A DNA stretch of 63,849 nt, the filler included, from Ferroacidibacillus organovorans (GTDB lineage Bacteria > Bacillota > Bacilli > Alicyclobacillales > SLC66), in the NCBI RefSeq assembly GCF_001642725.1. It is 6 parts of 6 records of this genome, joined end to end, with 100 filler letters (N's around TTAATTAATTAA, not from the genome) between each part and the next. Parts side by side here need not be neighbours in the genome. Positions count along the whole stretch, not along the records: positions 24,482 to 35,612 come from NZ_LSUQ01000072.1; 5 more parts are not named here. One strand, written 5' to 3'. The position numbers and the translations under genes are program-made. This document shows, one piece after another, positions 1-63,849 of this stretch. Under the pieces are notes generated by a model, which saw nothing but the letters and a program-made list of their open reading frames with translations, ran no database searches and was not told where the DNA came from. Each line of letters opens with the position of its first letter. Within the stretch, counting starts at the first letter, position 1.

Positions 1-100
1 GACCATGGAGTGTTACACTCCTTGATTCGTCGGCAGCGTCAGAGGTGTAGAAGAGACAGAGCTCGAAGATGAAACGCTGCACGTCGCGCTGCGCGAGCGG

Positions 101-310
101 ATGGTTACCGGGTATGTGCGGGCGGGCTGGGAGATGGATCATCAAGCCTTTGCGCGAGCGTATGCGGCTGCTTTCTTTGAGAACACGTGGATGATGATTG
201 GATTTGATCTGCAGACGCGCTTGGATGAGACAACGGAAGCACAGAGAAAGGCCCGCGCGCTCCAGAAATTGTCTTGGATCGCACGGGCCTGGGCTGAAAT
301 GTCACGGTGA
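101..310 (+). CDS. Hypothetical protein, possibly the 3' part of a gene starting before the window
   Basis: Helical-looking ORF convergent with the phosphoesterase. The frame is open back to a TGA at 23-25. No family recognised. Confidence 0.3.
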   Translation: MVTGYVRAGWEMDHQAFARAYAAAFFENTWMMIGFDLQTRLDETTEAQRKARALQKLSWIARAWAEMSR

Positions 311-341
311 ATGGGGCGGGGTTTCGCTGTGGGTCCGTCGC

Positions 342-1451
342 TTAGTTGGACGAGCCGTTCGGAAGGGTAAGTGACTTGACTTGCGCCTGATCGCTCGCGT
401 TACCTAAATACCCGAGGTTGAAATTCTTCTCGATTGTGCGGAGCAGATTGTAGTGATCCGCCCAGGTGTGGATCACGAAGTGGTGTGGGTAGGCGCTGTC
501 GATAATGATGAGTGGGACCTGTCCGCCGCCGTATGCACCGCCGCTCCAGTTGATGAAGCCGTCTACTTGACCCGCAGGGAGGATCGGGGAGTCAGGGCCT
601 GGCGCTGTAAACACGCTGGTCTCTTGCGCTGTCGGCGTGCCGGATGGGTACTCACTCTCGTCCCAAACGATGTAAATCACAGACTTTGAGGTTTTAAAGC
701 TCTTTGAATCCATGATTTTATTGACCGTGCTTTTTACGAATGCGTCGCCTGCCGCATAGAGCGCGCTCGGATCACTATACGGTGCAGTCGCGCCAGGTCC
801 CGGCGGTTGACCGTGCATGTCATTGATAACGTTTGGACTGATCCAAGCGAAATTCGGAACATGGTTTGTCGCGAGATCTGTCGCCAGTTGGTGAAAGGGT
901 ACGAGATTCAGGTTTTGCTTCGTATTGCGGATACTCGGGATAAAAAAGAAAGGGTTATGTTTCGCCGCGTAGAGCGCATTGGGAGGCGTCTGACTCGCGC
1001 TCGCGGTCACTGGTAGATTGTCAGGATACCAATAGCCGGCATAGCCTGGATAGGGCATGCTCTGCATGTATCCTTTCCAGGTGTCGCGGTGTGCGATCAG
1101 TTGATCCGCAACAGATGTGTGGTTGAAGACTTGCGTCGGATCGTCGCTGTTTGAACCCCAGTTGTTTCCTGTGATCGACGCGATGTAATTGACCAGGCTC
1201 TCGTGCGTGACACCGTAGTAATTGTTCTCGTAGCCGTACGATTGGATGAGTTGATTGATATAAGGCAATTGTGGATTGTTGACGATCTGTGCGGTACCTT
1301 GATTCTCCATCATGATGACATAGACGTGTTGAAATGGTTGGGCGTTTTGTTCCGGCGCATGATGTGTGGATTGGGCCATGGACGGCGTGAGCGACGCAAG
1401 TGTAAGCACAATCGTTGCACCCAGACCGACCCATCTTTTATGAATGTTCAT
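342..1451 (-). CDS. Secreted phosphoesterase (acid phosphatase/phospholipase C-like, alkaline phosphatase superfamily)
   Basis: Signal peptide; motifs HVYVIMMEN, YAAKHNPF, PNFAWISPNVINDMH, WDE, DHYNLLRTIE; AGAGGAGG RBS. Confidence 0.88.
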   Translation of the reverse strand: MNIHKRWVGLGATIVLTLASLTPSMAQSTHHAPEQNAQPFQHVYVIMMENQGTAQIVNNPQLPYINQLIQSYGYENNYYGVTHESLVNYIASITGNNWGSNSDDPTQVFNHTSVADQLIAHRDTWKGYMQSMPYPGYAGYWYPDNLPVTASASQTPPNALYAAKHNPFFFIPSIRNTKQNLNLVPFHQLATDLATNHVPNFAWISPNVINDMHGQPPGPGATAPYSDPSALYAAGDAFVKSTVNKIMDSKSFKTSKSVIYIVWDESEYPSGTPTAQETSVFTAPGPDSPILPAGQVDGFINWSGGAYGGGQVPLIIIDSAYPHHFVIHTWADHYNLLRTIEKNFNLGYLGNASDQAQVKSLTLPNGSSN

Positions 1452-1541
1452 CGTATCCTCCTCTACCTTATCGCGAGATCTTACGCTGTCATTATAAGGA
1501 TAGAGGAGACGCGCATAGGTGAACGGCTCGTTAAGGAAAAG

Positions 1542-2576
1542 TTAAGAAAACGTATGCGCCGCTCGATTATCCGTTGTTTCACGCGCGCCATCGAGTATGA
1601 TCTTCGGTTCATCCGACGTGAGAAACGCATACCAGCGATTGCGAAAGCGCACTTGGGGAGTGTCTGCCGGGACGTGCGCCTCCATGCGCAACGCCTCGGG
1701 AATTGGTCGTGGATGCTGGCTTTCCACGACTGCCTGATCCTCGCGCAGGATCTTTCGGCTATAGCGCGAGAAGACGGTGTTCACCATTGGGATATTGCGG
1801 GCGAACGTGCGTCCGGCGTATCCGTAGATGGCGGTGCGATTCTTGTCGATTGGCGTGAACGTGACGTAGTTGATGAATGTGCTTTTGCCCTCTTGCGTTG
1901 GGCGCAATAGCCACTGCTGAGGAAAGCGATACTCTAGCGTGCCGCCTCCGTTGACGATGGTCATGACGTCGCGCTCAGGAACTTCGACGTGTAGATCTGC
2001 GATTTCGGGTTTTAAGCTACGGCCAATCGTTTTTTTATGCACAAACGCGAGGTGAGCGACATCAAGTACACTCTCGACGACGCGCGTCAGGTGGGCAGAC
2101 CACGTTTGTTCATAGGGGGCGAGTGTGAAACGAGAGCTTTCGAGTTCCTCGAAAAGTGGCAACGGCGCAGGTCGCGCCTCTCGTTTTGACTGCGGATAAA
2201 CCCAGATCATGCCACCGCGCTCGATGACCGGATACGCAGTCACTTTTGCAAAGTCAGGAATGGGTCGGTTTGGGTGTGCAGGTATATCGACGCAGTCGCC
2301 TTGTTCGTTAAACGCCCATCCGTGATAGGCGCAAACAATCCCTTTGGCTGTACAGTGTCCGAGCGAGAGATCCGCACCGCGGTGTGCGCAATATGCGGTG
2401 ACGCACTGCGCGTCTCCGCGCGCGTCGCGATAAAGGACGAGATCGCGGCCGACCAAGCGTTTTTTTAACGGTTTTCGCTTTAGTTCATTTTGAAATCCAA
2501 CTGCATACCAAGCGACAGGAAAGACGTGATCGTCGCTCGGCAATCGATCCTCCTGATTCATAAGCGCTGCCTCCAT
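1542..2576 (-). CDS. Rieske non-heme iron oxygenase alpha subunit (VanA-like O-demethylase/monooxygenase family)
   Basis: Rieske motif CAHRG...CAYHGW; mononuclear Fe motif ESVLDVAHLAFVH; C-terminal ED..VVESQ. Confidence 0.9.
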   Translation of the reverse strand: MEAALMNQEDRLPSDDHVFPVAWYAVGFQNELKRKPLKKRLVGRDLVLYRDARGDAQCVTAYCAHRGADLSLGHCTAKGIVCAYHGWAFNEQGDCVDIPAHPNRPIPDFAKVTAYPVIERGGMIWVYPQSKREARPAPLPLFEELESSRFTLAPYEQTWSAHLTRVVESVLDVAHLAFVHKKTIGRSLKPEIADLHVEVPERDVMTIVNGGGTLEYRFPQQWLLRPTQEGKSTFINYVTFTPIDKNRTAIYGYAGRTFARNIPMVNTVFSRYSRKILREDQAVVESQHPRPIPEALRMEAHVPADTPQVRFRNRWYAFLTSDEPKIILDGARETTDNRAAHTFS

Positions 2577-2647
2577 AATTAACTATATGGTTAATAAATG
2601 GATTGTAATTCGAAGTCGTCGATTTGTAAAGATATCTTACCCAAGCG

Positions 2648-2686
2648 AAGAGGCGCGCCCAGAGCCTTGATCTGGGTGCGCCTTTT
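2648..2686. terminator. Probable rho-independent terminator hairpin after the GDSL gene
   Basis: AAGAGGCGCGCCCAGA ... TCTGGGTGCGCCTTTT inverted repeat. Confidence 0.55.
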
Positions 2687-2727
2687 CAATGTTTTAAAAC
2701 AATGCAAATGTGGTTTAAAAAGTTGGA

Positions 2728-4773
2728 TTACAGGGTTTGCGTCAAACCGGCCGGAGTGGGAACGGGAATGGCTTTGTACGCGTAGTCAGATGAGAGGTTC
2801 ATATTCAGGGAGATGTCTTTTAGTTCCTTTATGACTTTTGCATTCGCACTCGCGTTGGCGCCGGGTTGTGACGCGATCAGGTTGGCTGGGATCACAATGG
2901 ACATGATCTCATTGACCGAAGAAAAGCGTGCGTTTGGCCCTTGGCCAACGACCGAGAATTGCACTTTTGCTTGCATCGTTTTGAAGATGGCCTGCATCAT
3001 CGTCTTCATCTGCGCGGCGTTTGTGGTATTGGGGAGTCCCATGCCTCCGAATTGCGACATCATGTTGTCGATAAAGGAAGTCATTTTTGTCTGGTCAATC
3101 TCCATGGTGTAGGTGTAACCGGAGGCGGTCTGCGCAGCCTGGACGTTTGTGTAAGACTGGAGACTCAGTTGCGCGAGCGAACTTCCACCGAGTGAGAAAT
3201 TATTCATGACGCTCTGTAGGTTCGTCGAACCGGGAATTGGCTGATAGCCTTTGCCGGAGTTGATATACAGTTTGTTACCGTTGATAAACTCGTGAATCGG
3301 CGTAGTAAGCGTACTCGCGCCACCCGCGCTCGCAAACGCAGGCATAGAAATCGGATCGATCTCGATAAGCGCTTTGATTTGCCCCATCACGGTCTGTAAA
3401 TTCATTTTCAGCCCCATCTTAATAGGGCTTGCAAACAGGCTCTGAACCTGCTTCAGTTGGGCGTCTTTTTGTCCTGCGGCCGTCAAATCCCAGTTGAATT
3501 TCATCGCCATTGTGCCGGTCGATTGTTCGTAGTTTGGCTTTTCAGATGCAAGTGTTGCTTGCAAGAACGCTTGCGCCGCAGGCTGGCTGATCTGCCAGCT
3601 TGCAGGAATCTGAATCGCGGTTGCGGCGGGTTGAATTCCGAGCAGTTTGAGGTGCAATGCAAAACCGATCTCGTCGCCAAGGTTCATCGTGCGCGACGGC
3701 GAAAGTGCACTAAAGAGGTGATTCTCAAGTGCCCACTCCATGGCAGAGACTTGCGGCGTTTGCAGTTTTGGGAGCGTCGCGTTGACAAGTTTGGCGGCGA
3801 TTACGGCCGCTTGCGCTTCCGTGACAGGGTCATTCACACCAAAATGCGTGGCGGTATCCGGCGCCATGAGGCCCATCGAAATGGCCTTGTTCACGTACCC
3901 CCATAGAAAAGAATGGGTTGGCACATCGACGAATGGCGATGTGCCCGCGCGATCTGGCTGAATGCCCATGATGGCGAGAAGTTCAAAGATAAATGCGCCT
4001 TTACCCTGATAATCTTTGCTCGCAGGCGCAAGTGCCTGTTCACCGAGTGATGCGAGCACCTGTTGGCCGAGTACGGTTGGGTGTACATCATTGGGTCGGA
4101 TATAGGTCGCTTCATTTCCGGCAAACGCGCCAAACGCGTTTGCGACAGGCACGTTAAACTGCAGCGCATCGCCTAGAATTATCGCGTTTTCTTGGGAGAG
4201 AAGCGTATTCGCGAGTCCGTAGAGTGTTTGCAGTTGCGGCGAGAACGGATTGTAAAGGTTGTAGAGCACGATTCGCGCATTTGGATTGAGTTTGTGAATG
4301 GTCGTGAGGATCGCGGGCAAGTTCTTGCCGAACTGAAGGATCGCTGCTTCAAACTGGGCTCCTTCGGCTGCGGTAAGTTTTGGAGTTGCAGACGTCAACA
4401 AACCGTCTTTTTCAGCGAGTTGAAGGAGATCGTTGTTTCCAGTGTCAATCGTGACGACGCTAGCGTTTTTGATCGCTTGCTGAACGCTTGCATTAGTCAA
4501 AAGTGTGAGCAAATCAGTTGACGTGGAACCTGGCACTGCAAGGTCGCTGACCTGCATGCCTTCCGCTTTTCCGATCAAATATGGATAGGCCTGCGGTGCT
4601 GGCGCGGTATTCCCGGGAACAAGATTATAGCCGAAAGGGATGGAGTCACCCAAGGCGACGAGCGTCTGTGTCGACGCAGAGGCATGCCTGCTTGCTGCAA
4701 ACGCGGCAGGGCTGATCATGGAAACGGTGAGAAAGGCAGAAGCCAATCCCAAAAGTGATTTTTTCAAGCGCAC
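2728..4773 (-). CDS. Secreted SGNH/GDSL hydrolase fused to an SLH-like domain and a long C-terminal beta-rich domain
   Basis: Signal peptide; ALGDSIPFG, GNNDL, DVHPT (SGNH blocks); PFVDVP..WGYVNKAISMGLM (SLH-like). Start moved to GTG 4773 after a GAGGAG RBS. Confidence 0.82.
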   Translation of the reverse strand: MRLKKSLLGLASAFLTVSMISPAAFAASRHASASTQTLVALGDSIPFGYNLVPGNTAPAPQAYPYLIGKAEGMQVSDLAVPGSTSTDLLTLLTNASVQQAIKNASVVTIDTGNNDLLQLAEKDGLLTSATPKLTAAEGAQFEAAILQFGKNLPAILTTIHKLNPNARIVLYNLYNPFSPQLQTLYGLANTLLSQENAIILGDALQFNVPVANAFGAFAGNEATYIRPNDVHPTVLGQQVLASLGEQALAPASKDYQGKGAFIFELLAIMGIQPDRAGTSPFVDVPTHSFLWGYVNKAISMGLMAPDTATHFGVNDPVTEAQAAVIAAKLVNATLPKLQTPQVSAMEWALENHLFSALSPSRTMNLGDEIGFALHLKLLGIQPAATAIQIPASWQISQPAAQAFLQATLASEKPNYEQSTGTMAMKFNWDLTAAGQKDAQLKQVQSLFASPIKMGLKMNLQTVMGQIKALIEIDPISMPAFASAGGASTLTTPIHEFINGNKLYINSGKGYQPIPGSTNLQSVMNNFSLGGSSLAQLSLQSYTNVQAAQTASGYTYTMEIDQTKMTSFIDNMMSQFGGMGLPNTTNAAQMKTMMQAIFKTMQAKVQFSVVGQGPNARFSSVNEIMSIVIPANLIASQPGANASANAKVIKELKDISLNMNLSSDYAYKAIPVPTPAGLTQTL

Positions 4774-5299
4774 AATACGACTCCTCTCGTGTTGAACCGT
4801 ACAGGATTTGTTGCAATGGATAGATGGAACGACCCGTGTCACTGTATGTTTGATTCGACAGGCGCATGCCAGTTCCTTTATGAAATTCTTGTAATGCATG
4901 TGTAATCTTTTGGCGGTTCGAAGCTTGGTTGGGCGAATTTTTGATCCATGGATGATAGGGTGATTGTGGCGTGTGGATGCAATGATTTCACATTTGGACT
5001 ATACTTAGGAAAATCATGCACAATTTTCTGTTGATGACGTGAGAATGAGATAGAGATGGCGGTCGGCGAGATCGGTGCGAGCAGAACAGTGACGCAGCAG
5101 AGACGGCAAGGCATGGATGATCGAGTTGAGATGATTCGCGGTTCCTTACCTTTTATAGAAGCGACCCCTGACTTATACTTTGTTATGGATGCACGTACCC
5201 CTCGAGATTTTAGAACAATATAGAGACATACAGTCCAAGGTGTATAGGTTGACAACATTTATAGTGATGAATAAAAGGATGGACTTGGAGAGGTTATGT

Positions 5300-7726
5300 G
5301 TGAGCGAGAGATTGAATGAATCCCTGTTTTCACTGTTAAATCAAATTTCAGACGCGATCATGATCACAGATTTGAAGGAAATGATTCTCTATGTCAATCC
5401 GGCATTCACCAAGATGACCGGTTATTCATTTATGGAACTCGTCCACCGCAAGCCGGAGATGCTTCAAGGTGCCGAAACGAGCAGTGAAACGCGTAAACAA
5501 ATTGCAGCGACGCTGCGCAGTGGACAGGCTTATGAGGGAGAGATTCTAAACTATCGAAAAGATGGCCGCTCGTTTTGGAACTATCTATCGATTAGTCCCA
5601 TCCGCGATCACGATAAACAGGTCATTTATTATTTATCGATTCAAAGAGATGTGAGTGTCGATCGAACGATGTTGCTTCTGCGCCACCACACGGAGTGGGA
5701 ACTCGCAGAAGTCGTGGCGCTTTACCGGGCGCTCTCCTTGACACAACAGATCCTCGGTCAACCGAACCTTGGCGTGAGTGTGATGGATCGGCTGGGGGAA
5801 CTGTGTGACCATCTTATCCAGGTGCTTCAAGTCAATTTGATTTATGTTGGGATGCTCGATCGCCAGGGGGACCGAGTGCGCTTTCTCGCTGCGCGGGGCA
5901 GGTCCCAGCACTATGTGGAAACCTTGCAGATTTCGGATGATGAAAACCTTGAAGAAGGGCAAGGACCCGCCGGGCAGTCGCTGCGCACACTCGGCACCGT
6001 TGTTGCCAATGCGAGTGACCCTTCTTTGCGATTTTGGAGGGACAACTTAGAGCGATTTGGCCTCGACAGCACGCTCGTATCTTCGGCGCGCACAGGATCT
6101 GGTCGCAAAATCTTACTGTCCTTGTATCGCTCTGCCGAACATCCGTTTATTGCAGGTGTGGAACACCTTATGGAGGCAATTACAAAGGAAATTGCGGCAT
6201 TTTTCGATCGGATTGAGACGAATGATCGATTGCAAATGATCCAGTCTTATCGCGATGCGCTGCGCACATTTCAACGGTCGCTTTTGGATATGAATGATTC
6301 TCAAGCGATCATCCAAACGATGGTGGACGTAATCGCGACGCACACGAAAGTCAGTTGTGTCGATGCCTTTACGTCGGAGATGGGGGATGAGTCGCTCCAA
6401 AGGATTCACGTTGCGGGTCCGTTGGCGCTGCATTTTCACCAATTGCCCGAACCGCATACAAAGGCGCAACTCCATCGTGATGGGTTACCACTGCCAACAC
6501 AGGTATGGATTTCCGGTCAAAAAATTGTGATTGCAAACCCCTCCCGCGATGAATCCCTTCCATCACTGTGGCGGTTGCCACCTCTCAGTGAAATGGGCGT
6601 TGTGGCGGGGTGGCCGATGATTTCACCTCACGATCATTCGGTGTTTGGGGTGATTACGATCACGGCACAGGCGAGAGACACGTTCACGCCGGAGATTGAT
6701 ACGCTGATTGAAGACATGGTTCAATCCGCGGCGCTCGCCATTGAGCGAGTAGAATCAAAGCGTGAGATGGAGCGACTTCAACAGTACCAAGAGGCGGGAT
6801 TAGAGGCGCAGCATGCGTTTCTTGCGCTTTCGAACAGCGATACGATCTATTCGCGATTTGTAGAAATCATGGTGCAAAAGACGGATTGCCTTGCGTCTTA
6901 TGTCGTTATTCCGAACGAACTTGGCGACATGAAAATTGTCGCATGGTCCGCAAAGGATGAAGGACTAGAACGGGTCCTTGCGCAATCCGCGTGTCTCAAT
7001 ACACTGACCTGCGAATCGCAGGATGGTCTTGAAAAGCGAAACAGACGCTATGACATTATGTCGTGGCCGATCCTCTTTGCAAATGACATGGCGCCTCAGT
7101 CTTTCGTCAAATTTGTATTTGCTAGGCGTGCGCGAATGACACCGATGCTTATGAACCTGCTTGAACAATTGATGGAGAGTCTAAAAAGCGCTCTACAACT
7201 GACGGAGAATCGAGAAACGCTCAACCAATGGGCGTGGCTTGATCCGTTGACGGGAATCTCGAATCGCCGCGCGCTCGATCGATTCTTAGAAAAAATGAAT
7301 GATGGAAATGAATCAGGTGCAGTCATCTACGTCGACCTGGATGACTTTAAGCCTGTCAATGATTGCTATGGCCATGAAACGGGAGATCTTGTTTTGAAAG
7401 AAATTGCCAAGCGATTGGCGAGTGGGCTCGGTAAAAATGATCTCGTTTCGCGGCTTGGCGGCGACGAATTTGTCATGATTCTCGTCGGCTTGGAGCAGCG
7501 TTCGGATCTTCTTGAGCGACTTGAGGCGCTCGACCAGTTGATTCAGAAGCCAATCGATGTGGAGGGTGTTTCGGAGCCTCTCTTTGTGCACGCGAGTATG
7601 GGCGTGGCACAGTTTATGCGTGGGCACAAATTGCCGCACGATGTGATGCGAATTGCGGATCAACAGGTGTATATCGCGAAAAACGCCAAGCAGGACAGGG
7701 CGGTCGCATGGAAAATTTCAGAGTAA
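5300..7726 (+). CDS. PAS/PAC-GAF(s)-GGDEF diguanylate cyclase
   Basis: PAS (YVNPAFTKMTGY, NYRKDGRSFWN); GAF-like repeats; DPLTGISNRR, DLDDFKPVND, RLGGDEF. Confidence 0.9.
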   Translation: MSERLNESLFSLLNQISDAIMITDLKEMILYVNPAFTKMTGYSFMELVHRKPEMLQGAETSSETRKQIAATLRSGQAYEGEILNYRKDGRSFWNYLSISPIRDHDKQVIYYLSIQRDVSVDRTMLLLRHHTEWELAEVVALYRALSLTQQILGQPNLGVSVMDRLGELCDHLIQVLQVNLIYVGMLDRQGDRVRFLAARGRSQHYVETLQISDDENLEEGQGPAGQSLRTLGTVVANASDPSLRFWRDNLERFGLDSTLVSSARTGSGRKILLSLYRSAEHPFIAGVEHLMEAITKEIAAFFDRIETNDRLQMIQSYRDALRTFQRSLLDMNDSQAIIQTMVDVIATHTKVSCVDAFTSEMGDESLQRIHVAGPLALHFHQLPEPHTKAQLHRDGLPLPTQVWISGQKIVIANPSRDESLPSLWRLPPLSEMGVVAGWPMISPHDHSVFGVITITAQARDTFTPEIDTLIEDMVQSAALAIERVESKREMERLQQYQEAGLEAQHAFLALSNSDTIYSRFVEIMVQKTDCLASYVVIPNELGDMKIVAWSAKDEGLERVLAQSACLNTLTCESQDGLEKRNRRYDIMSWPILFANDMAPQSFVKFVFARRARMTPMLMNLLEQLMESLKSALQLTENRETLNQWAWLDPLTGISNRRALDRFLEKMNDGNESGAVIYVDLDDFKPVNDCYGHETGDLVLKEIAKRLASGLGKNDLVSRLGGDEFVMILVGLEQRSDLLERLEALDQLIQKPIDVEGVSEPLFVHASMGVAQFMRGHKLPHDVMRIADQQVYIAKNAKQDRAVAWKISE

Positions 7727-7772
7727 AGGGTAGCGCTCATCATGTAAGTGAAAAATCACAGGCGACTCGGTG

Positions 7773-7806
7773 AAGCGGTTTGGGAGACGATCTCCCAAAC
7801 CGCTTC
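7773..7806. terminator. Hairpin between convergent genes
   Basis: GAAGCGGTTTGGGAGA-CGA-TCTCCCAAACCGCTTC perfect inverted repeat. Confidence 0.65.
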
Positions 7807-7842
7807 GTATGAAATGGGATATTCAAAGTGCTACGCGCTCAA

Positions 7843-8997
7843 TCAATTCGTTTTGCGCTTCTTCCGCCCGGCGAGAAACAATCCAGTTCCAGTGCCGATC
7901 ATGAGAATCCCAGCGCCTGCCTCGGGAAGAACGGGGAGTCCGGTTACGGGTGTGGTGGCGGCGGTTACCGTGTGTGTTTTCGGTTTGAGAATCACATAGG
8001 ACATCTGCTTGCTCTCTTGCGTGTGCGGAAGGACAGTTTCACCGCGCGCGGATACAGGAGCCACAAAACGTAAACCACTTGGTGTAACTTGATACACAGC
8101 GCTTCCACTTGGTAGACCATGCTCCGTCAGGTGCAGCAGCGCGTGGTTGACGGCCGCAGGTGGCAGATTGACAGTGAAATTTCCGCCGAGCGCTTCGCCC
8201 GCTGGAACGAATCCGCGCAGTGCGGGCAATGCATGGGATGTGATCGTTACTTCGCCCGAGATCGCAGTGGAAAGTTCAACAGTTACACTCTCTTCTCCCT
8301 CGACTTGGGTTACACTCCGCCATTGCACTTGCGCGTTTTGTGTGGAATGTGCGTGTTGCGTGGGAGGCGGGGCGATTCGCGGCTGCAGTACGATCACATC
8401 AAGGGAGGTGACGCCGGGCGCCAACGTGATGTCGCACTGATCGTTCTCAATCGTGACAGGAAGGCGAACGAGGCGTTGGCCAACGATGGCGTAAACGACG
8501 GCTCCCGCGCCCGCGTGCAGGTTTTGCAGATGGAGGGTGAGTGGTTTTACGGCCGCTGCTCCTGCCAGTCGGATACCGCAAGAGCCGATGACAGCATATC
8601 CCTGCGGGAGGGAAACAGGTAAGTGCGCTTGATCCACGGCGGTCAGCGCGATATCTCCGCGCGCGTGCCAAGCGCCAGTGGGCACGGTCAGCGAGGCGTC
8701 ACACCCTTGCGCAACAGAGCTCAGCGTCTCGCCTTCCGCGCGATCCTGTGCGTCTGCAAGGATGCTTCCGCTTGGTTTTGTGAACCAATCAAATTGCAGT
8801 GATCGACGGTCGTCTCCTTTTCCCTTGTCTTTATCTCCTATTTTATTTCTGTCCTCTTGGTTTTGTTGTTTCCCATCGTGATGTCCACCGTTGTCGGATC
8901 CTTTGGCGAATGCCACGCCAGTTGCTGGCATCAACATCAGCGCGGTGAGTGTTACGCCTACCAAGCATCGCTTCATGTACATCTTCATCCGTATCAT
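7843..8997 (-). CDS. Cell-wall-anchored surface protein (probable sortase substrate)
   Basis: Signal peptide; two internally similar beta domains; C-terminal ATTPVTG, hydrophobic stretch and RKKRK tail; overlaps the sortase stop by 4 nt. Confidence 0.75.
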   Translation of the reverse strand: MIRMKMYMKRCLVGVTLTALMLMPATGVAFAKGSDNGGHHDGKQQNQEDRNKIGDKDKGKGDDRRSLQFDWFTKPSGSILADAQDRAEGETLSSVAQGCDASLTVPTGAWHARGDIALTAVDQAHLPVSLPQGYAVIGSCGIRLAGAAAVKPLTLHLQNLHAGAGAVVYAIVGQRLVRLPVTIENDQCDITLAPGVTSLDVIVLQPRIAPPPTQHAHSTQNAQVQWRSVTQVEGEESVTVELSTAISGEVTITSHALPALRGFVPAGEALGGNFTVNLPPAAVNHALLHLTEHGLPSGSAVYQVTPSGLRFVAPVSARGETVLPHTQESKQMSYVILKPKTHTVTAATTPVTGLPVLPEAGAGILMIGTGTGLFLAGRKKRKTN

Positions 8998-10145
8998 CCT
9001 CCGTAGTGAATGTCGATGGTCTGGAGTTTCAGTCGACTGCCTGAAGCGGGAAGTGCAAGCATGCTTATGTTATAGAGTTGTCCATTGATGCGCGCAGTGA
9101 CGTTTGCCGTTGCCTGATCCAGGCGAATGCCGCTTGCTGTGAGACGAACTTGAAAACTGCGCGCGTAACTGACGCGACTGACGGGTATACCCCAAAAGGG
9201 GTTGAGACCTAGCGCTTTTGTGCCCATCGCGCTCAACCATGGTTGTTGTTTCAAGGCGGATGCGTGGAGCCATCCGGCGAACAGTTCCTCCAGCGCATTG
9301 GCGGCGTCAAGCGGTGAATTGCTTTCCGACCATACAAGGGCCGGACTTCCGGAATACCTGAGGTTTCCCATCGGAATTGAGTTTGTCGCAAGAGTCAGTC
9401 CTGTACGCCACAGCGCGAGGGGAACAGCGGGCCGCCAAGGGATGTTCCCCGGTGTCCCACGCACGATTGGCGGGGATTGGTGAAAGAGTTTTCCTGAGAC
9501 GAGTTGTGCCTTCACCAGATAGCGATAAGGGGTCAAATAAAGAGCGCCCAGTGGATAGCAGGTTTCAAGCACAATCTCGGGTGAGGCGGAGTTGGCAAGC
9601 GCTGTGCCCGTGCGTACGATTTGATGGCCAGTGACGCGATAGATAAATTGACCGTACATCGTATTGACGATGAGTACGTCACCTACGCGCAGGTGATTGA
9701 TGTGGCGAAACCATGTCGCGTTGTGGGCGGCCAGGACGCCACGTCCGATTTGACCGGGGAGGGCGCTGTTTGGCAGGTGGCCAACGGCGCGCTGCAAATC
9801 AACATCCGCCGTTCCCTGCACAATCGGTGCTGTCAGCGACAGCGTGGGAATCCGAATGAGCCCGATGCCACTTCCTGGTGCTGGCGTTGGTTCGTTTGGC
9901 GCGACGATATCTGAGAGTTGCATGAACTGTAGCGTGGTCGCTGATGCACGCGGAACGTAGACCATGGAACTTGGCGCAAGAGAAGGATTGCGCGCTTGAC
10001 GCGCCAATGCCTGTTCTTCTTGGCGGAGTTGGCTTTGTCCTGCCGCGCGCGCATTCGCGAACCAAAGCGGAATCTGCGCGAGCCATCCTGTGCCGACGAC
10101 GATGAGTGACGCGCCTGCGAGGCGCATGAAGGCGCGTGGTTGCAA
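8994..10145 (-). CDS. Class D-like sortase with C-terminal extension
   Basis: N-terminal TM; IRIPTL, LAAHN (His), LETCYP (Cys), YRYLV (Arg). Confidence 0.88.
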   Translation of the reverse strand: MQPRAFMRLAGASLIVVGTGWLAQIPLWFANARAAGQSQLRQEEQALARQARNPSLAPSSMVYVPRASATTLQFMQLSDIVAPNEPTPAPGSGIGLIRIPTLSLTAPIVQGTADVDLQRAVGHLPNSALPGQIGRGVLAAHNATWFRHINHLRVGDVLIVNTMYGQFIYRVTGHQIVRTGTALANSASPEIVLETCYPLGALYLTPYRYLVKAQLVSGKLFHQSPPIVRGTPGNIPWRPAVPLALWRTGLTLATNSIPMGNLRYSGSPALVWSESNSPLDAANALEELFAGWLHASALKQQPWLSAMGTKALGLNPFWGIPVSRVSYARSFQVRLTASGIRLDQATANVTARINGQLYNISMLALPASGSRLKLQTIDIHYGG

Positions 10146-10375
10146 ATGGATCCCCCCGTGAGCGTGCGAATTCTGAGTTACTGCGATACGCGATCAAGTC
10201 TCTGATCGATGAATGCGAATTACCATATGTTCAGGTGTTCGAGAATGGTGAATGAAGTTTGACGGTGGACGAGCTGTGGATTTTGATAAAAATTGACTTT
10301 GGTGAGATTGGCACAAAGAAGGAGTTTAAAAGCGAAGAATTGGAATTTGTGACAAATACTAAGGAGTGACGAGTT

Positions 10376-11352
10376 GTGTGGGTGTGCTGTATCTTTGTGA
10401 AGTTTGAGGATATAGGGTGGGGGGTTCATCGGGGTGATTCCCTTTTCGAAATCAGCCGAATGAAGGGGATCTCCATTCACAGCATTGAGCAGTTGAACGG
10501 ACATAAAAGCGCGCTGCTTACACCGAACATGACGCTGTTGCTCCCAGCGCGCACAGCGGCTACACAGCATTCTGAAATCCATACGTTTGCAACCGTACAA
10601 GCGGGTGACACACTGTGGAAAATCGCCCATCAATACAGCGTTTCGGTGGAAACGCTGGCACTTTTAAACGGGATTGCAAGCCTCCGTGAGTTGCCTCTTG
10701 GAACGGTGCTTATGATCCCGCCAAAGAAGGATGTGTATTCGTCACCAAGTGGTTGGCCTGTCGAAAATTCAAAAATGACAGCCGTTCCATCTAGCACTTC
10801 GTTGCAAGCGTCCGCCGTATTGGAGAATGCGCAATCGAACACATGGAGAGTCACGGTGCGCAATTTGGATCTTCAAGGATAACCGATACCTGATGTGCCA
10901 TTACAACTGTCGTCGACATCGCAAGTGAACCAGACCGTGAACACTGACGCATCGGGCATTGCTGTTTTTACCTTTCAGGCACCACCGGGATCAGACGTTG
11001 CGATCTCAGATCCTCAACGCGGAGAAACGCGGAGTTTGACTCTGCGATTTCAATGAATAGCGCGACGGAAGTGCCGAAGACGATTGGAATTTTAGGGACA
11101 GAACTTTATGCACCCACTTTAGGCCTGCTCTATGTTCATGGGAGACCTACCCAGGTCGAAGTCGTGGTAAAAGATGCGGCGGGAAACCCAGTTCCATCGG
11201 GAACGCGAGTGACTATCTCGACGAACAACCCGAAGATTGCCGCGTTGGGTTCATCCAGGTCAGTTGTCAGGACACTCTATCTTAAGGCAACCTCTGAAAA
11301 AGTAACAACCACATATCCAGCCACTGTTTTTCCTTCTTCGTTTGCACTCTGA
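10376..11352 (+). pseudogene. Disrupted 2xLysM + Ig-like (Big_1-type) surface protein
   Basis: Two LysM repeats (VHRGDSLFEIS.., VQAGDTLWKIA..). In-frame TAA at 10880-10882 splits an Ig-like motif (DLQG*PIPDV...TDASGIAVF). A frame change at about 11053 leads into a second Ig-like motif (VKDAAGNPVPSGTRVTIS). No signal peptide. Confidence 0.65.
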
Positions 11353-11432
11353 AGGAGTGAATGCCTTCTGAGATACAATCACGTCGAAATACTACGCCGA
11401 CGTGGTACATAGATGTAATTAACGTGTAGTGA

Positions 11433-12668
11433 TCACATCATATGGATTGAACGTATGGGGGATACAGCGATCCAAATGACAGCGAACACAGACAAAATAG
11501 CACCAATATCCATTGCTTGAGGCACACCGATTCCCGTAGCAAGTAATCCCCCCACCATCGATCCTATTGGAATTGTACTCCAACTGATGAACCTCATCGT
11601 TGCCGATACTCTTCCTCTCATTGCGTCAGGTGTAATGTTCTGTCGAATACGTACAGCGTTTATTCCGTAGGACACGACGCCATACGATCGTAAAAGAAGT
11701 CCCAAGGTCATGAATAGGAGTGGAGCATACCACGACGCTATCGAAACGAATACAATGCCTACCCCTTGCAACATGGAAGAAACAATCACCGTAGTGCCCA
11801 GTGGCAACAACTTCAGAACGATAATTGATAGTGAAGCTGCAGCAATTAGTCCAATGTTTGAGATTGTAAAAATGATGCCGATCAATCCAGGTCCAAAATG
11901 TAATGTTCGTACAGCATATACCATCAAAATGCCTTCAATGAGCGACCAACCAAGATTGGATAATCCCGAAAATATTGCAAAGTGTTTTAAGAACTCATGA
12001 TGTAGTACAAAGTACATACCTTCTCTGACCTCGGATACCATGCTAGGTTTGGATGTATTGACATTTTCAGGCCATCCTTTTCTCATTTCCTTCACCCGAA
12101 GCGACAATAAAATAGCGGCGGAACACATGTAACTTATGCAATCAAAAATTACTGCAAAGGGCGCAGAAAGAATCAAAATGAGACCACCAGCAATGCTTGG
12201 GCCGACTATCTTTGCGGCGGATTGACTGAGCTCTAATGCGGCATTTCCGCTATGTAATTCGTCTTTTTGTATGATGGTTGGTAACAACGTCTCAGATGCC
12301 ACATCGAAAGACACTGAGAAACTGCCCACAGCAAATACCACGATATAGAGAAGCCAGATGGAACGCATGTCAAAATGAATAGCAACAGGTACAGACAATA
12401 GAATCATTGCGCGAAGAACATCACTTACAATGACAATGGGTCGGCGATTACATTTATCAACCCATGCGCCGATAAGTAGCGAAAACAATGCAAAGGGGAG
12501 AAAATCCAGTGCGTTCAGGACACTGACCTGAAATGCTGAAGAGTGTAGTATTGTGACCGCAATTAAAGGCAGAGCAATAAAAGAAATTTGTGTTCCAAGT
12601 TGACTAATTAAAGTCGCAGATAATAGTTTCATTAGATTATCATTTTTGAAAATGGAAAAATTGGACAA
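11433..12668 (-). CDS. MFS transporter (DHA3/macrolide-efflux-like)
   Basis: About 12 hydrophobic segments; motif A-like GAWVDKCNRR; ITPDAMRGRV; visibly more AT-rich than its neighbours. Confidence 0.88.
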   Translation of the reverse strand: MSNFSIFKNDNLMKLLSATLISQLGTQISFIALPLIAVTILHSSAFQVSVLNALDFLPFALFSLLIGAWVDKCNRRPIVIVSDVLRAMILLSVPVAIHFDMRSIWLLYIVVFAVGSFSVSFDVASETLLPTIIQKDELHSGNAALELSQSAAKIVGPSIAGGLILILSAPFAVIFDCISYMCSAAILLSLRVKEMRKGWPENVNTSKPSMVSEVREGMYFVLHHEFLKHFAIFSGLSNLGWSLIEGILMVYAVRTLHFGPGLIGIIFTISNIGLIAAASLSIIVLKLLPLGTTVIVSSMLQGVGIVFVSIASWYAPLLFMTLGLLLRSYGVVSYGINAVRIRQNITPDAMRGRVSATMRFISWSTIPIGSMVGGLLATGIGVPQAMDIGAILSVFAVIWIAVSPIRSIHMM

Positions 12669-12848
12669 ACTGCCCTCAACTCCCCAAAACCGCCGGTGAA
12701 GTGTGCAGCGAGCATAGACAATGAATCAATGAATTCTCCAAAGTTTCACTATCCAAGAAAGCAGTATTATCAAGATAATACACGAAAATTATGAAGCGCG
12801 TACGATTTACTACTTAAATTTATCTGTGATGGGGACTACAACTAAGTT

Positions 12849-13090
12849 GAGTCCGTATAATTGGTGTAAATTCAGTGGACGCACTGGGTGACATAATATG
12901 AAAAGTGCCATCTCGTCCCTCTTTGGTAGAATGAGTGTATCGAGCACAAATCTACTGGGAGGAATACGAGAATGGCACAGTACAACATTACCGTGGATGA
13001 CGAGATTCTGAAAGGGTTATTTTCTGGGGATAAGGGGATGTCCCAGTTGCTGGAGCAGGTTTTGAATCAAGTGCTTCATGCCCAAGCATC
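12849..13090 (+). mobile_element. IS256-family element, left end and transposase 5' end (ATG 12972), cut by the contig end
   Basis: Translation MAQYNITVDDEILKGLFSGDKGMSQLLEQVLNQVLHAQAS matches Firmicutes IS256 N-termini. Likely IR start GAGTCCGTATAATTGGTGTAAA. Confidence 0.8.
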
Positions 13091-13190
13091 NNNNNNNNNN
13101 NNNNNNNNNNNNNNNNNNNNNNNNNNNNNNNNNNTTAATTAATTAANNNNNNNNNNNNNNNNNNNNNNNNNNNNNNNNNNNNNNNNNNNN
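13091..13190. other. Artificial contig linker (N-TTAATTAATTAA-N)
   Basis: 100 nt with six-frame stop linker; five identical copies in the window. Confidence 0.99.
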
Positions 13191-13659
13191 ACTGGATACT
13201 GCCCGCAAGATATCCTGCAAGCGATGCCACATCCAAGGTTGGAAAAGGAACAAGCCTAACCCAAGCGGTAGTCGCGCTCGTACCGATTGGCGTCGATGTT
13301 GAGAGCGTGAAAACGCGAGACGCGCCAATCTGGTTTGCAACTTCCTGAGAGAGCGTCGCTGGCAATCCAATCAAGATTGCAGCACTCGGTTTTTTTGCAT
13401 ACACCGACTGCATAACGCTTTGTGGTGTCGCATGCGTGAGCATCGACTGAACCGTCACGCCACTTGGCGTCGTTTCCAGTGCCTCTTGAACAAGCGGTTC
13501 TGCGAGATACGCAGATGCGCCCCCAACTGTAACCGAAATTTTCGACACGGTTGGTCGCAGATCCGCCACATTAACAAATCCACACCCTGCCAGCGTCGAA
13601 CAAAGCATCAGGGAGACCATGTTGTACCATACGCGTTTCATGAATGATATACACACCAC
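13191..13659 (-). CDS. Lipoprotein (possibly BMP/periplasmic-binding-like), 3' truncated by the gap
   Basis: Lipobox LAGC; ASLAGYLAG motif. Confidence 0.55.
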
Positions 13660-13818
13660 TTTTAGAGCGAATCAATCGCATGACATTTTACCTTCATCCG
13701 TGCCATTGTACCATGTGAATTGCGCGTCACAAAATGGAGATCTGCGAAATTCGCTGCAAACTTCTTCGCAAAAATGCTTGCCGATCACACACAAAGTAAG
13801 CATAATCATAGATGAGGT

Positions 13819-14172
13819 GTGAATCCATTGAAGAATGAACATGATCATCGCTCTGTCGCGCAAGCATTCTATCAACTCAACTTTTATCTCCAGGCCATCG
13901 GCGTGTCATTTACAATCAAAGATCTCTACCGAGCGGCCTATCTCGAATCTCGCAAAGATCGCTACCAAGATGAGTGGTTGAATCATCTCGAAGAAGATCC
14001 GCACGTCCTTGAAAGCATGGAAGAGCCGTTTACGACACACTCCATCGCAGAAACACTGATTCGCACAGGGCATGAGCCGGTTTTGCGCGTCCTCATGAAA
14101 CGCGTTCACGAAGAGAACATCGGCTTTACCCAAGCGTACATTGTCGGCGCGCGCAAACGTCCGCAGTCTTAG
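13819..14172 (+). CDS. Hypothetical protein
   Basis: GAGG RBS before GTG; natural composition. Confidence 0.65.
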   Translation: MNPLKNEHDHRSVAQAFYQLNFYLQAIGVSFTIKDLYRAAYLESRKDRYQDEWLNHLEEDPHVLESMEEPFTTHSIAETLIRTGHEPVLRVLMKRVHEENIGFTQAYIVGARKRPQS

Positions 14173-14193
14173 TCTTCAAAGAGCTTCGCGTCA

Positions 14194-14877
14194 CTACGGT
14201 GCGCTGTATTGGGCAAACCCCTGCTCGCTGATCATCCCCGTGTCACGTTGATACGCCGTGAGCGCTGAGAGTGGCATGCGCGCCGCCGCGCCGCTTACGG
14301 GCACGGTGAGCGTGCGCGCCGCAAGATCTCCAAGACCTGCCGCCAATACGTAACGCCCATTCACTGCAAGTTCCAATTGAGCAAAATCCACACGATACGG
14401 TTCGCGGCGATAGGCAGCGAGTAAAAAACGCTCTGCGATGCCTTCTGCCGCGCGCTGATTCCCCACATAAGAAGGCAATGTGCCTGTGGCTGTAATGGAG
14501 AGACCGCCGTCCGCTTGACGCACGATGTACACATCCGTCAATTCGGGCACCGCAGCAGCGAGTGGGGCGATCACTTGATTCTGAATCGCCGTCGTAATGT
14601 TTTGGTGTAGCGCCGGTTGATCTATCGATCCGCCTTGTTGAAAAGACATGCGTGCACCTGCCGTCGCAGGTTTTACGGAGATGCCGAGAAATCTCCTGTT
14701 GAAGCTCTGTATCCCATTGAGTGATAACGCCAAAACCCAACCCCTGGTTTGCGGTACCGCGATAAGCGCCGCGCCACAGAGCAGGATTCCTATGAACGCA
14801 CGACGAGCGCGTTTTCGTCCCTGACGCTCACTCCCTCTGATCACGTCACAATCCCTCCGAACAACTTGTCCTTTCAA
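14194..14877 (-). CDS. Hypothetical membrane-anchored protein
   Basis: Basic N-terminus plus TM segment; co-oriented downstream of spoIIIE. Confidence 0.6.
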   Translation of the reverse strand: MKGQVVRRDCDVIRGSERQGRKRARRAFIGILLCGAALIAVPQTRGWVLALSLNGIQSFNRRFLGISVKPATAGARMSFQQGGSIDQPALHQNITTAIQNQVIAPLAAAVPELTDVYIVRQADGGLSITATGTLPSYVGNQRAAEGIAERFLLAAYRREPYRVDFAQLELAVNGRYVLAAGLGDLAARTLTVPVSGAAARMPLSALTAYQRDTGMISEQGFAQYSAP

Positions 14878-14939
14878 TCCTATGCAAAATACGTTCTACA
14901 CATGACAGCTTGACTCGATAGAGGGAGTGTTCCAAGCAA

Positions 14940-14967
14940 AAGGTGCGCGATTTTTATCGCGCACCTT
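14940..14967. terminator. Terminator hairpin after spoIIIE
   Basis: AAGGTGCGCGAT-TTTT-ATCGCGCACCTT. Confidence 0.7.
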
Positions 14968-14970
14968 AAA

Positions 14971-17610
14971 TTATCCTGCGTGATTCGCTTTACGCGCCTG
15001 CCACTCCTCTTTGCTTAGAAAAATCTCGCGCGGCTTGCTGTTCTCAAATGGCCCGATAATCCCCAATTCCTCAAGTGAATCAATCAAACGCGCGGCGCGC
15101 GAATAGCCAACCTTGAGTCGACGCTGTAAAAAGGAGACTGACGCTTGCTCCGACTCCACCACGACGCGCACAGCATCCTCAAACAGCGGATCAAGTTGGT
15201 CGAGATTGGATGTCACCTCTTCTGGCAAAGCGCTGAAGTCTTCTTGATACTCCGCCTCCTGCTGATTGCGCACAAAATCCACCAGCTTCTCCACTTCAGG
15301 CTCCGACAAAAACGCGCCTTGCATGCGCAGTGGTTTAGAGGCGCCAACCGGCAGATACAACATATCGCCGCGGCCAAGCAATTTTTCAGCACCACTGCCG
15401 TCAAGAATCGTCCGCGAATCCACACCTGAGGAGACAGAAAATGCGATCCGCGATGGAATATTGGCCTTGATAAGTCCCGTGATGACATCCACCGAGGGGC
15501 GCTGTGTTGCCACGACGAGGTGGATCCCTGACGCGCGCGCCATCTGCGCGAGCCGACAAATCGCGTCTTCTACATCGCCTGGCGCAACCATCATCAGATC
15601 CGCCAGTTCATCGATGATCACAACGATCAGTGGGATACGCGGTTTCCCTACACGTTCCGCGTAGTTATTGTAACGCTCCAGATCGCGCACCTTCGCTTTT
15701 GAGAACAAGTCATAGCGACGCTCCATTTCGACGATCACCTTGCGAAGCGCCGCCGCCGCGCGCCGCGCCTCCGTGACAACCGGCGCAAAGAGGTGGGGAA
15801 TGCCGTTGTAGACGCCCAGTTCTACCATTTTCGGATCGATCATGATGAATTTGACCTCATCCGGTTTGGCGCGAAACAGGATGCTTGCGATGATCCCATT
15901 GATACAGACGCTCTTTCCCGACCCGGTTGCTCCTGCTACCAGGACGTGCGGCATGCGTGCCAGATCGCCGATGATCGTCTGCCCTGCAATGTCTTTGCCA
16001 AGCGCGAAAGACAGGAGGCTTCCTGCCTGTGTAAACGCTTCGGTTTCTAGCACCTCGCGAAATGTTACCACGGCAATCTCTGAATTCGGAACTTCAATGC
16101 CGACTGCCGATTTGCCGGGAATCGGTGCTTCAATGCGAATATCCCGCGCCGCAAGCGCGAGCGCCAAGTCGTCTGAAAGACTGAGAATGCGTGAAACCTT
16201 GACACCACTCGCAGGTTGAATCTCGTATCGAGTCACTGCGGGTCCGCGGCTCGTGCCGAGCAACCGTACAGAAACACCAAAACTCTCAAATGTCTCTACC
16301 AGTTTCTTGGCCTGTCCTTGCAACTCTTTTTGCAGCGCGATCGAGTCTGATCGACGGTTGGCGGCGCGATCAAGCAGGCGCGGATCAGGCAAACGATACG
16401 GTTTGACCGGTGCGACCGACAGGGGCGCACCACTTCCCGGCTCGCCATCGATCTTCAGACTCGTTTGGTGAGCGAGCGGTGGATCATGGAGCACTCCCGG
16501 TTCCGGTTGCGCAATCCGTACAGTCAGGATCGATCGCTCTTCGTCAAGCGTCCATGCGTCCGTATGTTCCTCAGCGTCAGATCGCTCACCGCTCTGTTCA
16601 CGCACACCCCCGCGTTGCTCAGATATGGTCTGCGCGCGCGTTCCCTCTTCCTGAGATAGGTGACGGCTTTCATCGCCAGGTACGTCAAAAAACGCGTCAT
16701 AGACTCCATCCTGCGGAACATCGCGACCGAAATCCTGAAACGAGAACGATTCCGGATCATCCCGCCACTCATCAATCGGTTGCTCACGCTGCGACTCAAC
16801 GCGTTCCAAGCTCACTGGAAGCTCCGCGTGCGCACCGCGTGCGCGCTTCTTTGCCGCGCGCTTAGAACTTTGTTTCGTCTCACTCAAATCATCGGTTGCA
16901 GCGCCATCCTCCACGTCAGTCTCCCGTGCAGCGCGCGCCGCGCCCCGTCTCGGTTTAGCATTTTTTTGCGCAGACAGCGCACGCGCGAGTGCCGTGATCA
17001 TGCTCGTCCATCCGCGATCCACTCGGTTTTCAAGCGACCTTGACATGCGCTCAATCGTCTGTACCAGCGACCTGCGCGTCATCAAAACGAGCGCCGCAAG
17101 CACTGCGCCGACCATGACCAGGACCGTGCCTGCCACGGCAAACAAATAGCGAAGACCTGAAAAAATAGCGAAGCCAACCATCCCACCGCCTGCGTTCGCG
17201 GGAGGAAGCGGACCACTTGAAGTGAGGATTAGACTGTGAAGTGAGTCGCTAAGTGTCGTTATCCCGACTTGCGTCAGCCGCAAGAGATCCGGGTTTTTTC
17301 CATACATCGCCACGCCTTGCGTATAGAGGCTGAGTTCACTCCATGTAACGATCACCAAGAGGAGGATAAAAAGTCCCGTCTGAAATCCGGTGTAGCGAAA
17401 GCGAGCCCGTTTGACCATGATGATCAGCGCCATCCAGAGGATATAGAGCGGGATCATAAAATGCCAATTTCCGGCCAGCATGATGCAAAGATCGTCGAGC
17501 GCTTGACCGACTGCGCCGAGATCCCCAAGCGTTACAAAGCCGAGAACCAACAAGGTGAGTCCCAGCAACTCATAGCGAAGCACTCGTTTTGCGTGATCCA
17601 GTTTTGCCAT
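14971..17610 (-). CDS. spoIIIE: DNA translocase FtsK/SpoIIIE
   Basis: N-terminal TM region; GATGSGKS Walker [23 protein letters not shown]; gamma domain [14 protein letters not shown]; synteny with tepA-ylzJ. Confidence 0.96.
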
Positions 17611-17730
17611 ATCATTCCCCTTCGACCTACTTCTTTCGCGGGAGAGGTATAAAAATCCTGCCTGACGCTACCTGAATCATCGATTCCCGCGAAATGGTCT
17701 GCCGAATGCGGAGCAAATCCTTGCAATGCA

Positions 17731-18132
17731 TCAATACATCATACGCTCATCGTGATAATACTTGAATTCCAAAAGATTGTTTGACGGGTCGATCAAAAAA
17801 AACGTGAGGTGTTCCTCGATCCTTCCCGTAAACCGCGTCATCGGTTCCTGAAAAAAGGGGACGTTTCTCTGATACGCCAACTTGACAAGATTGTCATACT
17901 GCGCCTTTTCACGAAACGTCACGCCAAAATGACGAGGGTACATCTTGGGGTTCATGTCGACCCCGTCAGGATCGAGATGGCACACCACTTGATCACCAAA
18001 AAAATCGAGCGTGATGCGATCCGCATAGCGACGCGCCAGTTTGCAGCCGAGCTTTGTCACATAAAAATCGTACGTTTCATCCAGGTCTTTGCAAGGAATC
18101 GCTAGGTGAAACACATTCTGACTGTCTCTCAC
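17731..18132 (-). CDS. VOC/glyoxalase-family protein (extradiol dioxygenase-like)
   Basis: FHLAIP..DL, DFFGDQVVCH, PRHFG, DPSNNLLEFK. Confidence 0.88.
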   Translation of the reverse strand: MRDSQNVFHLAIPCKDLDETYDFYVTKLGCKLARRYADRITLDFFGDQVVCHLDPDGVDMNPKMYPRHFGVTFREKAQYDNLVKLAYQRNVPFFQEPMTRFTGRIEEHLTFFLIDPSNNLLEFKYYHDERMMY

Positions 18133-18911
18133 GCGTCATTCTCCTCAAAAAGCATCAATGTGTCGGACCTTAGTCCCATCCGCAGTGTCTCCAGTGGAAT
18201 CGGATCGTGAAACGAGATGTTCGCCAAGTTCACTTCCGGACCCAGGCGCGAGATAAAATACGTCTGTAGCGTTTTATTCGGTGCCTCGTAGACCATGAAC
18301 TTAGGATCCACCGCATCGAAAATTTCTTCCATCAAACCAAAACGCAGCTCGCCGTCAGGGCGGACGATGCCAGCCGTTCCCGTTTCACGCGCTTCCGTGA
18401 TCACCTTCCACGCACCCGCTTCAAGGTCCTCCCGAATATATTCAATCCATTTGGCTGGACGGAGATTGATCGATTTTTCCGTGTCCTTGTAACCCACCTC
18501 CGAAAAAACGCGAAAGTTTTGCGCAAATTCCCGAATCCACGACGCTTTTTCTCGATTAGAGAGCCCGACTGTGCCATTGGAGATCTCCACATAGTGACAG
18601 CCAACAGACTGGCAGAACAATTGATAGTCATCCAATTGATGCTGCATATAATATTTTTCAAAAAGTGTTCCACCAAAGAAAAAATCGATCTGATGCTCAC
18701 GTAAACAATGAATTTTCATTTCTAAGTCACGCGTAACAAGCGATGTGCCCCACCCAAACTTCACAAAGTCAATCAGGTGTCCCATACTCTGCATGACATC
18801 TTGAAAATACTGGGTAGGCACTCCATTGTCAATAACGATCGTGAGACCATTCTCGCGCGGTTTGGCGCTTCGCGTCGGAAGTCGGAGCGCAGTAGCATAG
18901 TTCAAGGTCAT
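18129..18911 (-). CDS. comA: Phosphosulfolactate synthase
   Basis: KPRENGLTIVID, IDFVKFGWGT, GGTLFE, VEISNG, ITEARE, LETLRMGLRSDT. Confidence 0.93.
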   Translation of the reverse strand: MTLNYATALRLPTRSAKPRENGLTIVIDNGVPTQYFQDVMQSMGHLIDFVKFGWGTSLVTRDLEMKIHCLREHQIDFFFGGTLFEKYYMQHQLDDYQLFCQSVGCHYVEISNGTVGLSNREKASWIREFAQNFRVFSEVGYKDTEKSINLRPAKWIEYIREDLEAGAWKVITEARETGTAGIVRPDGELRFGLMEEIFDAVDPKFMVYEAPNKTLQTYFISRLGPEVNLANISFHDPIPLETLRMGLRSDTLMLFEENDA

Positions 18912-19600
18912 ACGTCCACCCTTTCAACGACAGGAATTCCCGCTCGACTCGTGACGCGCATGACAAACGGGCAGGGGATTTCACGCGCGCACCACTCCAT
19001 GTCCTTTTCATCAAACTCAGGACGAGTTTGATCATAAAACTTCTGCGCCACCACCGATGAGCGAATGCGCGTTGCCACTGTTTCCGCAGAGAGGGGAGTC
19101 GTTGACGCGAGGATGCTCTCGATGTACTCGGCGCACGCGAGATCGTCGTCGCTTGTCGGATGCGATGCGATGAGCCGAATGCGTGAGCATTCAAGCGATG
19201 GCGCTATGCTTTGCACAAAGCTCGCCGTTTGTTTCGCATTGCTAAACCCGGTTACCAAAACATGCTCTGCCGCAAGCGCCTGCACGGCCGCCTTGACACC
19301 GTTTGTTGTCATTTGAATGATGCTTCGTCCCGCAACATCTGCCGCGGCCATGCCCGCCGGAGAGTTGTCAAGGTCAAAACCAGGGACGGCAAGGCCAGCG
19401 ATTTCCCCCGCCAAAAGCGCGTCAGACCTTCTTTCGCGAAGCGCAAACGCCTGCTCTTTATCGCGCGCGAGCACAATCTCTTTGGCTCCGCCTATAAACG
19501 CTACCTGTGCCACAGTAAACGCGCGGATCACATCGATGACGACATGAACGCCAGCGGCTGGCGCGTATGGCCCATTTCCTTGTACTATCTCAATGTTCAT
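18908..19600 (-). CDS. comB: 2-phosphosulfolactate phosphatase
   Basis: VVIDVIRAFT, LAGE, FDLDNSP, TTNGV, DDLACA. Confidence 0.92.
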   Translation of the reverse strand: MNIEIVQGNGPYAPAAGVHVVIDVIRAFTVAQVAFIGGAKEIVLARDKEQAFALRERRSDALLAGEIAGLAVPGFDLDNSPAGMAAADVAGRSIIQMTTNGVKAAVQALAAEHVLVTGFSNAKQTASFVQSIAPSLECSRIRLIASHPTSDDDLACAEYIESILASTTPLSAETVATRIRSSVVAQKFYDQTRPEFDEKDMEWCAREIPCPFVMRVTSRAGIPVVERVDV

Positions 19601-19679
19601 GTATTCCCAACCTTCAAGAAGAACGGTTCTATGATTCGTATGAATGGATCATAGCGGTCTTTTCTTAAAGTCATCTTGA

Positions 19680-19715
19680 AAAAAAATCCTTCGCTGCCTT
19701 CGCGAAGGATTTTTT
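19680..19715. terminator. Bidirectional terminator after ylzJ
   Basis: AAAAAATCCTTCGC-loop-GCGAAGGATTTTTT. Confidence 0.75.
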
Positions 19716-19722
19716 GCGTTGC

Positions 19723-19968
19723 TCATGATGATCCGATCGAAGTCTGTGGAATCTCCGTGGCAATGACGTTTCCCGGCTGCCACTCCGCTTTCAGGTAGTC
19801 AGCAGCATGCGGTGAAATCAATCGATGAATCTTCGCTGAACCTGGCCCCAGCGGCTCCACCAACATCGTGACACCCTGATGAGTAATCGTCGCAAGCGGT
19901 TTTACGTGTTGTGGATCGCCATATCCCTCATACACATCTTCAGCTGAAACGATCGACCACAGAATCAT
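19723..19968 (-). CDS. ylzJ: YlzJ-like protein
   Basis: MILWSIV..E.V; RLISP...DYL...QPG; follows tepA. Confidence 0.85.
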
Positions 19969-20732
19969 TGGGTCATCCCCACTCCCGTGCGCATCGAGCG
20001 ATACTCACTGATTAGTTGACGAAGTTTCCCCATCGCGATGCCGAGCCCGCCGATTTCATTAATTAATCCGTACTGTACCGCGTCTGGCCCGACAACCGTT
20101 GTGCCTATGTCGCGCGCGAGTTCTCCCGTGCGCAACATTAACTCACGCAGTGTTCCTTCCGTGATGCGCGAATGGGTCGTGATAAAACGGGTCACACGCT
20201 CCTGCATTTTTTCCAAATATTCAAAGCTTTGCGGGACGCCGATCACCAGTCCGTTTAGTCGGATGGGATGGATGGTCATTGTAGCCGTCTCTGCGATAAA
20301 CGAGTAGTCACTCGCCACCGCAATCGGCACGCCAATCGAATGTCCGCCGCCTAAAACGAGGGTAACTTTGGGTTTTGATAGCGACGAGATCATCTCGGCA
20401 ATCGCGAGTCCCGCCTCCACGTCGCCGCCCACGGTATTCAAAATGATCAAGACACCCTCAATGCGATCACTCTGTTCCGCCGCCACCAACTGCGGGATGA
20501 TATGTTCATATTTGGTCGTCTTATTCTGCGGTGGAAGCACCATATGGCCTTCCACCTGTCCGACAATCGTCAAACAATAAATGTTCGACTCATCCGATAC
20601 GGGATTGGTCTGTCCCAATCGCTCAATATTATCCGCAACCGTTCCGTCTTTCATCGTGTGGAGCGGTGAATCGCCGTTTGGGTGTTCTGAGAAATCTGGT
20701 TCCATCGGGTGTGGCGGTGTTTCCTGGTACAC
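19965..20732 (-). CDS. tepA: ClpP-family translocation-enhancing protein TepA
   Basis: [38 protein letters not shown]. Confidence 0.93.
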
Positions 20733-20848
20733 TTCGGCTCACTCCTCGCAAAATCCGTCGCCATCCGCACAGCGTCGCTGTTATGCGACCTCTCCCTAGT
20801 ATGGCTCGAATGACCGCCTCTATCCTGCATCACCTGATTTGCCCATAG

Positions 20849-20878
20849 AAAAAGGGGATCTGCGTGAGATCCCCTTTT
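20849..20878. terminator. Terminator after rnj
   Basis: AAAAGGGGATCT-GCGTG-AGATCCCCTTTT. Confidence 0.75.
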
Positions 20879-20895
20879 CCGTCCCTACCCGACAG

Positions 20896-22566
20896 TCATA
20901 CTTCCATAATAATCGGCAACACCATCGGTCGCCGCCTCGTCTGTTCGTAGAGAAAACGCGTCAGTGCATCGCGCACGCCCATCTTCAGCCCCGACCAGTC
21001 ACTCACGCGATCGGTCATCAATCGCTGAAGCGTCGCTGCGACTACCCGGTTCGCTTCATCGAGCAACTCCTCCGACTCGCGCACATAGACAAATCCGCGG
21101 GAAATGATATCAGGACCAGAGAGCAGCTGTCCTGTTTGCTTTGACATGGTCAACACGACGACGAGAATTCCGTCTTGAGACAAAAGTTTACGGTCGCGCA
21201 AGACAATATTTCCGACATCCCCAACCCCGAGACCATCGATCAGGATCGCGCCTGCCGTCACTTTTCCGCTCACGCGCGGCGTGCCATCCTGAATCTCGAA
21301 TACATCGCCCAATTCGAGCATAAAGATATGATCTTGATTGACGCCCGTCGCCGTCGCCAGTTCAGCGTGCTTGCGCAGCATGCGAAACTCTCCGTGAACA
21401 GGAACGAAATACTTCGGACGAATAAAATTAAGCATCAGCTTGAGCTCTTCTTGACTGCCGTGACCCGAGACGTGAACGCCTGAACCCGGTTGATAGATCA
21501 CATCCGCGCCGATGCGCTGGAGAAGATCGATCGTTCTTGAAATCGACTTTTCATTTCCCGGAATCGGTGAAGACGCGATGATCACAGTATCTCCTGAATA
21601 AATCTCCACTTTGCGGTGCGTCGCGCGCGCCATTCTCGTGAGGGCAGACATCGGTTCACCCTGTGATCCTGTCGTCAACAGCGCAACCTCATGCGTCTCA
21701 AAGCGCGACAATTCTTCCAGTTCAATTAAAGTGTCCGGCTCCACTTCAAGATAGCCCAGATCCTTTGCAACGGAGACGTTATTTACCATGCTGCGTCCGA
21801 CAATCGCCACTTTTCGACCATTTCGCTCTGCAGCGCGAATGACTTGCTGCACTCGATGAATGTTTGACGCAAATGTCGCAAGAATGACTCGTCCTGGCGC
21901 CGTTTGAAACACGCGCTCAATCGTTGCGCCGACGCTGCGCTCCGATGGCGTGAACCCTGGGCGCTCTGCATTCGTGCTATCTGACAACAGTGCGAGCACA
22001 CCTCGTTCACCAAGCGCAGTCATCTTTGCGTAGTCTGCGTGGATTCCGTCCACTGGCGTCTGATCGAATTTAAAGTCACCCGTCTGAACGACGACGCCTT
22101 CTGGCGTATCAATCGCAAATCCGACCGAATCGGGAATGCTGTGATTCACGCGAAAGCAAGAAACCTTGAAGTGACCGAGTGTCACTTCGCTCTCATTGGT
22201 AATTGGGATCAACTTTGATTGATCGAGGATGCCGTGTTCACGCAGTTTTCCTTCAATCAGACCAAGCGTCAAGCGCGTGGCGTAGACAGGCACCTGTAGG
22301 CTCTTAAGGACGTATGGCAATCCGCCAATGTGGTCTTCGTGTCCGTGTGTGATAAAAATACCGCGCAAGCGCTGTTTGTTATCCGTCAGGTACGAGATAT
22401 CCGGAATGACGATGTCAATCCCAAGCATCTCTTCATCCGGGAATTTGAGCCCTGCATCGACAACGATCATATCGTTCCCATACGCGTATGCAGTCATGTT
22501 CTTGCCGATTTCGCCGATTCCGCCGAGCGGAACGATCGAAAGTTTGTTTGAATAATTCTTGCTCAA
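20896..22566 (-). CDS. rnj: Ribonuclease J
   Basis: LGGIGEIGKN, THGHEDHIGG, GSQGEP, HVSGHG. TTG start after GGAGGT. Confidence 0.96.
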   Translation of the reverse strand: MSKNYSNKLSIVPLGGIGEIGKNMTAYAYGNDMIVVDAGLKFPDEEMLGIDIVIPDISYLTDNKQRLRGIFITHGHEDHIGGLPYVLKSLQVPVYATRLTLGLIEGKLREHGILDQSKLIPITNESEVTLGHFKVSCFRVNHSIPDSVGFAIDTPEGVVVQTGDFKFDQTPVDGIHADYAKMTALGERGVLALLSDSTNAERPGFTPSERSVGATIERVFQTAPGRVILATFASNIHRVQQVIRAAERNGRKVAIVGRSMVNNVSVAKDLGYLEVEPDTLIELEELSRFETHEVALLTTGSQGEPMSALTRMARATHRKVEIYSGDTVIIASSPIPGNEKSISRTIDLLQRIGADVIYQPGSGVHVSGHGSQEELKLMLNFIRPKYFVPVHGEFRMLRKHAELATATGVNQDHIFMLELGDVFEIQDGTPRVSGKVTAGAILIDGLGVGDVGNIVLRDRKLLSQDGILVVVLTMSKQTGQLLSGPDIISRGFVYVRESEELLDEANRVVAATLQRLMTDRVSDWSGLKMGVRDALTRFLYEQTRRRPMVLPIIMEV

Positions 22567-22831
22567 CTGTGCACCTCCAAAAAGTAAAACCATGAGCGCT
22601 TACGAATGAGCCCCGTCGTTCCCATACGTCATTCGCCACATGCAGTGCGTGAGATGGCGTGACGAGCGTATCTGTCCGCGCGAATTAGAAGTAAGGACAG
22701 GCGCACACCCACCATCTGCGTCTATTTACATTCTCCGCAAAGCTACCGTTCCGTTCATGGTGACTTGATTATACATGACAAAGGCGAGCGCTCACAACTC
22801 ACGCTCGCCAATCTTTATCGTCATTGCAAAT

Positions 22832-23719
22832 TTAGTGAAAGGACGGGAGTAAAACAACTTCTGAAAGTTGCCTACGCAACTCTGTTCGCTGCGCTGGTGT
22901 AAGGTCGACCAGCGGAAGGCGAACGCCGCCAACCGAGAGTCCGAGCATCGCCAGCGCTGACTTGACTGGCGCTGGGTTTGGCGCGCGAAATAATTCTTCA
23001 AAAAGTGGCAAAAGTGCGTGATGCTGCTCACGCGCTTGCTTTAGATCGCCTTCAAAAAAGGCGTCGACAAGTCGAGCCATGCGCGCGCCTACAACATGCG
23101 AAGCGACGCTGACGACACCGTGGCCGCCAAGCGCAAGAATCGGGAGCGTCATTTTATCATCGCCACTATACACGATGAAATCGTCATCTGTGCCTTCGAG
23201 GATGCGGGATACTTGCGTGAGATCCCCGCTTGACTCTTTGACGCCAACGATGTTCTGGATCGTCGAAAGGCGAATCACGGTCTGCGGGTCAATGTTGACA
23301 CCCGTTCGCGCGGGAATGTTGTATAGAATCGTCGGCTTATCCGTCGCCGCAGCGAGCGCCTCAAAGTGGCGATAGAGTCCCTCTTGAGAGGGCTTGTTGT
23401 AATAGGGCGCTACGAAAAGAAATCCCTGGACACCGAGCGCATCGACTTCTTTGGTCAATTCAACGGACGCTTGTGTGCTGTTGAGCCCCGTTCCCGCAAT
23501 CACCGGGACGCGGCCGCGCGCGAGCCGGACCGATGCATCAAAAAGTGCAAGTTTTTCATCGTGCGTGAGGACGGGTGACTCTCCGGTTGTTCCTGCAACC
23601 ACGAGTGCCGTCGTGCCCGTCTCAATCAGATGATCAATCAAAGCTTGCAAACGCGACAAATCGAGCTCAAGCCGCTCATTAAACGGCGTTACCATCGCGG
23701 TTAAAACGCGACCAAACAC
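22832..23719 (-). CDS. dapA: 4-hydroxy-tetrahydrodipicolinate synthase
   Basis: TAMVTPF, GTTGES, PYYNKP, LYNIP.RTG, GVKES. GTG start at 23719. Confidence 0.96.
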   Translation of the reverse strand: MFGRVLTAMVTPFNERLELDLSRLQALIDHLIETGTTALVVAGTTGESPVLTHDEKLALFDASVRLARGRVPVIAGTGLNSTQASVELTKEVDALGVQGFLFVAPYYNKPSQEGLYRHFEALAAATDKPTILYNIPARTGVNIDPQTVIRLSTIQNIVGVKESSGDLTQVSRILEGTDDDFIVYSGDDKMTLPILALGGHGVVSVASHVVGARMARLVDAFFEGDLKQAREQHHALLPLFEELFRAPNPAPVKSALAMLGLSVGGVRLPLVDLTPAQRTELRRQLSEVVLLPSFH

Positions 23720-23720
23720 G

Positions 23721-24381
23721 TCAGACTCCCCCTTGTGCGTGCAAATCGAATTGATCATGGATCGCGCGAACGGCCTCTGCCACATCTTTTTCGTGGACGA
23801 GGCACCAGATGGTGGTGTTCGAATCGGCAGATTGAAGGATCTCAATGCCTCGCTCGGTAAGCGCCATGACGATGCGCGCCATCACCCCTGGCACTCCGTG
23901 GATTCCAGCGCCAACTGCGGCCACTTTTGCCACGTTGCGAACCGCTTCTACCGTCAGTCCCAACTCATGAAGCCTTGTGATCGCGCGGTCTTCGTGAGTG
24001 AGCGGCACCGTGAATGTCACTTCACTCGGTGTCACATTAAAAAAATCCAGCGAAATGCCTTCTGCCGCCATTGCCTGAAACGCATCCTTTTGAAACCCGC
24101 TTCTTCCTGCGTCGGAGCGCACTTTAAGTTGCGTCACGCGCGCACTGTGTGTGACACCTGTGAGGATGCGATCCTGTGCAGGCCTTTCCTCAAGCGGGCG
24201 CGACGCGCTTGTCACAAGCGTTCCCTCGTCTTTTGATCCCGTCGCGCGCACGCGAATCGGGATGTTTTTCTGCATCGCAAGTTCAACCGCCCGCGGATGA
24301 ATCACCTTTGCGCCCTGATACGCGAAATTACAAATTTCTGTATACGTAACGTGGGTCAAGCGCGCCGCGCCGTTGACAAGC
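23721..24381 (-). CDS. dapG: Aspartate kinase I, 3' part (5' end lost at the gap)
   Basis: GAKVIHPRAVE, ACT domains, GIEILQSADS; directly upstream of dapA. Confidence 0.9.
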
Positions 24382-24481
24382 NNNNNNNNNNNNNNNNNNN
24401 NNNNNNNNNNNNNNNNNNNNNNNNNTTAATTAATTAANNNNNNNNNNNNNNNNNNNNNNNNNNNNNNNNNNNNNNNNNNNN
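24382..24481. other. Artificial contig linker
   Basis: N-TTAATTAATTAA-N. Confidence 0.99.
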
Positions 24482-24576
24482 GTACAGAGCGGATCGGTGG
24501 TCAATAGGGTGTATCGGTAGAGGGCGAGCAGCCTCTTGTGATATGACGAGGGGCCGACACAGACTTCCTTCGTTTC

Positions 24577-24722
24577 GGGGGCGGCGGATGTGGACAAATG
24601 TCCCGTAGTCGGACGGCTGTCACGGCGCGCCCCGCGCGGGATGTCGCGCCTCACTCGAGTCATTCGCGATGCGTAAGACTATGCGAAAGGCTATGCCCAA
24701 CCCTGTGCGAAACCCTCTGTGG
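24577..24722 (+). repeat. About 145-bp degenerate direct repeat, copy 1, with four tandem 12-bp units
   Basis: Aligns with 25991-26135. Units TGCGTAAGACTA/TGCGAAAGGCTA/TGCCCAACCCTG/TGCGAAACCCTC at 24670-24717. Confidence 0.85.
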
Positions 24723-25117
24723 ACCAATTCGGAGGAGATTTGCTTTACGGACTGTTGCGATGGGAGAACATGGCCAGAATCTACAGGAGTTGAACCAGTG
24801 AAGTTCCGTCGAGGTATCCCACTCCATCAGAGCGCATAGACGGTCACTGATTTTTCATGGAAGAATCCATATTCAACTTATATAGTCATCGACCGGAATT
24901 CGACGCAGCGCGGGTGGCTACGTGTCCTGCGCCACATCGCCGCACACGTTGGTGCGGGCGACGGTAGACCGATTTCCTCCATTCGATGCGAACGTGGGAA
25001 CGTGTTGCGGCGAAGCAAATTTGAGTGGCAATGCACCTGCGGATAACAGAATTGACTTGATGGCGAGCGGGAACGAGAGGTACAGTCGGACACAACGTTT
25101 CCGGGGGTGGATCGCCA

Positions 25118-25393
25118 TTGTGTCCGATCGCGAAGCAACTACTGGCCGAAAAACTGATTGACGATTTTTACGAGGCATACGCGCGAGGTGGCCAACAGAA
25201 GTCTCGGCCCCAAGAAGACCTGGTGGAACAGCTCAAGGCACGATTGCCAACCGATCAGCATGCATGGCTGTATCGCTGGGAAGCCGAGTGCGTCGAGACC
25301 TGTACGCACGAACTACAGCAGTTTGCCAATTTCATCGCGGACCTTCTGATGGCGACTCCTGTCCACGCAAGCGATGCAAGACGTCACGAGTAA
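25118..25393 (+). CDS. Hypothetical protein
   Basis: GGGGTGGA RBS-like; helical protein-like composition. Confidence 0.55.
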   Translation: MCPIAKQLLAEKLIDDFYEAYARGGQQKSRPQEDLVEQLKARLPTDQHAWLYRWEAECVETCTHELQQFANFIADLLMATPVHASDARRHE

Positions 25394-25420
25394 CTGTTGC
25401 GCGCTGGGGGTTGCTATGTC

Positions 25421-25642
25421 TCATGAGTACCGCCAGTTTGCGCCTTCTCGGCCATGCGATAGAGGGATAGCGTGCAAGGCGGCTTGGAAGTTTTCCACCG
25501 CCGCTTTCGACGGTTCGTTACAAGTCAGTCGGATGACGACATTCCCGCAATGGAACGTGACGGTGGTCAGGTCTCCGGGGATCGTGACCCCAACCGATGT
25601 TGGATGCGCATGGGGTTCGTCCAATTTGTCAGGCGGCTGCAT
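25421..25642 (-). CDS. Small 'NxPS' family protein, paralog 1
   Basis: GGAGGTGTCCCC-ATG; shares T.NEPS.AAVE.F..AL with 34869-35081. Confidence 0.7.
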   Translation of the reverse strand: MQPPDKLDEPHAHPTSVGVTIPGDLTTVTFHCGNVVIRLTCNEPSKAAVENFQAALHAIPLSHGREGANWRYS

Positions 25643-25990
25643 GGGGACACCTCCGCATAATCATTCGCAATATGCGGATATCCACTACCCCTCACCGGAG
25701 CGAATCGGTGGGCAACGCGGTGCAGCAGCGGAGGGCGAGCAGAATTTCTTGCGCACTGGCTTCGAGGGGGTCAGCCAGCGGGGCCTCTCTACGGGTGCCA
25801 TGTGGATCGATGTCCCGATCCGTTTTCCTCTCCGATCCGCATCGTATCGGGTATCATCCGTTCAACCGGCCCCTGGTGTTTTGTGCCAAGTTCCGTGCCT
25901 AGTTGTGTTCGGCGTTTGAGGCGACGCAAGATGAGTTATCGGCTGCGTTCTCGACGATCTTCTTGTCGGAAGCGTCACTGTGTCCGTGTG

Positions 25991-26135
25991 GGGGGCGGCG
26001 CTATGGACAAATGTCCCGCAGTCTGACGCCCGTCCCGGCGCGTCCCGCGCGGGCTGTCGGGATTCCGTCCAGACGTTCACGATGCGCAAGACTGTGCGAA
26101 AGGCTATGCCGAACCCTGTGCGCAACCCTCTGTGG
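25991..26135 (+). repeat. About 145-bp degenerate direct repeat, copy 2
   Basis: Units TGCGCAAGACTG/TGCGAAAGGCTA/TGCCGAACCCTG/TGCGCAACCCTC at 26083-26130. Confidence 0.85.
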
Positions 26136-26550
26136 GGCAAGGGGCGCTGTGATGGATCCGCCCGGAAAGTGCTGCCTCCTCTTGAGCAGTGAACGACAAG
26201 TCAAACGTCCAACCCCCTTCCAAAAATGCGCCGTAGGATCACTGCAAGCAGAGGGAGCTCATCCACGCTGAACAGAGGGAGCGAGGCGGCCTGTCCGAAT
26301 GGCCTTTGACAGGGAGGTGCGTGCCGCTGATTGATAGAGACCGCGACGATTGTGCTTGGCGTCCTCGGCACAGAGCGAGAGAGAGCGGGATTGAGAGGTC
26401 TCGGAACAGGGATGGGCATTGCGCCCACTCAGACACGTGAGGGGGACCGGGCGTCGGCGTAGGACGGAACCTCCTTGGTGGGATCGCGATACGGGAACGC
26501 AAAGAGGGTGGCTATTTGATGTGCCACCCTACCCACTATTGATTGGTATC

Positions 26551-26593
26551 ATCTTACCTTCGGGAAACGAGCCTGTGGTGCCAAACCCGTGCC
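26551..26593 (-). promoter_or_regulatory. GGCAC-repeat promoter, copy 1
   Basis: GGCAC-GGGTTT-GGCACC-N20-TAAGAT. Confidence 0.6.
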
Positions 26594-27057
26594 GACACGG
26601 AACGGAGGTAGGTGGTAGAGGACAAGGAGCGTGGATTCCGTTTCTCAGTTCCGAAGGATCAGTGATCGGGAGTAAGAAAAGAGTGACGTCCACGCGCAGC
26701 GGATTGGTGGGGCCTGGGTGCCTTTTACTGCAGAAGTAGATCATCTACGTGTATACTGATGCTGAGGTACACCGAGCAACACTCGGCCCGGTATGTTCTG
26801 CGAAGAGTGTATGTGATGGCTTGTCAGTATAAATATTCACGCTTTCAAACTCGGCCTATGCAGATTTCGGCCAGCTATGCGCAATACGATCGCAATTCAT
26901 AAGCGAGGGCGAACAAAGAGAGTTTAGATTGGTTTATTACATCGCAGGGAGAGTTACATCTTCAAAGGAAATTAGGATTTTTGAAAACAGAAAAATAGTT
27001 ACAGGCGCTGTAGTAGACTAAGTATAAGAACCGCGGATGTCAGGAGGAATTCCCGAT

Positions 27058-27843
27058 ATGATGGATGCACAGACATTGCTCCGAGCCTACGACCAAGAGT
27101 TACGCACTGACGCAGAAACCCAAAACGCGTTATCCGAGACTCACCTCGGTCTATTACGCTTGGTCACGTTCGATGGCGATCAGGGTTTCGTGACCTATCC
27201 ACACCCTGACGATGCTGAGGCGACGCAAATGCCCCAATTGGTGCCACGAGTTCTCGATCACTTCCGTGAGAAACCAACTATCAACCAGGTCGAGTGGAAG
27301 ACACGCGATCATGACGGTGTCCTCGGACTCCATCAGGCATTGGTGGGAAATGGGTTCCAGCCCGACGATCCCGAGTCGATCATGATCGGAGAAGCCAAGA
27401 TGCTTGACGTCAATGTGCAACTGCCAGCTGGAGTGACACTGCGCTGTGTGACTGAAGAAGCGGATATCCGTAGAATGACGGCGATGGAGTCGCTCGTTTT
27501 CGGAAGACCCTTGGACGACATGGCGGATGTGCTACTACGTCGACTAGCGCTTAAGGACGGAATGCAACTATGGGTAGCGGAGGCAGAAGGACAGATCGTG
27601 AGCGCAGGTCGCCTAGAACCAGTCGTCGGAACGAACTTCGCTGGAATATGGGGCGGAGCCACACTTGAATCTTGGCGCGGTCGAGGTATCTACCGAGCGC
27701 TCACCGCTACTCGGTCCCGTTCTGCTCTGGACTTGGGCAAAACACTTATTTACAGTGATTCTACTGAATACTCACGTCCAATCTTGGAGCGCTCCGGACT
27801 CGTTAAGGTCTCTACCACGACCCCATACCGTTGGTACCGATAA
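27058..27843 (+). CDS. GNAT family N-acetyltransferase
   Basis: WGGATLESWRGRGIYRAL, SRPILERSG; GGAGG RBS. Confidence 0.88.
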   Translation: MMDAQTLLRAYDQELRTDAETQNALSETHLGLLRLVTFDGDQGFVTYPHPDDAEATQMPQLVPRVLDHFREKPTINQVEWKTRDHDGVLGLHQALVGNGFQPDDPESIMIGEAKMLDVNVQLPAGVTLRCVTEEADIRRMTAMESLVFGRPLDDMADVLLRRLALKDGMQLWVAEAEGQIVSAGRLEPVVGTNFAGIWGGATLESWRGRGIYRALTATRSRSALDLGKTLIYSDSTEYSRPILERSGLVKVSTTTPYRWYR

Positions 27844-28067
27844 ACTTGACTGGCAATAAGTGCTCACAGAAGACACAATCGGTAGATACTAGGATAAATT
27901 CGAGGGCATAAACCGAGCATGCAATGAAACCTACTACTGCATGTTCATCAAGTTCGCCAGACACGCTGGTTATGTCACACATGGGCAGTAATGTTCAGAA
28001 AAACAGGATTCATTACTACTGTAGAAGAAGTTATTAGCAACAGAACAAAGTGAGAGGAGACATGAAC

Positions 28068-28454
28068 ATGTCGGCGGAATTAAGTCACACTTGTTTATTT
28101 ACGGATAGCGTACAGAGATTAGCTGACTTTTACGGCAAAATACTTGGTATTGAGCCAGTTGTGTACGGTGAAGGTTATGCCGAAGTGCAAACGTCGAAAG
28201 GTACTTTGTCATTCTACAATGTAGAAGAACAAAATGAGATGGCTCCTGGTTCGGCACAGTCAGGTCCCAATCGAGCTATGATTCTTGAGTTTCATGTATC
28301 CGATGTAGATGCTGAATATAACCGACTAGTCGGCATGGACGTTGAAGTTGTCAAAGGACTCACAACTCAGTCGTGGGGCAATCGGTCATTTTATTTTCGG
28401 GACATTGATGGTAATCTGGTAAATTTCTTTTCAAGAGTCGATGTCGGGAACTAA
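28068..28454 (+). CDS. VOC/glyoxalase/bleomycin-resistance protein
   Basis: DFYGKILG, FHVSDVDAEY, WGNRSFYFRDIDGN. Confidence 0.9.
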   Translation: MSAELSHTCLFTDSVQRLADFYGKILGIEPVVYGEGYAEVQTSKGTLSFYNVEEQNEMAPGSAQSGPNRAMILEFHVSDVDAEYNRLVGMDVEVVKGLTTQSWGNRSFYFRDIDGNLVNFFSRVDVGN

Positions 28455-28461
28455 GCAATCG

Positions 28462-28575
28462 CTTGCTGAACAAACGGGGGCAAAATTGCCTTAGCCACCG
28501 CTGAGCCGCTGGTGTATCATTATACAGGCTGGCATTGCGATGCTCCCTGAAGTATCGGGCAGGAATTCCCCATAA
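28462..28575 (+). repeat. Paired dif-like site unit A
   Basis: GCTGAACAAAC-GGGGGC ... TAGCCACCGC..CCGCTGGTGTATCATTATAC ... CCTGAAGTATC-GGGCAG-GAATTCCCCAT. Confidence 0.75.
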
Positions 28576-28964
28576 CAGATATATCTAAGTAACTGGTAAT
28601 ATTACCCTACACCTCTGATTCTTCACGCGTTCAGCTGACACTGACGGTTACAAGAGATCCACACCGACGCGATGGGGGGGCAGCTGCTTCAATTCCTGTC
28701 AGCCAAACCATATCGATATGGGAAACGCAGAGGGCACTTGAACGTTGTTAGTGTTCCTTTTCGCTGATTTGGCTGTTGGAACCGAAACCAGTCCCAGTTT
28801 ATCTGACCAGGAGCATTTCTTCGATGTCTTGCTGAAGGTACACTGTGGGATGCCACATCCGACAACCGTGAACTTTACAAGCATATGGGTACATTGAATA
28901 TAGCTCGGGTTTATGGAAGGTATTTAGTGCTTCACAATGGTTGCAATAGAGAGGGGGAGGGCTA

Positions 28965-30608
28965 GTGAAGGGGTCAGTTCAATCGAGACAGCTTGCTGTC
29001 GTAATCGGAGTTAATGATTATGGTTCGGCGCAATCGAACCTCCGCTACTGTTCGAACGACGCCGAGGCCTTCTACGAATCTCTGGTTCACTACGCATCGT
29101 ACAACTCTGAAAACATGGTTTTGTTTTCGGACGGTGAGCACCAGTGCGCCAAGAAGCCCCATTACACTGATATTCTATCTGAAGTATATAGTATGTGTAG
29201 CAATGCCACGGAGAGTGACTCGATACTGCTGTTTTTTGCGGGACACGGAACGAGAGACGATGAGGACAGTTATCTCTTAACACAGGAATTTCGACCCAAC
29301 GTTATCAGTGAATCATCAATTCCTATGCGGAAGATCAATGACTATTTTACCCAGTCTAAGGCCAAGTTCAAATTGCGCTTCTTCGATGCATGTCATTCGG
29401 GGAGAATGGGGCGTAGAGGCTTGTTGAACCCCAGTGTGGATGATGCCTTTATCATAAATGCTGAAGGATGGGCTACGCTTGCAGCATGCAAGGAGACTCA
29501 GTATGCACATGAGCACGATACAATTAAACACGGTGTATTTTCCTATTACTTGGTAAAGGGTATCTCCGGAGAAGCTTCGACAAACGGCAGGACCGTTGCG
29601 CTAGATGATCTGAAGCTCTACGTGATGAACAAGACGATCGACTTGACTAGTAAGCTTGGAATGGAACAAACTCCTGTATTCGCAGGAGAACAGTCGGGTT
29701 CATTGATAATTAGCAGAGTTCGACCGGAACAAGATACGGCTCTGCCTGTTATCTTGCTTCAGATTGAGAAATCAACGGACGAGCAGTTAGAGCCATCACC
29801 TGAGCGACCAGACGCATTGTATTCAGAGTTAAACACGCTGCTCTCAGGAGAATTCGACTCCCGTGACTACGTTGCAGCAGACCAGGAAGATAAGATGCGA
29901 CGCATATCCAGTTTAACGTCCCTAATTGACGATTGGGGAAAAAGCGGTTCAAAACGATACAACGAGACATCGAACCACGCGCAGATGCAAAGTCGATTTA
30001 CTTCGGTCGAGAAGTTACCTCTCAATCGGAATCTGGCCGAGTATTTGAGTAACAACACCAAGGTCTCGGAGGTGATTGAATGGAGGTTTTTCAACCAAAC
30101 TGTAACTCGTTATGTCAAACAGACCCAGACTGAGGTAGAGGAACGTCCGTCATTTGGAATTGGATTGTCGTCCCAAAGACAGGTTCGGAGATATCGCGAG
30201 GTCAATGTGCCTCATGAAGAAGAAGTGTTGGCCGGAATTAAAGTTCAGGATGGGTATCCCGTCACGGATAACTCTATGCTATTACAGTTCAGCAGTGACT
30301 CACATTTGGTACCTCATTGCGGTTTGGTTTCCACTCTAATTCCGAACAATTTTGGGGCATATCTTCTCTGTTACTTCGTTTGCACGAAACTTGGCAAGGA
30401 ACTTAAGGAACTATGGGACGAAGATTCGTTTAACGTGAGGCATTTCTCAGCCGTGTCGTTCAGTGAGAAATATAAAGCTGAGCTTAAAAGAGAACTTGAC
30501 CAAGTGTATTCACAGTTCCTGTCATACATCATTGAACGCACCAAAGCGAGGCAAATGAAATTATCGAGCCTTGGTGCGGTTCCTGGAACTTCCATGGTTA
30601 AACCATGA
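28965..30608 (+). CDS. Caspase-family (peptidase C14) protein with unknown C-terminal domain
   Basis: AVVIGVNDY, LRYCSNDA, FFAGHG (His), FFDACHSG (Cys), HGVFSYYL, QTP. Confidence 0.9.
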   Translation: MKGSVQSRQLAVVIGVNDYGSAQSNLRYCSNDAEAFYESLVHYASYNSENMVLFSDGEHQCAKKPHYTDILSEVYSMCSNATESDSILLFFAGHGTRDDEDSYLLTQEFRPNVISESSIPMRKINDYFTQSKAKFKLRFFDACHSGRMGRRGLLNPSVDDAFIINAEGWATLAACKETQYAHEHDTIKHGVFSYYLVKGISGEASTNGRTVALDDLKLYVMNKTIDLTSKLGMEQTPVFAGEQSGSLIISRVRPEQDTALPVILLQIEKSTDEQLEPSPERPDALYSELNTLLSGEFDSRDYVAADQEDKMRRISSLTSLIDDWGKSGSKRYNETSNHAQMQSRFTSVEKLPLNRNLAEYLSNNTKVSEVIEWRFFNQTVTRYVKQTQTEVEERPSFGIGLSSQRQVRRYREVNVPHEEEVLAGIKVQDGYPVTDNSMLLQFSSDSHLVPHCGLVSTLIPNNFGAYLLCYFVCTKLGKELKELWDEDSFNVRHFSAVSFSEKYKAELKRELDQVYSQFLSYIIERTKARQMKLSSLGAVPGTSMVKP

Positions 30609-30814
30609 TATTTCGGCTTGGAAAGCGCCTGACTCAAATCAAGATGGCTACCGAACGGTGCGTCCGGTATTTTGTTGCACGTCGCCATTTGCATCAAGCG
30701 CGACTTTCTTCGTTTCTTCTGGTCGCAGCTACGGCATTGGACAAGTAATCTTCCAAGTCGATACCACCGTGGTCTCATGGAACATCAGGAGAGAAGAGTA
30801 CAAGAAACGGAACG

Positions 30815-31240
30815 GTGAAACCATTGACTAATTGCAAAATTGTGGAGCGGGCACCGACACCAGATGAATATCGTAATCTTTGCGTTTCTGTAGGCTGGGA
30901 ATCTGTGATGAATTTTGAGGTTGCCCAAAAAGCCATTGAAAACTCTTTGTTTGCAGTTGTAGCAAGGAAGGATGATCAAACCGTAGGCATGGGTCGGATT
31001 ATAGGAGACGGTGCGATATTTTACTACGTTCAGGACATTGCTGTATCACCAAAGTATCAAAAACGTGGTATTGGGACAAAAATCCTAGACACGTTGATGG
31101 ATTATATAAAGACTCATGCCCCAGAGAAAGCATTTGTTGGTTTGTTTGCGGCAGAGGGAACTGTGCCCTTTTATGAGCAGTATGGATTTAAAGATTATTC
31201 ACCGTCGATGACAGGGATTTTCCGTGTAACGCCGATCTGA
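30815..31240 (+). CDS. GNAT family N-acetyltransferase
   Basis: VGMGRIIGDG, QDIAVSPKYQKRGIG, FYEQYGF. Confidence 0.92.
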   Translation: MKPLTNCKIVERAPTPDEYRNLCVSVGWESVMNFEVAQKAIENSLFAVVARKDDQTVGMGRIIGDGAIFYYVQDIAVSPKYQKRGIGTKILDTLMDYIKTHAPEKAFVGLFAAEGTVPFYEQYGFKDYSPSMTGIFRVTPI

Positions 31241-31253
31241 CACAAAAACTTAT

Positions 31254-31367
31254 CTTGTTGCGCATAAGGGGCGCAAATTCATGAACACTGATTGCTTGCC
31301 TGATGTATGATTATACGATGGGCAATCCTTTCGTAATCTTGCGCGATCGGGCAGCATAGTTCCATAG
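31254..31367 (+). repeat. Paired dif-like site unit B
   Basis: GTTGCGCATAAG-GGGCGC ... GTATGATTATAC ... CTTGCGCGATC-GGGCAG-CATAGTTCCAT. Confidence 0.78.
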
Positions 31368-31415
31368 CGGACATGGTATTATTTGGACAATAGTCTCTGG
31401 GAGGAACTAGCTGGC

Positions 31416-31805
31416 ATGGTAATTGAGATGACAATACAGGTTCGAGTTTCGGATTTTGAAAAAGGTCTCAACTGGTACAAAACTCTGCTTAGAAAGGAAC
31501 CTGATTTTGTTCCGCATGAAGGATTTGCAGAGTGGGAACTCATTCCTGGAAGTTGGCTACAGGTAGCCGAGGGTAACCCTACACAAGGAAACGGTCCTCT
31601 TCGTCTTGGCGTTACTGATATTGAGTCAGAGCGAGAACGGGTTATGAAGGAGCTAGGCGTTGAACTGTTTGAAGTGTATTCACGGGAGGAAGTTCCTGTT
31701 AAATGGGGTAGCTTTTCTGACCCATGGGGAAACCGTCTTGGACTTTTTGAGTATCTGGATAAAACAGAAGAAGCAAAGACCATAAAGAGAGTGCTTCAGA
31801 GATAA
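31416..31805 (+). CDS. VOC family protein
   Basis: VRVSDFEKGLNWY, LRLGVTDIE, FSDPWGNRLG. Confidence 0.88.
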   Translation: MVIEMTIQVRVSDFEKGLNWYKTLLRKEPDFVPHEGFAEWELIPGSWLQVAEGNPTQGNGPLRLGVTDIESERERVMKELGVELFEVYSREEVPVKWGSFSDPWGNRLGLFEYLDKTEEAKTIKRVLQR

Positions 31806-31810
31806 CTTTA

Positions 31811-31918
31811 CTTGTTGCACAAGGGCTTGAGCGGAAGAACTATGTAGCAGTGAAGTCGCATGATTCTACATCTCAGTGGGTCGATGCTTGTGTCGCATAG
31901 GGACAGGAATCTTCAAAA
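31811..31918 (+). repeat. Paired dif-like site unit C (degenerate)
   Basis: CTTGTTGCACAA-GGGCTT ... GCATGATTCTAC ... GTCGCATAG-GGACAG-GAATCTTCAAA. Confidence 0.55.
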
Positions 31919-32033
31919 AGCAGTGATCACAAAGGGGGAATGCTAGTTTGGAATCAATATCGTGAATTGCTCGGTAAGCGCGTAGAGTAGTCTTGCCTCA
32001 CATTGTTCGATGAATATAATGTAGATTACTTCA

Positions 32034-32540
32034 ATGGTCTCTACTGTGCGGGGTGGTCCTGTGAGTTGTCGTCTTGCGTTCTTTAGTCAAGAGTGGGAGT
32101 CGTCAGTGGGAAACTTCAAGTTACATGATTCACAAATGGTTTTCAGTTTCTTGCCGAGTAAAGCCCTTGACTTTTTCCATAATCAGGACGCTTGCTCGGT
32201 CGTTATTTTTATTGATGAAGAACCTGTCGTTTTTTTTGTCTTACACAAGTGTGGAGAGACTTCTGATTTTACCGAAAATAATACCGCGATTTTTTTGCGA
32301 TCTTTCTTGATTGACAAGAGACATCAAAGAAAAGGCTACGCAAAATTAGCGTTGGCTATTTTACCTAAGTTTATGGAAGACCATTTGCCTTATGTGGAGG
32401 AGATCGTTCTGACTGTAGATGAAAACAATTTAGCAGCAAAAAGATTATATGAAAAATCCGGATTCATACACAAAGGGAGAACTAAAGTAGGTAGAAGTGG
32501 TCTTGAACTTGGTATGCACTATTCGCTCAAGGGCAGTTAA
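32034..32540 (+). CDS. GNAT family N-acetyltransferase (possibly decaying)
   Basis: FLIDKRHQRKGYAK, LTVDENNLAAKRLYEKSGF. Confidence 0.8.
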   Translation: MVSTVRGGPVSCRLAFFSQEWESSVGNFKLHDSQMVFSFLPSKALDFFHNQDACSVVIFIDEEPVVFFVLHKCGETSDFTENNTAIFLRSFLIDKRHQRKGYAKLALAILPKFMEDHLPYVEEIVLTVDENNLAAKRLYEKSGFIHKGRTKVGRSGLELGMHYSLKGS

Positions 32541-32746
32541 TCATTTTTGGCAAGCTAATAGCCAACAGCAAATGCGGAGTGGAAATTCGTGCCATTTGAT
32601 ACTCTTCCCATTTCTCATTCTTTGATCTTCATATACTTTCATCAACAAATGGTATCGACAACCACATCCCTTTGAATCAGTCATTGATCACACGGTGCGA
32701 GTTTGCGAAGAAATCATTCCAAGTTCTTTGATTTTCTAAGAGACAT

Positions 32747-32859
32747 ATTACTGTACTACGGGTGCGTATCTGGAATAGCCACCGCAGATCCGCTGGCGTA
32801 TGATTATACATAGGGTTCGACCCAATGATCTTGCGCATACGGGCAGTTTAGTCCCATAC
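32747..32859 (+). repeat. Paired dif-like site unit D
   Basis: ACTGTACTAC-GGGTGC ... TAGCCACCGCAGATCCGCTGGCGTATGATTATAC ... CTTGCGCATAC-GGGCAG-TTTAGTCCCAT. Confidence 0.78.
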
Positions 32860-32891
32860 CGTGGAAACTATATTCAGGGAAGAAGAACACC

Positions 32892-33299
32892 ATGGACAAG
32901 GACGTAGAGACCGCCATCGTAAAGACGTTCTTCAACAAAAGGGTTCAAGATCGGATCTTGTTAGAGTTGTTTTCCTCGGATAAGCGGCGAAATCGAGGAC
33001 TTAATCGGTTGTGCCATCACTACCGACAGACTCTCCGTGAAGAATATCTGATTGAAATACCAACGCCTAATTCAGATCCCAAAGAAATTGCCGACATACT
33101 GAAGAGAAATGGTGCGGGCAAGTCATTTTATGCGATGTCATGGAATCCCGACATCGACGGAAAACATTTGTCCATTGACGAGGCTCTGGATGCGGTGACC
33201 ACGATTACCGAAATTGGACACGAACATCAATGCCATCGGGGCCTCGCTTATAGTCAATGCGTTCAATCAGCAGTTTTGCGAGTCGATTTCTCTCCTTGA
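32892..33299 (+). pseudogene. Hypothetical protein, probably 3'-truncated where it meets the recombinase gene
   Basis: About 100 natural-looking codons, then the last ~30 codons are antisense to the recombinase 3' end (95-nt overlap). Confidence 0.55.
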
Positions 33300-34698
33300 C
33301 ATCGACGCGTGCTTCCCAAGCCGATTTGAATGCATCGAACCTTTGCACCCGCAGCGCGCGCGTCAGTTCGGCGCATCCATCAAGGTGATCGCGTAGCTGA
33401 TAGATTTCGTTCTCCTTTTTCACCATCAGGGTCCTCAAACTCTCCAGTCGTGTGGTGTAGTCTTGTTTGGAGAGATCGCCCATCACGAACAGGTCCTGCA
33501 ACCGGTTCACCCCTTCTCTCAGGCGTTCGAGTTCAGCCTCCTTCGTTTGTAACAGACACTCTGACACCAGAACGGGTTCCTCGGCATCTGCAGGCATTTG
33601 GAGGAGTTCCGTTTCATATTGCCGCATACTTTCGAACACGGCGGTTTCTACAGGCTCGAGTTCAATGCCCGGATTGCCGCAGATGATCCCGTCGTTGCCC
33701 GGTCTTTGGCATTTCTTGACGAGGGTTCTGCCGTTTTCTTTCGGCTGAAACTTCAGCGAGGAACCGCACCGGCCACAATGGAGGAGACCGGAGAGAAAGT
33801 AGGTTCCGTGCCTTGAATGCTTGGGCTGAACGCGACGCCCTTCCAAGAGTTTGATGATTTGCAGATGTTCAGCCGGTGTCTTCACGGCAGGGTGTGCGTT
33901 TTCGACGATGATCCAATTTTCTCTGGGGATCACTTTGAAGGGCGCTGCCTGCCGCTTTTTATGCAGTCCACCGTTGGTCTTCCCATACACTACGCGTCCC
34001 AAGTGGACTTCGTTGATGATCAGCCGATACAGTACGCTGTCCGACCAACGTGCTCCTTTTGGAGAGGGGACAGTGCGGCGGTTGAGCTCTGCGCAGACCG
34101 CGCTGCAGGTTTCACCGCTTAAAATTTGATCTTTGATAAAACGATAGGTCTCTAATTTCGCAGGATCAATCTGCAGGCTGTGGACGTCTGCGTTGTATAC
34201 GTAGGGAAATGGGGCCGGACCGTTCGTCCAGTGGCCTAGGCGAGCGCCAATCTTCTTGCCGCGCTGGAACCGCTTCTTAATCATCCGGTACTCATACCTG
34301 GCGAACACGCCTTCGATGTCCGTCATGAGTTCTTGGTCCTCGTCGTTCAAGTCATAGACACGTGTCGGCGTGACCACGACCGTGTTGGAGCGCTTGAGAA
34401 TTTTCTCGATCCGCGCGCGGTCCTCTTTGTCGCCCCGACTGAGGCGATCATAGTCGACCACGACGACCGCATCGTAGAAGTCGTTTTCGACGTCGCTGAG
34501 CAGGCGTTTGAATTCGGGCCGGAATTCAATGCTGTCGGAACTGCCGATTTCCCGGTAGATCACATAGCGCCAAGTGTTTTGGCGAGCGAGATCGGTGAGG
34601 GCGGTTTCGTGTTTGAGCAAAACGTCTTCCTCGCCGTCCGAATCATCGCGACTCTTGCGCAGATAGATGGCCACTTCGTAGATTTTCTTGGGTTCCAT
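33205..34698 (-). CDS. Large serine recombinase (resolvase + recombinase + Zn ribbon + coiled coil)
   Basis: YLRKSR catalytic Ser; RPEF; DRLSRG; LSGLLHCGRCG; LIERIDY. Confidence 0.95.
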   Translation of the reverse strand: MEPKKIYEVAIYLRKSRDDSDGEEDVLLKHETALTDLARQNTWRYVIYREIGSSDSIEFRPEFKRLLSDVENDFYDAVVVVDYDRLSRGDKEDRARIEKILKRSNTVVVTPTRVYDLNDEDQELMTDIEGVFARYEYRMIKKRFQRGKKIGARLGHWTNGPAPFPYVYNADVHSLQIDPAKLETYRFIKDQILSGETCSAVCAELNRRTVPSPKGARWSDSVLYRLIINEVHLGRVVYGKTNGGLHKKRQAAPFKVIPRENWIIVENAHPAVKTPAEHLQIIKLLEGRRVQPKHSRHGTYFLSGLLHCGRCGSSLKFQPKENGRTLVKKCQRPGNDGIICGNPGIELEPVETAVFESMRQYETELLQMPADAEEPVLVSECLLQTKEAELERLREGVNRLQDLFVMGDLSKQDYTTRLESLRTLMVKKENEIYQLRDHLDGCAELTRALRVQRFDAFKSAWEARVDVKERNRLAKLLIERIDYKRGPDGIDVRVQFR

Positions 34699-34868
34699 GG
34701 TGGTATCACCTCGATTCGTGGCATCATGTGTTCCTTCCTTTTCAGCTTTGCTCTGGACGGTGAACGAGTCAACGGCAACGAATGGAGAGACCGCGGGAGT
34801 TAAGGCTGCGGATGAAAGGATGGGTATGGTCTTGGATCAGCCCCGAAAGAATACTCGGGGCGTCTGGT

Positions 34869-35081
34869 TCACGGGATCCAACTGGGATCGATGAGTCGCA
34901 TCATGAGTGGATACAAAGCACTACGGAAGCTTTCCACGGCGGCAGTTGAGGGCTCGTTACTGGTCACGCTTATGGTGAGTTTCCCGTGCTGAAGGACCAT
35001 TGTCTTGGCTGGACCGGGTTTGACTAGGGAGGCGGGCTCGTTGACGGGCTCGACGAACGACGCGTCTGTTGGTGAGGGCAT
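34869..35081 (-). CDS. Small 'NxPS' family protein, paralog 2, upstream of the recombinase (candidate directionality factor)
   Basis: AGGAGGTGTCCCC-ATG; GKLTISVTSNEPSTAAVESFRSAL. Confidence 0.7.
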   Translation of the reverse strand: MPSPTDASFVEPVNEPASLVKPGPAKTMVLQHGKLTISVTSNEPSTAAVESFRSALYPLMMRLIDPSWIP

Positions 35082-35166
35082 GGGGACACCTCCTGCATTT
35101 GATGTGACGGGGTCAGGGTGGACGTCGACCTAAGCGCGGGAGCAGCGATGAAATAGTGGCAAATTC

Positions 35167-35219
35167 AGCGTACAAGTTTTATGGTCGGCATGGTGCCATC
35201 ATCGTGACCGGAGCGTGCC
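35167..35219 (-). promoter_or_regulatory. GGCAC-repeat promoter, copy 2, facing the small ORF and recombinase
   Basis: GGCAC-N6-GTCAC-N6-GGCACC-N19-TACGCT. Confidence 0.55.
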
Positions 35220-35381
35220 AATAAGCCAGGCACACGTGCGCAAACTGCCGACATGCGCGCACCGACGCTGGGTGGTAGAATTATCCGTAGAACATTCAGT
35301 TTGGTGTTTCTACGGAGTGCATCTCAACGCACGCGGGCAAGCTGAGCACGTGAGAATGAATTCCAGGGAGGAAGATGCTCT

Positions 35382-35612
35382 ATGTCAAACGATGCGCAGA
35401 GCCACAAACACACCAACCGCCTGATCCACGAAAAGTCGCCTTACTTACTCCAACACGCGCACAATCCCGTCGACTGGTACCCATGGGGCCCAGAGGCGTT
35501 CCAAAAGGCCGCCCGTGAATCGAAGGCAGTATTCCTCTCCATTGGCTATTCGTAGCCCTGCGGGGCTACGAATAGCTGTATACGCTGAAAGTGGAGTAGT
35601 TTATCGACCTGT
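35382..35612 (+). CDS. yyaL: YyaL/SPATA20-family thioredoxin-domain (DUF255) protein, 5' part, interrupted by a 54-nt coding gap and cut by the contig end
   Basis: GGAGG RBS. ATG 35382 gives [57 protein letters not shown] then TAG 35553. In-frame TCG ACC TGT (S-T-C) at 35604-35612 continues the family motif IGYSTCHWC. Confidence 0.9.
35545..35606 (+). other. Candidate programmed ribosomal bypassing element (gene 60-like)
   Basis: Take-off TCG 35550-35552; TAG; 14-bp perfect stem with C(TGCG)G tetraloop; GGAG 35593-35596; landing TCG 35604-35606. Confidence 0.7.
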
Positions 35613-35712
35613 NNNNNNNNNNNNNNNNNNNNNNNNNNNNNNNNNNNNNNNNNNNNTTAATTAATTAANNNNNNNNNNNNNNNNNNNNNNNNNNNNNNNN
35701 NNNNNNNNNNNN
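35613..35712. other. Artificial contig linker
   Basis: N-TTAATTAATTAA-N. Confidence 0.99.
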
Positions 35713-35775
35713 GTGAAGTAGGAACCGTGAGTTGATTCTAGCCTCTGCGTTTCATTAACGTGGGGGCTATTTTAC
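35713..35775 (+). mobile_element. Probable IS200/IS605-family (tnpB-type) right end
   Basis: GTGAAGTAGGAACC ... hairpin GCCTCTGCGTT-TCATT-AACGTGGGGGC ending TTAC, at a contig break. Confidence 0.55.
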
Positions 35776-36861
35776 GCTTACCCAACTCCCGATCACGCCA
35801 CCGGGGCGCACCAACCGCGTCATTTCCGGGATGGATAGTTTGAGATCTGTAAAGTGCAAGAATCCTGTACCGAGCACCACGTCGAAGGAACCTGCGTCAA
35901 AGGGCAATGATTCTGCTCGTCCGTTCATAAATTCAATCCAATCAATCTGTAACGACCGCTGCTTTGTTCGGGCGCGCGCTAGCATACCCGTTGATGGGTC
36001 AACGGCGATGATGTGACCACCGGGTTGGACTGCATCTGCCAACCCGCCTTCGAAAGTCAAAGGCCCATTGGCGCAGCCAAGTTCCAACACCCGCATTCCC
36101 GGCTGCACACCGACAAATTGGATAAAATCCTTTCGTTGCTGTGGGGTATCGGGCCAGACTTCATCGGCCACCTGCTCATAGGCGTCGTAGAGATTGAACT
36201 GCGAGATCCGCAGGAACTGCAACCGCTGCTTGAAATAGCCCGCTTGCTCCAGCGTCTCGGAGGCACGCTCGAGCGCCTGTTCCCCTTCCTCGGTCAACCG
36301 GACAAAGCGATGTCCATCCCGTTCTACAACTTCTACGTTGCCAAGCAGGGCGGCAAACATCAATTCCTCACTGAGACTGTAGTCGACCCAGGGACGGTGC
36401 CAACTACCAAGCACGTATTCGCGCTCCGGAATTTCGCCGAAATGATGGAGAGCATTTTGGTTCTCCCAGCTGGTCACCAACATGTACAACTGCAGCAGGG
36501 TGCCAAAACTCTGCTCCTTTACAAACTGGGTTACCCGGTTCATGGCGTCATCAATCAACGGTTCATCCACTTCCAACTGCCCTGTGCGCTTGTGCGTCAA
36601 GTATACGGCGGTGGAGGCGACGATTTCATGCACCGCGATTTGTGGGATGCGGTCAGGAGATGGAAAATGATGCAGTACGCGCACTCGTTCCTCCTCGGTC
36701 CAGTGGACATGGGCGAATTCACGGGCACGTGTGCTCATATCGCTGTATAGGGCGGCATCCAAGCGGCCTTCGCTGGACAGTCCAGCGAGCCAGGGACTGA
36801 TGACGATGCCTACATCTTGCATGGCGTGAAGGTCGTTCGAGAGATCCGGAAAGATAAACAT
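35767..36861 (-). CDS. Class I SAM-dependent methyltransferase with N-terminal extension (C-terminus possibly cut by the IS)
   Basis: VLELGCANG, VDPSTGML, AESLPFDAGSFD, RLVRPGG; its stop codon lies inside the IS-like end. Confidence 0.82.
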   Translation of the reverse strand: MFIFPDLSNDLHAMQDVGIVISPWLAGLSSEGRLDAALYSDMSTRAREFAHVHWTEEERVRVLHHFPSPDRIPQIAVHEIVASTAVYLTHKRTGQLEVDEPLIDDAMNRVTQFVKEQSFGTLLQLYMLVTSWENQNALHHFGEIPEREYVLGSWHRPWVDYSLSEELMFAALLGNVEVVERDGHRFVRLTEEGEQALERASETLEQAGYFKQRLQFLRISQFNLYDAYEQVADEVWPDTPQQRKDFIQFVGVQPGMRVLELGCANGPLTFEGGLADAVQPGGHIIAVDPSTGMLARARTKQRSLQIDWIEFMNGRAESLPFDAGSFDVVLGTGFLHFTDLKLSIPEMTRLVRPGGVIGSWVSVK

Positions 36862-36963
36862 CCGTACACCTCCCACAGATTGGGGTATGCGGATTCAATT
36901 CGGCAACCTAGCTTCTAGTTCCTGCCATGTGTCCACATTTGTATAGAATTTTGTGAACCCGGT

Positions 36964-37635
36964 TTACTTACGATTTCGCGGTCTCTTTTGCGGCGATGCA
37001 GGGGCTTGGTGCGTAGAAAGCTGGATGACGCCTTGGAGGAAGTCGCGGACGAATTTCAATTGCTCCGGATTTAACATTACGCCGTTGTAGGTTAGATCCG
37101 GTTGCTCCAGAATGTCTTGCAAATCGATGGGGTAGTTGGCGGTGGCATCGGACTGTCCGCGCAGATACTCGATGGATACTGTCAGTGCAGCTGCGAGTTT
37201 GGCCAACGTCTGCTCGCTTGGCCATGATTTCGGGGAAGATTCCCAGCGTTCTAGCGTTTTGCTCGATACGCCGCACAACGAAGCCAATGCATCCACAGTC
37301 ATACCGAGGCTTGTGCGTGTGGTCCGCAAGCGGTGCGCAAAGAGCACCAGGCCGTCATCCAAATATCCGGCCGACTGTAATGCCTGTGCGTAGGGGACAT
37401 CGAGCGCTTGCGCGAGTGCCACAAGCGAACTTGTCTTTGGTTTGCGCTTGCCGTTTTCCACACTGGAGATATACCCGAGCGACAGCCCGGACCTCGCGGC
37501 CAGTGTCCGTTGTGTCCATCGTTTTTCCAGGCGCACTTTGCGAAGCCAAGACCCAAAATCCTCGTTCACTTTCACCGCTCCCACGTGCAATGCATCACTG
37601 GTGTGAATCATACCATCCGGGTCGTGAGGGTGCAA
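36964..37635 (-). CDS. Xre-family repressor with two HTH domains (ImmR/CI-like)
   Basis: LRKVR..WTQRTLA..SLGYISSVENG and LRTTR..MTVDALA..VSSKTLERWE; divergent from the Cro-like gene. Confidence 0.88.
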   Translation of the reverse strand: MHPHDPDGMIHTSDALHVGAVKVNEDFGSWLRKVRLEKRWTQRTLAARSGLSLGYISSVENGKRKPKTSSLVALAQALDVPYAQALQSAGYLDDGLVLFAHRLRTTRTSLGMTVDALASLCGVSSKTLERWESSPKSWPSEQTLAKLAAALTVSIEYLRGQSDATANYPIDLQDILEQPDLTYNGVMLNPEQLKFVRDFLQGVIQLSTHQAPASPQKRPRNRK

Positions 37636-37738
37636 TCATAAAAGTAATCAAAAGTGAACAAAAATACGGTTGTCAGATTCTGTGGACGAGACTATGATTT
37701 CCTTACCATCATTTGTAGGCCAAACGGGAGGCGTGCTC

Positions 37739-38002
37739 ATGTCGAAGTTCAGCGGACTGATTCTTGTGAAAGTGGACGAGTTCACCCGAACGCGGATTGT
37801 CAATGGGTTGTCGCAACGAGAGCTGGCGCAGCAAGTGGATTATAGCGTGGCGTATGTCAGCCAACTGGAGCGCGGCCTGCGCCATCCAAGTCCCCAGGCG
37901 GCAAGGCAATTTTGCGTGGCATTGGGCGCAAAGTTTGACGATCTTTTTTGTCTCTGTAATGTTCACAAAAGTGAACAAATGAATGCAAAGGAGACGAGTT
38001 GA
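37739..38002 (+). CDS. Cro/Xre-like HTH regulator
   Basis: LSQRELAQQVDYSVAYVSQLERG; GGAGG RBS. Confidence 0.88.
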   Translation: MSKFSGLILVKVDEFTRTRIVNGLSQRELAQQVDYSVAYVSQLERGLRHPSPQAARQFCVALGAKFDDLFCLCNVHKSEQMNAKETS

Positions 38003-38003
38003 A

Positions 38004-38171
38004 ATGCTTGAGCCTAAGAAACCAGCGGAAGCCCAGCAGAAGCCCATCGCAAAGGAAACAAACCCCTGTTATCCAGATACACACCGGGCCTACGAAAAGC
38101 TCATGCAGCACGACGCATACAAGCGGGTGAAGGGACGCGTACGACAGAACAAGTGGGGGGAGCGCTCATGA
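38004..38171 (+). CDS. Small phage/ICE hypothetical protein
   Basis: AAGGAG RBS; LMQHDAYKRVKGRVRQ; overlaps the next gene's start. Confidence 0.6.
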   Translation: MLEPKKPAEAQQKPIAKETNPCYPDTHRAYEKLMQHDAYKRVKGRVRQNKWGERS

Positions 38172-38641
38172 GAGAGGTGCCCATCGATCAAGTGGAGGCG
38201 TGGCTGTACGCATATCCAGTCTGGCAAAGGCAACTGCAGAACCTGCACACGCAGTTGGAAGAACTTCCAGACGGGGGGCGCCGATTCCGGCCCGCGCCCT
38301 CTTTTTGCAAAGGATCGGTTCGAGATGTCACGTATGAACGGGTGGCGAAGCGTCTTGAATTTGAAGAGGTGTATATCCATCCACTCGAGGTGCGGGTTCA
38401 GATCCTCGAAAATGCGCTGCTTGCCCTCACCACCGATGAACTGAGATTGGTGAAGTTCAAATACTTCGAACGGATGAGCAACGCACTTATCTGGGAGGCT
38501 CTGTTCATCTCTCGCCGGGGGTTTTTCCGAAAACGGACGTACGTGGTCCACAAATTGTTTGAGGCGCTGGGGGGAGAGGGAGCCCCCATTTGGTCGCAAG
38601 AATGGGAAGAGGAAGTGGATGGTGTTCACTCTGCTTGGTGA
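38168..38641 (+). CDS. ArpU/RinA-like transcriptional activator (sigma region 4-like C-terminus)
   Basis: VEAWLYAYP; ALLALTTDELRLVKFKYF..ALFISRRGFFRKR. Confidence 0.75.
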   Translation: MREVPIDQVEAWLYAYPVWQRQLQNLHTQLEELPDGGRRFRPAPSFCKGSVRDVTYERVAKRLEFEEVYIHPLEVRVQILENALLALTTDELRLVKFKYFERMSNALIWEALFISRRGFFRKRTYVVHKLFEALGGEGAPIWSQEWEEEVDGVHSAW

Positions 38642-38856
38642 GGAGATTTTGGTTCCGGCAGGTCGACAAGGTTCAGGAGAATCTCCTGCCACGTCGTGAT
38701 AAATTTGTCCAGCGCGTCTCGCGAAGGGCGGTTGTAGGTGACGGTCAGGGCGCAGTGGTCACGGCGAAACGTGACAGAGGTCGTTCCGTCTGGGTTCGTG
38801 CTGCGTCCTGTTTCTTCAAATTCATGAGTAAAGGTCGGGAATCCAAGCGACTTCAT
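38626..38856 (-). CDS. Small 'NxPS' family protein, paralog 3
   Basis: AAGGAGGTCTCCC-ATG; TTSVTF...ALTVTYNRPSRDALDKF. Confidence 0.68.
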   Translation of the reverse strand: MKSLGFPTFTHEFEETGRSTNPDGTTSVTFRRDHCALTVTYNRPSRDALDKFITTWQEILLNLVDLPEPKSPHQAE

Positions 38857-38958
38857 GGGAGACCTCCTTGTGGCGTAACCGCCGAGTGATGAGCTGTTGG
38901 ACGTTGGTCTTTTGATGAAGGGGATATCAATGGTGGGAAAACGCGGGGCACTGATTCG

Positions 38959-39012
38959 AGGATACATCGGCTTTCATCGGTGCGGGTGCCACCTCTGGGA
39001 CAGAAGAGTGCC
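38959..39012 (-). promoter_or_regulatory. GGCAC-repeat promoter, copy 3
   Basis: GGCAC-N6-GTCCC-N6-GGCACC-N20-TATCCT. Confidence 0.55.
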
Positions 39013-39124
39013 TATAGAAAATGGTTGACAGAAGTGGATTCAAGAGCAAATCTCAAGGTGTCAAGCGCGTGTCCACGCGTTCATGGTTCGAAAAATCAGG
39101 AGAATCGGGATCCCAAGGTGATTT

Positions 39125-39167
39125 GGCACTGCAACGGCACCATCGAATGAAATTCCCGTGCTAGCAT
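39125..39167 (+). promoter_or_regulatory. GGCAC-repeat promoter, copy 4
   Basis: GGCAC-TGCAAC-GGCACC-N20-TAGCAT with extended TG. Confidence 0.62.
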
Positions 39168-39200
39168 GGGAACATCTGAAGAAAGGGCGGTGTGGAACGG

Positions 39201-40613
39201 ATGAGAAAAAATGCAATCCCATGGTTCGTGGCGGCGACGCTACTGGGTTCACTTTCCGCAAATCCAGTATTGGCAGCCACGGTATCTTCAGCGTCAAAGG
39301 CGTATCCTACGCGTATTGAGTGGAACGGGAAGGTGCTGATGAGCCCGCAGCATATGGTTCGGAGAGACTCTGGTGCAACGCAGCCAACCAGTTGGCTGCC
39401 CATTTGGTACTTGTTTCAGGTGCTCAAGCCCTTGGGTATCGAGAGTTCGTGGAACGGCAAGGATTGGAACTTGACGGTGCCTTCGGGGGAAGTCCAGGGC
39501 GGAACATCCTTGAAAAATAGTTCCCCGCCGAGTGGAGATATCCGGATCGAACTAAACGGACGTCCGGTCGAGTATGCGCCATGTATCGTGCATCGTGATT
39601 TCAGCGGACAGGTCATGACCTCCTATGTTCCGATCTGGTACCTCATGCAGGCGCTCGATCGCATCGGGATTCAATCGACATGGGATGGCACGACTTGGTC
39701 CCTCACTACATCGAAAGCGGTACCCGCTACAAAGATGCAGGTCGTCAAGGATTTTGCCAAGACGCTCCACATCGCTCTCGATTCCAGTGGCGTCAATCCG
39801 TTTGATGATGTCCCGTCTGCCGACTGGCCTTATGTTCATACCGCATTGACTAAGGGATATTTCATGCCAGATAGCCCAACTCATTTTGGCGCCTCCGACA
39901 ACATCTCGCTGGAAACAGTGGATCACGCCTATCAAACGTATGTGGGGATTCCGGACGGCGACTTGTCCTGGAACGCTGGTGGCAATACGGTGGCGTGGGC
40001 GAATGCTGTCCAGTTGAATCTAGGCGTCACGCAGGGGACGATGACGTCGACAGAGGAGACGCAGGTGATGTCCAATTTGGCGGATCTTTACCAAGGCTAT
40101 TCAAAAACCTCGGATGGGTCGTATCACGTGTGGTTTCAACCGTATGATGCTAAGGTTGCATTTGCACACAATCCGAATGTGACAGCGGGAGTGGCTTCTG
40201 CTGGCCAGGAGAATTCGATCCGGCTGGCGGATCAAATCACGTTTTCGGTGCAGCCACAGGATGGACTGACTTTCATCCTTCCGGGTTTGGCGGATACAGA
40301 TGCTATGGAAATCACGGCCGGATCTCTGTTCAACAAGTCGGGAAATCACACGGAGTTCAGTATGGATGGCGGCGGCACATGGTCCGTGGCAGACGGGTTT
40401 GACGGATACGATTCAAGGGATCCAAGTAACGGTGGCGTCAAATCACCAGTGAAGGAAGTAATGGTGCGAACCGAAGGACATGCAGAACTGGGGGTGAGCG
40501 AGATAACAACCAATCGCGACACGACGTTTGTACAGGTGGATTTCAGTCCGTCATCTGGTTCGCAAGTTCCGAACATCCAAGACAGCAGTGGGCAGCCGGT
40601 TTGGAACGGATGA
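39201..40613 (+). CDS. Secreted surface protein with a duplicated N-terminal domain and an SLH-like segment
   Basis: Signal peptide; two copies of PIWYL.Q.L..LGI.S.W.G..W.LT; NPFDDVP..DWPYV. Confidence 0.75.
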   Translation: MRKNAIPWFVAATLLGSLSANPVLAATVSSASKAYPTRIEWNGKVLMSPQHMVRRDSGATQPTSWLPIWYLFQVLKPLGIESSWNGKDWNLTVPSGEVQGGTSLKNSSPPSGDIRIELNGRPVEYAPCIVHRDFSGQVMTSYVPIWYLMQALDRIGIQSTWDGTTWSLTTSKAVPATKMQVVKDFAKTLHIALDSSGVNPFDDVPSADWPYVHTALTKGYFMPDSPTHFGASDNISLETVDHAYQTYVGIPDGDLSWNAGGNTVAWANAVQLNLGVTQGTMTSTEETQVMSNLADLYQGYSKTSDGSYHVWFQPYDAKVAFAHNPNVTAGVASAGQENSIRLADQITFSVQPQDGLTFILPGLADTDAMEITAGSLFNKSGNHTEFSMDGGGTWSVADGFDGYDSRDPSNGGVKSPVKEVMVRTEGHAELGVSEITTNRDTTFVQVDFSPSSGSQVPNIQDSSGQPVWNG

Positions 40614-40641
40614 ACGTCGCAAAGTTGGTTGTTTTCTGGGT

Positions 40642-40917
40642 TCAGTAGTGTTTGAGCGCCTTGTCATGGTGATTGATGTTGCGCAGCAGGAGGGTGTGCC
40701 CATCGACAAACTCGAAGGTGATTCGCAAGTCCATATTGACAGAGCATTCAAAGACTGCGTCGGTTCCCTGTACCCGTTTCATGCGTAATGATGGGTGTGC
40801 AGGAGGAAAAGCGATCAAATATCGAAAGGTTTTTTCCACCTGTGCCACGACCCGAGGGTTCCCCTTAGCAAGGCGTCGAAACTGATGAATGAAGCGCTCG
40901 GTTTGTGTCAGCTTCAT
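40642..40917 (-). CDS. RelE/ParE-superfamily toxin
   Basis: TERFIHQF, HPSLRMKRVQG, SVNMDLRITF, LRNINHHD. Confidence 0.82.
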   Translation of the reverse strand: MKLTQTERFIHQFRRLAKGNPRVVAQVEKTFRYLIAFPPAHPSLRMKRVQGTDAVFECSVNMDLRITFEFVDGHTLLLRNINHHDKALKHY

Positions 40918-41171
40918 GGGGTTCGGCGCTCTTCGTTGTTACCCAAAAGATCTCTCATCATGTCCTCGGCGGAATCGTATGCCCGACTCACCCGTCCTGC
41001 CGCCTTATCTGCGTCCGCTTCACGTTCCCCTTCTTGCCACTCTTCTGTCCAGTACCAGGATTGATTATCATGTTCCACGATGGATTTGACAGCCGCATAA
41101 GCGGTCTCTAAATCGATGGGATCGTCAATCCGGTCAATCAGCCGATAGAACTCCTCTTTATTCACTGCCAT
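40914..41171 (-). CDS. Cognate antitoxin
   Basis: Acidic; QSWYWTEEWQEGEREADAD..AGR motif; 4-nt overlap with the toxin; GAGGAGG RBS. Confidence 0.8.
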   Translation of the reverse strand: MAVNKEEFYRLIDRIDDPIDLETAYAAVKSIVEHDNQSWYWTEEWQEGEREADADKAAGRVSRAYDSAEDMMRDLLGNNEERRTP

Positions 41172-41284
41172 TCAAGTCCGCCTCCTCATGTTCTACTTTC
41201 ATCAGTATACCATTTGGCTCGGCAGCGCGGCGTGGATTTGCACGCTCGGATTGTCTGGTTTGTTTTGCTCTCGATAGACGAATT

Positions 41285-43285
41285 TTGAGAAAGGTGGCGA
41301 AGAAAATGGGCCGTTTGCCGATACGTTGGACGAAAGCTGCCTCGACTGTAATGGCGATGTTGTCCGTGATGTTCAGCATGACAAATACCGCACTTGCGTA
41401 TGTGGCGCGGGCAGACAACCCGCCAGATACCTCGGGTTCCATTATCCCCAATGGTCAAATTGTCGGAGGAACCCAGTTTGTCATCCGGCAGACGAACGAT
41501 CCGACGCTGGTAGACATTCAGGATCGAAGTGACCGCTACAAATACGGCTCCGATGGTATGCCGATTTCCAACGGCAACGACACCCTCGGCGGCATCTGGG
41601 GGTTCGACCATGTTAGCCACAACGGCGTGCCCATCTCCTCGAACAATGGATACAAGATGGTCGGACAGTCGACCGTGTCGCAGTGGATCGCCGCTCTCAA
41701 AGGCGATCCATCCTATGTACAGGCTCATCTGTGGAACACGACGTTCGTAGACAGTGCCGGACAGACGTTTCCTGTCTCCAATGTCTCGCAGATTGTCGAA
41801 ATGAGTGGGGCGTCCTTTGTTCCCGGCGATCCTTGGTACGACCAGCCGGTATACGCCACCAATCCACCGCGGGCGCAGGTGTCGATTGTCGGTTCCGCCC
41901 AAGTTGAACAAGGCGTACCTCTACAGTTTGAAAACCACGCGTGGATCGAGGCGTATCACACCGCCTATCACTTTGAGTACGTGACAGTGACCAGTGCTAC
42001 CGGGCAGGATGTAACGTCCCAGAGTTTTCGTGAATCCAATTTGCAGGGTCGCGCCCCGTACAACGGCGAGACACTGTACGCGCCAGACGGCTCCGTGATG
42101 GTTGAAGTGGCGGGCGGCGGCACGACGACGTACCCGCCGACGTTCGTCGAATCGACGGACGGGAACAGTGGGCGGGCAAACGAGATTGATACGTCCAGCC
42201 TTGCACCCGGTCGATACGTGATCCACCTGTACGTCAAGGACTGGTTCAACCGCGCCGCGACGGCAGCAACAGCATCGTTTACGGTCACGAAATCGCCTAC
42301 GCCACCGCCCCCACCGCCTCCGCCGCCCCCAAGCGGAGGAGGATGCACACCGTCGTCGGTTCCACCCATGCCGGGAAATTTTGTGCTGTCGTACATGTGG
42401 ACGTCAGACGGATCGGGCGGACAGATGCTGACCTGGACAGACACCCACTGGCAACTCCAAGCCCGAACAGATGGCCAGGGATGTGTGTCCTATGTGTGGG
42501 TGGACGAGCCCATCACCTACCATCATGACTACCCGCAGAATCTAAGCCACTTTCAAGTGACCGGACTCTTCTATGACCCAGGCCAGCCGGGGGATGTCTG
42601 GTCGCCGTCAAACCCGGGTGCCTCCCAGCAAAACAGCGATGCTTATGTGGATGGTTCCACCCTTGGCGGTGCCACGCCGCAACCTACCTACGGAAATCCG
42701 GCGCGAAATCCCGCCGTGTACGTGCGCGTGGGTGGGGGCATGGCCTATCGCTTGGAATGGTCCGGTTCACCACACGATTTGCCCGCCCTATCGAATGTGA
42801 ACTTCAACTTGGTCAACCCGGACGGCGACACGCGCGCGTGGACGCAGGCGTTTACGCTTCTTCCCGGCACCCTGATGAGCAAGGGAGATGTGCCAAGCTG
42901 GGATCCGTACGGGAACGGGTACCCGTCGCCTGCCACCGAATACGGCTGGGTGTACACGCGGATCCCCAAATACGCAACCGGTGGTGTGCCCACGTCCTAC
43001 TCGCAACTGACCGCGTGGAATCTGACGGGCGACCCTGGCAGCGCTGCCCATCTCGCATCGACTGTGACGATCACGACGCAGTCAGGGGCATCGGTCACCT
43101 GGACGAACCCGGATCTGGCGCAGGCGCTCGGTTACCCGACGTGGTATTTCCTGCATCAAATTCCGGATGCATCCGCGCGGTACGCAAACACCGCCTCGTC
43201 TTGGTCCGGCATGGTTGCAAGTCCTTTGCCCCAAATGACCGTCACCGGACAACGGGTGCCCATCCCAATGGCGGCCGGCCCATAA
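41285..43285 (+). CDS. Large secreted protein with polyproline linker (candidate adhesin/pilus-associated)
   Basis: Signal peptide; Ig-like LAPGRYVIHLYVKDW; PTPPPPPPPPPS linker; upstream of Flp/Tad genes. Confidence 0.72.
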   Translation: MRKVAKKMGRLPIRWTKAASTVMAMLSVMFSMTNTALAYVARADNPPDTSGSIIPNGQIVGGTQFVIRQTNDPTLVDIQDRSDRYKYGSDGMPISNGNDTLGGIWGFDHVSHNGVPISSNNGYKMVGQSTVSQWIAALKGDPSYVQAHLWNTTFVDSAGQTFPVSNVSQIVEMSGASFVPGDPWYDQPVYATNPPRAQVSIVGSAQVEQGVPLQFENHAWIEAYHTAYHFEYVTVTSATGQDVTSQSFRESNLQGRAPYNGETLYAPDGSVMVEVAGGGTTTYPPTFVESTDGNSGRANEIDTSSLAPGRYVIHLYVKDWFNRAATAATASFTVTKSPTPPPPPPPPPPSGGGCTPSSVPPMPGNFVLSYMWTSDGSGGQMLTWTDTHWQLQARTDGQGCVSYVWVDEPITYHHDYPQNLSHFQVTGLFYDPGQPGDVWSPSNPGASQQNSDAYVDGSTLGGATPQPTYGNPARNPAVYVRVGGGMAYRLEWSGSPHDLPALSNVNFNLVNPDGDTRAWTQAFTLLPGTLMSKGDVPSWDPYGNGYPSPATEYGWVYTRIPKYATGGVPTSYSQLTAWNLTGDPGSAAHLASTVTITTQSGASVTWTNPDLAQALGYPTWYFLHQIPDASARYANTASSWSGMVASPLPQMTVTGQRVPIPMAAGP

Positions 43286-43334
43286 CACACCTTCAGTTGG
43301 TTTTGTGCGACAGGTTTCGGAACCGAATGTACTT

Positions 43335-43377
43335 GGCACCGGGTTGGCACCAAAGGGACTATTTGCCGTGATACCGT
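43335..43377 (+). promoter_or_regulatory. GGCAC-repeat promoter, copy 5, upstream of the Tad/Flp operon
   Basis: GGCAC-CGGGTT-GGCACC-N20-TACCGT with extended TG. Confidence 0.62.
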
Positions 43378-43508
43378 AGTCGTGATGGGAGGTGGGTCGT
43401 TTTGACGCTCGGGTTTCGCGTGCTGATGCAAGCGAGCGTGTCTGTGTGACTTGAGTGGATTTCTCATAGGAATTCGAAAGGAAAAATCGCGAAAGGAGTG
43501 AACAGCCT

Positions 43509-44624
43509 GTGCTGTATATGGCATTGCCTGTCGATCTGCGTGATCGGTACAAAGGGAGCGAATGGCTCGCGTATGCGAGACGAATTGACGAGTTCCCGTG
43601 GCAAGCGGGGGATACGCTCGTGGTATGCGAATGGATGATCCAGAACCGCCACAGCCTTCTTCAGACGCTTGGCCGTGTATCGCAACGTGGTGCACGCGTG
43701 GTGTTTGTCGGATCCAATCTGCATGAATCAGACGCGTTCAAACGAGACCTGTGTCTGGTGGGGGTGTACGACTTTTTGTTTGTTGGGGAAGAGTTGGTGT
43801 TGCAGGAACTGGATGACTTACTGGCTCATCCGCGGTCGCAAAATGACGTTGTTGCGTACCTACAGGAGGATATGGCCGATGTTCTCACCCCGCCGCAGGT
43901 GATTGACGTGTTTACGGGAGAGGGGGATCCGTTTTCTTGGGCACCGCTGCGCGAAGAGGGTGAAGCACGTTTTGACACATTGGTTCAGGAACCGGCCGTT
44001 GGTTCACCACGCTCTCAAGGGACGCAGGGCGATGTGAGCCCGGTTCGACGATTTATATGGCCGACACCGTCTCCGGTTCGCGTGCAGATTCAAGGTGACC
44101 ACGGCGGCGGGAAGTCGTTTCTCGCACTGCAACTTTTGAGTCTTTGCCACGCGAATGAGTTGCCCGCGGCCCTCGTCGAGGAGGATGCAACATCTCTTCA
44201 GGCATGGTGTGAACCGCGCCTTGCAGACCACGTGATGACCGAAGAGCCGCCCCCGGGATACCGGGTCATCATCGATACGCGACCGGACGTGGGTGCGTCC
44301 GATCTGATCCTCGTCATCACTTGGCCGGGTGCATCGATTTTGCCGCCCAGTCCTTCTGAACCAGAGATACCGGTGGTTTGGGTCGTCAATCACCATACGC
44401 CCGGTGTCCTGTGGTCGACCCCTGCAGACATCGATTGTATCCTCATTCCGCACGAACCCCGCCAGTTTCACGCGATGCGTATGAAGACGCCGCTGGTGGA
44501 ATTGGATCCCACGTTTGCGATGCATTTTCAGCCCCTTATTGAGCGCATTGCTGCGCGTTTCGTGGATCCCGATAGACGACCCATTTTTGGAGGTGATGAG
44601 CATGTTGTTGCTGCTCGAGCATGA
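43509..44624 (+). CDS. Receiver-like domain plus degenerate P-loop protein (CpaE/TadZ-like)
   Basis: GVYDF receiver-like end; GDHGGGKS; RVIIDT. Confidence 0.6.
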   Translation: MLYMALPVDLRDRYKGSEWLAYARRIDEFPWQAGDTLVVCEWMIQNRHSLLQTLGRVSQRGARVVFVGSNLHESDAFKRDLCLVGVYDFLFVGEELVLQELDDLLAHPRSQNDVVAYLQEDMADVLTPPQVIDVFTGEGDPFSWAPLREEGEARFDTLVQEPAVGSPRSQGTQGDVSPVRRFIWPTPSPVRVQIQGDHGGGKSFLALQLLSLCHANELPAALVEEDATSLQAWCEPRLADHVMTEEPPPGYRVIIDTRPDVGASDLILVITWPGASILPPSPSEPEIPVVWVVNHHTPGVLWSTPADIDCILIPHEPRQFHAMRMKTPLVELDPTFAMHFQPLIERIAARFVDPDRRPIFGGDEHVVAARA

Positions 44625-45831
44625 TCGGGTGAAACAAAAGGCGGCGATGGCAGCTGCCAAGCGTGCGGGCCTGAGCTTGACCGCGATCGATGAGGAGGAT
44701 GCGTTGCGTCCGGTGGACATGCCCTCCGTAAAGTTGCTGCTTCTCGGTCGGGATTGGCCGGGGGACCTGCTGACCAAGTTGCGGGAACAAGGACTCCATG
44801 CTCCGACAATTTATGTGTCCACATCTTTGGCGGACGAGGCGGTTGACATAGCAAAGACCCTAGGATGCGTGGATGTCGTCGCGTATCCGCTTGAGATGGA
44901 ATACCTTCGTCGTTGGATCCCACCCGCGACCAAGGGTGAACCGAACACTTCGCTCCCCGAGTCCCACTCGCCGCTGGAAGCGATCTTGGCGCGACGACGA
45001 GCGCCGGATGGGCGACCAAGAGACTTGGATCCGCTCCATGACACTGCTCAGGATGACCCGGACGCGCCGCTGCGTGGACGGGTCATTGTTGTTCACAGCG
45101 CCCGCGGTGGTGTCGGCAAGTCGACGGTGACGGCACTCATGGCACGCATTCTTGCGAAGCAAGGCGTCTCGGTCGGCGTGATCGATCTCGATCCGAAAGG
45201 GAACCTGCAGGCCATCCACCACCGACAGGCGGCGCTGACGACGGATGATTTTACGCGCCTTCCCGCCCAGATGGACGATGCCACGCTGCGTGAGTCGCTG
45301 GTATCGATTGATAGTTGGCATCTGCTCCCGAGCGGCCGCATGCGCGACGGCCTGGACCCGGGTACGCTGCGCCGACTGGTTCAACCGTTTGCGCGGGCGT
45401 TCGACGTTGTCCTCATCGACACCAGCCCGTCGTCGGCCATCACGTATGCCGCGCTGGATCTAGCCGATCGGGTGGTGTTCGTGATGACGCCGGAGTGGAT
45501 GGCGTTCAAGCGATTCGTCGAGGAATACGAACTGGTCCGGCATTTGAAATCGCCGGAACGTGTGGTGGTCACCGTGAACCGCATTCGCAAACACGTGACG
45601 GAACATCACCGCGCCTTGCGCCTGCTCGATGAAGCAGGCGTTCGGTCGGTGGTGGTACACATGCCAGAAGACAGGCGGCTGTACCGTGCGCTCATGAGTG
45701 CCGGACCGCTCGCTGGCAGTCGTCCGGTGCAGGATGCGACCCTGCACGTGATTGAAGCGCTGCGGCTGGTGCCAGAGCGCTTGCCTGTGCGCCGCAGTCG
45801 CCGCTGGAGAAAGGTGGTGGCGAATCGATGA
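44602..45831 (+). CDS. CpaE/TadZ/MinD-type ATPase with receiver-like N-terminus
   Basis: HSARGGVGKST deviant Walker A; IDLDPKGN; FDVVLIDTSP. Confidence 0.82.
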   Translation: MLLLLEHDRVKQKAAMAAAKRAGLSLTAIDEEDALRPVDMPSVKLLLLGRDWPGDLLTKLREQGLHAPTIYVSTSLADEAVDIAKTLGCVDVVAYPLEMEYLRRWIPPATKGEPNTSLPESHSPLEAILARRRAPDGRPRDLDPLHDTAQDDPDAPLRGRVIVVHSARGGVGKSTVTALMARILAKQGVSVGVIDLDPKGNLQAIHHRQAALTTDDFTRLPAQMDDATLRESLVSIDSWHLLPSGRMRDGLDPGTLRRLVQPFARAFDVVLIDTSPSSAITYAALDLADRVVFVMTPEWMAFKRFVEEYELVRHLKSPERVVVTVNRIRKHVTEHHRALRLLDEAGVRSVVVHMPEDRRLYRALMSAGPLAGSRPVQDATLHVIEALRLVPERLPVRRSRRWRKVVANR

Positions 45832-46583
45832 GAAAGAGCACGTTGTCATTCGTTTTGGGGCTCGTCTGCGCTGTCCTTGCGGGCGTCATCGGATCCGTAG
45901 TCCTTCTTCGCGCGGCGAATACGGAGACCGTTGTCGTGGCCACGAGACCTTTGTACCCGTACACACGAATTGCGCCCGCTGACGTCACGACGGTCACCCT
46001 GCCAAAAACCGCTGGCATCACCGGCATGGCAACAAACCCTGACGCGGTGGTCGGGAAGTACCTCTCGTTCGCTGTGCCCAAAGGCGACCCGGTGACGACG
46101 GCAGATTTGAACCCGTCCGGCGGAAGTTTTTCGACGTTTCTCACCCAGTACACGGAACGCACTGGCCAGACCGGCATGCTGATGGCACTCCCTGTGCAGA
46201 CGCCGCTCGCGTCGGTCGTGAATCCTGGAGAGAGCATCGCGCTGCTTGTGACGACCCAAACCGCCACTGGACCGATGCTCACCACAATTGAACCAGTGCC
46301 GGTGTTGAACGTCCTCGCACCTGCGAAAGGTGGCGCTCCCACGGCACTGCTCCTGTTTGTGTCCGAGCAGGACTACCGCGTGCTCGCGCCTGCGATTTTA
46401 AACAACAGCGTCCAAATCGGTCTCATCCCGCAAAACGGGACGTTCGCCGCACCAGAGACGATCTCCCTGTCCTCGGCAGCAGCACCTACGACTGCGTCGG
46501 GGAACACGGAGACCCAAGTCACGACGTCCCCACCTCCAAGCACTGGCAGTCAGTCACCCGGTTCCAAGGCAGGTGGACGCTGA
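45828..46583 (+). CDS. cpaB: Flp pilus assembly protein CpaB/RcpC (SAF domain)
   Basis: N-terminal TM; VVVATRPL..YTRIAPADV; VVGKY..VPKGDPVT..DL; VNPGE. Confidence 0.78.
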   Translation: MRKSTLSFVLGLVCAVLAGVIGSVVLLRAANTETVVVATRPLYPYTRIAPADVTTVTLPKTAGITGMATNPDAVVGKYLSFAVPKGDPVTTADLNPSGGSFSTFLTQYTERTGQTGMLMALPVQTPLASVVNPGESIALLVTTQTATGPMLTTIEPVPVLNVLAPAKGGAPTALLLFVSEQDYRVLAPAILNNSVQIGLIPQNGTFAAPETISLSSAAAPTTASGNTETQVTTSPPPSTGSQSPGSKAGGR

Positions 46584-46702
46584 TGGCCAGTGACAACACA
46601 CAGACACCGAATTACGTAGAGCGGCTGAAGTCAGCTGTGTTAGCGGATCCAAGAATGCGCCAACCAGGCACAACCCGCACCCAGTGGCACACGGTGCTGT
46701 AC
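46583..46702 (+). CDS. 5' fragment of the next operon gene (possibly CpaF/TadA ATPase), cut by the gap
   Basis: TGATG coupling to cpaB; MASDNTQTPNYVERLKSAVLADP...; identity inferred from gene order only. Confidence 0.4.
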
Positions 46703-46802
46703 NNNNNNNNNNNNNNNNNNNNNNNNNNNNNNNNNNNNNNNNNNNNTTAATTAATTAANNNNNNNNNNNNNNNNNNNNNNNNNNNNNNNNNNNNNNNNNN
46801 NN
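46703..46802. other. Artificial contig linker
   Basis: N-TTAATTAATTAA-N. Confidence 0.99.
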
Positions 46803-47141
46803 CTGTAACGCCTGCGCAACCTCATCCTGAATTTGCGCGGCAGACTTCATAAATACGCGGACCGTTTCGTGTGGATACACATCCGTCGGCGGCAAGATGC
46901 GATTGATCGAGGCGGTTGTCGGATTGGGGGAGACTGGTAACAGATTGCGCCCGACAAGCGCATTGATCAGGGATGATTTTCCGGCCGAAAACGCACCGAA
47001 TACTGCAATGGTTGACTCCTGATTGAGCAGTCGCTCGGCGCGCTGTGAGAGTTCTGCGCTGAGTGAGTCAAGGTCCGTCCCTGCAAGGAGCGTTGACACG
47101 CGGGCGAGTCGCTCTGCGACGTGAAGGATTTCCTGGTTCAT
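46803..47141 (-). CDS. Dynamin-like GTPase 2, 5' part (DynA D2-like)
   Basis: ATG 47141 overlaps the upstream TGA; VFGAFSAGKSSLINAL, LPVSPNPTTA. Confidence 0.85.
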
Positions 47142-48832
47142 TGCACATCCATCCCTTCTTGCCACGTCCTTGCGAGTGCAGCGCAAGCTTCCGCGCGCAG
47201 ATTTGCGGTTTCTTCTATCGCACAAAGTGATGAAAGATACGGTTGCAAGCGATCGAGCAGCGCGCGTGAAGACTGTGTCTGCTCGTCCAGCTCCTTTTTC
47301 AGAGCAACTTCGTACATGGAAGCGAGTTCCCGCGTCACTGCGCGCGCGGTTGAGCGCAGCGCCGCATCGATTGTTTTCGCATACTGGTATCCATAGCTCT
47401 CCGTGGTTAAAGCGCCCGCCGCGAGGTGTGATGTCACCCAGGCCGGATTGACACACTGCTCAAGCCGTTCAAACAGTGCAACGCACTTTTCTTCAAATGA
47501 AACGCCCTCTTGCATCTCGCGAAGATAGATTTGTCGAAGGTGCGCGATGATTCCTGTGTGAAATTTTTCAGCGACATCCTCTGTCAGCGCGACACGACGC
47601 GCCTCTCGCTCACGCTCCACTTTCGCAGATGTCGACAAGAAACCGACGCGAAAGTTTGGCGCTTGCGCCTCTACGAAACGGACGGCCAATTCAGTTGTGT
47701 GATAGGGCAAGAGGATCGCCTGATTGACAACCCCATCAAGCGCCTCTTGAAAACTGGACACGCGCTTTGCGCTCGTTTCCTGCGCATGAAGGACATGTTC
47801 TTTTGCCTCCTCACACGCACGCACCACAGAAGTCAAGCGCGTCAGTGGATCAACAACTTCTGATGTGTCCACCCCTTCTAGAGGCTCATATGCATCTAAG
47901 CGGGCAGACGTCAGTGCATCCGCGCTGGCCGCGTTTGCCTGCTCAACGCACCAAGCGCGGTGCTCTTCAAGCAGTTGCATAAGCGCCGGAATAAAACGCG
48001 CCTGCTCATCGCGTGCGTCAAGTGTTACCTCCAGTTGATCCTTAAACGTAAAAAGTTCACTGTCAGGCATTTCAGGGTGAAGCGCGCTGACAAAGTACAC
48101 ACCCGTGAGATCCATTCCCTCGTCTTGAAGCGTCGCGCGCACGTTTTCGGCAAACCATTCGAACGAGAGTTCCCACGCGTTGTGTTTGTCGATCTGATTG
48201 ACGACAAAAAAGAGCGGACGATTCAATTTCAAAAGGGCGCGCAACAAGCGCAGGTGATCTTCTGCGAGAACGTGATTGTAGTCCGTCACAAACACGATCA
48301 CATCCGCGAGAAAAAGCGCGTGCTTCGTCGCCTCTTCGTGGCGCACATCGGTAGAATCGACTCCCGGCGTGTCAACCAGCACAAAGTGAGCCGGGAGATT
48401 CACGGGAAGCGTGACATCGATGCGCACCACATCGCGCGCATCCGTAGACCACGCCGCAAGCAACTGGCGCGCCTCGTCATCGTCACCAACCCGCGCCGCG
48501 CGCGTGCCGTCGCGAAACAATGCCACCATGCGCGGTTCGCCGTGGCTCACAAAAACAAGATTGGCGCTTGTCGGCAGCGGACTCGTCGGCAACGAAACAC
48601 CTGCCAGCGCATTCATAAGGCTTGACTTTCCCGCAGAAAAATGACCGAGAAAAACAATGTGCCGAGCCTCTGTCCGACGCTTTTCAAGAAGCAACAACAC
48701 ACGTTCCACGCGCTGTTGATCGCCGTGTCCCTGCGCGAGTATCACTAATTGCTCCATCCAGTTTGCCAGCGCGTCGATTGGCACTGCCTCTGCCACCGCT
48801 CCCGCCATCATCTGTATCGCTTCCTGGTTCAA
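47138..48832 (-). CDS. Dynamin-like GTPase 1 (DynA D1-like)
   Basis: GHFSAGKSS, LPTSPLPTSAN, DTPGVDSTD, DYNHV, NQIDKH. Confidence 0.9.
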   Translation of the reverse strand: MNQEAIQMMAGAVAEAVPIDALANWMEQLVILAQGHGDQQRVERVLLLLEKRRTEARHIVFLGHFSAGKSSLMNALAGVSLPTSPLPTSANLVFVSHGEPRMVALFRDGTRAARVGDDDEARQLLAAWSTDARDVVRIDVTLPVNLPAHFVLVDTPGVDSTDVRHEEATKHALFLADVIVFVTDYNHVLAEDHLRLLRALLKLNRPLFFVVNQIDKHNAWELSFEWFAENVRATLQDEGMDLTGVYFVSALHPEMPDSELFTFKDQLEVTLDARDEQARFIPALMQLLEEHRAWCVEQANAASADALTSARLDAYEPLEGVDTSEVVDPLTRLTSVVRACEEAKEHVLHAQETSAKRVSSFQEALDGVVNQAILLPYHTTELAVRFVEAQAPNFRVGFLSTSAKVEREREARRVALTEDVAEKFHTGIIAHLRQIYLREMQEGVSFEEKCVALFERLEQCVNPAWVTSHLAAGALTTESYGYQYAKTIDAALRSTARAVTRELASMYEVALKKELDEQTQSSRALLDRLQPYLSSLCAIEETANLRAEACAALARTWQEGMDVQ

Positions 48833-48927
48833 CGCGAAAACTCCCTTATTCCCTACGTTTCATACGATAAACATTCACCTGCGTTCCCTCTAGTTTACCG
48901 ATCGACAGAATACCTGGCAAACCCGCA

Positions 48928-48966
48928 AAAAGGCCGACGTTAGCGGCAGGCTAACGTCGGCCTTTT
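48928..48966. terminator. Bidirectional terminator
   Basis: AAAAGGCCGACGTTAGC-GGCAG-GCTAACGTCGGCCTTTT. Confidence 0.8.
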
Positions 48967-48987
48967 AAAAGCCTTCAATTTACAACC

Positions 48988-49479
48988 TTACGACGTTTCG
49001 CCGCGCATGTTTCGCTGCATCGCGTAAGATCCTTGCGGCTGATACGCATGCTGGTGCTGCATGCCGTTTGCGTGCACTGCCTCATACCCGTAGCGATCCG
49101 TCACGGGCGCATACATCGTGCCCACCGTCGAGCGTATTCCAGACTTTGCAACCGTTTGCGCCATCTCTTGCGCCGCCTGCTGGTTGTTCTGAATCGAACG
49201 CATAACATCGTCACGAGACGCCGTAGCGCCTGGTGGATACCAGCCTTGCCGACTCATCACTTGATAGCATTCCGCCTGTTCAGCGATCGTTTCGTAAAGA
49301 AGACGCTGCAGAGTCTGGCGCACCATTGGACAACTCGCCTCCGTCACCGCAGTGGCGTACTCGCGAATGTTGTGTTTCAATGAGATGATGATGGCGTGGA
49401 AACGGTCCTTCATTTCCATCTGCGTCGCCGTGTCGCGAAAGTCCATTCCATACGGCATCCGATTCATCGTTTGTTGCAT
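48988..49479 (-). CDS. Coat F-domain spore coat protein
   Basis: EYATAVTEASCPMVRQ, MSRQGWYP. Confidence 0.82.
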   Translation of the reverse strand: MQQTMNRMPYGMDFRDTATQMEMKDRFHAIIISLKHNIREYATAVTEASCPMVRQTLQRLLYETIAEQAECYQVMSRQGWYPPGATASRDDVMRSIQNNQQAAQEMAQTVAKSGIRSTVGTMYAPVTDRYGYEAVHANGMQHQHAYQPQGSYAMQRNMRGETS

Positions 49480-49491
49480 GAGGAGCCTCCT

Positions 49492-49704
49492 TTAGTGGGC
49501 TGCGTTTTGGTGTGACGTTAGGACATGCATGAGTTCGTCATGCCTGCGCTGATGCTCCGCCACGGCGTGATGGAGAAACTGGTGAACATCCTGTTGCGTC
49601 GCCGTCGGCAGTGCGATCGCACACGTTTTTGCCAGAAGCGCTTCACCACCCAACAGGTCATCAAGATAGTTCAGCTCTTTGGTCGTAAGGGCTTGCATGG
49701 GCAT
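49492..49704 (-). CDS. Small spore coat-associated protein
   Basis: LTTKELNYLDDLL.GE.LLAK..HQRR; GAGGAGG RBS; typical partner of Coat F genes. Confidence 0.75.
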   Translation of the reverse strand: MPMQALTTKELNYLDDLLGGEALLAKTCAIALPTATQQDVHQFLHHAVAEHQRRHDELMHVLTSHQNAAH

Positions 49705-49796
49705 CCTCCTCGCGTAATGTCCTCGCTAGTTTTCCACACCTTGGCTATACTATCCATGTGTCAAAAAAGATTCACACACCGAGAGGAAGATATTCT

Positions 49797-50120
49797 GTGG
49801 CACACATCACCGTCGAAAACGGCCCGTCATTTGAAGTCGAAGATGGTACAAAGCTGGTCTTGGCGCTTGAAGATCACGGCGTTGACATCTTACACCGTTG
49901 TGGCGGCAACGCGCGCTGTACAACGTGTCGCGTTGAAATCCTCGCCGGTCAACCAAACCCTCCTGAAGAGGCAGAACTTGAAATTCTCAGTAAAAAAGGT
50001 CACTCAGAAGGGCAGTATCGGCTCTCTTGCCAGATTCGCACAAGCGGAGATCTGACCGTCCGCCCCGCGATGACAGTGACGACGTCAAGCATGGATGCAG
50101 GCCCGCGTCCCACAGAATAG
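49797..50120 (+). CDS. 2Fe-2S ferredoxin
   Basis: HRCGGNARCTTC, RLSCQ. Confidence 0.92.
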   Translation: MAHITVENGPSFEVEDGTKLVLALEDHGVDILHRCGGNARCTTCRVEILAGQPNPPEEAELEILSKKGHSEGQYRLSCQIRTSGDLTVRPAMTVTTSSMDAGPRPTE

Positions 50121-50227
50121 CGCCCATGGTGAGTGTGGGGTGAATGGCGATCACACGCCGTCACCCCGCACACCGCCCTGCGCGCAGTGAACGCGCAGTT
50201 ATTTACCCGTGAGATGGGGATGTTTTT

Positions 50228-50767
50228 TTGAAATCACCTTTTGTAAAAACGATGATTCTCTCACTCGCCATCCTCTGGTTGACTGGTTCAGGCTTAATCA
50301 CCCTCGCGCACAGGATCAATACATCCCTGTCTGCGAGCGCGAACCCTGACGCAGAGGCGCGTTTCGTCGCACAGATTGTCGCTCACACCCTTCCCATGCG
50401 GACAGCGACGACCGTGCTCTATTTGAACGGAAAAGACGGTGGGGACAATTATTATCGAGTCGCCTACCTGCTCTATCCGATAACCTTTGTGCCGTACTGG
50501 TCGTGGCATCGTCCGAATGCGGGTGGGGATGTCTGGAATGCCAAAGCGTTTTCGACACGCGCCGGAATCGCATCGATCATTCGCCGTCACCGTGTTCGCT
50601 ACATCATCGCACTTCACCATCCAAAGTTTCTGTCGCTGCTCGGCATAAAGCCGTCTGCCAGCAAAGGTATGCTCATCCTGTTTCAAGTAAAGAATCCGCA
50701 ATCCCTTCGCGCGAACGCGCGATTCAGTTCTTCATTTCACGTGATAAAGCAGGTATCTTTGCGATGA
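50228..50767 (+). CDS. Hypothetical membrane-anchored protein
   Basis: N-terminal TM; coupled to the next gene. Confidence 0.6.
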   Translation: MKSPFVKTMILSLAILWLTGSGLITLAHRINTSLSASANPDAEARFVAQIVAHTLPMRTATTVLYLNGKDGGDNYYRVAYLLYPITFVPYWSWHRPNAGGDVWNAKAFSTRAGIASIIRRHRVRYIIALHHPKFLSLLGIKPSASKGMLILFQVKNPQSLRANARFSSSFHVIKQVSLR

Positions 50768-52170
50768 TCGCTACCCTTCTTTTTTTCGTTACAGTGATCG
50801 GTATAGGACTTTTGCTCGACCCTTTTTTCGCGCATATGCATCGCCTCGAGCGCTTGGGATTGGCTATCCTTTGTGGCTCCGTTCTGCTGCCCTTCCTCCT
50901 TTTTTTTGCGAGCGCCTATTTGCACATTTTGCCCTTAGCAAAAACTGGCGTCGGCGTTTTCTTTCGCAGTGGCGTCACTGTACTCGCGCTCGCCTCCATC
51001 GCGCGTTTCCTGCTAAGTGAAATCCGAGCGCTGCGCGCGCCCGGACGTTCGCGCAGCGCTCCGCGAAAAAAACGCCGTGTGCAAATCAGCGTGATGATCA
51101 GCACACTCTCACTGATCGCTTTTGCCTTTTTTGTCGTCATTGGCATTCACACGCGCCTTTTTGGTTGGGACGAGTATTCTTACTGGATGTACGCCGCAAA
51201 GGTTCTCACGGTGACCGGTGGGGACATCCACGCGCTGCTTCCAAACGCATACGGTAGTTACCCCCCAGGGTTCCCCGAACTCGCAGCGTGGAACGACGCG
51301 CTTCAAGGGGATGTGTCCATTCAACACGCCAAATGGATGGCGCCGCTCTATTTTCTCGGTGCACTCACGCTGGAATGGGGCCTTTTCAAACGATATCAGA
51401 CATCGACAAGTCGGATTCTGATCATTTTGGCATTGACCGTTTGGGGGTGCCAATCGTATGATCTGTTTACCATCCTCGCATATGGTGAAATGCCGTATGT
51501 CGACCTGTACACACCGGGTGTGATCTATCTCGCATTTTCCATGCGGTCAAAGGACATGCGCGACCTGAACACAGGTGTCATTTTGCTTCTGTTCTCAGCC
51601 TTTCTGCGCGTTGACGGATGGATAGTCGCAGGATTCACCCTTGTCCTATTTTTCCTTTTTAATGCGCGGCAAGTCCTTACAGCCGTGCGCGCAAAAAAGC
51701 GCCTGCTCGCCTATGCGTGCGCAGCGCTCCCCATTCTATTATGGAACCTCTACCTGCTTCACCACCCCACCCTCGCCGGCTGGGGAACTCGTTTAACGCT
51801 CTCGCGCGTCGATGCGCGCTTGCCCTGGCCTTTTATGTCGCGCGTCCTTGGCGCCATGTGGATGACCGTTTCAAACCTGCGCGTTTCCCCGATCATGGCC
51901 GTCTATCCACTTCTGATCGGCTATGCCCTCGTAAAGCGAAACCGCGCGCTCTGGTTCCTCCTCGCGGTCGTCTTAACGCAGTTTGCCTATCTCTTCACAG
52001 CGTATATGACCGTCTTTTCATCCTTTGAGGCGCTCCACGCATCAAGCCTTGACCGCTATCTGTTGCGCGTTGACCCATTGATTAGCGCAGGACTTTTTTT
52101 CGCACTCTATGATGAAAAAACGACTAGAGTTTGGGCGACCATGTCACAAGCGCGACGCCGAGCAGGATAA
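50764..52170 (+). CDS. Polytopic membrane protein, GT-C glycosyltransferase-like
   Basis: Many TMs; GWDEYSYW..AK; YPPG.P; SLDRYL. Confidence 0.7.
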   Translation: MIATLLFFVTVIGIGLLLDPFFAHMHRLERLGLAILCGSVLLPFLLFFASAYLHILPLAKTGVGVFFRSGVTVLALASIARFLLSEIRALRAPGRSRSAPRKKRRVQISVMISTLSLIAFAFFVVIGIHTRLFGWDEYSYWMYAAKVLTVTGGDIHALLPNAYGSYPPGFPELAAWNDALQGDVSIQHAKWMAPLYFLGALTLEWGLFKRYQTSTSRILIILALTVWGCQSYDLFTILAYGEMPYVDLYTPGVIYLAFSMRSKDMRDLNTGVILLLFSAFLRVDGWIVAGFTLVLFFLFNARQVLTAVRAKKRLLAYACAALPILLWNLYLLHHPTLAGWGTRLTLSRVDARLPWPFMSRVLGAMWMTVSNLRVSPIMAVYPLLIGYALVKRNRALWFLLAVVLTQFAYLFTAYMTVFSSFEALHASSLDRYLLRVDPLISAGLFFALYDEKTTRVWATMSQARRRAG

Positions 52171-52495
52171 TGACAGCTCCGATCCAGCGCGTGAGTGACA
52201 CATCCTCGTGAAGGATCCATAATGAAACGGCCAGACCGAGAATGTACGACAGGCTCTGTAGTGGATATACCGCACTCAATTGCGCGCGTGACAAAACGGC
52301 GAACCATAGGAGGGTGGCGACGACATAGAGAAAAAGTCCCGTTAGAATCAGCGGGGAGACAAAGACTTGCAGCGCATTGTGAAGCGTGAGCACGCCCATG
52401 CGGTTAAGTCCCAACTTAAAAAGCACTTGCCCAGTGACGAGCAAAATCACATTGGCCAATACGAGCACGATAATCACACGTCCGCCTGCTTTCAA
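52124..52495 (-). CDS. EamA/ArnE-like small DMT transporter (possible flippase)
   Basis: GQVLFKLG, LSAVYPLQSLSY, RWIGAVIILLGV. Confidence 0.85.
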   Translation of the reverse strand: MKAGGRVIIVLVLANVILLVTGQVLFKLGLNRMGVLTLHNALQVFVSPLILTGLFLYVVATLLWFAVLSRAQLSAVYPLQSLSYILGLAVSLWILHEDVSLTRWIGAVIILLGVALVTWSPKL

Positions 52496-52639
52496 AAGAA
52501 GAAATGAATCACTTCACAGAGTCAGGCGCAATCCGCCCCGGTTGCTAGTTTACTTTATCGCGTGACACGTTGGCTATCGCGTCGAAGGAAAAAGTGCGCA
52601 AAAATAAATAAAAGTTTATGAAACGGGGGAAATTTTACG

Positions 52640-52987
52640 ATGAGTTCATGGTTTACGTACGACCCGCGGCTTGACCTTGAAGTTCCATCCCTCTCACTCG
52701 AGTGGAGCGAATACAACGTGACGGAGCGCGAAAAAATCTTGGAGCAGTGGGAGCGCGTACGCGGCGCGATTCCTTCGCGCATCTCTTTGTTTGAGGCGAG
52801 GATCGAAGAATTGCAAAGCCAGCTTCACCACGAAGAGGAGTGGGACCAGACCGTCTCCCTGATGAATCAGGTGGCTGATTATGCCAGTCGCATCAACGAT
52901 TTGAACATCCTTTTTCGAACACAACCGGACGCGCATCTTGAGCATGACACGCCGTCCCAACAGGAGCATCACGATCGGGAAAAATAA
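52640..52987 (+). CDS. Conserved hypothetical protein
   Basis: GGGGGA RBS; WE.VRG.IP.RI, ASRINDLN helical protein. Confidence 0.7.
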   Translation: MSSWFTYDPRLDLEVPSLSLEWSEYNVTEREKILEQWERVRGAIPSRISLFEARIEELQSQLHHEEEWDQTVSLMNQVADYASRINDLNILFRTQPDAHLEHDTPSQQEHHDREK

Positions 52988-53097
52988 AGAAGGTGTCTAA
53001 TTTTGACGATTTATGGGCGGAAGATTATAGTAGATCTGTCCATTGTAAAAACATGAAGACAGAGGTCTTCAGATCCTTTAAGAAAAGAGGTCTTATC

Positions 53098-54144
53098 TTG
53101 AATCGTACCTTTGCACGATCTGCCACGGGACTTGTGGCGCTTTCCCTCCTTTTGGCGGGCTGTGGCACGCAGAACACGACCACAGCGCCTGCAACAAACA
53201 CGCCCACGACGCCGAGCAACGCCAGTTTTAAAGTTGGTCTTGTCACCGACGTCGGCGGACTAAACGACCACAGCTTTAACCACTTGGCTTATGTCGGCCT
53301 GCAGGCGGCTGAAGCGAAGTACGGAATTTCAGGCTCCGTCGTCCAGTCACACCAGACGAGTGACTACCTCACCAATCTGACCAACTTCGCGCAGGCGGGT
53401 GACAAACTTGTCATTGCCGTTGGTTACCTGATGAATTCAGCTGTTCAAACGGTCTCAAAAAAGTTTCCTAAGACAAAGTTTTTGATCATCGACGACGCAA
53501 TCACCAATCGCCCCAATGTCGCATCCGCCCTTTTCAACACGCAAGAGTGCGGCTATCTGGTCGGCGTCATGGCGGGGCTCATGGAAAAGCAAAAGGGCAT
53601 CGCGCAGATTAACAACAAGAACACGGTTGGAACGATCGGCGGCATGCAGATTCCACCTGTGGAAAGCTATATGGCGGGCTTTGTCGCAGGCGTAAAAAAG
53701 GTTGACCCGACAGCGAACGTTCTCGTAGGTTGGGCCAACTCCTTCACCGACCCGGCAAGCGGTGAAGCGATTGCCAATCAGCAGATCTCAAATGGCGCGG
53801 ACATCGTCTTCCCAGTCGCCGGTGCGACTGGGAACGGCGCGATCACTGCCGCGAAACAGCATAACGTTTTTGCGATCGGCGTCGACGCGAACCAAAACTA
53901 TCTGGCACCGCAAACGGTGATGACCTCCGCGCTCAAAGCGGTTGACGTCGCGACAGAAACGGTGATCGGACAAGCCTTGCACAACCAATTCAAATCAGGT
54001 ATCGTCACGTTTGACCTGAAAAATAAAGGCGTTGGTTACGCCCCGCCGATCAAGGCCGTGCCCGCTTCCATCGTCGCGCAGGTGAACCACTATGCGACAC
54101 TGATTGAGTCTGGAAAAATCACGCCACCTTCGACGCTCTCGTAA
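53098..54144 (+). CDS. BMP-family (nucleoside) ABC transporter substrate-binding lipoprotein
   Basis: Lipobox LAGC; VTDVGGLNDHSFN; AIGVDANQ. Confidence 0.92.
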   Translation: MNRTFARSATGLVALSLLLAGCGTQNTTTAPATNTPTTPSNASFKVGLVTDVGGLNDHSFNHLAYVGLQAAEAKYGISGSVVQSHQTSDYLTNLTNFAQAGDKLVIAVGYLMNSAVQTVSKKFPKTKFLIIDDAITNRPNVASALFNTQECGYLVGVMAGLMEKQKGIAQINNKNTVGTIGGMQIPPVESYMAGFVAGVKKVDPTANVLVGWANSFTDPASGEAIANQQISNGADIVFPVAGATGNGAITAAKQHNVFAIGVDANQNYLAPQTVMTSALKAVDVATETVIGQALHNQFKSGIVTFDLKNKGVGYAPPIKAVPASIVAQVNHYATLIESGKITPPSTLS

Positions 54145-54162
54145 GGTGGAGGAGGTTCATGA

Positions 54163-55683
54163 GTGACAACGCTTTCTATAAACCACTTGCGCAAGACGTT
54201 TCCAGGTGTCGTCGCAAATGACGATGTCAACCTGCACATTGCGGCGGGCGAAACGCATGCAATCCTCGGAGAAAACGGCGCAGGCAAGTCAACCCTGATC
54301 AAGATGATCAGCGGCCTGTATCGGCCTGATTCTGGAGAGATGCTCCTCAATGACAAAGTGGTCACCTTTTCGAGCCCGCGCGAAGCGATTCGCGCGGGCA
54401 TTGGTGTTGTTCATCAGCATTTTATGCTCATTCCGGCGCTGAGCGTGGCTGAGAATGTCGTACTCGGCAGTGAGCCGGGCGGCTTTCACTTTCCAAAGCG
54501 GCTCGCCTCGCAAAAGGTGCGCGAGCTGTCTTTGCGCGCCGGTCTACCGCTCGATCCAACCACGCGTGTAGCGGATCTGTCCGTTGGCATGCAGCAACGC
54601 GTCGAAATCGTCAAAGCGCTTTATCGACAAGCGCGCATCTTGATTCTTGACGAACCGACGGCCGTTCTCACGCCACAGGAGACCGAAGACCTGTTTGTCG
54701 TACTGCGCAAGCTAAAGGAAGAAGGCATTCCGATCGTCTTTATCTCGCACAAATTGGACGAAGTTCGCGCCATCGCAGACACGGTGACGGTGATGCGCGC
54801 CGGAAAAACTCTCCATACCCAACCGATTGCATCGGCGAGCGCAAACGAACTCGCCACCATGATGGTCGGACGCGAAGTGTCCCTAAACGCGCGCACCTCA
54901 GCCAGCCACCCAGGCGACGTCACTCTGAAAATACGTGACCTTTCCGTTTTGGATGATCGCAAGTTACAAGCGATAAAAGGCGTTTCTTTTGAACTTCGCG
55001 CCGGAGAGATCCTCGGGGTTGCGGGGGTTGACGGCAACGGACAAACCGAACTGGTCGAAGCGATCGTCGGCATGCGCAGTGCAGTGAGCGGTTCCATCCA
55101 TTTTGCCGGTCAAGACATCACGCGCGATTCGGTGTCTACACGCATCGCTTTGGGGATCAGTTACGTGCCGCAAGACCGCCAACACGACGGACTCGTGCTC
55201 CCGTTTACTTTGACGGAAAACCTGATGCTGCGCGATCTATTGCCGCCCTATGCCAAACGCGGATGGTTAACACCGCGCAGCGCAGAGAGCCAGTCGCGTG
55301 AACTCCTTGCGAGATTTGACGTCCGCCCCCCTGTTCCTGACGCGACGGCACAGAGTCTGTCGGGTGGCAACCAGCAAAAGGTGATCCTTGCGCGCGAAGT
55401 TTCTCGCGCGCCGCGCCTGCTCATCGCTGTGCAGCCAACTCGCGGCCTCGATGTCGGTGCGATCGAAAGCATTCACCACGAACTCGAAAAACTTCGCGAT
55501 CAAGGCAGCGCCATTTTACTCGTATCCCTTGAACTGGATGAAATTCTCGCACTCTCCGACCGCATTTGCGTCCTTCACGCCGGAAGCATCGTAGTGACAC
55601 TCCCAGGGGAAGGTGCCTCGCGCGACACGATTGGACTCGCCATGACAGGCACAGATCCAAACGCAAAGGAGGTACTCCGATGA
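54163..55683 (+). CDS. Nucleoside/sugar ABC transporter ATP-binding protein (YufO/NupO-like)
   Basis: GENGAGKST, LILDEPT, LSGGNQQK. Confidence 0.95.
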   Translation: MTTLSINHLRKTFPGVVANDDVNLHIAAGETHAILGENGAGKSTLIKMISGLYRPDSGEMLLNDKVVTFSSPREAIRAGIGVVHQHFMLIPALSVAENVVLGSEPGGFHFPKRLASQKVRELSLRAGLPLDPTTRVADLSVGMQQRVEIVKALYRQARILILDEPTAVLTPQETEDLFVVLRKLKEEGIPIVFISHKLDEVRAIADTVTVMRAGKTLHTQPIASASANELATMMVGREVSLNARTSASHPGDVTLKIRDLSVLDDRKLQAIKGVSFELRAGEILGVAGVDGNGQTELVEAIVGMRSAVSGSIHFAGQDITRDSVSTRIALGISYVPQDRQHDGLVLPFTLTENLMLRDLLPPYAKRGWLTPRSAESQSRELLARFDVRPPVPDATAQSLSGGNQQKVILAREVSRAPRLLIAVQPTRGLDVGAIESIHHELEKLRDQGSAILLVSLELDEILALSDRICVLHAGSIVVTLPGEGASRDTIGLAMTGTDPNAKEVLR

Positions 55684-56768
55684 AGAATAAACTGCAGCAG
55701 ATGACCGTTCCCCTGTACGCCGTACTGACGGGTCTGATACTCGGAGCGATCATCATGCTCATCTCAGGGTACAACCCCCTTAGCGCGTACGGTTCTCTGG
55801 TTGTCGGCGCGTTTGGCAGCGCCTCCGCAATCGGCAATACGCTGACCTCGGCGGTACCGCTCATTCTGGTCGGCCTCGGGATCGCGGTTGCGTTTCGCGC
55901 GGGACTCTTTAACATCGGCGCAGAGGGACAATACTGGATGGGTGCAATCGTCGCCGTCTGGATCGGCTACCACTTCCCTACGCTCACACCGATCCTGCAC
56001 ATCACGCTCGCACTGCTTGGCGCAATGCTGGCAGGTGCTCTGTGGGGCGGCGTGATTCCCGGTCTCACCAAGTCCCTCGTCGGTGCACACGAGGTCATCA
56101 CGACGATGATGCTGAGTTACATCGCAATCTTTTTTGTCCACTACCTCTTGGAGCAAGGCCCGATGATGGCGCCCGGTTTTGTACCACAGTCCAGACCGAT
56201 TGCCGCGACCGCCGCACTACCCAATCTCTTTCCTGCGACCGGCATCTTTTCAAACGCGACCCTGTCATCCGGTTTTTTGATCGCGCTTGCCGCCGCCGCC
56301 GTCACACACATTGTGCTGTTTCGTACGACATTCGGCTACCGCTTGCGCACAGTTGGCCATAACCCGGCGGCCGCCAAGTATGCAGGCATGAGTGTCACAC
56401 GTTTCACGATCCTCTCCCTCGGTCTGAGCGGTCTACTCGCAGGCCTTGCAGGCGGCGTACAGATGCTCGGCGTCGATCAGCAACTCAATGACTCCGTCTC
56501 ATCCGGTTTTGGCTATACGGGGATCGTCGTTTCACTTCTCGCGCGCAACAACCCGTACGCAGTGATTCTCGCCGGGATCTTCTTTGCGGCGCTCTCCGTC
56601 GGCAGTCAGACGATGCAAATCAATTCTGGCGTTTCTGCGAATATGACCGACGTGATCACTGGGATCATCGTCTTTTTCGTCGCGGCCGATCGACTATACC
56701 AATACGGATTCAGTCGCATCCGCTCGCGCGTGCGCGCAAAGTCGCTGGAAAGGACGGAACAAGGATGA
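55680..56768 (+). CDS. ABC transporter permease (YufP/NupP-like)
   Basis: GLFNIGAEGQ, HEVITTMML, AAAKYAGM. Confidence 0.92.
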   Translation: MKNKLQQMTVPLYAVLTGLILGAIIMLISGYNPLSAYGSLVVGAFGSASAIGNTLTSAVPLILVGLGIAVAFRAGLFNIGAEGQYWMGAIVAVWIGYHFPTLTPILHITLALLGAMLAGALWGGVIPGLTKSLVGAHEVITTMMLSYIAIFFVHYLLEQGPMMAPGFVPQSRPIAATAALPNLFPATGIFSNATLSSGFLIALAAAAVTHIVLFRTTFGYRLRTVGHNPAAAKYAGMSVTRFTILSLGLSGLLAGLAGGVQMLGVDQQLNDSVSSGFGYTGIVVSLLARNNPYAVILAGIFFAALSVGSQTMQINSGVSANMTDVITGIIVFFVAADRLYQYGFSRIRSRVRAKSLERTEQG

Positions 56769-57697
56769 GCGCGATTGCACAGATTTTTACAAACCCTGAG
56801 TTGTACGCGGCAACGATTTCCATGGCGACCCCGCTGGCGCTTCCCGCGATCGGGGGAACCTTCTCAGAGCGAACAGGCGTCGTCAACATCGCGATGGAAG
56901 GAAACATGCTGATTGGCGCATTCTTTGCGGTCATGGTCGCCGCAGCGACCCAGCAGGCGTGGCTGGGGCTACTCGCCGGAATGCTCGCCGGTGGCATCCT
57001 TTCACTCGGGCTCGCCTTCACCGCGATTCGCCTGCAATCCGATCAAGTCATCGTCGGCATGGCGCTCAACCTGTTTGCGTCAGGACTCACAGCGTTTTTA
57101 TTAAACACAGTGTACGGTTATAACGGGACACCCACCAATACGCCGTTTCTGCCAAGCATCACAATCCCTTTCGTGTCATCGATCCCGTTTATCGGCCCCA
57201 TTATCGGCCATCACGACGTGGTCGTCTACTTGATGCTTCTCATCGTCGCTGGAAGTCAGTATGTCCTGTTTCACACAAAGCTCGGGCTGCGCATGCGCGC
57301 CGTCGGCGAAAACCCGGAGGCCGCAGATACGGTTGGCATTCACGTCGCGCGCATGCGCTACCTCGGCGTCTTTATCGGTGGTATGCTATCCGGTCTTGGC
57401 GGCGTCTATCTCTCCATTGGTTTGCTCAACGCGTTTGATGTGAACATGACAAACGGACGCGGATACATCGCGCTTGCCGCCATGATCTTTGGCAAGTGGA
57501 CACCACTCGGCTCGTTTGGCGCTGCGCTCCTCTTCGGATTCGCCACGGCGCTCAGCATCGCCCTGCAAAACGTTGGAATTTCGGCAAACCTCGTCTCCAT
57601 GCTCCCCTATGCGCTCACCATCATTGCGCTGACAGGACTCGTGGGAAGAAGCCGCGCACCTGCGGCTGACGGAATTCCTTATGCACCGAGCAAATAA
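56765..57697 (+). CDS. ABC transporter permease (YufQ/NupQ-like)
   Basis: SERTGVVNIAMEG, GLRMRAVGENP, GRGYIALAAMIFGKW. Confidence 0.93.
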   Translation: MSAIAQIFTNPELYAATISMATPLALPAIGGTFSERTGVVNIAMEGNMLIGAFFAVMVAAATQQAWLGLLAGMLAGGILSLGLAFTAIRLQSDQVIVGMALNLFASGLTAFLLNTVYGYNGTPTNTPFLPSITIPFVSSIPFIGPIIGHHDVVVYLMLLIVAGSQYVLFHTKLGLRMRAVGENPEAADTVGIHVARMRYLGVFIGGMLSGLGGVYLSIGLLNAFDVNMTNGRGYIALAAMIFGKWTPLGSFGAALLFGFATALSIALQNVGISANLVSMLPYALTIIALTGLVGRSRAPAADGIPYAPSK

Positions 57698-57707
57698 ATC
57701 TTTGCAA

Positions 57708-57775
57708 ATCGAGTAGGAGGGGGCGCCTAGCCCCCGACCTCTCACACCACCGTACATGCGGGTCCGCATACGGCG
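57708..57775 (-). mobile_element. Group II (IIC-type) intron 3' end, domains V-VI
   Basis: Minus strand CGCCGTATGCGGACCCGCATGTACGGTGGTGTGAGAGG (DV), then a DVI hairpin ending CTACTCGAT; cut by the contig end. Confidence 0.9.
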
Positions 57776-57875
57776 NNNNNNNNNNNNNNNNNNNNNNNNN
57801 NNNNNNNNNNNNNNNNNNNTTAATTAATTAANNNNNNNNNNNNNNNNNNNNNNNNNNNNNNNNNNNNNNNNNNNN
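57776..57875. other. Artificial contig linker
   Basis: N-TTAATTAATTAA-N. Confidence 0.99.
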
Positions 57876-58754
57876 TCCCATCGTGCTCGGGTGAACACCC
57901 GCCGCGACGCTCCCCCTGATACGGGCAAGCGGCTTCAACCCAAGTTCACGCCCTCGCCGTTCCGAAACGAGGAGCAAGGCTGCAGCGCCATCATTAATTC
58001 CTGCGCTGTTCCCCGCAGTAACTGTTCCGTTGGATTTAAATGCCGGCCGCAGCGCCGCCAGCCCTTCCATTGTGGTTTCCGGGCGCGGGTGTTCGTCTCG
58101 ATGAACCTGCACCGCATGCTTTCCCTGCAAAACGTCAAGTGGTGCGATTTCTTCTGCAAAAACCCCTGCATGCGCGGCCTGCGCCGCGCGCTGCTGGCTC
58201 ATCAACGCAAATGCGTCTTGCTCAACGCGATCAATCTGGTACAACTGCGCGACATTCTCGGCCGTCTCTCCCATACTCTCGGTTGGGTATGGGAAAACAG
58301 GATTCGCCATGCGCCAACCAAGCGCCGTATCCCACAACGTCTGATTGCCGCGCGGGTTTCCCGCATCCGGTTTTTGCAAAACCCACGGCGCGCGCGTCAT
58401 GCTCTCTACGCCACCTGCCACAACTACATCTGCATCTCCAATCATGATGGAACGCGCCCCTTGGTTCACCGCTTCAAGCCCCGACGCGCAGAGCCGATTC
58501 ACAGTCACCGCCGGGATTTCAAAAGGAAGTCCCGCTAAAAGAACAGCCATCCGCGCGACATTGCGATTATCTTCTCCCGCTTGATTGACACACCCCATCA
58601 CAACTTCATCAATACGCTGCGGATCAATCCCTGAGCGCTCGACCAACGCTTTGAGCACATGGGCGGCGAGATCGTCCGGTCGCACGCCTCTTAAGATACC
58701 GCCCTGGCGACCAATCGGCGTGCGCAGATAGTCCACAATCCACACGTTTTCCAT
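57876..58754 (-). CDS. Acetyl-CoA C-acyltransferase (thiolase), 3' truncated by the gap
   Basis: RTPIG, GEDNRNVAR, NRLCASG, GTVTAGNSAGINDGAA. Confidence 0.95.
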
Positions 58755-58757
58755 CGC

Positions 58758-59975
58758 TCACGCCTCCCCCTCACTGTGGGCAAACGGCCACGCAGGAAGC
58801 ATGGCGCGCAACGCAGCATCTTGGCGATAGCCAAGGGCGTATTCCGCCTGCATAATCGTGTGAATCTCACGCGTTCCCTCGTAGATGACAGGCGCTTTCG
58901 CATTTCTCAAGTATCGCTCAACCGGGTATTCACTGGAGTAGCCATATGCACCGTGCACCTGAATCGCGTCACTCGCCGCCTCAAACGCCGCGTCACAAGA
59001 AACCCATTTGGCGAGGGATGTCTCCCGCGTATTGCGCACTCCGCGGTTTTTCAGCCAGCCCACCTTGGCGACGAGCAGACGAGAGATTTCAAGATTTGCA
59101 GCCATTTTCGCGATCATCTGTTGAACCAGTTGGTGCTCCCCAATCTTTTTTCCAAACGTCTCGCGCTGCTCACAGTACGCCAGTGACGCTTCGAGACACG
59201 CCATGATCGTGCCACAGGCGCCAGCCGCCACGGTGAAGCGGCCGTTATCAAGCGCCGACATCGCGATCTTAAAGCCTTCTCCCTCTTCACCAATGCGATT
59301 TTCAACAGGCACACGGACATCGTCAAAAATCAATTCCCCTGTATTGCCTGCGCGAATGCCTAGTTTTCCGTGAATCGGGCGCGTCGAAAAACCGGGCATC
59401 CCGCGTTCCACGACAAATGCGCTGATTCCCTTATGCCGCAAGTTTCGATCCGTATAGGCAAACACCAAAAAATGATCAGCTACATCCGAGAGCGAAATCC
59501 AGATCTTACTCCCCGAGAGCACGTAGTGATCTCCCTTAAAAACAGCCATGGAGTTCATGCCTGCGACGTCAGACCCGGCGTCGGGCTCGGTGAGTCCAAA
59601 CGCGCCAATCTTCTCTCCTTTAGCCTGGGGAACCAAAAATTTCTGTTTCTGAGCTTCACTCCCCCACTGGAGCATGGTCATCGAATTAAGCCCCGTGTGA
59701 ACAGACACCGCCGTGCGAAACGCAGTGTCCCCTCGCTCAAGTTCCTCACAGACGATCGCCAGCGTGTTGTAGTCCATCCCCGCGCCGCCGTATGCCTCGG
59801 GGATGCATACCCCCATCATTCCGAGGTCTGCGAGCTTGTGAAGAATCCCCGTTTCAAAGTGATGCGCTTCATCCCACGCCCTGATGTTCGGCATGATCTC
59901 GCGATCAACGAATGCGCGAACCAGTGCACGAACGGAGCCGTGCTCTTGACTCGGACTGAAATCGTACACGATCAT
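58758..59975 (-). CDS. Acyl-CoA dehydrogenase
   Basis: FGLTEPDAGSD, GSKIWIS, QVHGAYGY, IYEGTREI. Confidence 0.96.
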   Translation of the reverse strand: MIVYDFSPSQEHGSVRALVRAFVDREIMPNIRAWDEAHHFETGILHKLADLGMMGVCIPEAYGGAGMDYNTLAIVCEELERGDTAFRTAVSVHTGLNSMTMLQWGSEAQKQKFLVPQAKGEKIGAFGLTEPDAGSDVAGMNSMAVFKGDHYVLSGSKIWISLSDVADHFLVFAYTDRNLRHKGISAFVVERGMPGFSTRPIHGKLGIRAGNTGELIFDDVRVPVENRIGEEGEGFKIAMSALDNGRFTVAAGACGTIMACLEASLAYCEQRETFGKKIGEHQLVQQMIAKMAANLEISRLLVAKVGWLKNRGVRNTRETSLAKWVSCDAAFEAASDAIQVHGAYGYSSEYPVERYLRNAKAPVIYEGTREIHTIMQAEYALGYRQDAALRAMLPAWPFAHSEGEA

Positions 59976-60727
59976 CGCCCTCCATTCACATAGAGAACCT
60001 GACCTGTCACATAGGATGATTCATCACTTGTCAAAAAGGAAATGACGTTTGCAATATCACTCGGGACGCCCACTCGCCGCATTGGAATAACCTCAACCGC
60101 GCGCCGAATGTTCTCTTCCGGATCAAGACCGATGCGCGCCGCGGTCTGGCGCGTCATGTCCGTGTCAATAAAACCGGGGGCAACCGCGTTTACATTGATG
60201 TTAAACGGCCCAAGCTCAATCGCGAGCGTCTTTGTAAATCCTTGCAAGCCCGCCTTCGCGGCTGCGTAATTCGCCTGTCCCCGATTGCCAAGTGCTGACG
60301 TGCTGCTGAGGTTGACGATCTTTCCATAGCGGTTTTGCACCATCTGTTTCTGCGCCTCGCGTGAACAGAGAAAGCTTCCGCGCAGATGAACACTCATGAC
60401 GGCATCCCAATCCTCATCAGTCATCTTAAAGAGCAGATTGTCGCGCGTAAGCCCCGCATTATTCACCAGGATATCCAAGCTGCCAAACACGTTCACGACC
60501 TGTTCGACGGCCGCTTTGACACTTTCCGTTTGAGAGACATCACAACCAATCCCGATCGCTTGCCCGCCTGCCGCGCGAATCGCCTCCACCGTCTCTTGAC
60601 AGCTCTCTTCGCGCAGATCAATGACGGCCACCGCCGCGCCGTCTGCCGCAAGGCGGATCGCCGTCGCCGCGCCAATCCCTCTTGCCGAACCTGTTACCAT
60701 CGCAACACGTCCATCTTTTCTCGTCAC
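59972..60727 (-). CDS. SDR family oxidoreductase (FabG-like)
   Basis: TGSARGIG, NNAG, YAAAK. Confidence 0.94.
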   Translation of the reverse strand: MTRKDGRVAMVTGSARGIGAATAIRLAADGAAVAVIDLREESCQETVEAIRAAGGQAIGIGCDVSQTESVKAAVEQVVNVFGSLDILVNNAGLTRDNLLFKMTDEDWDAVMSVHLRGSFLCSREAQKQMVQNRYGKIVNLSSTSALGNRGQANYAAAKAGLQGFTKTLAIELGPFNINVNAVAPGFIDTDMTRQTAARIGLDPEENIRRAVEVIPMRRVGVPSDIANVISFLTSDESSYVTGQVLYVNGGR

Positions 60728-60757
60728 GAATCATCACTCCAATCCTTCAAGATAGAA

Positions 60758-61852
60758 CTACCACATCGCTCCGCGCGCAATATCGTGCGCACGCAGGATC
60801 ATTCTTCGCGCGTGCTCGCCGAGTTCTGCAAAACGCGGATCAGACGTCTGCCCTTTTTGGTAACGCGCATAGATTTGTTGCGCGATCACAGCCGCTTTAA
60901 AAGATGCAAAAACCATGTAAAAATCCATATGCAAGAGATCTCTTCCCGTGCGCTTTGCGTACGCCTCAGCGATTTTGCGACGCGTCATAAAACCGTAGCG
61001 TTCACCAAGACTCGTCACGCCGCGCAGCCCTTGATGTTCATCATCTGCTTCTACCCAGTAACTAAGCGTAATGGCCAGATCCGATAAAGGATCGCCGAGC
61101 GTTGTCATCTCCCAGTCGAGAACGCCCGTCACCAAAGCAGCGTCGCTCGGCGAGAGGAGCATGTTGTTGAACTTCAAATCGTTGTGAATCAACGTGTTTC
61201 CCGAATGCTCCGGAATGTGACGAAGCAACCAATGCGCAACGCCCTCAGCCTCCGGAATCTCCACCGTTTGCGCCATTGAGAACCTCTGAATAACCCCCTC
61301 CGTCTGTCGACGCATGTATCCATCTGGCCTGCCGAGCTTTGCAATCGCTTCACCCTCAATCGATAAATTGTGAAGGCGTACCATCGTCGAGAGCAGCGCT
61401 TCGGACATCTTTGCGCCCGTTTCCGCATTGCGCAGATAGGCCGTCGGCCACTGTCCGTCAACACACACACCCGTTTTTCGCTCCATCACATAAAAAGGAG
61501 CGCCAAGGATGGATGCATCGCTCACTACGAGATACGGCTTTGGCGCGAGTGGAAATACGTCACATATTAAGGAGAGAATGCGCGCTTCGCGAAGCATATC
61601 GTGGCTCTTCGGCGCAACAGGTCCGAGCGGTGGGCGCCGCAGCACGGCTTCCCAAGCGCCACATTTGATGAGATACGTGAGATTGGAGCGTCCCGCCGCA
61701 TATTGACGGACGGACCACTCCCCCTCCGGGAGATCCAAAATCCCCTCTTTTAAAAGAGGAACAATCGAGGACAGATCCAATTCTTCCCCTTTTCGCACGT
61801 CAATGATTTCTGTGTTATCATCCACTCGCTCATGCTGTTCGCGACGCGCCAT
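60758..61852 (-). CDS. Phosphotransferase family protein (APH/ACAD10-N-like)
   Basis: GRSNLTY, HDMLRE, HNDLKFNN, VLDWEM. Confidence 0.9.
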   Translation of the reverse strand: MARREQHERVDDNTEIIDVRKGEELDLSSIVPLLKEGILDLPEGEWSVRQYAAGRSNLTYLIKCGAWEAVLRRPPLGPVAPKSHDMLREARILSLICDVFPLAPKPYLVVSDASILGAPFYVMERKTGVCVDGQWPTAYLRNAETGAKMSEALLSTMVRLHNLSIEGEAIAKLGRPDGYMRRQTEGVIQRFSMAQTVEIPEAEGVAHWLLRHIPEHSGNTLIHNDLKFNNMLLSPSDAALVTGVLDWEMTTLGDPLSDLAITLSYWVEADDEHQGLRGVTSLGERYGFMTRRKIAEAYAKRTGRDLLHMDFYMVFASFKAAVIAQQIYARYQKGQTSDPRFAELGEHARRMILRAHDIARGAMW

Positions 61853-61870
61853 AACGTATCCTCCTCACCC

Positions 61871-62653
61871 CTAGACTTGCGAGGCAAATGCGTGAAAACT
61901 TCCCATGGAGAGCCTTTTGGTGACAGGCAACAGCGTGTTCACCACATCTTCTAGATCCTCATCGCGCAATTGGGAAGTAAACGCAATGCAGGCCATGACC
62001 AACAGCGGAACGTCATCCCCGCCAAAAATAGGGGCAGCGATCGCCGAGAGTCCTTCGCGCGACTCTCCATGCGAGACTGCATAACCGCGCTTTCGTGTCT
62101 CCAAAAGTCTCCTTCGCCACAAAAGGGGATCTGTCACGGTGCCTTCCGTATACTTCTGAAGTCCGCGAGCCGTGTATTTCTCCCATTCTTCCTCAGATTC
62201 AAATGCGAGAAAGCAGCGCCCAAACGCGGCAGCCGTCAGCGGAAATTGCTGACCAACGGAAACACTGATGCGAATCTCATCGCGCGGCGCCTCGGCTGTC
62301 GCAATGTACATCAAGCGATCATCGCGCATCCGTTGCACGAGCACTGTCGTCATGCCTGTCGCCGCGGCCACCTTACGCATTTCTTGCGTGGCGCACGCAA
62401 CAGAGTTGATCAGTTCAGACGCTCGATTGCCAAGAGGTATCAAATAAGGACCTAGCCCGTACTTTTTTGTCGCCTCATCGTAGTGCACAAAATCTTCGTT
62501 CACAAGCGTGCGCATCACGCGCAGACATGTCGTTTTACTGACATGAAGCGCCTCCGACAGCTCTGTCAATGTGCAACTTCTATACTTGTAGCGTGCGAGA
62601 AGTTTAAGCGCTTGCGCGGCCATGCTGACTGATGGAACATGGTAATCGGTCAT
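61871..62653 (-). CDS. IclR family transcriptional regulator
   Basis: N-terminal HTH; RKRGYAVS.GE, AIAAPIF. Confidence 0.92.
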   Translation of the reverse strand: MTDYHVPSVSMAAQALKLLARYKYRSCTLTELSEALHVSKTTCLRVMRTLVNEDFVHYDEATKKYGLGPYLIPLGNRASELINSVACATQEMRKVAAATGMTTVLVQRMRDDRLMYIATAEAPRDEIRISVSVGQQFPLTAAAFGRCFLAFESEEEWEKYTARGLQKYTEGTVTDPLLWRRRLLETRKRGYAVSHGESREGLSAIAAPIFGGDDVPLLVMACIAFTSQLRDEDLEDVVNTLLPVTKRLSMGSFHAFASQV

Positions 62654-63078
62654 GAAACGTCCTGCGTCGCAACCATCAGCGTGGCTTCCCCCGCGATGAC
62701 CACGCGCTCATCGCGGGTGCGCGCAAACACATCGCACACGACACGAGTCACGGCGCCTTCTTCAGCACGCTCTTTGACACGTCCACCACATGTGATCTCA
62801 TCACCGGGAAACACCATGCCGCGAAAGCGGACCTGCCAGTGTCTCAGTGTTCCTTGCTCACCGAGTAGGTCTGTCAAGAGTTGCCCCACAAACGCCATCG
62901 TGAGCATCCCGTGCGCAATGACGCCTGGCAACCCCGACGCAATCGCCTCTTCGTCCACCGTGTGGATGGGGTTAAAATCACCAGAAGCTCCGGCATATTG
63001 TACGAGTTGAATGCGCGACACGGGAGGCTTAGTGAGTGTCGGCAGTTCTTCATGAAGAGCAAACGAGAACGCCATCAC
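62650..63078 (-). CDS. MaoC-family dehydratase
   Basis: YAGASGDFNPIH, IAHGML. Confidence 0.92.
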   Translation of the reverse strand: MMAFSFALHEELPTLTKPPVSRIQLVQYAGASGDFNPIHTVDEEAIASGLPGVIAHGMLTMAFVGQLLTDLLGEQGTLRHWQVRFRGMVFPGDEITCGGRVKERAEEGAVTRVVCDVFARTRDERVVIAGEATLMVATQDVS

Positions 63079-63518
63079 AAAGCCACCTCCTTGTCGCGAA
63101 AGATGATGACAGACGTAGACTCTTCAAGAAGATCCCCATCCGCGTTGCGCACCTCTTGACCGTAAACTAAAAAGATCATCGCACCGAGCGATCCCACGCG
63201 TTCATACACGTCGCGAAGCGTTGTACTACAAAAAACCGTCATACCTGAATAAAGTGGTTCGTAATACGTAAATGACTGTTCGCCGTGGATCAGCCCTTCG
63301 CGCGCAAACGTCAATCCCTCGATTGAACCGTACTCAAACGTTCGGCTAAACGTGGGGGGGGCAAGCAAACGTCCGTCGCTACGCCGCGAATCATCGTGGT
63401 AGCGCGGATTAAAATCCCCGATTGCCGCGGCGAATCTGCGAATCGCGCCCTTCTCGATCTCATTGCGCACAGGCCGCGAAGAATGTCCCATCGATCGTCG
63501 AAAATCTTCAAACGTCAT
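63075..63518 (-). CDS. MaoC N-terminal-type dehydratase subunit
   Basis: IEKGAIRRFA.AIGD, APPTF, LIHGEQ; GAGGAGG RBS. Confidence 0.88.
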   Translation of the reverse strand: MTFEDFRRSMGHSSRPVRNEIEKGAIRRFAAAIGDFNPRYHDDSRRSDGRLLAPPTFSRTFEYGSIEGLTFAREGLIHGEQSFTYYEPLYSGMTVFCSTTLRDVYERVGSLGAMIFLVYGQEVRNADGDLLEESTSVIIFRDKEVAL

Positions 63519-63552
63519 CACGATATCCTCCTCGTCATCATCTGCGAGGCCG

Positions 63553-63849
63553 TCAGAACGGAAACACTGCGACTGCACATTGTGGATGAACGTCAAAGGT
63601 TGCATCCGTCATCTCATAAAGCGCCTCAAGTGATGTCGACGCTTGCCGCTCGACGAGTGTCATGCGCCCCTTGACAATGCGAAAGACCGCATGCTCTGTC
63701 ACGACGGTGTCCACGCACTGCGGCGCCGTCAACGGGTAAGCGCAGCGCGCGACAAGCTTCGCTGAACCTTGCGGTGTCGTGTGAGTCATCGCTGCAATCA
63801 CACGGCGTGCGCCCACCACGAGATCCATAGCTCCACCAACGCCGAGCAC
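63553..63849 (-). CDS. 3-oxoacid CoA-transferase subunit B, 3' part
   Basis: GVGGAMDLVVGA, YPLT, VVTEHAVF. Confidence 0.9.
   Translation of the reverse strand: MLGVGGAMDLVVGARRVIAAMTHTTPQGSAKLVARCAYPLTAPQCVDTVVTEHAVFRIVKGRMTLVERQASTSLEALYEMTDATFDVHPQCAVAVFPF

Follow-up and report, generated by a model that had tools for sequence, protein, structure and literature searches.

Integrons are the textbook gene-capture device. They share with the locus described here a tyrosine recombinase adjoining a simple attachment site (attI), co-oriented single-gene cassettes that each end in a composite site of about 60–140 bp containing two putative recombinase-binding modules, apparent crossover at the 3' module (here termed S2), a cargo of small accessory enzymes, many arrays orphaned from the recombinase, and group II introns located at sites. 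Unlike in integrons, the recombinase here has neither an IntI score nor the IntI-specific insertion (the role of which is treated in a section of PMC8138268), folding of the sites is not seen, the two modules form direct repeats instead of inverted ones, the recombinase gene is transcribed in the same direction as the cassettes, exchange appears to occur also at the 5' module (S1), and the hosts are Bacillota. According to excerpts of PMC4889954 and PMC9024848, complete integrons are almost absent from Bacillota and integrons are nearly missing from Gram-positive bacteria.

Xer/dif dimer resolution and the integrative elements that exploit Xer resemble the locus in that its recombinase is nearest to XerC, XerD and XerA by sequence and its sites have a dif-like layout, whereas the recombinase falls under every Xer equivalog cutoff and tens of sites per genome stand at gene boundaries instead of one at the terminus. 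Recombinase-mediated cassette exchange is an engineered laboratory method using heterospecific lox or FRT variants; a gene between two sites with the same arms and different cores is common to that method and to this locus, where the arrangement would be a natural one and the S1 core is putatively incompatible with that of S2. In the Acinetobacter pdif system, accessory-gene modules likewise lie between Xer-type sites of arm-6-arm layout, exchange depends on the 6-bp spacer, and modules of two types follow one another in alternation. The pdif sites, however, are 28 bp long, on plasmids and served by host XerC/D, and as far as an excerpt of PMC13141974 goes, sites in inverse orientation on either side of each module make C and D modules alternate; the sites here are 13-6-13, chromosomal, all direct, paired 80 bp apart, of two core types and linked to a dedicated recombinase.

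The cassette system is therefore neither an integron nor a pdif system, since its recombinase scores below the thresholds for IntI, XerC and XerD and its units lack a conserved hairpin, yet it works like both. A full-text literature search found no description of such a cassette system. The region is, with good probability, a chromosomal cassette array of an integron-like capture system using an Xer-family tyrosine recombinase and double-stranded dif-like sites.

A cassette array in Ferroacidibacillus organovorans

The window is the whole stretch of DNA analyzed, 63,849 nucleotides (filler included) from F. organovorans (GCF_001642725.1), in which unrelated contigs are joined by N runs; because of this joining, the remark in the initial annotation that no tyrosine recombinase occurs in the window carries no weight. 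The cassette array is confined to contig C72 (11 kb, window 24482–35612). Between 27037 and 33299, co-oriented accessory genes are trailed by units made of S1, a centre and S2 (four, plus two decayed), and the region is AT-richer, as reported earlier, with a GC content of 0.41–0.47 across 28001–33000 versus 0.52 genome-wide. An ORF check recovered the seven co-oriented ORFs previously called, for which Pfam gave, in order, GNAT (weak), VOC, caspase, GNAT, none, GNAT and none, so that the call of the fifth ORF as VOC depends on ESM Atlas features. The features are as follows.

26934–26968, + strand: possible degenerate S2-like site before the first cassette, tentative and by eye against the S2 consensus (core-like GGGAGA 26947–26952; right arm end TTCAAAGG); detected by no profile
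27037–27843, + strand: cassette gene 1, GNAT-like acetyltransferase, 268 aa (Pfam Acetyltransf_1, E 1.6e-4, 22.4 bits, cutoff 20.7)
27846–27998, + strand: unit 0, long degenerate variant (S1-like about 27846–27878, by eye; S2 core GGGCAG 27983–27988)
28050–28454, + strand: cassette gene 2, VOC/glyoxalase family, 134 aa (Pfam Glyoxalase, E 3.4e-17)
28459–28585, + strand: unit A (S1 core GGGGGC 28477–28482; centre GTATCATTATAC 28514–28525; S2 core GGGCAG 28558–28563); R1 model match C72:3978–4096, E 2.5e-17
28965–30608, + strand: cassette gene 3, caspase-domain protein, 547 aa (Pfam Peptidase_C14, E 2.4e-19), preceded by a 390-bp gap
30671–30793, + strand: decayed unit between the caspase and GNAT genes (S1-like arms TTTTGTTGCAC ... 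ATTTGCATCAAG, core lost, by eye); cassette boundary 30793/30794 placed by alignment with locus L013
30815–31240, + strand: cassette gene 4, GNAT acetyltransferase, 141 aa (Pfam Acetyltransf_10, E 1.4e-17)
31250–31375, + strand: unit B (S1 core GGGGCG 31268–31273; centre 31305–31316; S2 core GGGCAG 31349–31354)
31383–31805, + strand: cassette gene 5, classed as VOC-like solely from protein-language-model features (Glyoxalase/VOC being the closest named clusters in the ESM Atlas, score 0.96); nothing in Pfam at E≤0.01
31806–31920, + strand: unit C, most diverged (S1 core GGGCTT 31823–31828; centre GCATGATTCTAC 31858–31869; S2 core GGACAG 31901–31906); R1 model match E 1e-6
32034–32540, + strand: cassette gene 6, GNAT acetyltransferase, 168 aa (Pfam Acetyltransf_1, E 7e-12)
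32742–32862, + strand: unit D (S1 core GGGTGC 32760–32765; centre 32798–32809; S2 core GGGCAG 32841–32846); top R1 model match of the whole genome, E 2.6e-18
32892–33299, + strand: cassette gene 7, hypothetical, no Pfam match; 3' part overlaps the serine recombinase gene
33205–34698, − strand: large serine recombinase, 497 aa (Pfam Resolvase, Recombinase and Zn_ribbon_recom)

The serine recombinase, which abuts the array and was absent from the initial annotation, belongs to a distinct mobile element, which terminates the array and lies outside the cassette system; insertion of this element at about 33205 has probably cut cassette gene 7. A block 93.7% identical to the serine recombinase is present in L013, where homology begins exactly at the recombinase stop codon. 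Rfam 15 gave nothing at E≤1 in window 26000–34000, and no family at gathering score at the units in the window or at four loci.

Anatomy of the units

Each unit of about 110 bp contains two palindromic 13-6-13 sites, S1 (core GGGKGC) and S2 (core GGGCAG), which share their arms and form a direct repeat. Exactly halfway between the two cores sits a 14-bp near-palindrome, TGyATGAwTATrCA, and every core has the orientation of the genes. In the arm consensus built from 34 S1 and 38 S2 sites, reverse-complementing the right arm tTaTTGaaCtttC reproduces the left arm tTnTTGCGCtttC at 11/13 positions (for S2), and the dyad sits at the core centre, giving the arm-6-arm layout of dif. The S1–S2 core distance was 80–82 bp in 20/26 units. 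For the window, the S2 core positions given previously stood at 27983, 31349, 31901 and 32841, and that of unit A moved from 28557 to 28558; similarly, the reported core spacings of 81, 80, 78 and 81 bp were reproduced for 81, 78 and 81, with unit B measuring 81 bp (80 in the earlier register).

The centre motif GTATSATTATAC was exact at 28514, 31305 and 32798 and had two mismatches at 31858; with up to two mismatches it occurred 14 times in the window versus 3.9 expected, a number reached in 0/100 shuffles. By itself, the short S2 pattern did not rise above the chance level in the window (11 versus 6.9 expected, with 7/100 shuffles reaching 11). The signal resides in the whole unit, not in this short pattern. 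RNAalifold on 23 units gave no pairs and 0 kcal on either strand, i.e. no conserved hairpin, and single-sequence folding of the units gave a mean z of −0.8.

Distribution in the genome and the order

All four of the recurring units of about 110 bp described initially were recovered by alignment and by an nhmmer search of the genome with a profile built from them (E 5e-28 to 8e-22), and nine more matches were found elsewhere in the genome at E<1e-3. The degenerate unit proposed at about 27900–28000, corresponding to unit 0, was also recovered, as a weak profile match (C72 3423–3517, window 27904–27998, E 0.007–0.12). With the R1 model, 28 unit matches were found on 11 contigs, clustered in arrays. 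The units follow gene boundaries, with 28/28 being intergenic (versus 23% of random positions), 26/28 having the orientation of the upstream ORF and 22/28 that of the downstream ORF.

Across 64 genomes of the order, which are kin and not independent, units were found in 39, comprising 18/20 genomes with the recombinase described below or a remnant of it (presence threshold E≤1e-40) versus 21/44 without. Two recombinase-less genomes hold 32 and 43–55 units, and in one complete genome a distance of more than 100 kb separates the sole intact recombinase from the largest clusters of units. In the recombinase-less carriers, another enzyme may act, or the arrays may outlive the recombinase.

A recombinase gene and an attI-like site at the head of arrays

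The co-occurrence of a tyrosine recombinase, anticipated in the initial annotation, was observed in relatives and, within this genome, on two contigs other than C72, namely C83 and C61. Both carry a Peptidase_A24 gene, a Phage_integrase ORF, a half unit (centre and S2) and cassettes, in that order; the two loci are near-identical up to ...TTTCGGGCAGTT and unrelated beyond. In at least ten loci of Alicyclobacillus relatives, the array begins directly behind a 280-aa Xer-like tyrosine recombinase and an S-type site, and intact 280-aa relatives of the recombinase were found in Alicyclobacillus, Sulfobacillus and MAGs. The S-type, attI-like site lies about 55–160 bp past the recombinase stop codon with units downstream, as seen at C83, C61, L013, L014, L016, L017, L018, L019, L020 and L022. 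Both recombinase copies of this genome are broken (in-frame stop, frameshift, lost start), the intact N-terminal domain being gone, and the same-genus copy has four stops.

The best NCBIfam match of the recombinase was XerC at 208 bits and its closest solved chain XerD (1a0p, E 4e-31). Scores nevertheless stayed below every Xer equivalog cutoff (XerC 194–208 versus 335, XerD 178–200 versus 330 and XerA 176–197 versus 220 bits), and the other Xer-like genes of this genome, on C10, C80 and C15, showed 31–35% identity. Against integron integrases, the recombinase gave 84–112 bits in two stretches with TIGR02249 (cutoff 265), 44–65 versus 435 with PRK15417, and a match of only 65 residues to IntI4 (2a3v, E 1e-10).

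Breakpoints at the cores

The gene between units differs between genomes while the unit halves stay, and gene content varies between related genomes, in line with the shuffling of [S2-gene-S1] modules put forward initially. Among 42 blastn alignment ends located up to 400 nt from a core, 19 fell no more than 6 nt away from a core (S2 in 16 cases, S1 in 3), the ends being approximate, several of the 19 recording a single event twice, once from each partner (distinct cores number about 14), and retrieval of the loci via the recombinase favoring ends at attI; a uniform spread would, by our own arithmetic, place about 2% there. The cassette of GNAT gene 4 is shared, at 90% identity from 30794 to about 31270, with L013 of genome G017 (another genus), where it stands first, immediately after the attI GGGCAG, and where homology stops inside the S1 core of unit B. 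Between C21 and C70 of G001, a 1.6-kb segment is replaced by a 6.1-kb segment bounded on both sides by S2 cores, and the difference between C41 and G001:C72 begins just past GGGCAG and finishes just past the S1 core, an exact swap of [S2|gene|S1] with the limits of a lox/FRT cassette exchange. A. ferrooxydans has duplicated cassettes with bounds at GGGCAG. These comparative breakpoints, one exact swap included, support gene capture by a Gram-positive system with dif-like sites and suggest that cassettes are mobile. None of the three outcomes listed in the initial annotation as refuting (a motif unrelated to gene boundaries, fixed gene order, breakpoints away from the cores) was observed. The 6.3-kb array of the window had no match in G001 (same genus, 100% complete), and no excised circles or alternative junctions were seen among the contigs of one sample.

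Alternative explanations

The arm-6-arm layout is dif-like, and the arm GTTGCGCATAA of unit B matches at 10/11 positions the XerC arm of E. coli dif, which may differ from the dif of the host. Along with the other Xer-like genes on three contigs and the units of the 21 recombinase-less genomes, two of them well stocked, this resemblance would suit arrays driven in a pdif-like manner by host XerC/XerD or another trans-acting recombinase, with the 280-aa recombinase dispensable or unrelated. Such a scenario appears unlikely, given that two contigs of this genome and no fewer than ten loci of relatives have the dedicated recombinase immediately before an S-type site and an array, that 18/20 recombinase-bearing genomes have units, and that all sites are in direct orientation, whereas pdif modules have inversely oriented bounds in the excerpt of PMC13141974. 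A true integron or CALIN, with the units as attC and the recombinase as a divergent IntI, would have the same topology (recombinase, adjoining simple site and co-oriented single-gene cassettes ending in a composite site), typical cargo (GNAT, VOC, APH, MFS and NUDIX) and, as in the CALINs of an excerpt of PMC4889954, many arrays without a recombinase; the low and split TIGR02249 score, the short match to IntI4 against that to XerD, the lack of consensus pairing on either strand and the direct S1/S2 repeats make this reading highly improbable.

The promoter-like spacer of the initial annotation gained weak support, with a TAGyCA-17-TATGAT pair at a fixed offset in 3/4 window units and in 6/13 full units of the genome (shuffles: mean 2.0, maximum 5), and a pair of palindromes spaced 80 bp could serve as operators for DNA looping, so that the units might be regulatory intergenic repeats, spread by duplication and without a part in recombination, in which a shared promoter lies between operators of one regulator. 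However, the pair was found in 0/10 units from relatives and promoter-like matches over the whole region numbered 10 versus 9.5 in shuffles; moreover, homology breaks at cores, arrays are headed by the recombinase and a half unit, and one cassette is found in different contexts, which together leave this explanation very unlikely, even if regulation and recombination could coexist at the units. That the unit is a non-autonomous MITE-like element inserted between genes fits its small size, repetition, intergenic location and palindromic portions, but is barely credible where terminal inverted repeats with target duplications are lacking, the unit ends are direct repeats, the units are co-oriented with the genes, and it is the gene between units that differs between genomes.

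Proposed mechanism and implications

In the cassette system favored here, a cassette is one accessory gene followed by a unit, and arrays start with the recombinase gene, a short promoter-like stretch and a single attI-like S-type site. Dimers of the 280-aa recombinase would bind the arms and catalyze strand exchange on double-stranded substrates across the 6-bp core of sites with the same core, i.e. S2 with S2 (attI included) and S1 with S1; the excised circle, with one gene, one S1, a centre and one S2, could then be reinserted. Because the S1 and S2 cores differ, a gene swap by two exchanges would be possible without loss of the spacer. The like-with-like rule finds support in the Acinetobacter dif modules, for which an excerpt of PMC13141974 describes Xer exchange between sites with identical 6-bp spacers. 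The array in the window is probably static at present and orphan-like, as neither recombinase copy of this genome has an intact N-terminal domain.

More broadly, and with the chances evenly balanced in our estimation, Alicyclobacillales and relatives may hold a second, independently built kind of integron, an Xer-derived platform that reshuffles single-gene cassettes as double-stranded DNA, with heterospecific S2/S1 flanks acting as a natural cassette exchange and an architectural or promoter element midway. If so, cassette platforms would have evolved more than once, an Xer-like recombinase with unfolded dif-like sites being the functional equivalent, and a phylum nearly without integrons would carry tens of cassettes per genome, which would account in part for the turnover of accessory genes in Alicyclobacillales, some members of which have at least 55 units per genome. 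The S1-centre-S2 unit would provide a computable marker for cassette genes invisible to current integron tools, and the compact recombinase with two natural heterospecific sites could become a genetic tool for Bacillota.

In Trueperaceae, a related recombinase is found with its own 13-6-13 sites, which hints at a wider family.

Organization of the cassette array

The 63.8-kb window consists of six contigs joined by runs of N, from a source assembly of 98 contigs (3.03 Mb, 52% GC), and the array lies entirely on contig C72 (window 24482–35612), with physical linkage limited to those 11 kb. As the contigs are unlinked, the remark in the initial annotation on the lack of a tyrosine recombinase in the window carries no weight. 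The four units it described (28462–28575, 31254–31367, 31811–31918 and 32747–32859), each with two dif-like sites, S1 and S2, on either side of a near-palindromic centre, aligned with one another over their full length, with the 6-bp cores at the annotated positions to within one base. A profile built from these four units scored them at E values of 5e-28 to 8e-22 and recovered nine more copies (E<1e-3), all on other contigs of F. organovorans. Two decayed units were also recognized:

~27846–27998, decayed unit, weak profile match
~30671–30793, decayed unit, identified by eye, right boundary from alignment with L013 (a locus of G017, a genome of another genus, that encodes an intact 280-aa recombinase)

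Seven co-oriented ORFs between units were found as annotated, as was the AT-richer composition of the array (GC 0.41–0.47 over 28–33 kb of the window vs 0.52 genome-wide). The cargo assignment stood in part, with Pfam matches to GNAT (weak), VOC, caspase, GNAT and GNAT; the fifth ORF, annotated as a second VOC gene, had no Pfam match and was VOC-like by ESM Atlas features alone, and the seventh is hypothetical. The 2.5 kb to the left of the array (24482–27036) showed no ORF with a Pfam match; within it, 24951–25619 shared 78% identity with DNA past a serine-recombinase fragment on contig C59, and an S-like site in inverted orientation (inverted repeat I1) may be present at 26864–26890.

Distribution of the units

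A genome scan with a sequence-only covariance model of the unit identified 28 copies on 11 contigs of F. organovorans. All 28 were intergenic, compared with 23% of random positions, and unit orientation matched that of the upstream ORF in 26 and of the downstream ORF in 22, the exceptions being array ends. The single genes between units included GNATs, VOCs, APH, MFS, NUDIX, DinB, HAD and methyltransferase genes, along with isochorismatase, RidA-like, metallophosphatase and others. At E≤0.001, all but one of the 19 genomes from the family carried the unit; at E≤1e-5, so did 39 of the 64 from the order, with at least 55 matches in the richest. Complete genomes carried several unit clusters together with scattered copies.

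Anatomy of the unit

The anatomy was derived from 37 copies from F. organovorans and relatives, aligned and then anchored on the cores. Each unit contains two sites in direct repeat. S2 has the sequence tTnTTGCGCtttC-GGGCAG-gaaagTTCAAtAa, and its left arm agrees with the reverse-complemented right arm at 11 of the 13 positions of the consensus. The dyad falls at the middle of the 6-bp core, which gives a 13-6-13 layout. S1 has the core GGGKGC and outer arms identical to those of S2. The core-to-core distance was 80–82 bp in 20 of 26 units, and the near-palindrome TGyATGAwTATrCA lies at the midpoint between the cores (counted on unit D, a full unit). The centre motif GTATSATTATAC occurred in three exact copies in the window, with no other mismatch-free match, and in 14 matches with ≤2 mismatches vs 3.9 expected, while window matches to the 14-nt S2 pattern by itself were not above chance. 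No match to Rfam was found at the units. RNAalifold returned no conserved base pair for 23 units on either strand, and individual units did not fold more stably than their shuffles (mean z −0.8); an attC-like hairpin was accordingly rejected.

The spacer had been described as promoter-like. A TAGyCA-17-TATGAT pair was indeed found at a fixed offset in three of the four window units and in 6 of 13 full units of F. organovorans (shuffles: mean 2, maximum 5), but in none of 10 units from relatives, and the total number of promoter-like matches in the array region equalled that of shuffles. The unit centre may be a site for an architectural protein or a promoter.

An Xer-like recombinase and its attI-like site

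On contig C83, a Peptidase_A24 gene is followed by a Phage_integrase ORF, a half unit (centre and S2) and cassettes; contig C61 mirrors this order, and the two recombinase ORFs share 96% identity. By sequence, the recombinase is Xer-like: it scored 208 bits against the XerC model (cutoff 335), 186 bits against XerA (cutoff 220) and 84–112 bits, in two stretches, against the integron integrase model (cutoff 265). The closest solved chain was XerD (E 4e-31), and IntI4 matched over 65 residues only. The 1341 relatives (90% clusters, E≤1e-40) are publicly annotated solely as “tyrosine-type recombinase/integrase” or “XerD”.

Intact 280-aa relatives, often multi-copy, were found in Alicyclobacillus species, Sulfobacillus and Bacillota MAGs. 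In the Alicyclobacillus loci, a single S-type (attI-like) site lies within ~55–160 bp past the recombinase stop codon, usually behind a TGGTAAAAT-like stretch, with units downstream, for example seven in A. ferrooxydans and five in A. tolerans. Measured against the intact L013 protein, both F. organovorans copies are damaged, with an N-terminal domain lacking a start, an in-frame stop and a frameshift, and residues 76–280 were the sole part matched in genome searches. The array in this genome is therefore probably static at present, both linked recombinase genes being broken. A short remnant (90% over 30 aa) was also noted on contig C8 (67376–67511), far from any strong unit match.

Across the order, 20 of the 64 genomes had the recombinase or a remnant; units were present in 18 of these 20, and only nine genomes had a full-length uninterrupted gene. 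Units also occurred in 21 of the 44 genomes without recombinase, among them genomes with 32 and 43–55 units, so that either arrays often outlive the recombinase or another enzyme acts. In integron-bearing clades, cassette arrays outliving their recombinase are described as CALINs (PMC4889954).

The C83 array with its integrase (locus L010, 878–7272) shared 99% identity over 6.4 kb with locus L053 (7469–13878) of contig C23 of the same-genus genome G001, whereas other chromosomal flanks common to both genomes were just ~81–89% identical. These identities suggest that the platform was recently transferred as a whole, or that a mobile element is common to the two genomes.

Breakpoints at the site cores

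The initial annotation had proposed the shuffling of [site2-gene-site1] modules. C83 and C61 are near-identical past the recombinase gene up to a stretch ending in TTTCGGGCAGTT and unrelated beyond, and in the comparison of C83, C61 and L013 homology ended at the last base of GGGCAG. The window GNAT cassette at 30794–31270 shared 90% identity with the first cassette of L013; the L013 copy begins directly after the attI GGGCAG, the window copy is fourth, behind a decayed unit, and on the right side homology stops inside the S1 core. A group II intron considered at the right end of the L013 cassette was rejected, the segment being merely a longer (~150-nt) unit. At the far end, L013 and C72 share a serine-recombinase block and a DUF255-family gene (93.7% identity), which makes the window array the counterpart of an integrase-linked array with differing content.

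Similar limits were seen between the same-genus genomes. Contig C21 and its G001 counterpart (contig C70) have flanks 82–89% identical around a 1.6-kb MFS cassette in C21 and 6.1 kb in G001, with S2 cores at both breaks. Contig C41 and G001 contig C72 share the upstream unit up to GGGCAG and the downstream unit from just past the S1 core, with one gene in C41 replaced by two in G001; these exchange limits are those of the proposed module. In A. ferrooxydans, duplicated cassettes (100% and 95% identity) are likewise limited by S2 cores. Among the 42 alignment ends ≤400 nt from a core, 19 fell within 6 nt of one (16 at S2, 3 at S1) against about 2% expected under a uniform spread by our own arithmetic, the 19 representing about 14 distinct cores in loci picked via the recombinase and thus biased to ends at attI. 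The 6.3 kb of the window array had no match in G001 (100% complete), and no circles, joints or alternative junctions were seen in contigs of four runs (one sample, one study), which are uninformative on excision or expression.

Relation to known systems and possible mechanism

The observation in the initial annotation is confirmed and its interpretation as a gene-capture array is supported. The system resembles integrons in that a platform and a simple site go with arrays of single-gene cassettes, each bearing a composite site at its 3' end, and in that orphan arrays occur. It resembles pdif modules in its dif-like sites and dependence on the spacer; by the defining tests of each it is neither. 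Complete integrons are nearly absent from Firmicutes according to PMC4889954 and PMC9024848. A full-text literature search, largely of open-access papers, gave no account of arrays of this kind from Bacillota, Alicyclobacillus and Sulfobacillus included. Recombinase-driven cassette arrays are a known idea; not known from that literature are the clade of this recombinase, the way its sites are built and the range of its hosts. The wider system is worth experimental study.

The best reading would be that sites sharing a core recombine as double-stranded DNA, in an Xer-type exchange across that 6-bp core, as argued from the dif-like layout, the absence of folding and the behaviour of Acinetobacter dif modules, for which PMC13141974 describes exchange between sites with identical spacers. 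An S2×S2 or S1×S1 exchange would move a circle of one gene and one S1-centre-S2 unit; one S2×S2 plus one S1×S1 exchange would swap a gene alone.

Neighbouring elements and a putative sister system

Large serine recombinase elements were found at array ends:

window 33205–34698 (−)
L007 6776–12365
L008 12372–12980

The window enzyme was rejected as the array enzyme: it belongs to a separate element with its junction at its own stop codon, exactly where the 93.7% block common with L013 begins, and no S site. C41 carries a 5.2-kb element with three serine recombinase genes, which is missing from the corresponding position in G001.

Several arrays carry at their far end the first part of a DUF255/thioredoxin-domain gene, which also recurs at several contig ends, in copies 75–92% identical:

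window 35403–35612
L008 10299–10553
L010 8451–8745
L011 1–356
L013 9309–9524
L029 13987–14347

This gene, which is one cause of breaks in the assembly, looks like a conserved flank on the distal side of the integrase-linked locus.

Two tandem group II introns on contig C86 (L011 5205–7582, −) abut a unit that begins at the S1 core:

L011 5205–5282, Rfam domain V
L011 5302–7332, RT ORF
L011 7506–7582, Rfam domain V

Group II introns targeting integron attC sites are known, and this placement recalls them. Another group II intron domain lies on a different contig (window 57708–57778, −).

In Trueperaceae MAGs (L032–L041), recombinase relatives with 56–60% identity are found amid palindromic 13-6-13 sites with core GCGCGC (TTCTGCGTGAGAC-GCGCGC-GTCTC...), some close to the recombinase gene on its upstream side, others downstream at 0.7–1.1 kb spacing, for example:

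L034 11337, 12083 and 13217
L038 9649 and 11793

These may represent a sister system in another phylum.

On contig C25 (L003), a 3-kb region (~3220–6340) gave self-alignments of 72–74% identity at offsets that are multiples of ~66 bp and is apparently one long tandem repeat, whose ORFs have no Pfam match; it adjoins an IS3-type transposase (6420–7606) and an array end. Just past the short array of C61, a T-box leader (L009 9141–9406, −) precedes a class I tRNA synthetase gene.

What the first reader, a model, noticed from the sequence alone, without database searches (positions are those of the whole stretch)
35382..35612. Candidate T4 gene 60-type programmed ribosomal bypass in a bacterial yyaL gene
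Seen in sequence: a yyaL/DUF255 ORF (57 codons, under the ORF-track cutoff) reads ...FLSIGYS (TCG 35550-35552) then TAG. After 54 nt containing two in-frame stops, it resumes in the same frame with the same codon: TCG ACC TGT (35604-35612, S-T-C), the expected continuation of IGYSTCHWC. The take-off codon and stop lie in a perfect 14-bp stem, GCTATTCGTAGCCC-TGCG-GGGCTACGAATAGC, capped by a C(UNCG)G tetraloop. GGAG lies 7 nt before the landing codon. Established: T4 gene 60 bypassing uses matched take-off and landing codons, an adjacent UAG, a C(UUCG)G-capped hairpin (GGA UAG CC UUCG GG CUA), a 50-nt gap and a mini-SD just before landing. The layout here (UCG UAG CCC UGCG GGG CUA CGA) parallels it, and the right arm pairs with yyaL's own coding sequence, which suggests co-adaptation rather than random insertion. 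Inference: ribosomes hop the gap to make full-length YyaL, possibly gating synthesis just before the CxxC. I know of no described case in a cellular bacterial gene of this family. Caveat: only 9 nt of resumed frame are visible before the contig break.
Basis: partly seen in the sequence, partly recalled or inferred. Interest (0 to 1): 0.95.

Follow-up and report, generated by a model that had tools for sequence, protein, structure and literature searches.

The report
Ribosome-bypass cassette in yyaL gene
Mobile elements that insert into the bacterial yyaL gene bring a replacement gene start ending in a stop codon, a hairpin and a short untranslatable spacer, and comparative evidence indicates that ribosomes hop over this spacer, as they do in phage T4 gene 60, so the gene keeps working.

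Summary
The copy in the window is one of seven yyaL 5' modules in this genome. Only the copy on contig C54 runs into the single yyaL 3' part, and it carries the same cassette.

Across Bacilli I collected 63 full-length gapped yyaL loci:
- Gaps are 17-61 nt, and 28 of 63 are out of frame.
- A stop follows the take-off Ser codon in all 63.
- No 3' part holds a premature stop, and 62 are open for 558 or more codons.
- Both halves are under purifying selection, dN/dS about 0.07-0.10.
- The hairpin keeps pairing through G.U and compensatory changes.
- The landing codon pairs with the take-off tRNA's anticodon at positions 2+3 in 35 of 37 independent classes (0 of 10,000 permutations).

The 3' half of the gap is also one arm of the attachment site of large-serine-recombinase elements stacked at yyaL.

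Best reading: a gene-60-type translational bypass cassette carried by integrative elements. It is inferred, with no RNA or protein data. Earlier notes of this scan saw yyaL insertion arrays in other genomes and judged hopping unnecessary. My data argue otherwise.

The parts
33205..34698 (-). Large serine recombinase gene (497 aa), about 680 bp upstream of the yyaL 5' module and divergently oriented
   Evidence: Pfam Resolvase + Recombinase + Zn_ribbon_recom. Six paralogues at 66-100% identity lie on C72, C56, C59, C46, C69 and C68, contigs that carry stubs or att sites. Homologues sit 1-11 kb downstream of stubs in G033, G038, G052 and G057.
35365..35373 (+). Ribosome-binding-site-like AGGGAGGAA ahead of the ATG of the 5' module
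   Evidence: Read directly. The same motif precedes the C54 copy. No consensus sigma-70 promoter was found in 34650-35612.
35382..35552 (+). yyaL 5' module: 57 codons, MSNDAQ...FLSIGYS
   Evidence: PF03190 E 4.8e-20. Seven copies in the genome with pN 0.12 and pS 0.62, median dN/dS 0.10.
35550..35552 (+). Take-off codon TCG (Ser)
   Evidence: The take-off codon is a Ser codon in all 63 gapped loci. tRNA-Ser(CGA) is present in the genome.
35553..35555 (+). UAG stop directly after the take-off codon
   Evidence: Across the 63 loci the stop is TAG in 57, TGA in 5 and TAA in 1.
35545..35576 (+). Take-off hairpin: a 14-bp stem holding the take-off codon and the stop, capped by a UGCG loop (35559-35562)
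   Evidence: Fold z = -5.2. 94.2% of cells are paired over 38 distinct sequences. There is one compensatory pair (10 sequences), and all 30 one-sided changes that keep pairing are G.U on the sense strand. 39 of 42 hairpin-class genes have a UNCG loop, counting 3 CUCG loops that the regex mis-parsed.
35553..35606 (+).
   Evidence: Gap lengths in relatives are 17-61 nt, and 28 of 63 are not a multiple of 3. [quoted passage not shown]
35593..35596 (+). SD-like GGAG, 7 nt before the landing codon. It is also the outer motif of the att arm.
   Evidence: GGAG or GAGG lies 4-11 nt before the landing codon in 39 of 63 loci. In the MFE fold it pairs with CUCCAUU upstream.
35604..35606 (+). Landing codon TCG
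   Evidence: The landing codon is compatible with the take-off tRNA at positions 2+3 in 35 of 37 classes; 0 of 10,000 permutations reach this.
35607..35612 (+). Resume codons ACC TGT (Thr-Cys of TCHWC), cut off by the contig end
   Evidence: The twin copy C86 runs 5 nt further, to ...CACTG.
35590..35612 (.). P arm of the recombinase attachment site. The crossover TG lies just beyond the contig end.
   Evidence: Symmetry around the central TG is 23 of 30 at the C8 and C69 sites. Contig ends of C72, C86, C83, C56 and C69 all lie at CTGTCACTG. Loose ends after CACTGGT run into P'-arm sequence in runs X1, X4 and X6.
35613..35712 (.). Artificial linker between contigs C72 and C73 (N44 + TTAATTAATTAA + N44); not biology

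Best explanation
The feature is a translational bypass ('hop') cassette of the phage T4 gene 60 type. It sits at the end of a portable yyaL 5' module that large-serine-recombinase (LSR) integrative elements carry.

**How the elements work.**
- They insert into yyaL at a crossover inside the codons for the CxxC motif (CAC|TG|G).
- Everything left of the crossover is replaced by element DNA. That DNA supplies its own ribosome-binding site, the first 57 codons, and the attP left arm.
- The outer part of that arm cannot encode ...SIGY, so it is placed in an untranslated gap.

**Proposed decoding (inferred).**
1. The ribosome reads up to Ser (UCG).
2. It meets UAG, which is buried in a C(UNCG)G-capped hairpin.
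3. It keeps the peptidyl-tRNA-Ser and slides 17-61 nt.
4. An SD-like GGAG positions it, and the tRNA re-pairs on the landing codon.
5. Translation resumes at ACC UGU CAC UGG. The product has the same IGYS-TCHWC junction as an uninterrupted YyaL.

**Shown:** the anatomy, its conservation, selection on both halves, the covariations, and the recombinase and att context.
**Inferred:** the hop itself and its efficiency.

The copy in the window is a spare or displaced module next to its recombinase gene. The module in use in this genome is the one on contig C54.
For: 1. **One gene, always gapped.**
- G000 has one yyaL 3' part. It is preceded by the cassette with two in-frame stops.
- Among 61 genomes of the order: 40 have a hairpin-type gapped full-length gene, 3 a short gap, 5 are uninterrupted, 7 are undetermined and 6 have no match.

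2. **The gene is kept.**
- No premature stop was found in any 3' part. 62 of 63 loci are open for 558 or more codons or run to a natural stop at 627-663; L057 shows only 68 codons before the locus ends.
- Median dN/dS is 0.07 for the 5' part, 0.10 for the 3' part and 0.10 among the seven stubs of G000. TCHWCHVM codons vary only synonymously.
- All stubs share the homologous hairpin, so their synonymous divergence (pS 0.62-0.71) arose with the gap already present.

3. **Readthrough and re-initiation fail as general routes.**
- 28 of 63 gaps are out of frame.
- An in-frame ATG directly before the landing codon occurs in only 7 of 63 loci.

4. **Gene-60 features as listed in PMC7026636, PMC5462505 and bioRxiv 10.1101/2022.08.31.505936.**
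- A stop follows the take-off codon in 63 of 63 loci.
- The stem-loop contains the stop and has CC(C)-UNCG-GG(G) at its tip.
- L139 reads UAGCC-UUCG-GGCUA, whose tip is the CC-UUCG-GG that the preprint gives for the T4 family.
- L154 changes the stop to UGA and its stem partner to UCA.
- GGAG or GAGG lies 4-11 nt before the landing codon in 39 of 63 loci.
- The 3' gap is AT-rich, and cognate triplets are depleted: 15 observed against 27 expected, with 4 of 1000 shuffles as low.

5. **tRNA re-pairing signature.**
- The landing codon is compatible with the take-off tRNA's anticodon at positions 2+3 in 35 of 37 classes and at all three positions in 22 of 37.
- 0 of 10,000 permutations reach these counts, and slid controls give 1-9 of 35.
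- Only 34 of 63 landing codons encode Ser.
- The third landing base is always G after TCG. It is C or T after take-off codons read by G34 tRNAs, with one exception (L139, TCC>TCA).

6. **RNA, not DNA.** All 30 one-sided changes that keep stem pairing give G.U on the sense strand.

7. **Element context.**
- Six LSR paralogues lie on stub or att contigs.
- The att sites are symmetric at 23 of 30 positions around TG.
- In four contiguous genomes the stubs are co-oriented and upstream of the full gene, each followed by an LSR homologue.
- In three metagenomes the same 3' yyaL is joined to a different gap type.
Against: - There is no RNA, ribosome-profiling or protein evidence, so hopping is inferred only.
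- The landing codon is not fully cognate in 26 of 63 loci. One common type (TGG, 8 genes) mismatches at the middle position, and this genome's active copy lands on CCG.
- The nascent-peptide signal that is essential in T4 could not be assessed. The last residues before take-off are the same in gapped and uninterrupted genes.
- Between-species dN/dS on the 3' part cannot by itself date selection to after the gap arrived, because 5' modules are swapped often.
- Seven genes have an SD plus an in-frame ATG just before the landing codon. They could make a separate 3' protein.
- The genomes are related, so counts are not independent. I collapsed them to 35 clusters and 37 classes by a crude rule.
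- The copy in the window itself is not attached to the 3' part.
- The exact crossover dinucleotide and the attB/attP assignment are deduced from symmetry and contig ends, not shown.
Confidence: 0.75

Rival explanations
1. Attachment-site scar in a dead gene. The insert is only the arm of the recombinase docking site, yyaL is inactivated by the insertions, and the stubs are decaying leftovers. No hopping occurs.
For: The 3' half of the gap is indeed an att arm, and the genome holds layers of insertions. 5' modules are exchanged often, so some insertions may be recent. There is no expression data.
Against: - None of 63 gapped loci has a disrupted 3' ORF.
- 43 of the 48 genomes of the order in which the junction can be read would then carry a dead but perfectly open yyaL.
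- The stubs are under purifying selection although they all end in a stop.
- An att scar explains none of these: the invariable stop right after the Ser codon, the UNCG hairpin with sense-strand G.U changes, or the match of landing codon to take-off anticodon.
- Every stub seen carries the gap, so no recombination at the TG crossover could restore a gap-free gene.
Confidence: 0.1
2. Split gene. The 57-aa N-terminal peptide and a separately initiated C-terminal protein, started by the SD-like GGAG, assemble without a covalent link.
For: The SD-like motif lies at initiation-like spacing, 6-10 nt before the landing codon, in 39 of 63 loci. Seven genes have an in-frame ATG directly before the landing codon: L022, L023, L024, L047, L138, L139 and L143. 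Split topoisomerase subunits work in T4 relatives (bioRxiv 10.1101/2022.08.31.505936, Discussion).
Against: Of the 36 genes tested for this, 30 have no ATG, GTG or TTG in the 3' frame between the last stop and ACN. In many only 1-6 codons are open there. The match of landing codon to take-off tRNA and the stop-in-hairpin have no role in re-initiation. The cut would fall between strand beta-1 and the CxxC of a thioredoxin fold; that fold assignment is recalled, not tested.
Confidence: 0.07
3. The gap is removed before translation, either from the RNA (an intron-like or processing event) or from the DNA (site-specific excision) in the cells that express yyaL.
For: Large serine recombinases excise intervening elements from sporulation genes in Bacillus (recalled knowledge: skin/SpoIVCA, SPbeta/SprA). 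The hairpin could be a processing signal. No RNA run was available to exclude it.
Against: - The gap lies wholly on one side of the crossover, so recombination there cannot delete it.
- No gap-free contig of this organism appeared in 4 DNA runs, though contigs drop rare variants.
- Gaps of 17-61 nt with unrelated 3' sequences are too small and too varied for a self-splicing intron, and Rfam gave no match.
- The stop codon, SD-like motif and anticodon-matched landing codon are features of translation, not of splicing.
Confidence: 0.05
4. Stop-codon readthrough inserts extra residues before the CxxC.
For: In this copy and in 35 of 63 loci the gap is a multiple of 3.
Against: 28 of 63 loci are out of frame. 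Many in-frame gaps hold two stops. An insertion of 6-20 residues directly before the active-site CxxC would vary wildly between species, while the flanks are invariant.
Confidence: 0.02

Closest known systems
Phage T4 gene 60 translational bypass cassette (MobA homing-endonuclease element of Myoviridae)
   Same: These features are shared. The T4-family descriptions come from PMC7026636, PMC5462505 and bioRxiv 10.1101/2022.08.31.505936, of which I read passages and named sections.
- A sense take-off codon is followed at once by a stop, mostly UAG.
- The stop lies inside a stem-loop whose tip is CC(C)-UNCG-GG(G).
- The gap is tens of nucleotides long and its 3' part is AU-rich.
- An SD-like motif lies a few nucleotides before the landing codon.
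[quoted passage not shown]
- Short-gap variants have a reduced stem-loop.
- The cassette is carried by a mobile element that inserts at one conserved site of one gene. It lets foreign DNA sit inside a conserved coding region without changing the protein.
   Different: - The host gene is a cellular bacterial gene (yyaL/DUF255), not a phage topoisomerase.
- The mobile element is a large-serine-recombinase integrative element, not a MobA homing endonuclease. No endonuclease family appeared among 62 neighbouring ORFs.
- The take-off residue is Ser, not Gly or Asp.
- The stem is longer, up to 14 bp.
- Part of the gap doubles as a recombinase binding arm.
- First-position mismatches at landing are common.
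- No experimental proof exists.
- The preprint calls the T4-family cassette 'unique'.
'byp' bypass elements in Magnusiomyces capitatus mitochondria
   Same: Short mobile inserts in conserved genes are skipped by ribosomes, with a take-off stem-loop and matching codons. This is as summarised in PMC7026636 and the Manning and Atkins preprint. I did not read the primary paper.
   Different: It is a mitochondrial system with no SD use and many genes and sites. Here there is one gene, one site, bacterial ribosomes and a recombinase context.
Candidate bypassing in the Streptomyces phage Hau3 terminase
   Same: Short non-coding inserts that shift frame in a conserved gene, with a stem-loop and an SD proposed as signals (PMC10732093, passages read).
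   Different: It is triggered by the rare UUA codon and tRNA scarcity, involves 10-nt inserts, and is a phage gene.
Large-serine-recombinase elements that integrate inside protein-coding genes of Bacillota (for example SPbeta/SprA in spsM, skin/SpoIVCA in sigK)
   Same: The recombinase has the Resolvase + Recombinase + zinc-ribbon architecture, integrates inside an ORF, and has an att site with an imperfect inverted repeat around a central dinucleotide. The named examples are recalled. They were also named as 'closest known' in earlier scan notes.
   Different: In those systems the gene is restored by excising the element. Here the element carries a replacement 5' end, insertions pile up as co-oriented arrays, and excision could not remove the gap. 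The gene seems to be healed at the level of translation.

Membership tests
Gene 60-type programmed translational bypass | [quoted passage not shown] | tested here: met
   63 of 63 loci: TAG 57, TGA 5, TAA 1. In the window it is TAG at 35553-35555.
Gene 60-type programmed translational bypass | The take-off stem-loop contains the stop codon, has a stable tetraloop tip, and keeps its pairing through substitutions | tested here: met
   94.2% of cells paired over 38 sequences, with one compensatory pair and 30 G.U cells. 39 of 42 hairpin-class genes have UNCG loops. UGA with a UCA partner in L154. The feature is not met in the 17-21-nt gap class, which lacks a comparable stem; the T4 family has a similar reduced clade.
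Gene 60-type programmed translational bypass | Take-off and landing codons can be read by the same tRNA | tested here: met
   37 of 63 loci pair at all three positions and 54 of 63 at positions 2+3. By class the figures are 22 and 35 of 37, with 0 of 10,000 permutations reaching them. The fit is partial: 26 of 63 are not fully cognate, and the TGG type mismatches at position 2.
Gene 60-type programmed translational bypass | An SD-like motif lies a few nucleotides 5' of the landing codon, within an AU-rich 3' gap | tested here: met
   GGAG or GAGG lies 4-11 nt upstream in 39 of 63 loci. The AT fraction is 0.60 in the 3' gap and 0.45 in the flanking coding sequence. Spacing is 6-10 nt here against 5-7 in the T4 family. 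The motif is absent or weak in 24 of 63.
Gene 60-type programmed translational bypass | The coding sequences on both sides are kept functional, the frame relation is free, and the joined product equals the uninterrupted protein | tested here: met
   28 of 63 loci are out of frame. No premature stop was found in any 3' part. dN/dS is 0.07-0.10. Uninterrupted orthologues read IGYS-TCHWC.
Gene 60-type programmed translational bypass | A nascent-peptide signal holds the peptidyl-tRNA during the hop | not testable with these tools
   The residues before take-off (..K.VFLSIGYS) are the same in gapped and uninterrupted genes. Nothing specific to the gapped genes was seen.
Gene 60-type programmed translational bypass | The gap is present in the mRNA and a single full-length polypeptide is made | not testable with these tools
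   No RNA run is listed for this sequence. No proteomic tool was available.
Gene 60-type programmed translational bypass | Membership of the MobA/topoisomerase cassette lineage (homology to the T4 element) | tested here: not met
   The host gene is different, and there was no endonuclease family among 62 neighbouring ORFs. The likeness is limited to a tip of about 16 nt (L139). I therefore file it as 'works like', not as a member of that lineage.
Large-serine-recombinase integrative element with an att site in yyaL | A recombinase with Resolvase, Recombinase and zinc-ribbon domains lies next to the site | tested here: met
   Window 33208-34698 on the minus strand. Six paralogues lie on stub or att contigs. 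Homologues follow the stubs in 4 of 4 contiguous genomes tested.
Large-serine-recombinase integrative element with an att site in yyaL | An att site of about 50 bp with an imperfect inverted repeat around a central dinucleotide | tested here: met
   23 of 30 symmetric positions around TG at the C8 and C69 sites, 16 of 30 at C59, 14 of 30 at the junction with yyaL.
Large-serine-recombinase integrative element with an att site in yyaL | Demonstrated recombination products (attB, attP, attL, attR) or an empty site | tested here: inconclusive
   Contig ends cluster at the crossover. Alternative 5' modules are joined to one 3' part in three metagenomes. Uninterrupted genes exist in 5 relatives. But no stub lacking the gap (a true B|P' junction) was seen, and no plasmid or phage record holds the P|P' site.

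The most novel reading that the evidence does not exclude
Programmed ribosome hopping is the normal, obligatory way a cellular housekeeping-type gene is decoded in dozens of species across at least nine families of Bacilli. The UAG-CC(C)-UNCG-GG(G) plus mini-SD module is a portable 'gene-healing' device shared, by common descent or exchange, between phage homing-endonuclease elements (T4 gene 60) and bacterial serine-recombinase elements. If so, similar cassettes should exist at other intragenic integration sites.
Probability: 0.2. Interest if true: 0.97.

Novelty: new variant of a known kind. Interest (0 to 1): 0.9.

Why it matters
Efficient programmed bypassing has been regarded as an isolated curiosity. 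The known cases are T4 gene 60 and its phage relatives, one yeast mitochondrial genome, and one candidate phage terminase (PMC10732093 and bioRxiv 10.1101/2022.08.31.505936).

- **A cellular gene that needs it.** A bacterial gene that depends on bypassing in many culturable, non-pathogenic Bacillota would give the field dozens of natural sequence variants. Gaps run from 17 to 61 nt, with and without the hairpin, and use four different tRNA-Ser species. The rules of take-off, sliding and landing could then be tested on ordinary bacterial ribosomes.
- **A new strategy for integrative elements.** Instead of restoring the target gene by excision, the element carries a replacement gene end and hides its own att arm from the ribosome.
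- **Annotation.** These yyaL genes would look like pseudogenes or two fragments to any ORF-based reading, because of the internal stops or frame shifts.

Tried and rejected
- **RNA evidence.** The look-up of sequencing runs listed no RNA holder. This is a blank, not evidence either way.
- **Read laying on four DNA runs.**
  - It showed no gap-free form of this organism's gene, but contigs drop rare variants.
  - Depth differed between the parts of the locus in X1. I did not interpret this, because depth is one figure per contig.
- **Element-borne stub plus P|P' site.** blastn against plasmids gave only 3 short matches to ordinary thioredoxin-domain genes. The search against phages gave none.
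- **Rfam.** No family matched 35150-35612 at E up to 1.
- **Promoter and terminator scan.** Nothing was found in 34650-35612. The hairpin has no T-run, so it is not an intrinsic terminator.
- **Exact-pattern scan of all species genomes.**
  - L075 (Vicinamibacteria) has no yyaL context and I set it aside as chance.
  - L069 matched on both strands because the stem is a palindrome. The reverse reading was discarded and the forward one kept as a stub.
- **Literature.** Searches found no paper on bypassing in yyaL, Alicyclobacillus or any bacterial chromosomal gene.
  - One search was too loosely framed to count.
  - Subscription journals are not in the library.
  - No supplements were opened.
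- **Hypotheses considered and dropped.**
  - IS200/IS605-type or integron attC-type hairpins: the recombinases present are serine recombinases, and the stem changes favour RNA.
  - A matched landing codon as a mere target-site duplication: it fails for TCC>TTT, TCC>TCT, AGC>AGT, AGC>CGT, TCC>GCT and TCT>ACC, while TCG is always followed by a landing codon ending in G.
- **Not attempted.** Structure prediction, complex prediction and the large protein-database searches; they would not bear on the question.
Full report
**1. What is in the window.**
- The window is a chain of draft contigs joined by N44-TTAATTAATTAA-N44 linkers. Positions 24482-35612 are the whole of contig C72 of a 3.03-Mb, 98-contig genome.
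- At its 3' end lies a 57-codon ORF (35382-35552) that matches the first 47 positions of Pfam PF03190 (Thioredox_DsbH/DUF255, E 4.8e-20).
- It ends ...FLSIGYS with TCG (35550-35552) and TAG.
- Take-off codon and stop lie in a perfect 14-bp stem (35545-35558 with 35563-35576) with a UGCG loop.
- A second in-frame stop (TGA, 35586-35588), GGAG (35593-35596), TCG (35604-35606) and ACC TGT follow. The contig then ends.
- As RNA the region folds to -41.5 kcal/mol (z = -5.2).

**2. The copy is one of seven.**
- blastn and tblastn against the whole genome show seven yyaL 5' modules, each with the hairpin, a 51-54-nt gap and (N)CGACCTGTCACTG. They lie on C72, C86, C54, C59, C68, C8 and C83.
- Only C54 continues into the rest of yyaL (C54:12698-14821). 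The genome has a single 3' part.
- In C59, C68 and C8 the sequence diverges straight after CACTG into the mirror image of the gap's 3' end.
- Contigs C72, C86 and C83 end at this point, and C56 and C69 begin there.
- C72 and C86 are identical over their last 123 nt.
- The copy in the window is therefore a spare or displaced module. It is not the expressed full-length gene.

**3. Recombinase context.**
- A 497-aa large serine recombinase (Resolvase + Recombinase + zinc ribbon) lies at 33208-34698 on the minus strand, about 680 bp upstream of the module.
- Five more paralogues at 66-74% identity lie on C56, C59, C46, C69 and C68.
- Around a central TG, the C8 and C69 sites are symmetric at 23 of 30 positions. 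That is the form expected of a serine-recombinase attP.
- In four relatives with contiguous assemblies the extra stubs are co-oriented with, and upstream of, the full gene, at distances of 28-477 kb.
- Each such stub is followed 1-11 kb downstream by an opposite-strand homologue of this recombinase: G057 has 2 stubs and 2 homologues, G052 has 3 and 3, G038 has 1 and 1 (broken), and G033 has 3 stubs and 1 fragment.
- In three metagenome assemblies the same 3' yyaL (99% identical) is preceded by a different gap type.
- These facts fit serial insertion at one site in yyaL, each element donating a new 5' module.
- Two earlier notes of this scan on other genomes described such arrays.

**4. The gapped gene is the rule, and it is kept.**
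- A census of 61 genomes of the order gave: 40 with a hairpin-type gapped full-length gene, 3 with a 19-20-nt gap, 5 uninterrupted (IGYS-TCHWC), 7 undetermined and 6 without a match.
- An exact-pattern scan of all species genomes found 41 stretches. Nearly all are from Alicyclobacillaceae and relatives, plus one Thermoactinomycetaceae.
- A degenerate pattern over 401 genomes of the class hit 48, against 0 for the reversed-pattern control. Eighteen of those hits lie in seven further families.
- Altogether there are 63 full-length gapped loci. L074 and L151 are the same record. There are 56 distinct take-off plus gap sequences.
- Gaps are 17-61 nt, and 28 of 63 are not a multiple of three.
- No 3' part has a premature stop. 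62 loci are open for 558 or more codons or to a natural stop at 627-663. L057 could be read for only 68 codons.
- Median dN/dS is 0.07 for the 5' part and 0.10 for the 3' part, and the TCHWCHVM codons vary only synonymously. The seven stubs of this genome have pN 0.12 and pS 0.62.
- All stubs share the homologous hairpin. Their synonymous divergence therefore arose while the stop and gap were in place, so a coding sequence that ends in a stop after 57 codons has stayed under purifying selection.

**5. Signals of translation-level bypass.**
- The features that define gene 60 bypassing were taken from PMC7026636 (passages), PMC5462505 (passages) and bioRxiv 10.1101/2022.08.31.505936 (sections 10 and 11).
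- Here a stop follows the take-off codon in 63 of 63 loci: TAG 57, TGA 5, TAA 1.
- The stem-loop contains the stop. Over 38 distinct sequences 94.2% of cells pair.
- One pair is compensated (U-A to C-G in 10 sequences, where the left side is the synonymous TAT>TAC change).
- All 30 one-sided changes that keep pairing give G.U, which pairs only in the sense strand.
- Loops are UNCG in 39 of 42 hairpin-class genes (counting three CUCG loops that my regex mis-parsed).
- L154 has stop UGA with the stem partner changed to UCA. L139 reads UAGCC-UUCG-GGCUA, and L150 has a GUAA loop.
- GGAG or GAGG lies 4-11 nt before the landing codon in 39 of 63 loci.
- The 3' gap is AT-rich, 0.60 against 0.45.
- Triplets cognate to the take-off tRNA are depleted: 15 against 27 expected, with 4 of 1000 shuffles as low. 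Most of the 15 lie inside the hairpin loop.

**6. The landing codon tracks the take-off tRNA.**
- I collapsed the genes to 35 clusters of gap 3' ends, which give 37 cluster-by-codon classes.
- The landing codon can pair with the anticodon of the tRNA-Ser that reads the take-off codon at positions 2+3 in 35 of 37 classes, and at all three positions in 22 of 37.
- None of 10,000 permutations of landing codons reaches either figure. Triplets slid by 1-6 nt give 1-9 of 35.
- All four tRNA-Ser species (CGA, UGA, GGA, GCU) are present in the genome.
- The take-off to landing pairs seen are TCG>TCG/CCG/GCG/TGG, TCC>TCC/TCT/TTT/GCT/TCA, TCA>TCA, AGC>AGT/TGC/CGT and TCT>ACC.
- Only 34 of 63 landing codons encode Ser, so this is not a retained Ser codon.
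- Non-identical but wobble-compatible pairs occur only with G34 tRNAs, which argues against a simple target duplication.

**7. Rivals.**
- Readthrough fails on frame, because 28 of 63 loci are out of frame.
- Independent initiation of the 3' part is possible in only 7 genes that have ATG directly before the landing codon. Of the 36 genes tested, 30 have no start codon in the open stretch.
- DNA excision at the crossover cannot remove a gap that lies wholly on one side of it.
- No gap-free contig was seen. Rfam has nothing.
It does not explain the intact and selected halves, the stop-in-hairpin, the G.U pattern or the anticodon match.

**8. Weak points.**
- There is no RNA or protein evidence.
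- The nascent-peptide requirement is untestable here.
- 26 of 63 landing codons are only partly cognate. The TGG type (8 genes) mismatches in the middle position, and this genome's active copy lands on CCG.
- The genomes are related, and my clustering is crude.
- attB/attP roles and the exact crossover are deduced, not shown.
- No true B|P' junction was found.

**9. Novelty.**
- The literature searches found no report of bypassing in yyaL or in any bacterial chromosomal gene. These were listings plus the papers named above. One search was too loose to count.
- A 2023 paper lists the known cases as T4 and related phages, Magnusiomyces mitochondria and a candidate in phage Hau3. The 2022 preprint calls the cassette unique to MobA elements.
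- I therefore class this as a new variant of a known kind: it works like gene 60 but is not a member of that element lineage.

**10. Verdict.**

| Item | Score |
|---|---|
| Observation | confirmed |
| Confidence in bypass plus recombinase-element model | 0.75 |
| Interest | 0.9 |

Noticed in passing
window 35520-35600: In the minimum-energy fold, CUCCAUU (codons Leu-Ser-Ile just upstream of the hairpin) pairs with AGUGGAG, the SD-like motif of the gap. This extends the helix and sequesters the GGAG. The other gap types have matching UCCAU and AUGGA. It could help bring take-off and landing sites together, or act as a ratchet behind the ribosome.
   Followed up: partly
L004 (G000:C8) around the P|P' site; gap type with ...GGAGTAATATATGG ACC: In the 51-nt (TGG-landing) gap type the GGAG is followed after 6 nt by an ATG that is out of frame with yyaL. 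This would be a canonical start for a short alternative ORF running across the att site.
   Followed up: no
L001:291-4745 (G000:C54, upstream of the active yyaL module): A 1485-aa STAND/NACHT-type NTPase and a 412-aa protein with no Pfam family sit just upstream of the active 5' module. They look like defence-type cargo of the last inserted element.
   Followed up: no
L004:2141-6822 (G000:C8, downstream of its P|P' site): A run of genes for a KAP-family P-loop NTPase, an unassigned ORF, a QueC-like protein and a TatD-like DNase. It may be a DNA-modification or defence island carried by an element.
   Followed up: no
window 28965-32537: The element holding the window's recombinase also carries a caspase-domain (Peptidase_C14) protein of 547 aa and two GNAT acetyltransferases.
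   Followed up: no
L006:5305-6936 (G000:C86): A group II intron reverse transcriptase/maturase (RVT_1 + GIIM) lies about 5 kb upstream of the C86 yyaL module.
   Followed up: no
L003:1019-1884 (G000:C68): A Phd/YefM antitoxin and PIN-domain toxin pair lies between the att site and the recombinase gene of that element.
   Followed up: no
L009:1300-2500 in run X1: In the isolate-type run the contig left of the yyaL module has a word depth of about 53, while contigs of the yyaL 3' part have 6-9. This may reflect copy-number differences or excised or replicating element DNA, but contig depth is too coarse to say.
   Followed up: no
L037 (G007:C24) and the rows for G007: Genome G007 (96% complete) shows only stubs and no match to the yyaL 3' part. 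After ...ACCTGTCATTGG the sequence runs into unrelated DNA, so yyaL may really have been lost there.
   Followed up: no
L146-L148 (G116, G251, G411; family f17): An 18-nt gap with no hairpin, TCC-TAG-CGGAGG-ATTACA-TCC, has perfectly matched Ser codons and a full GGAGG 6 nt before landing. It is probably the kind of insert an earlier scan note described, and a compact candidate for bench tests.
   Followed up: partly
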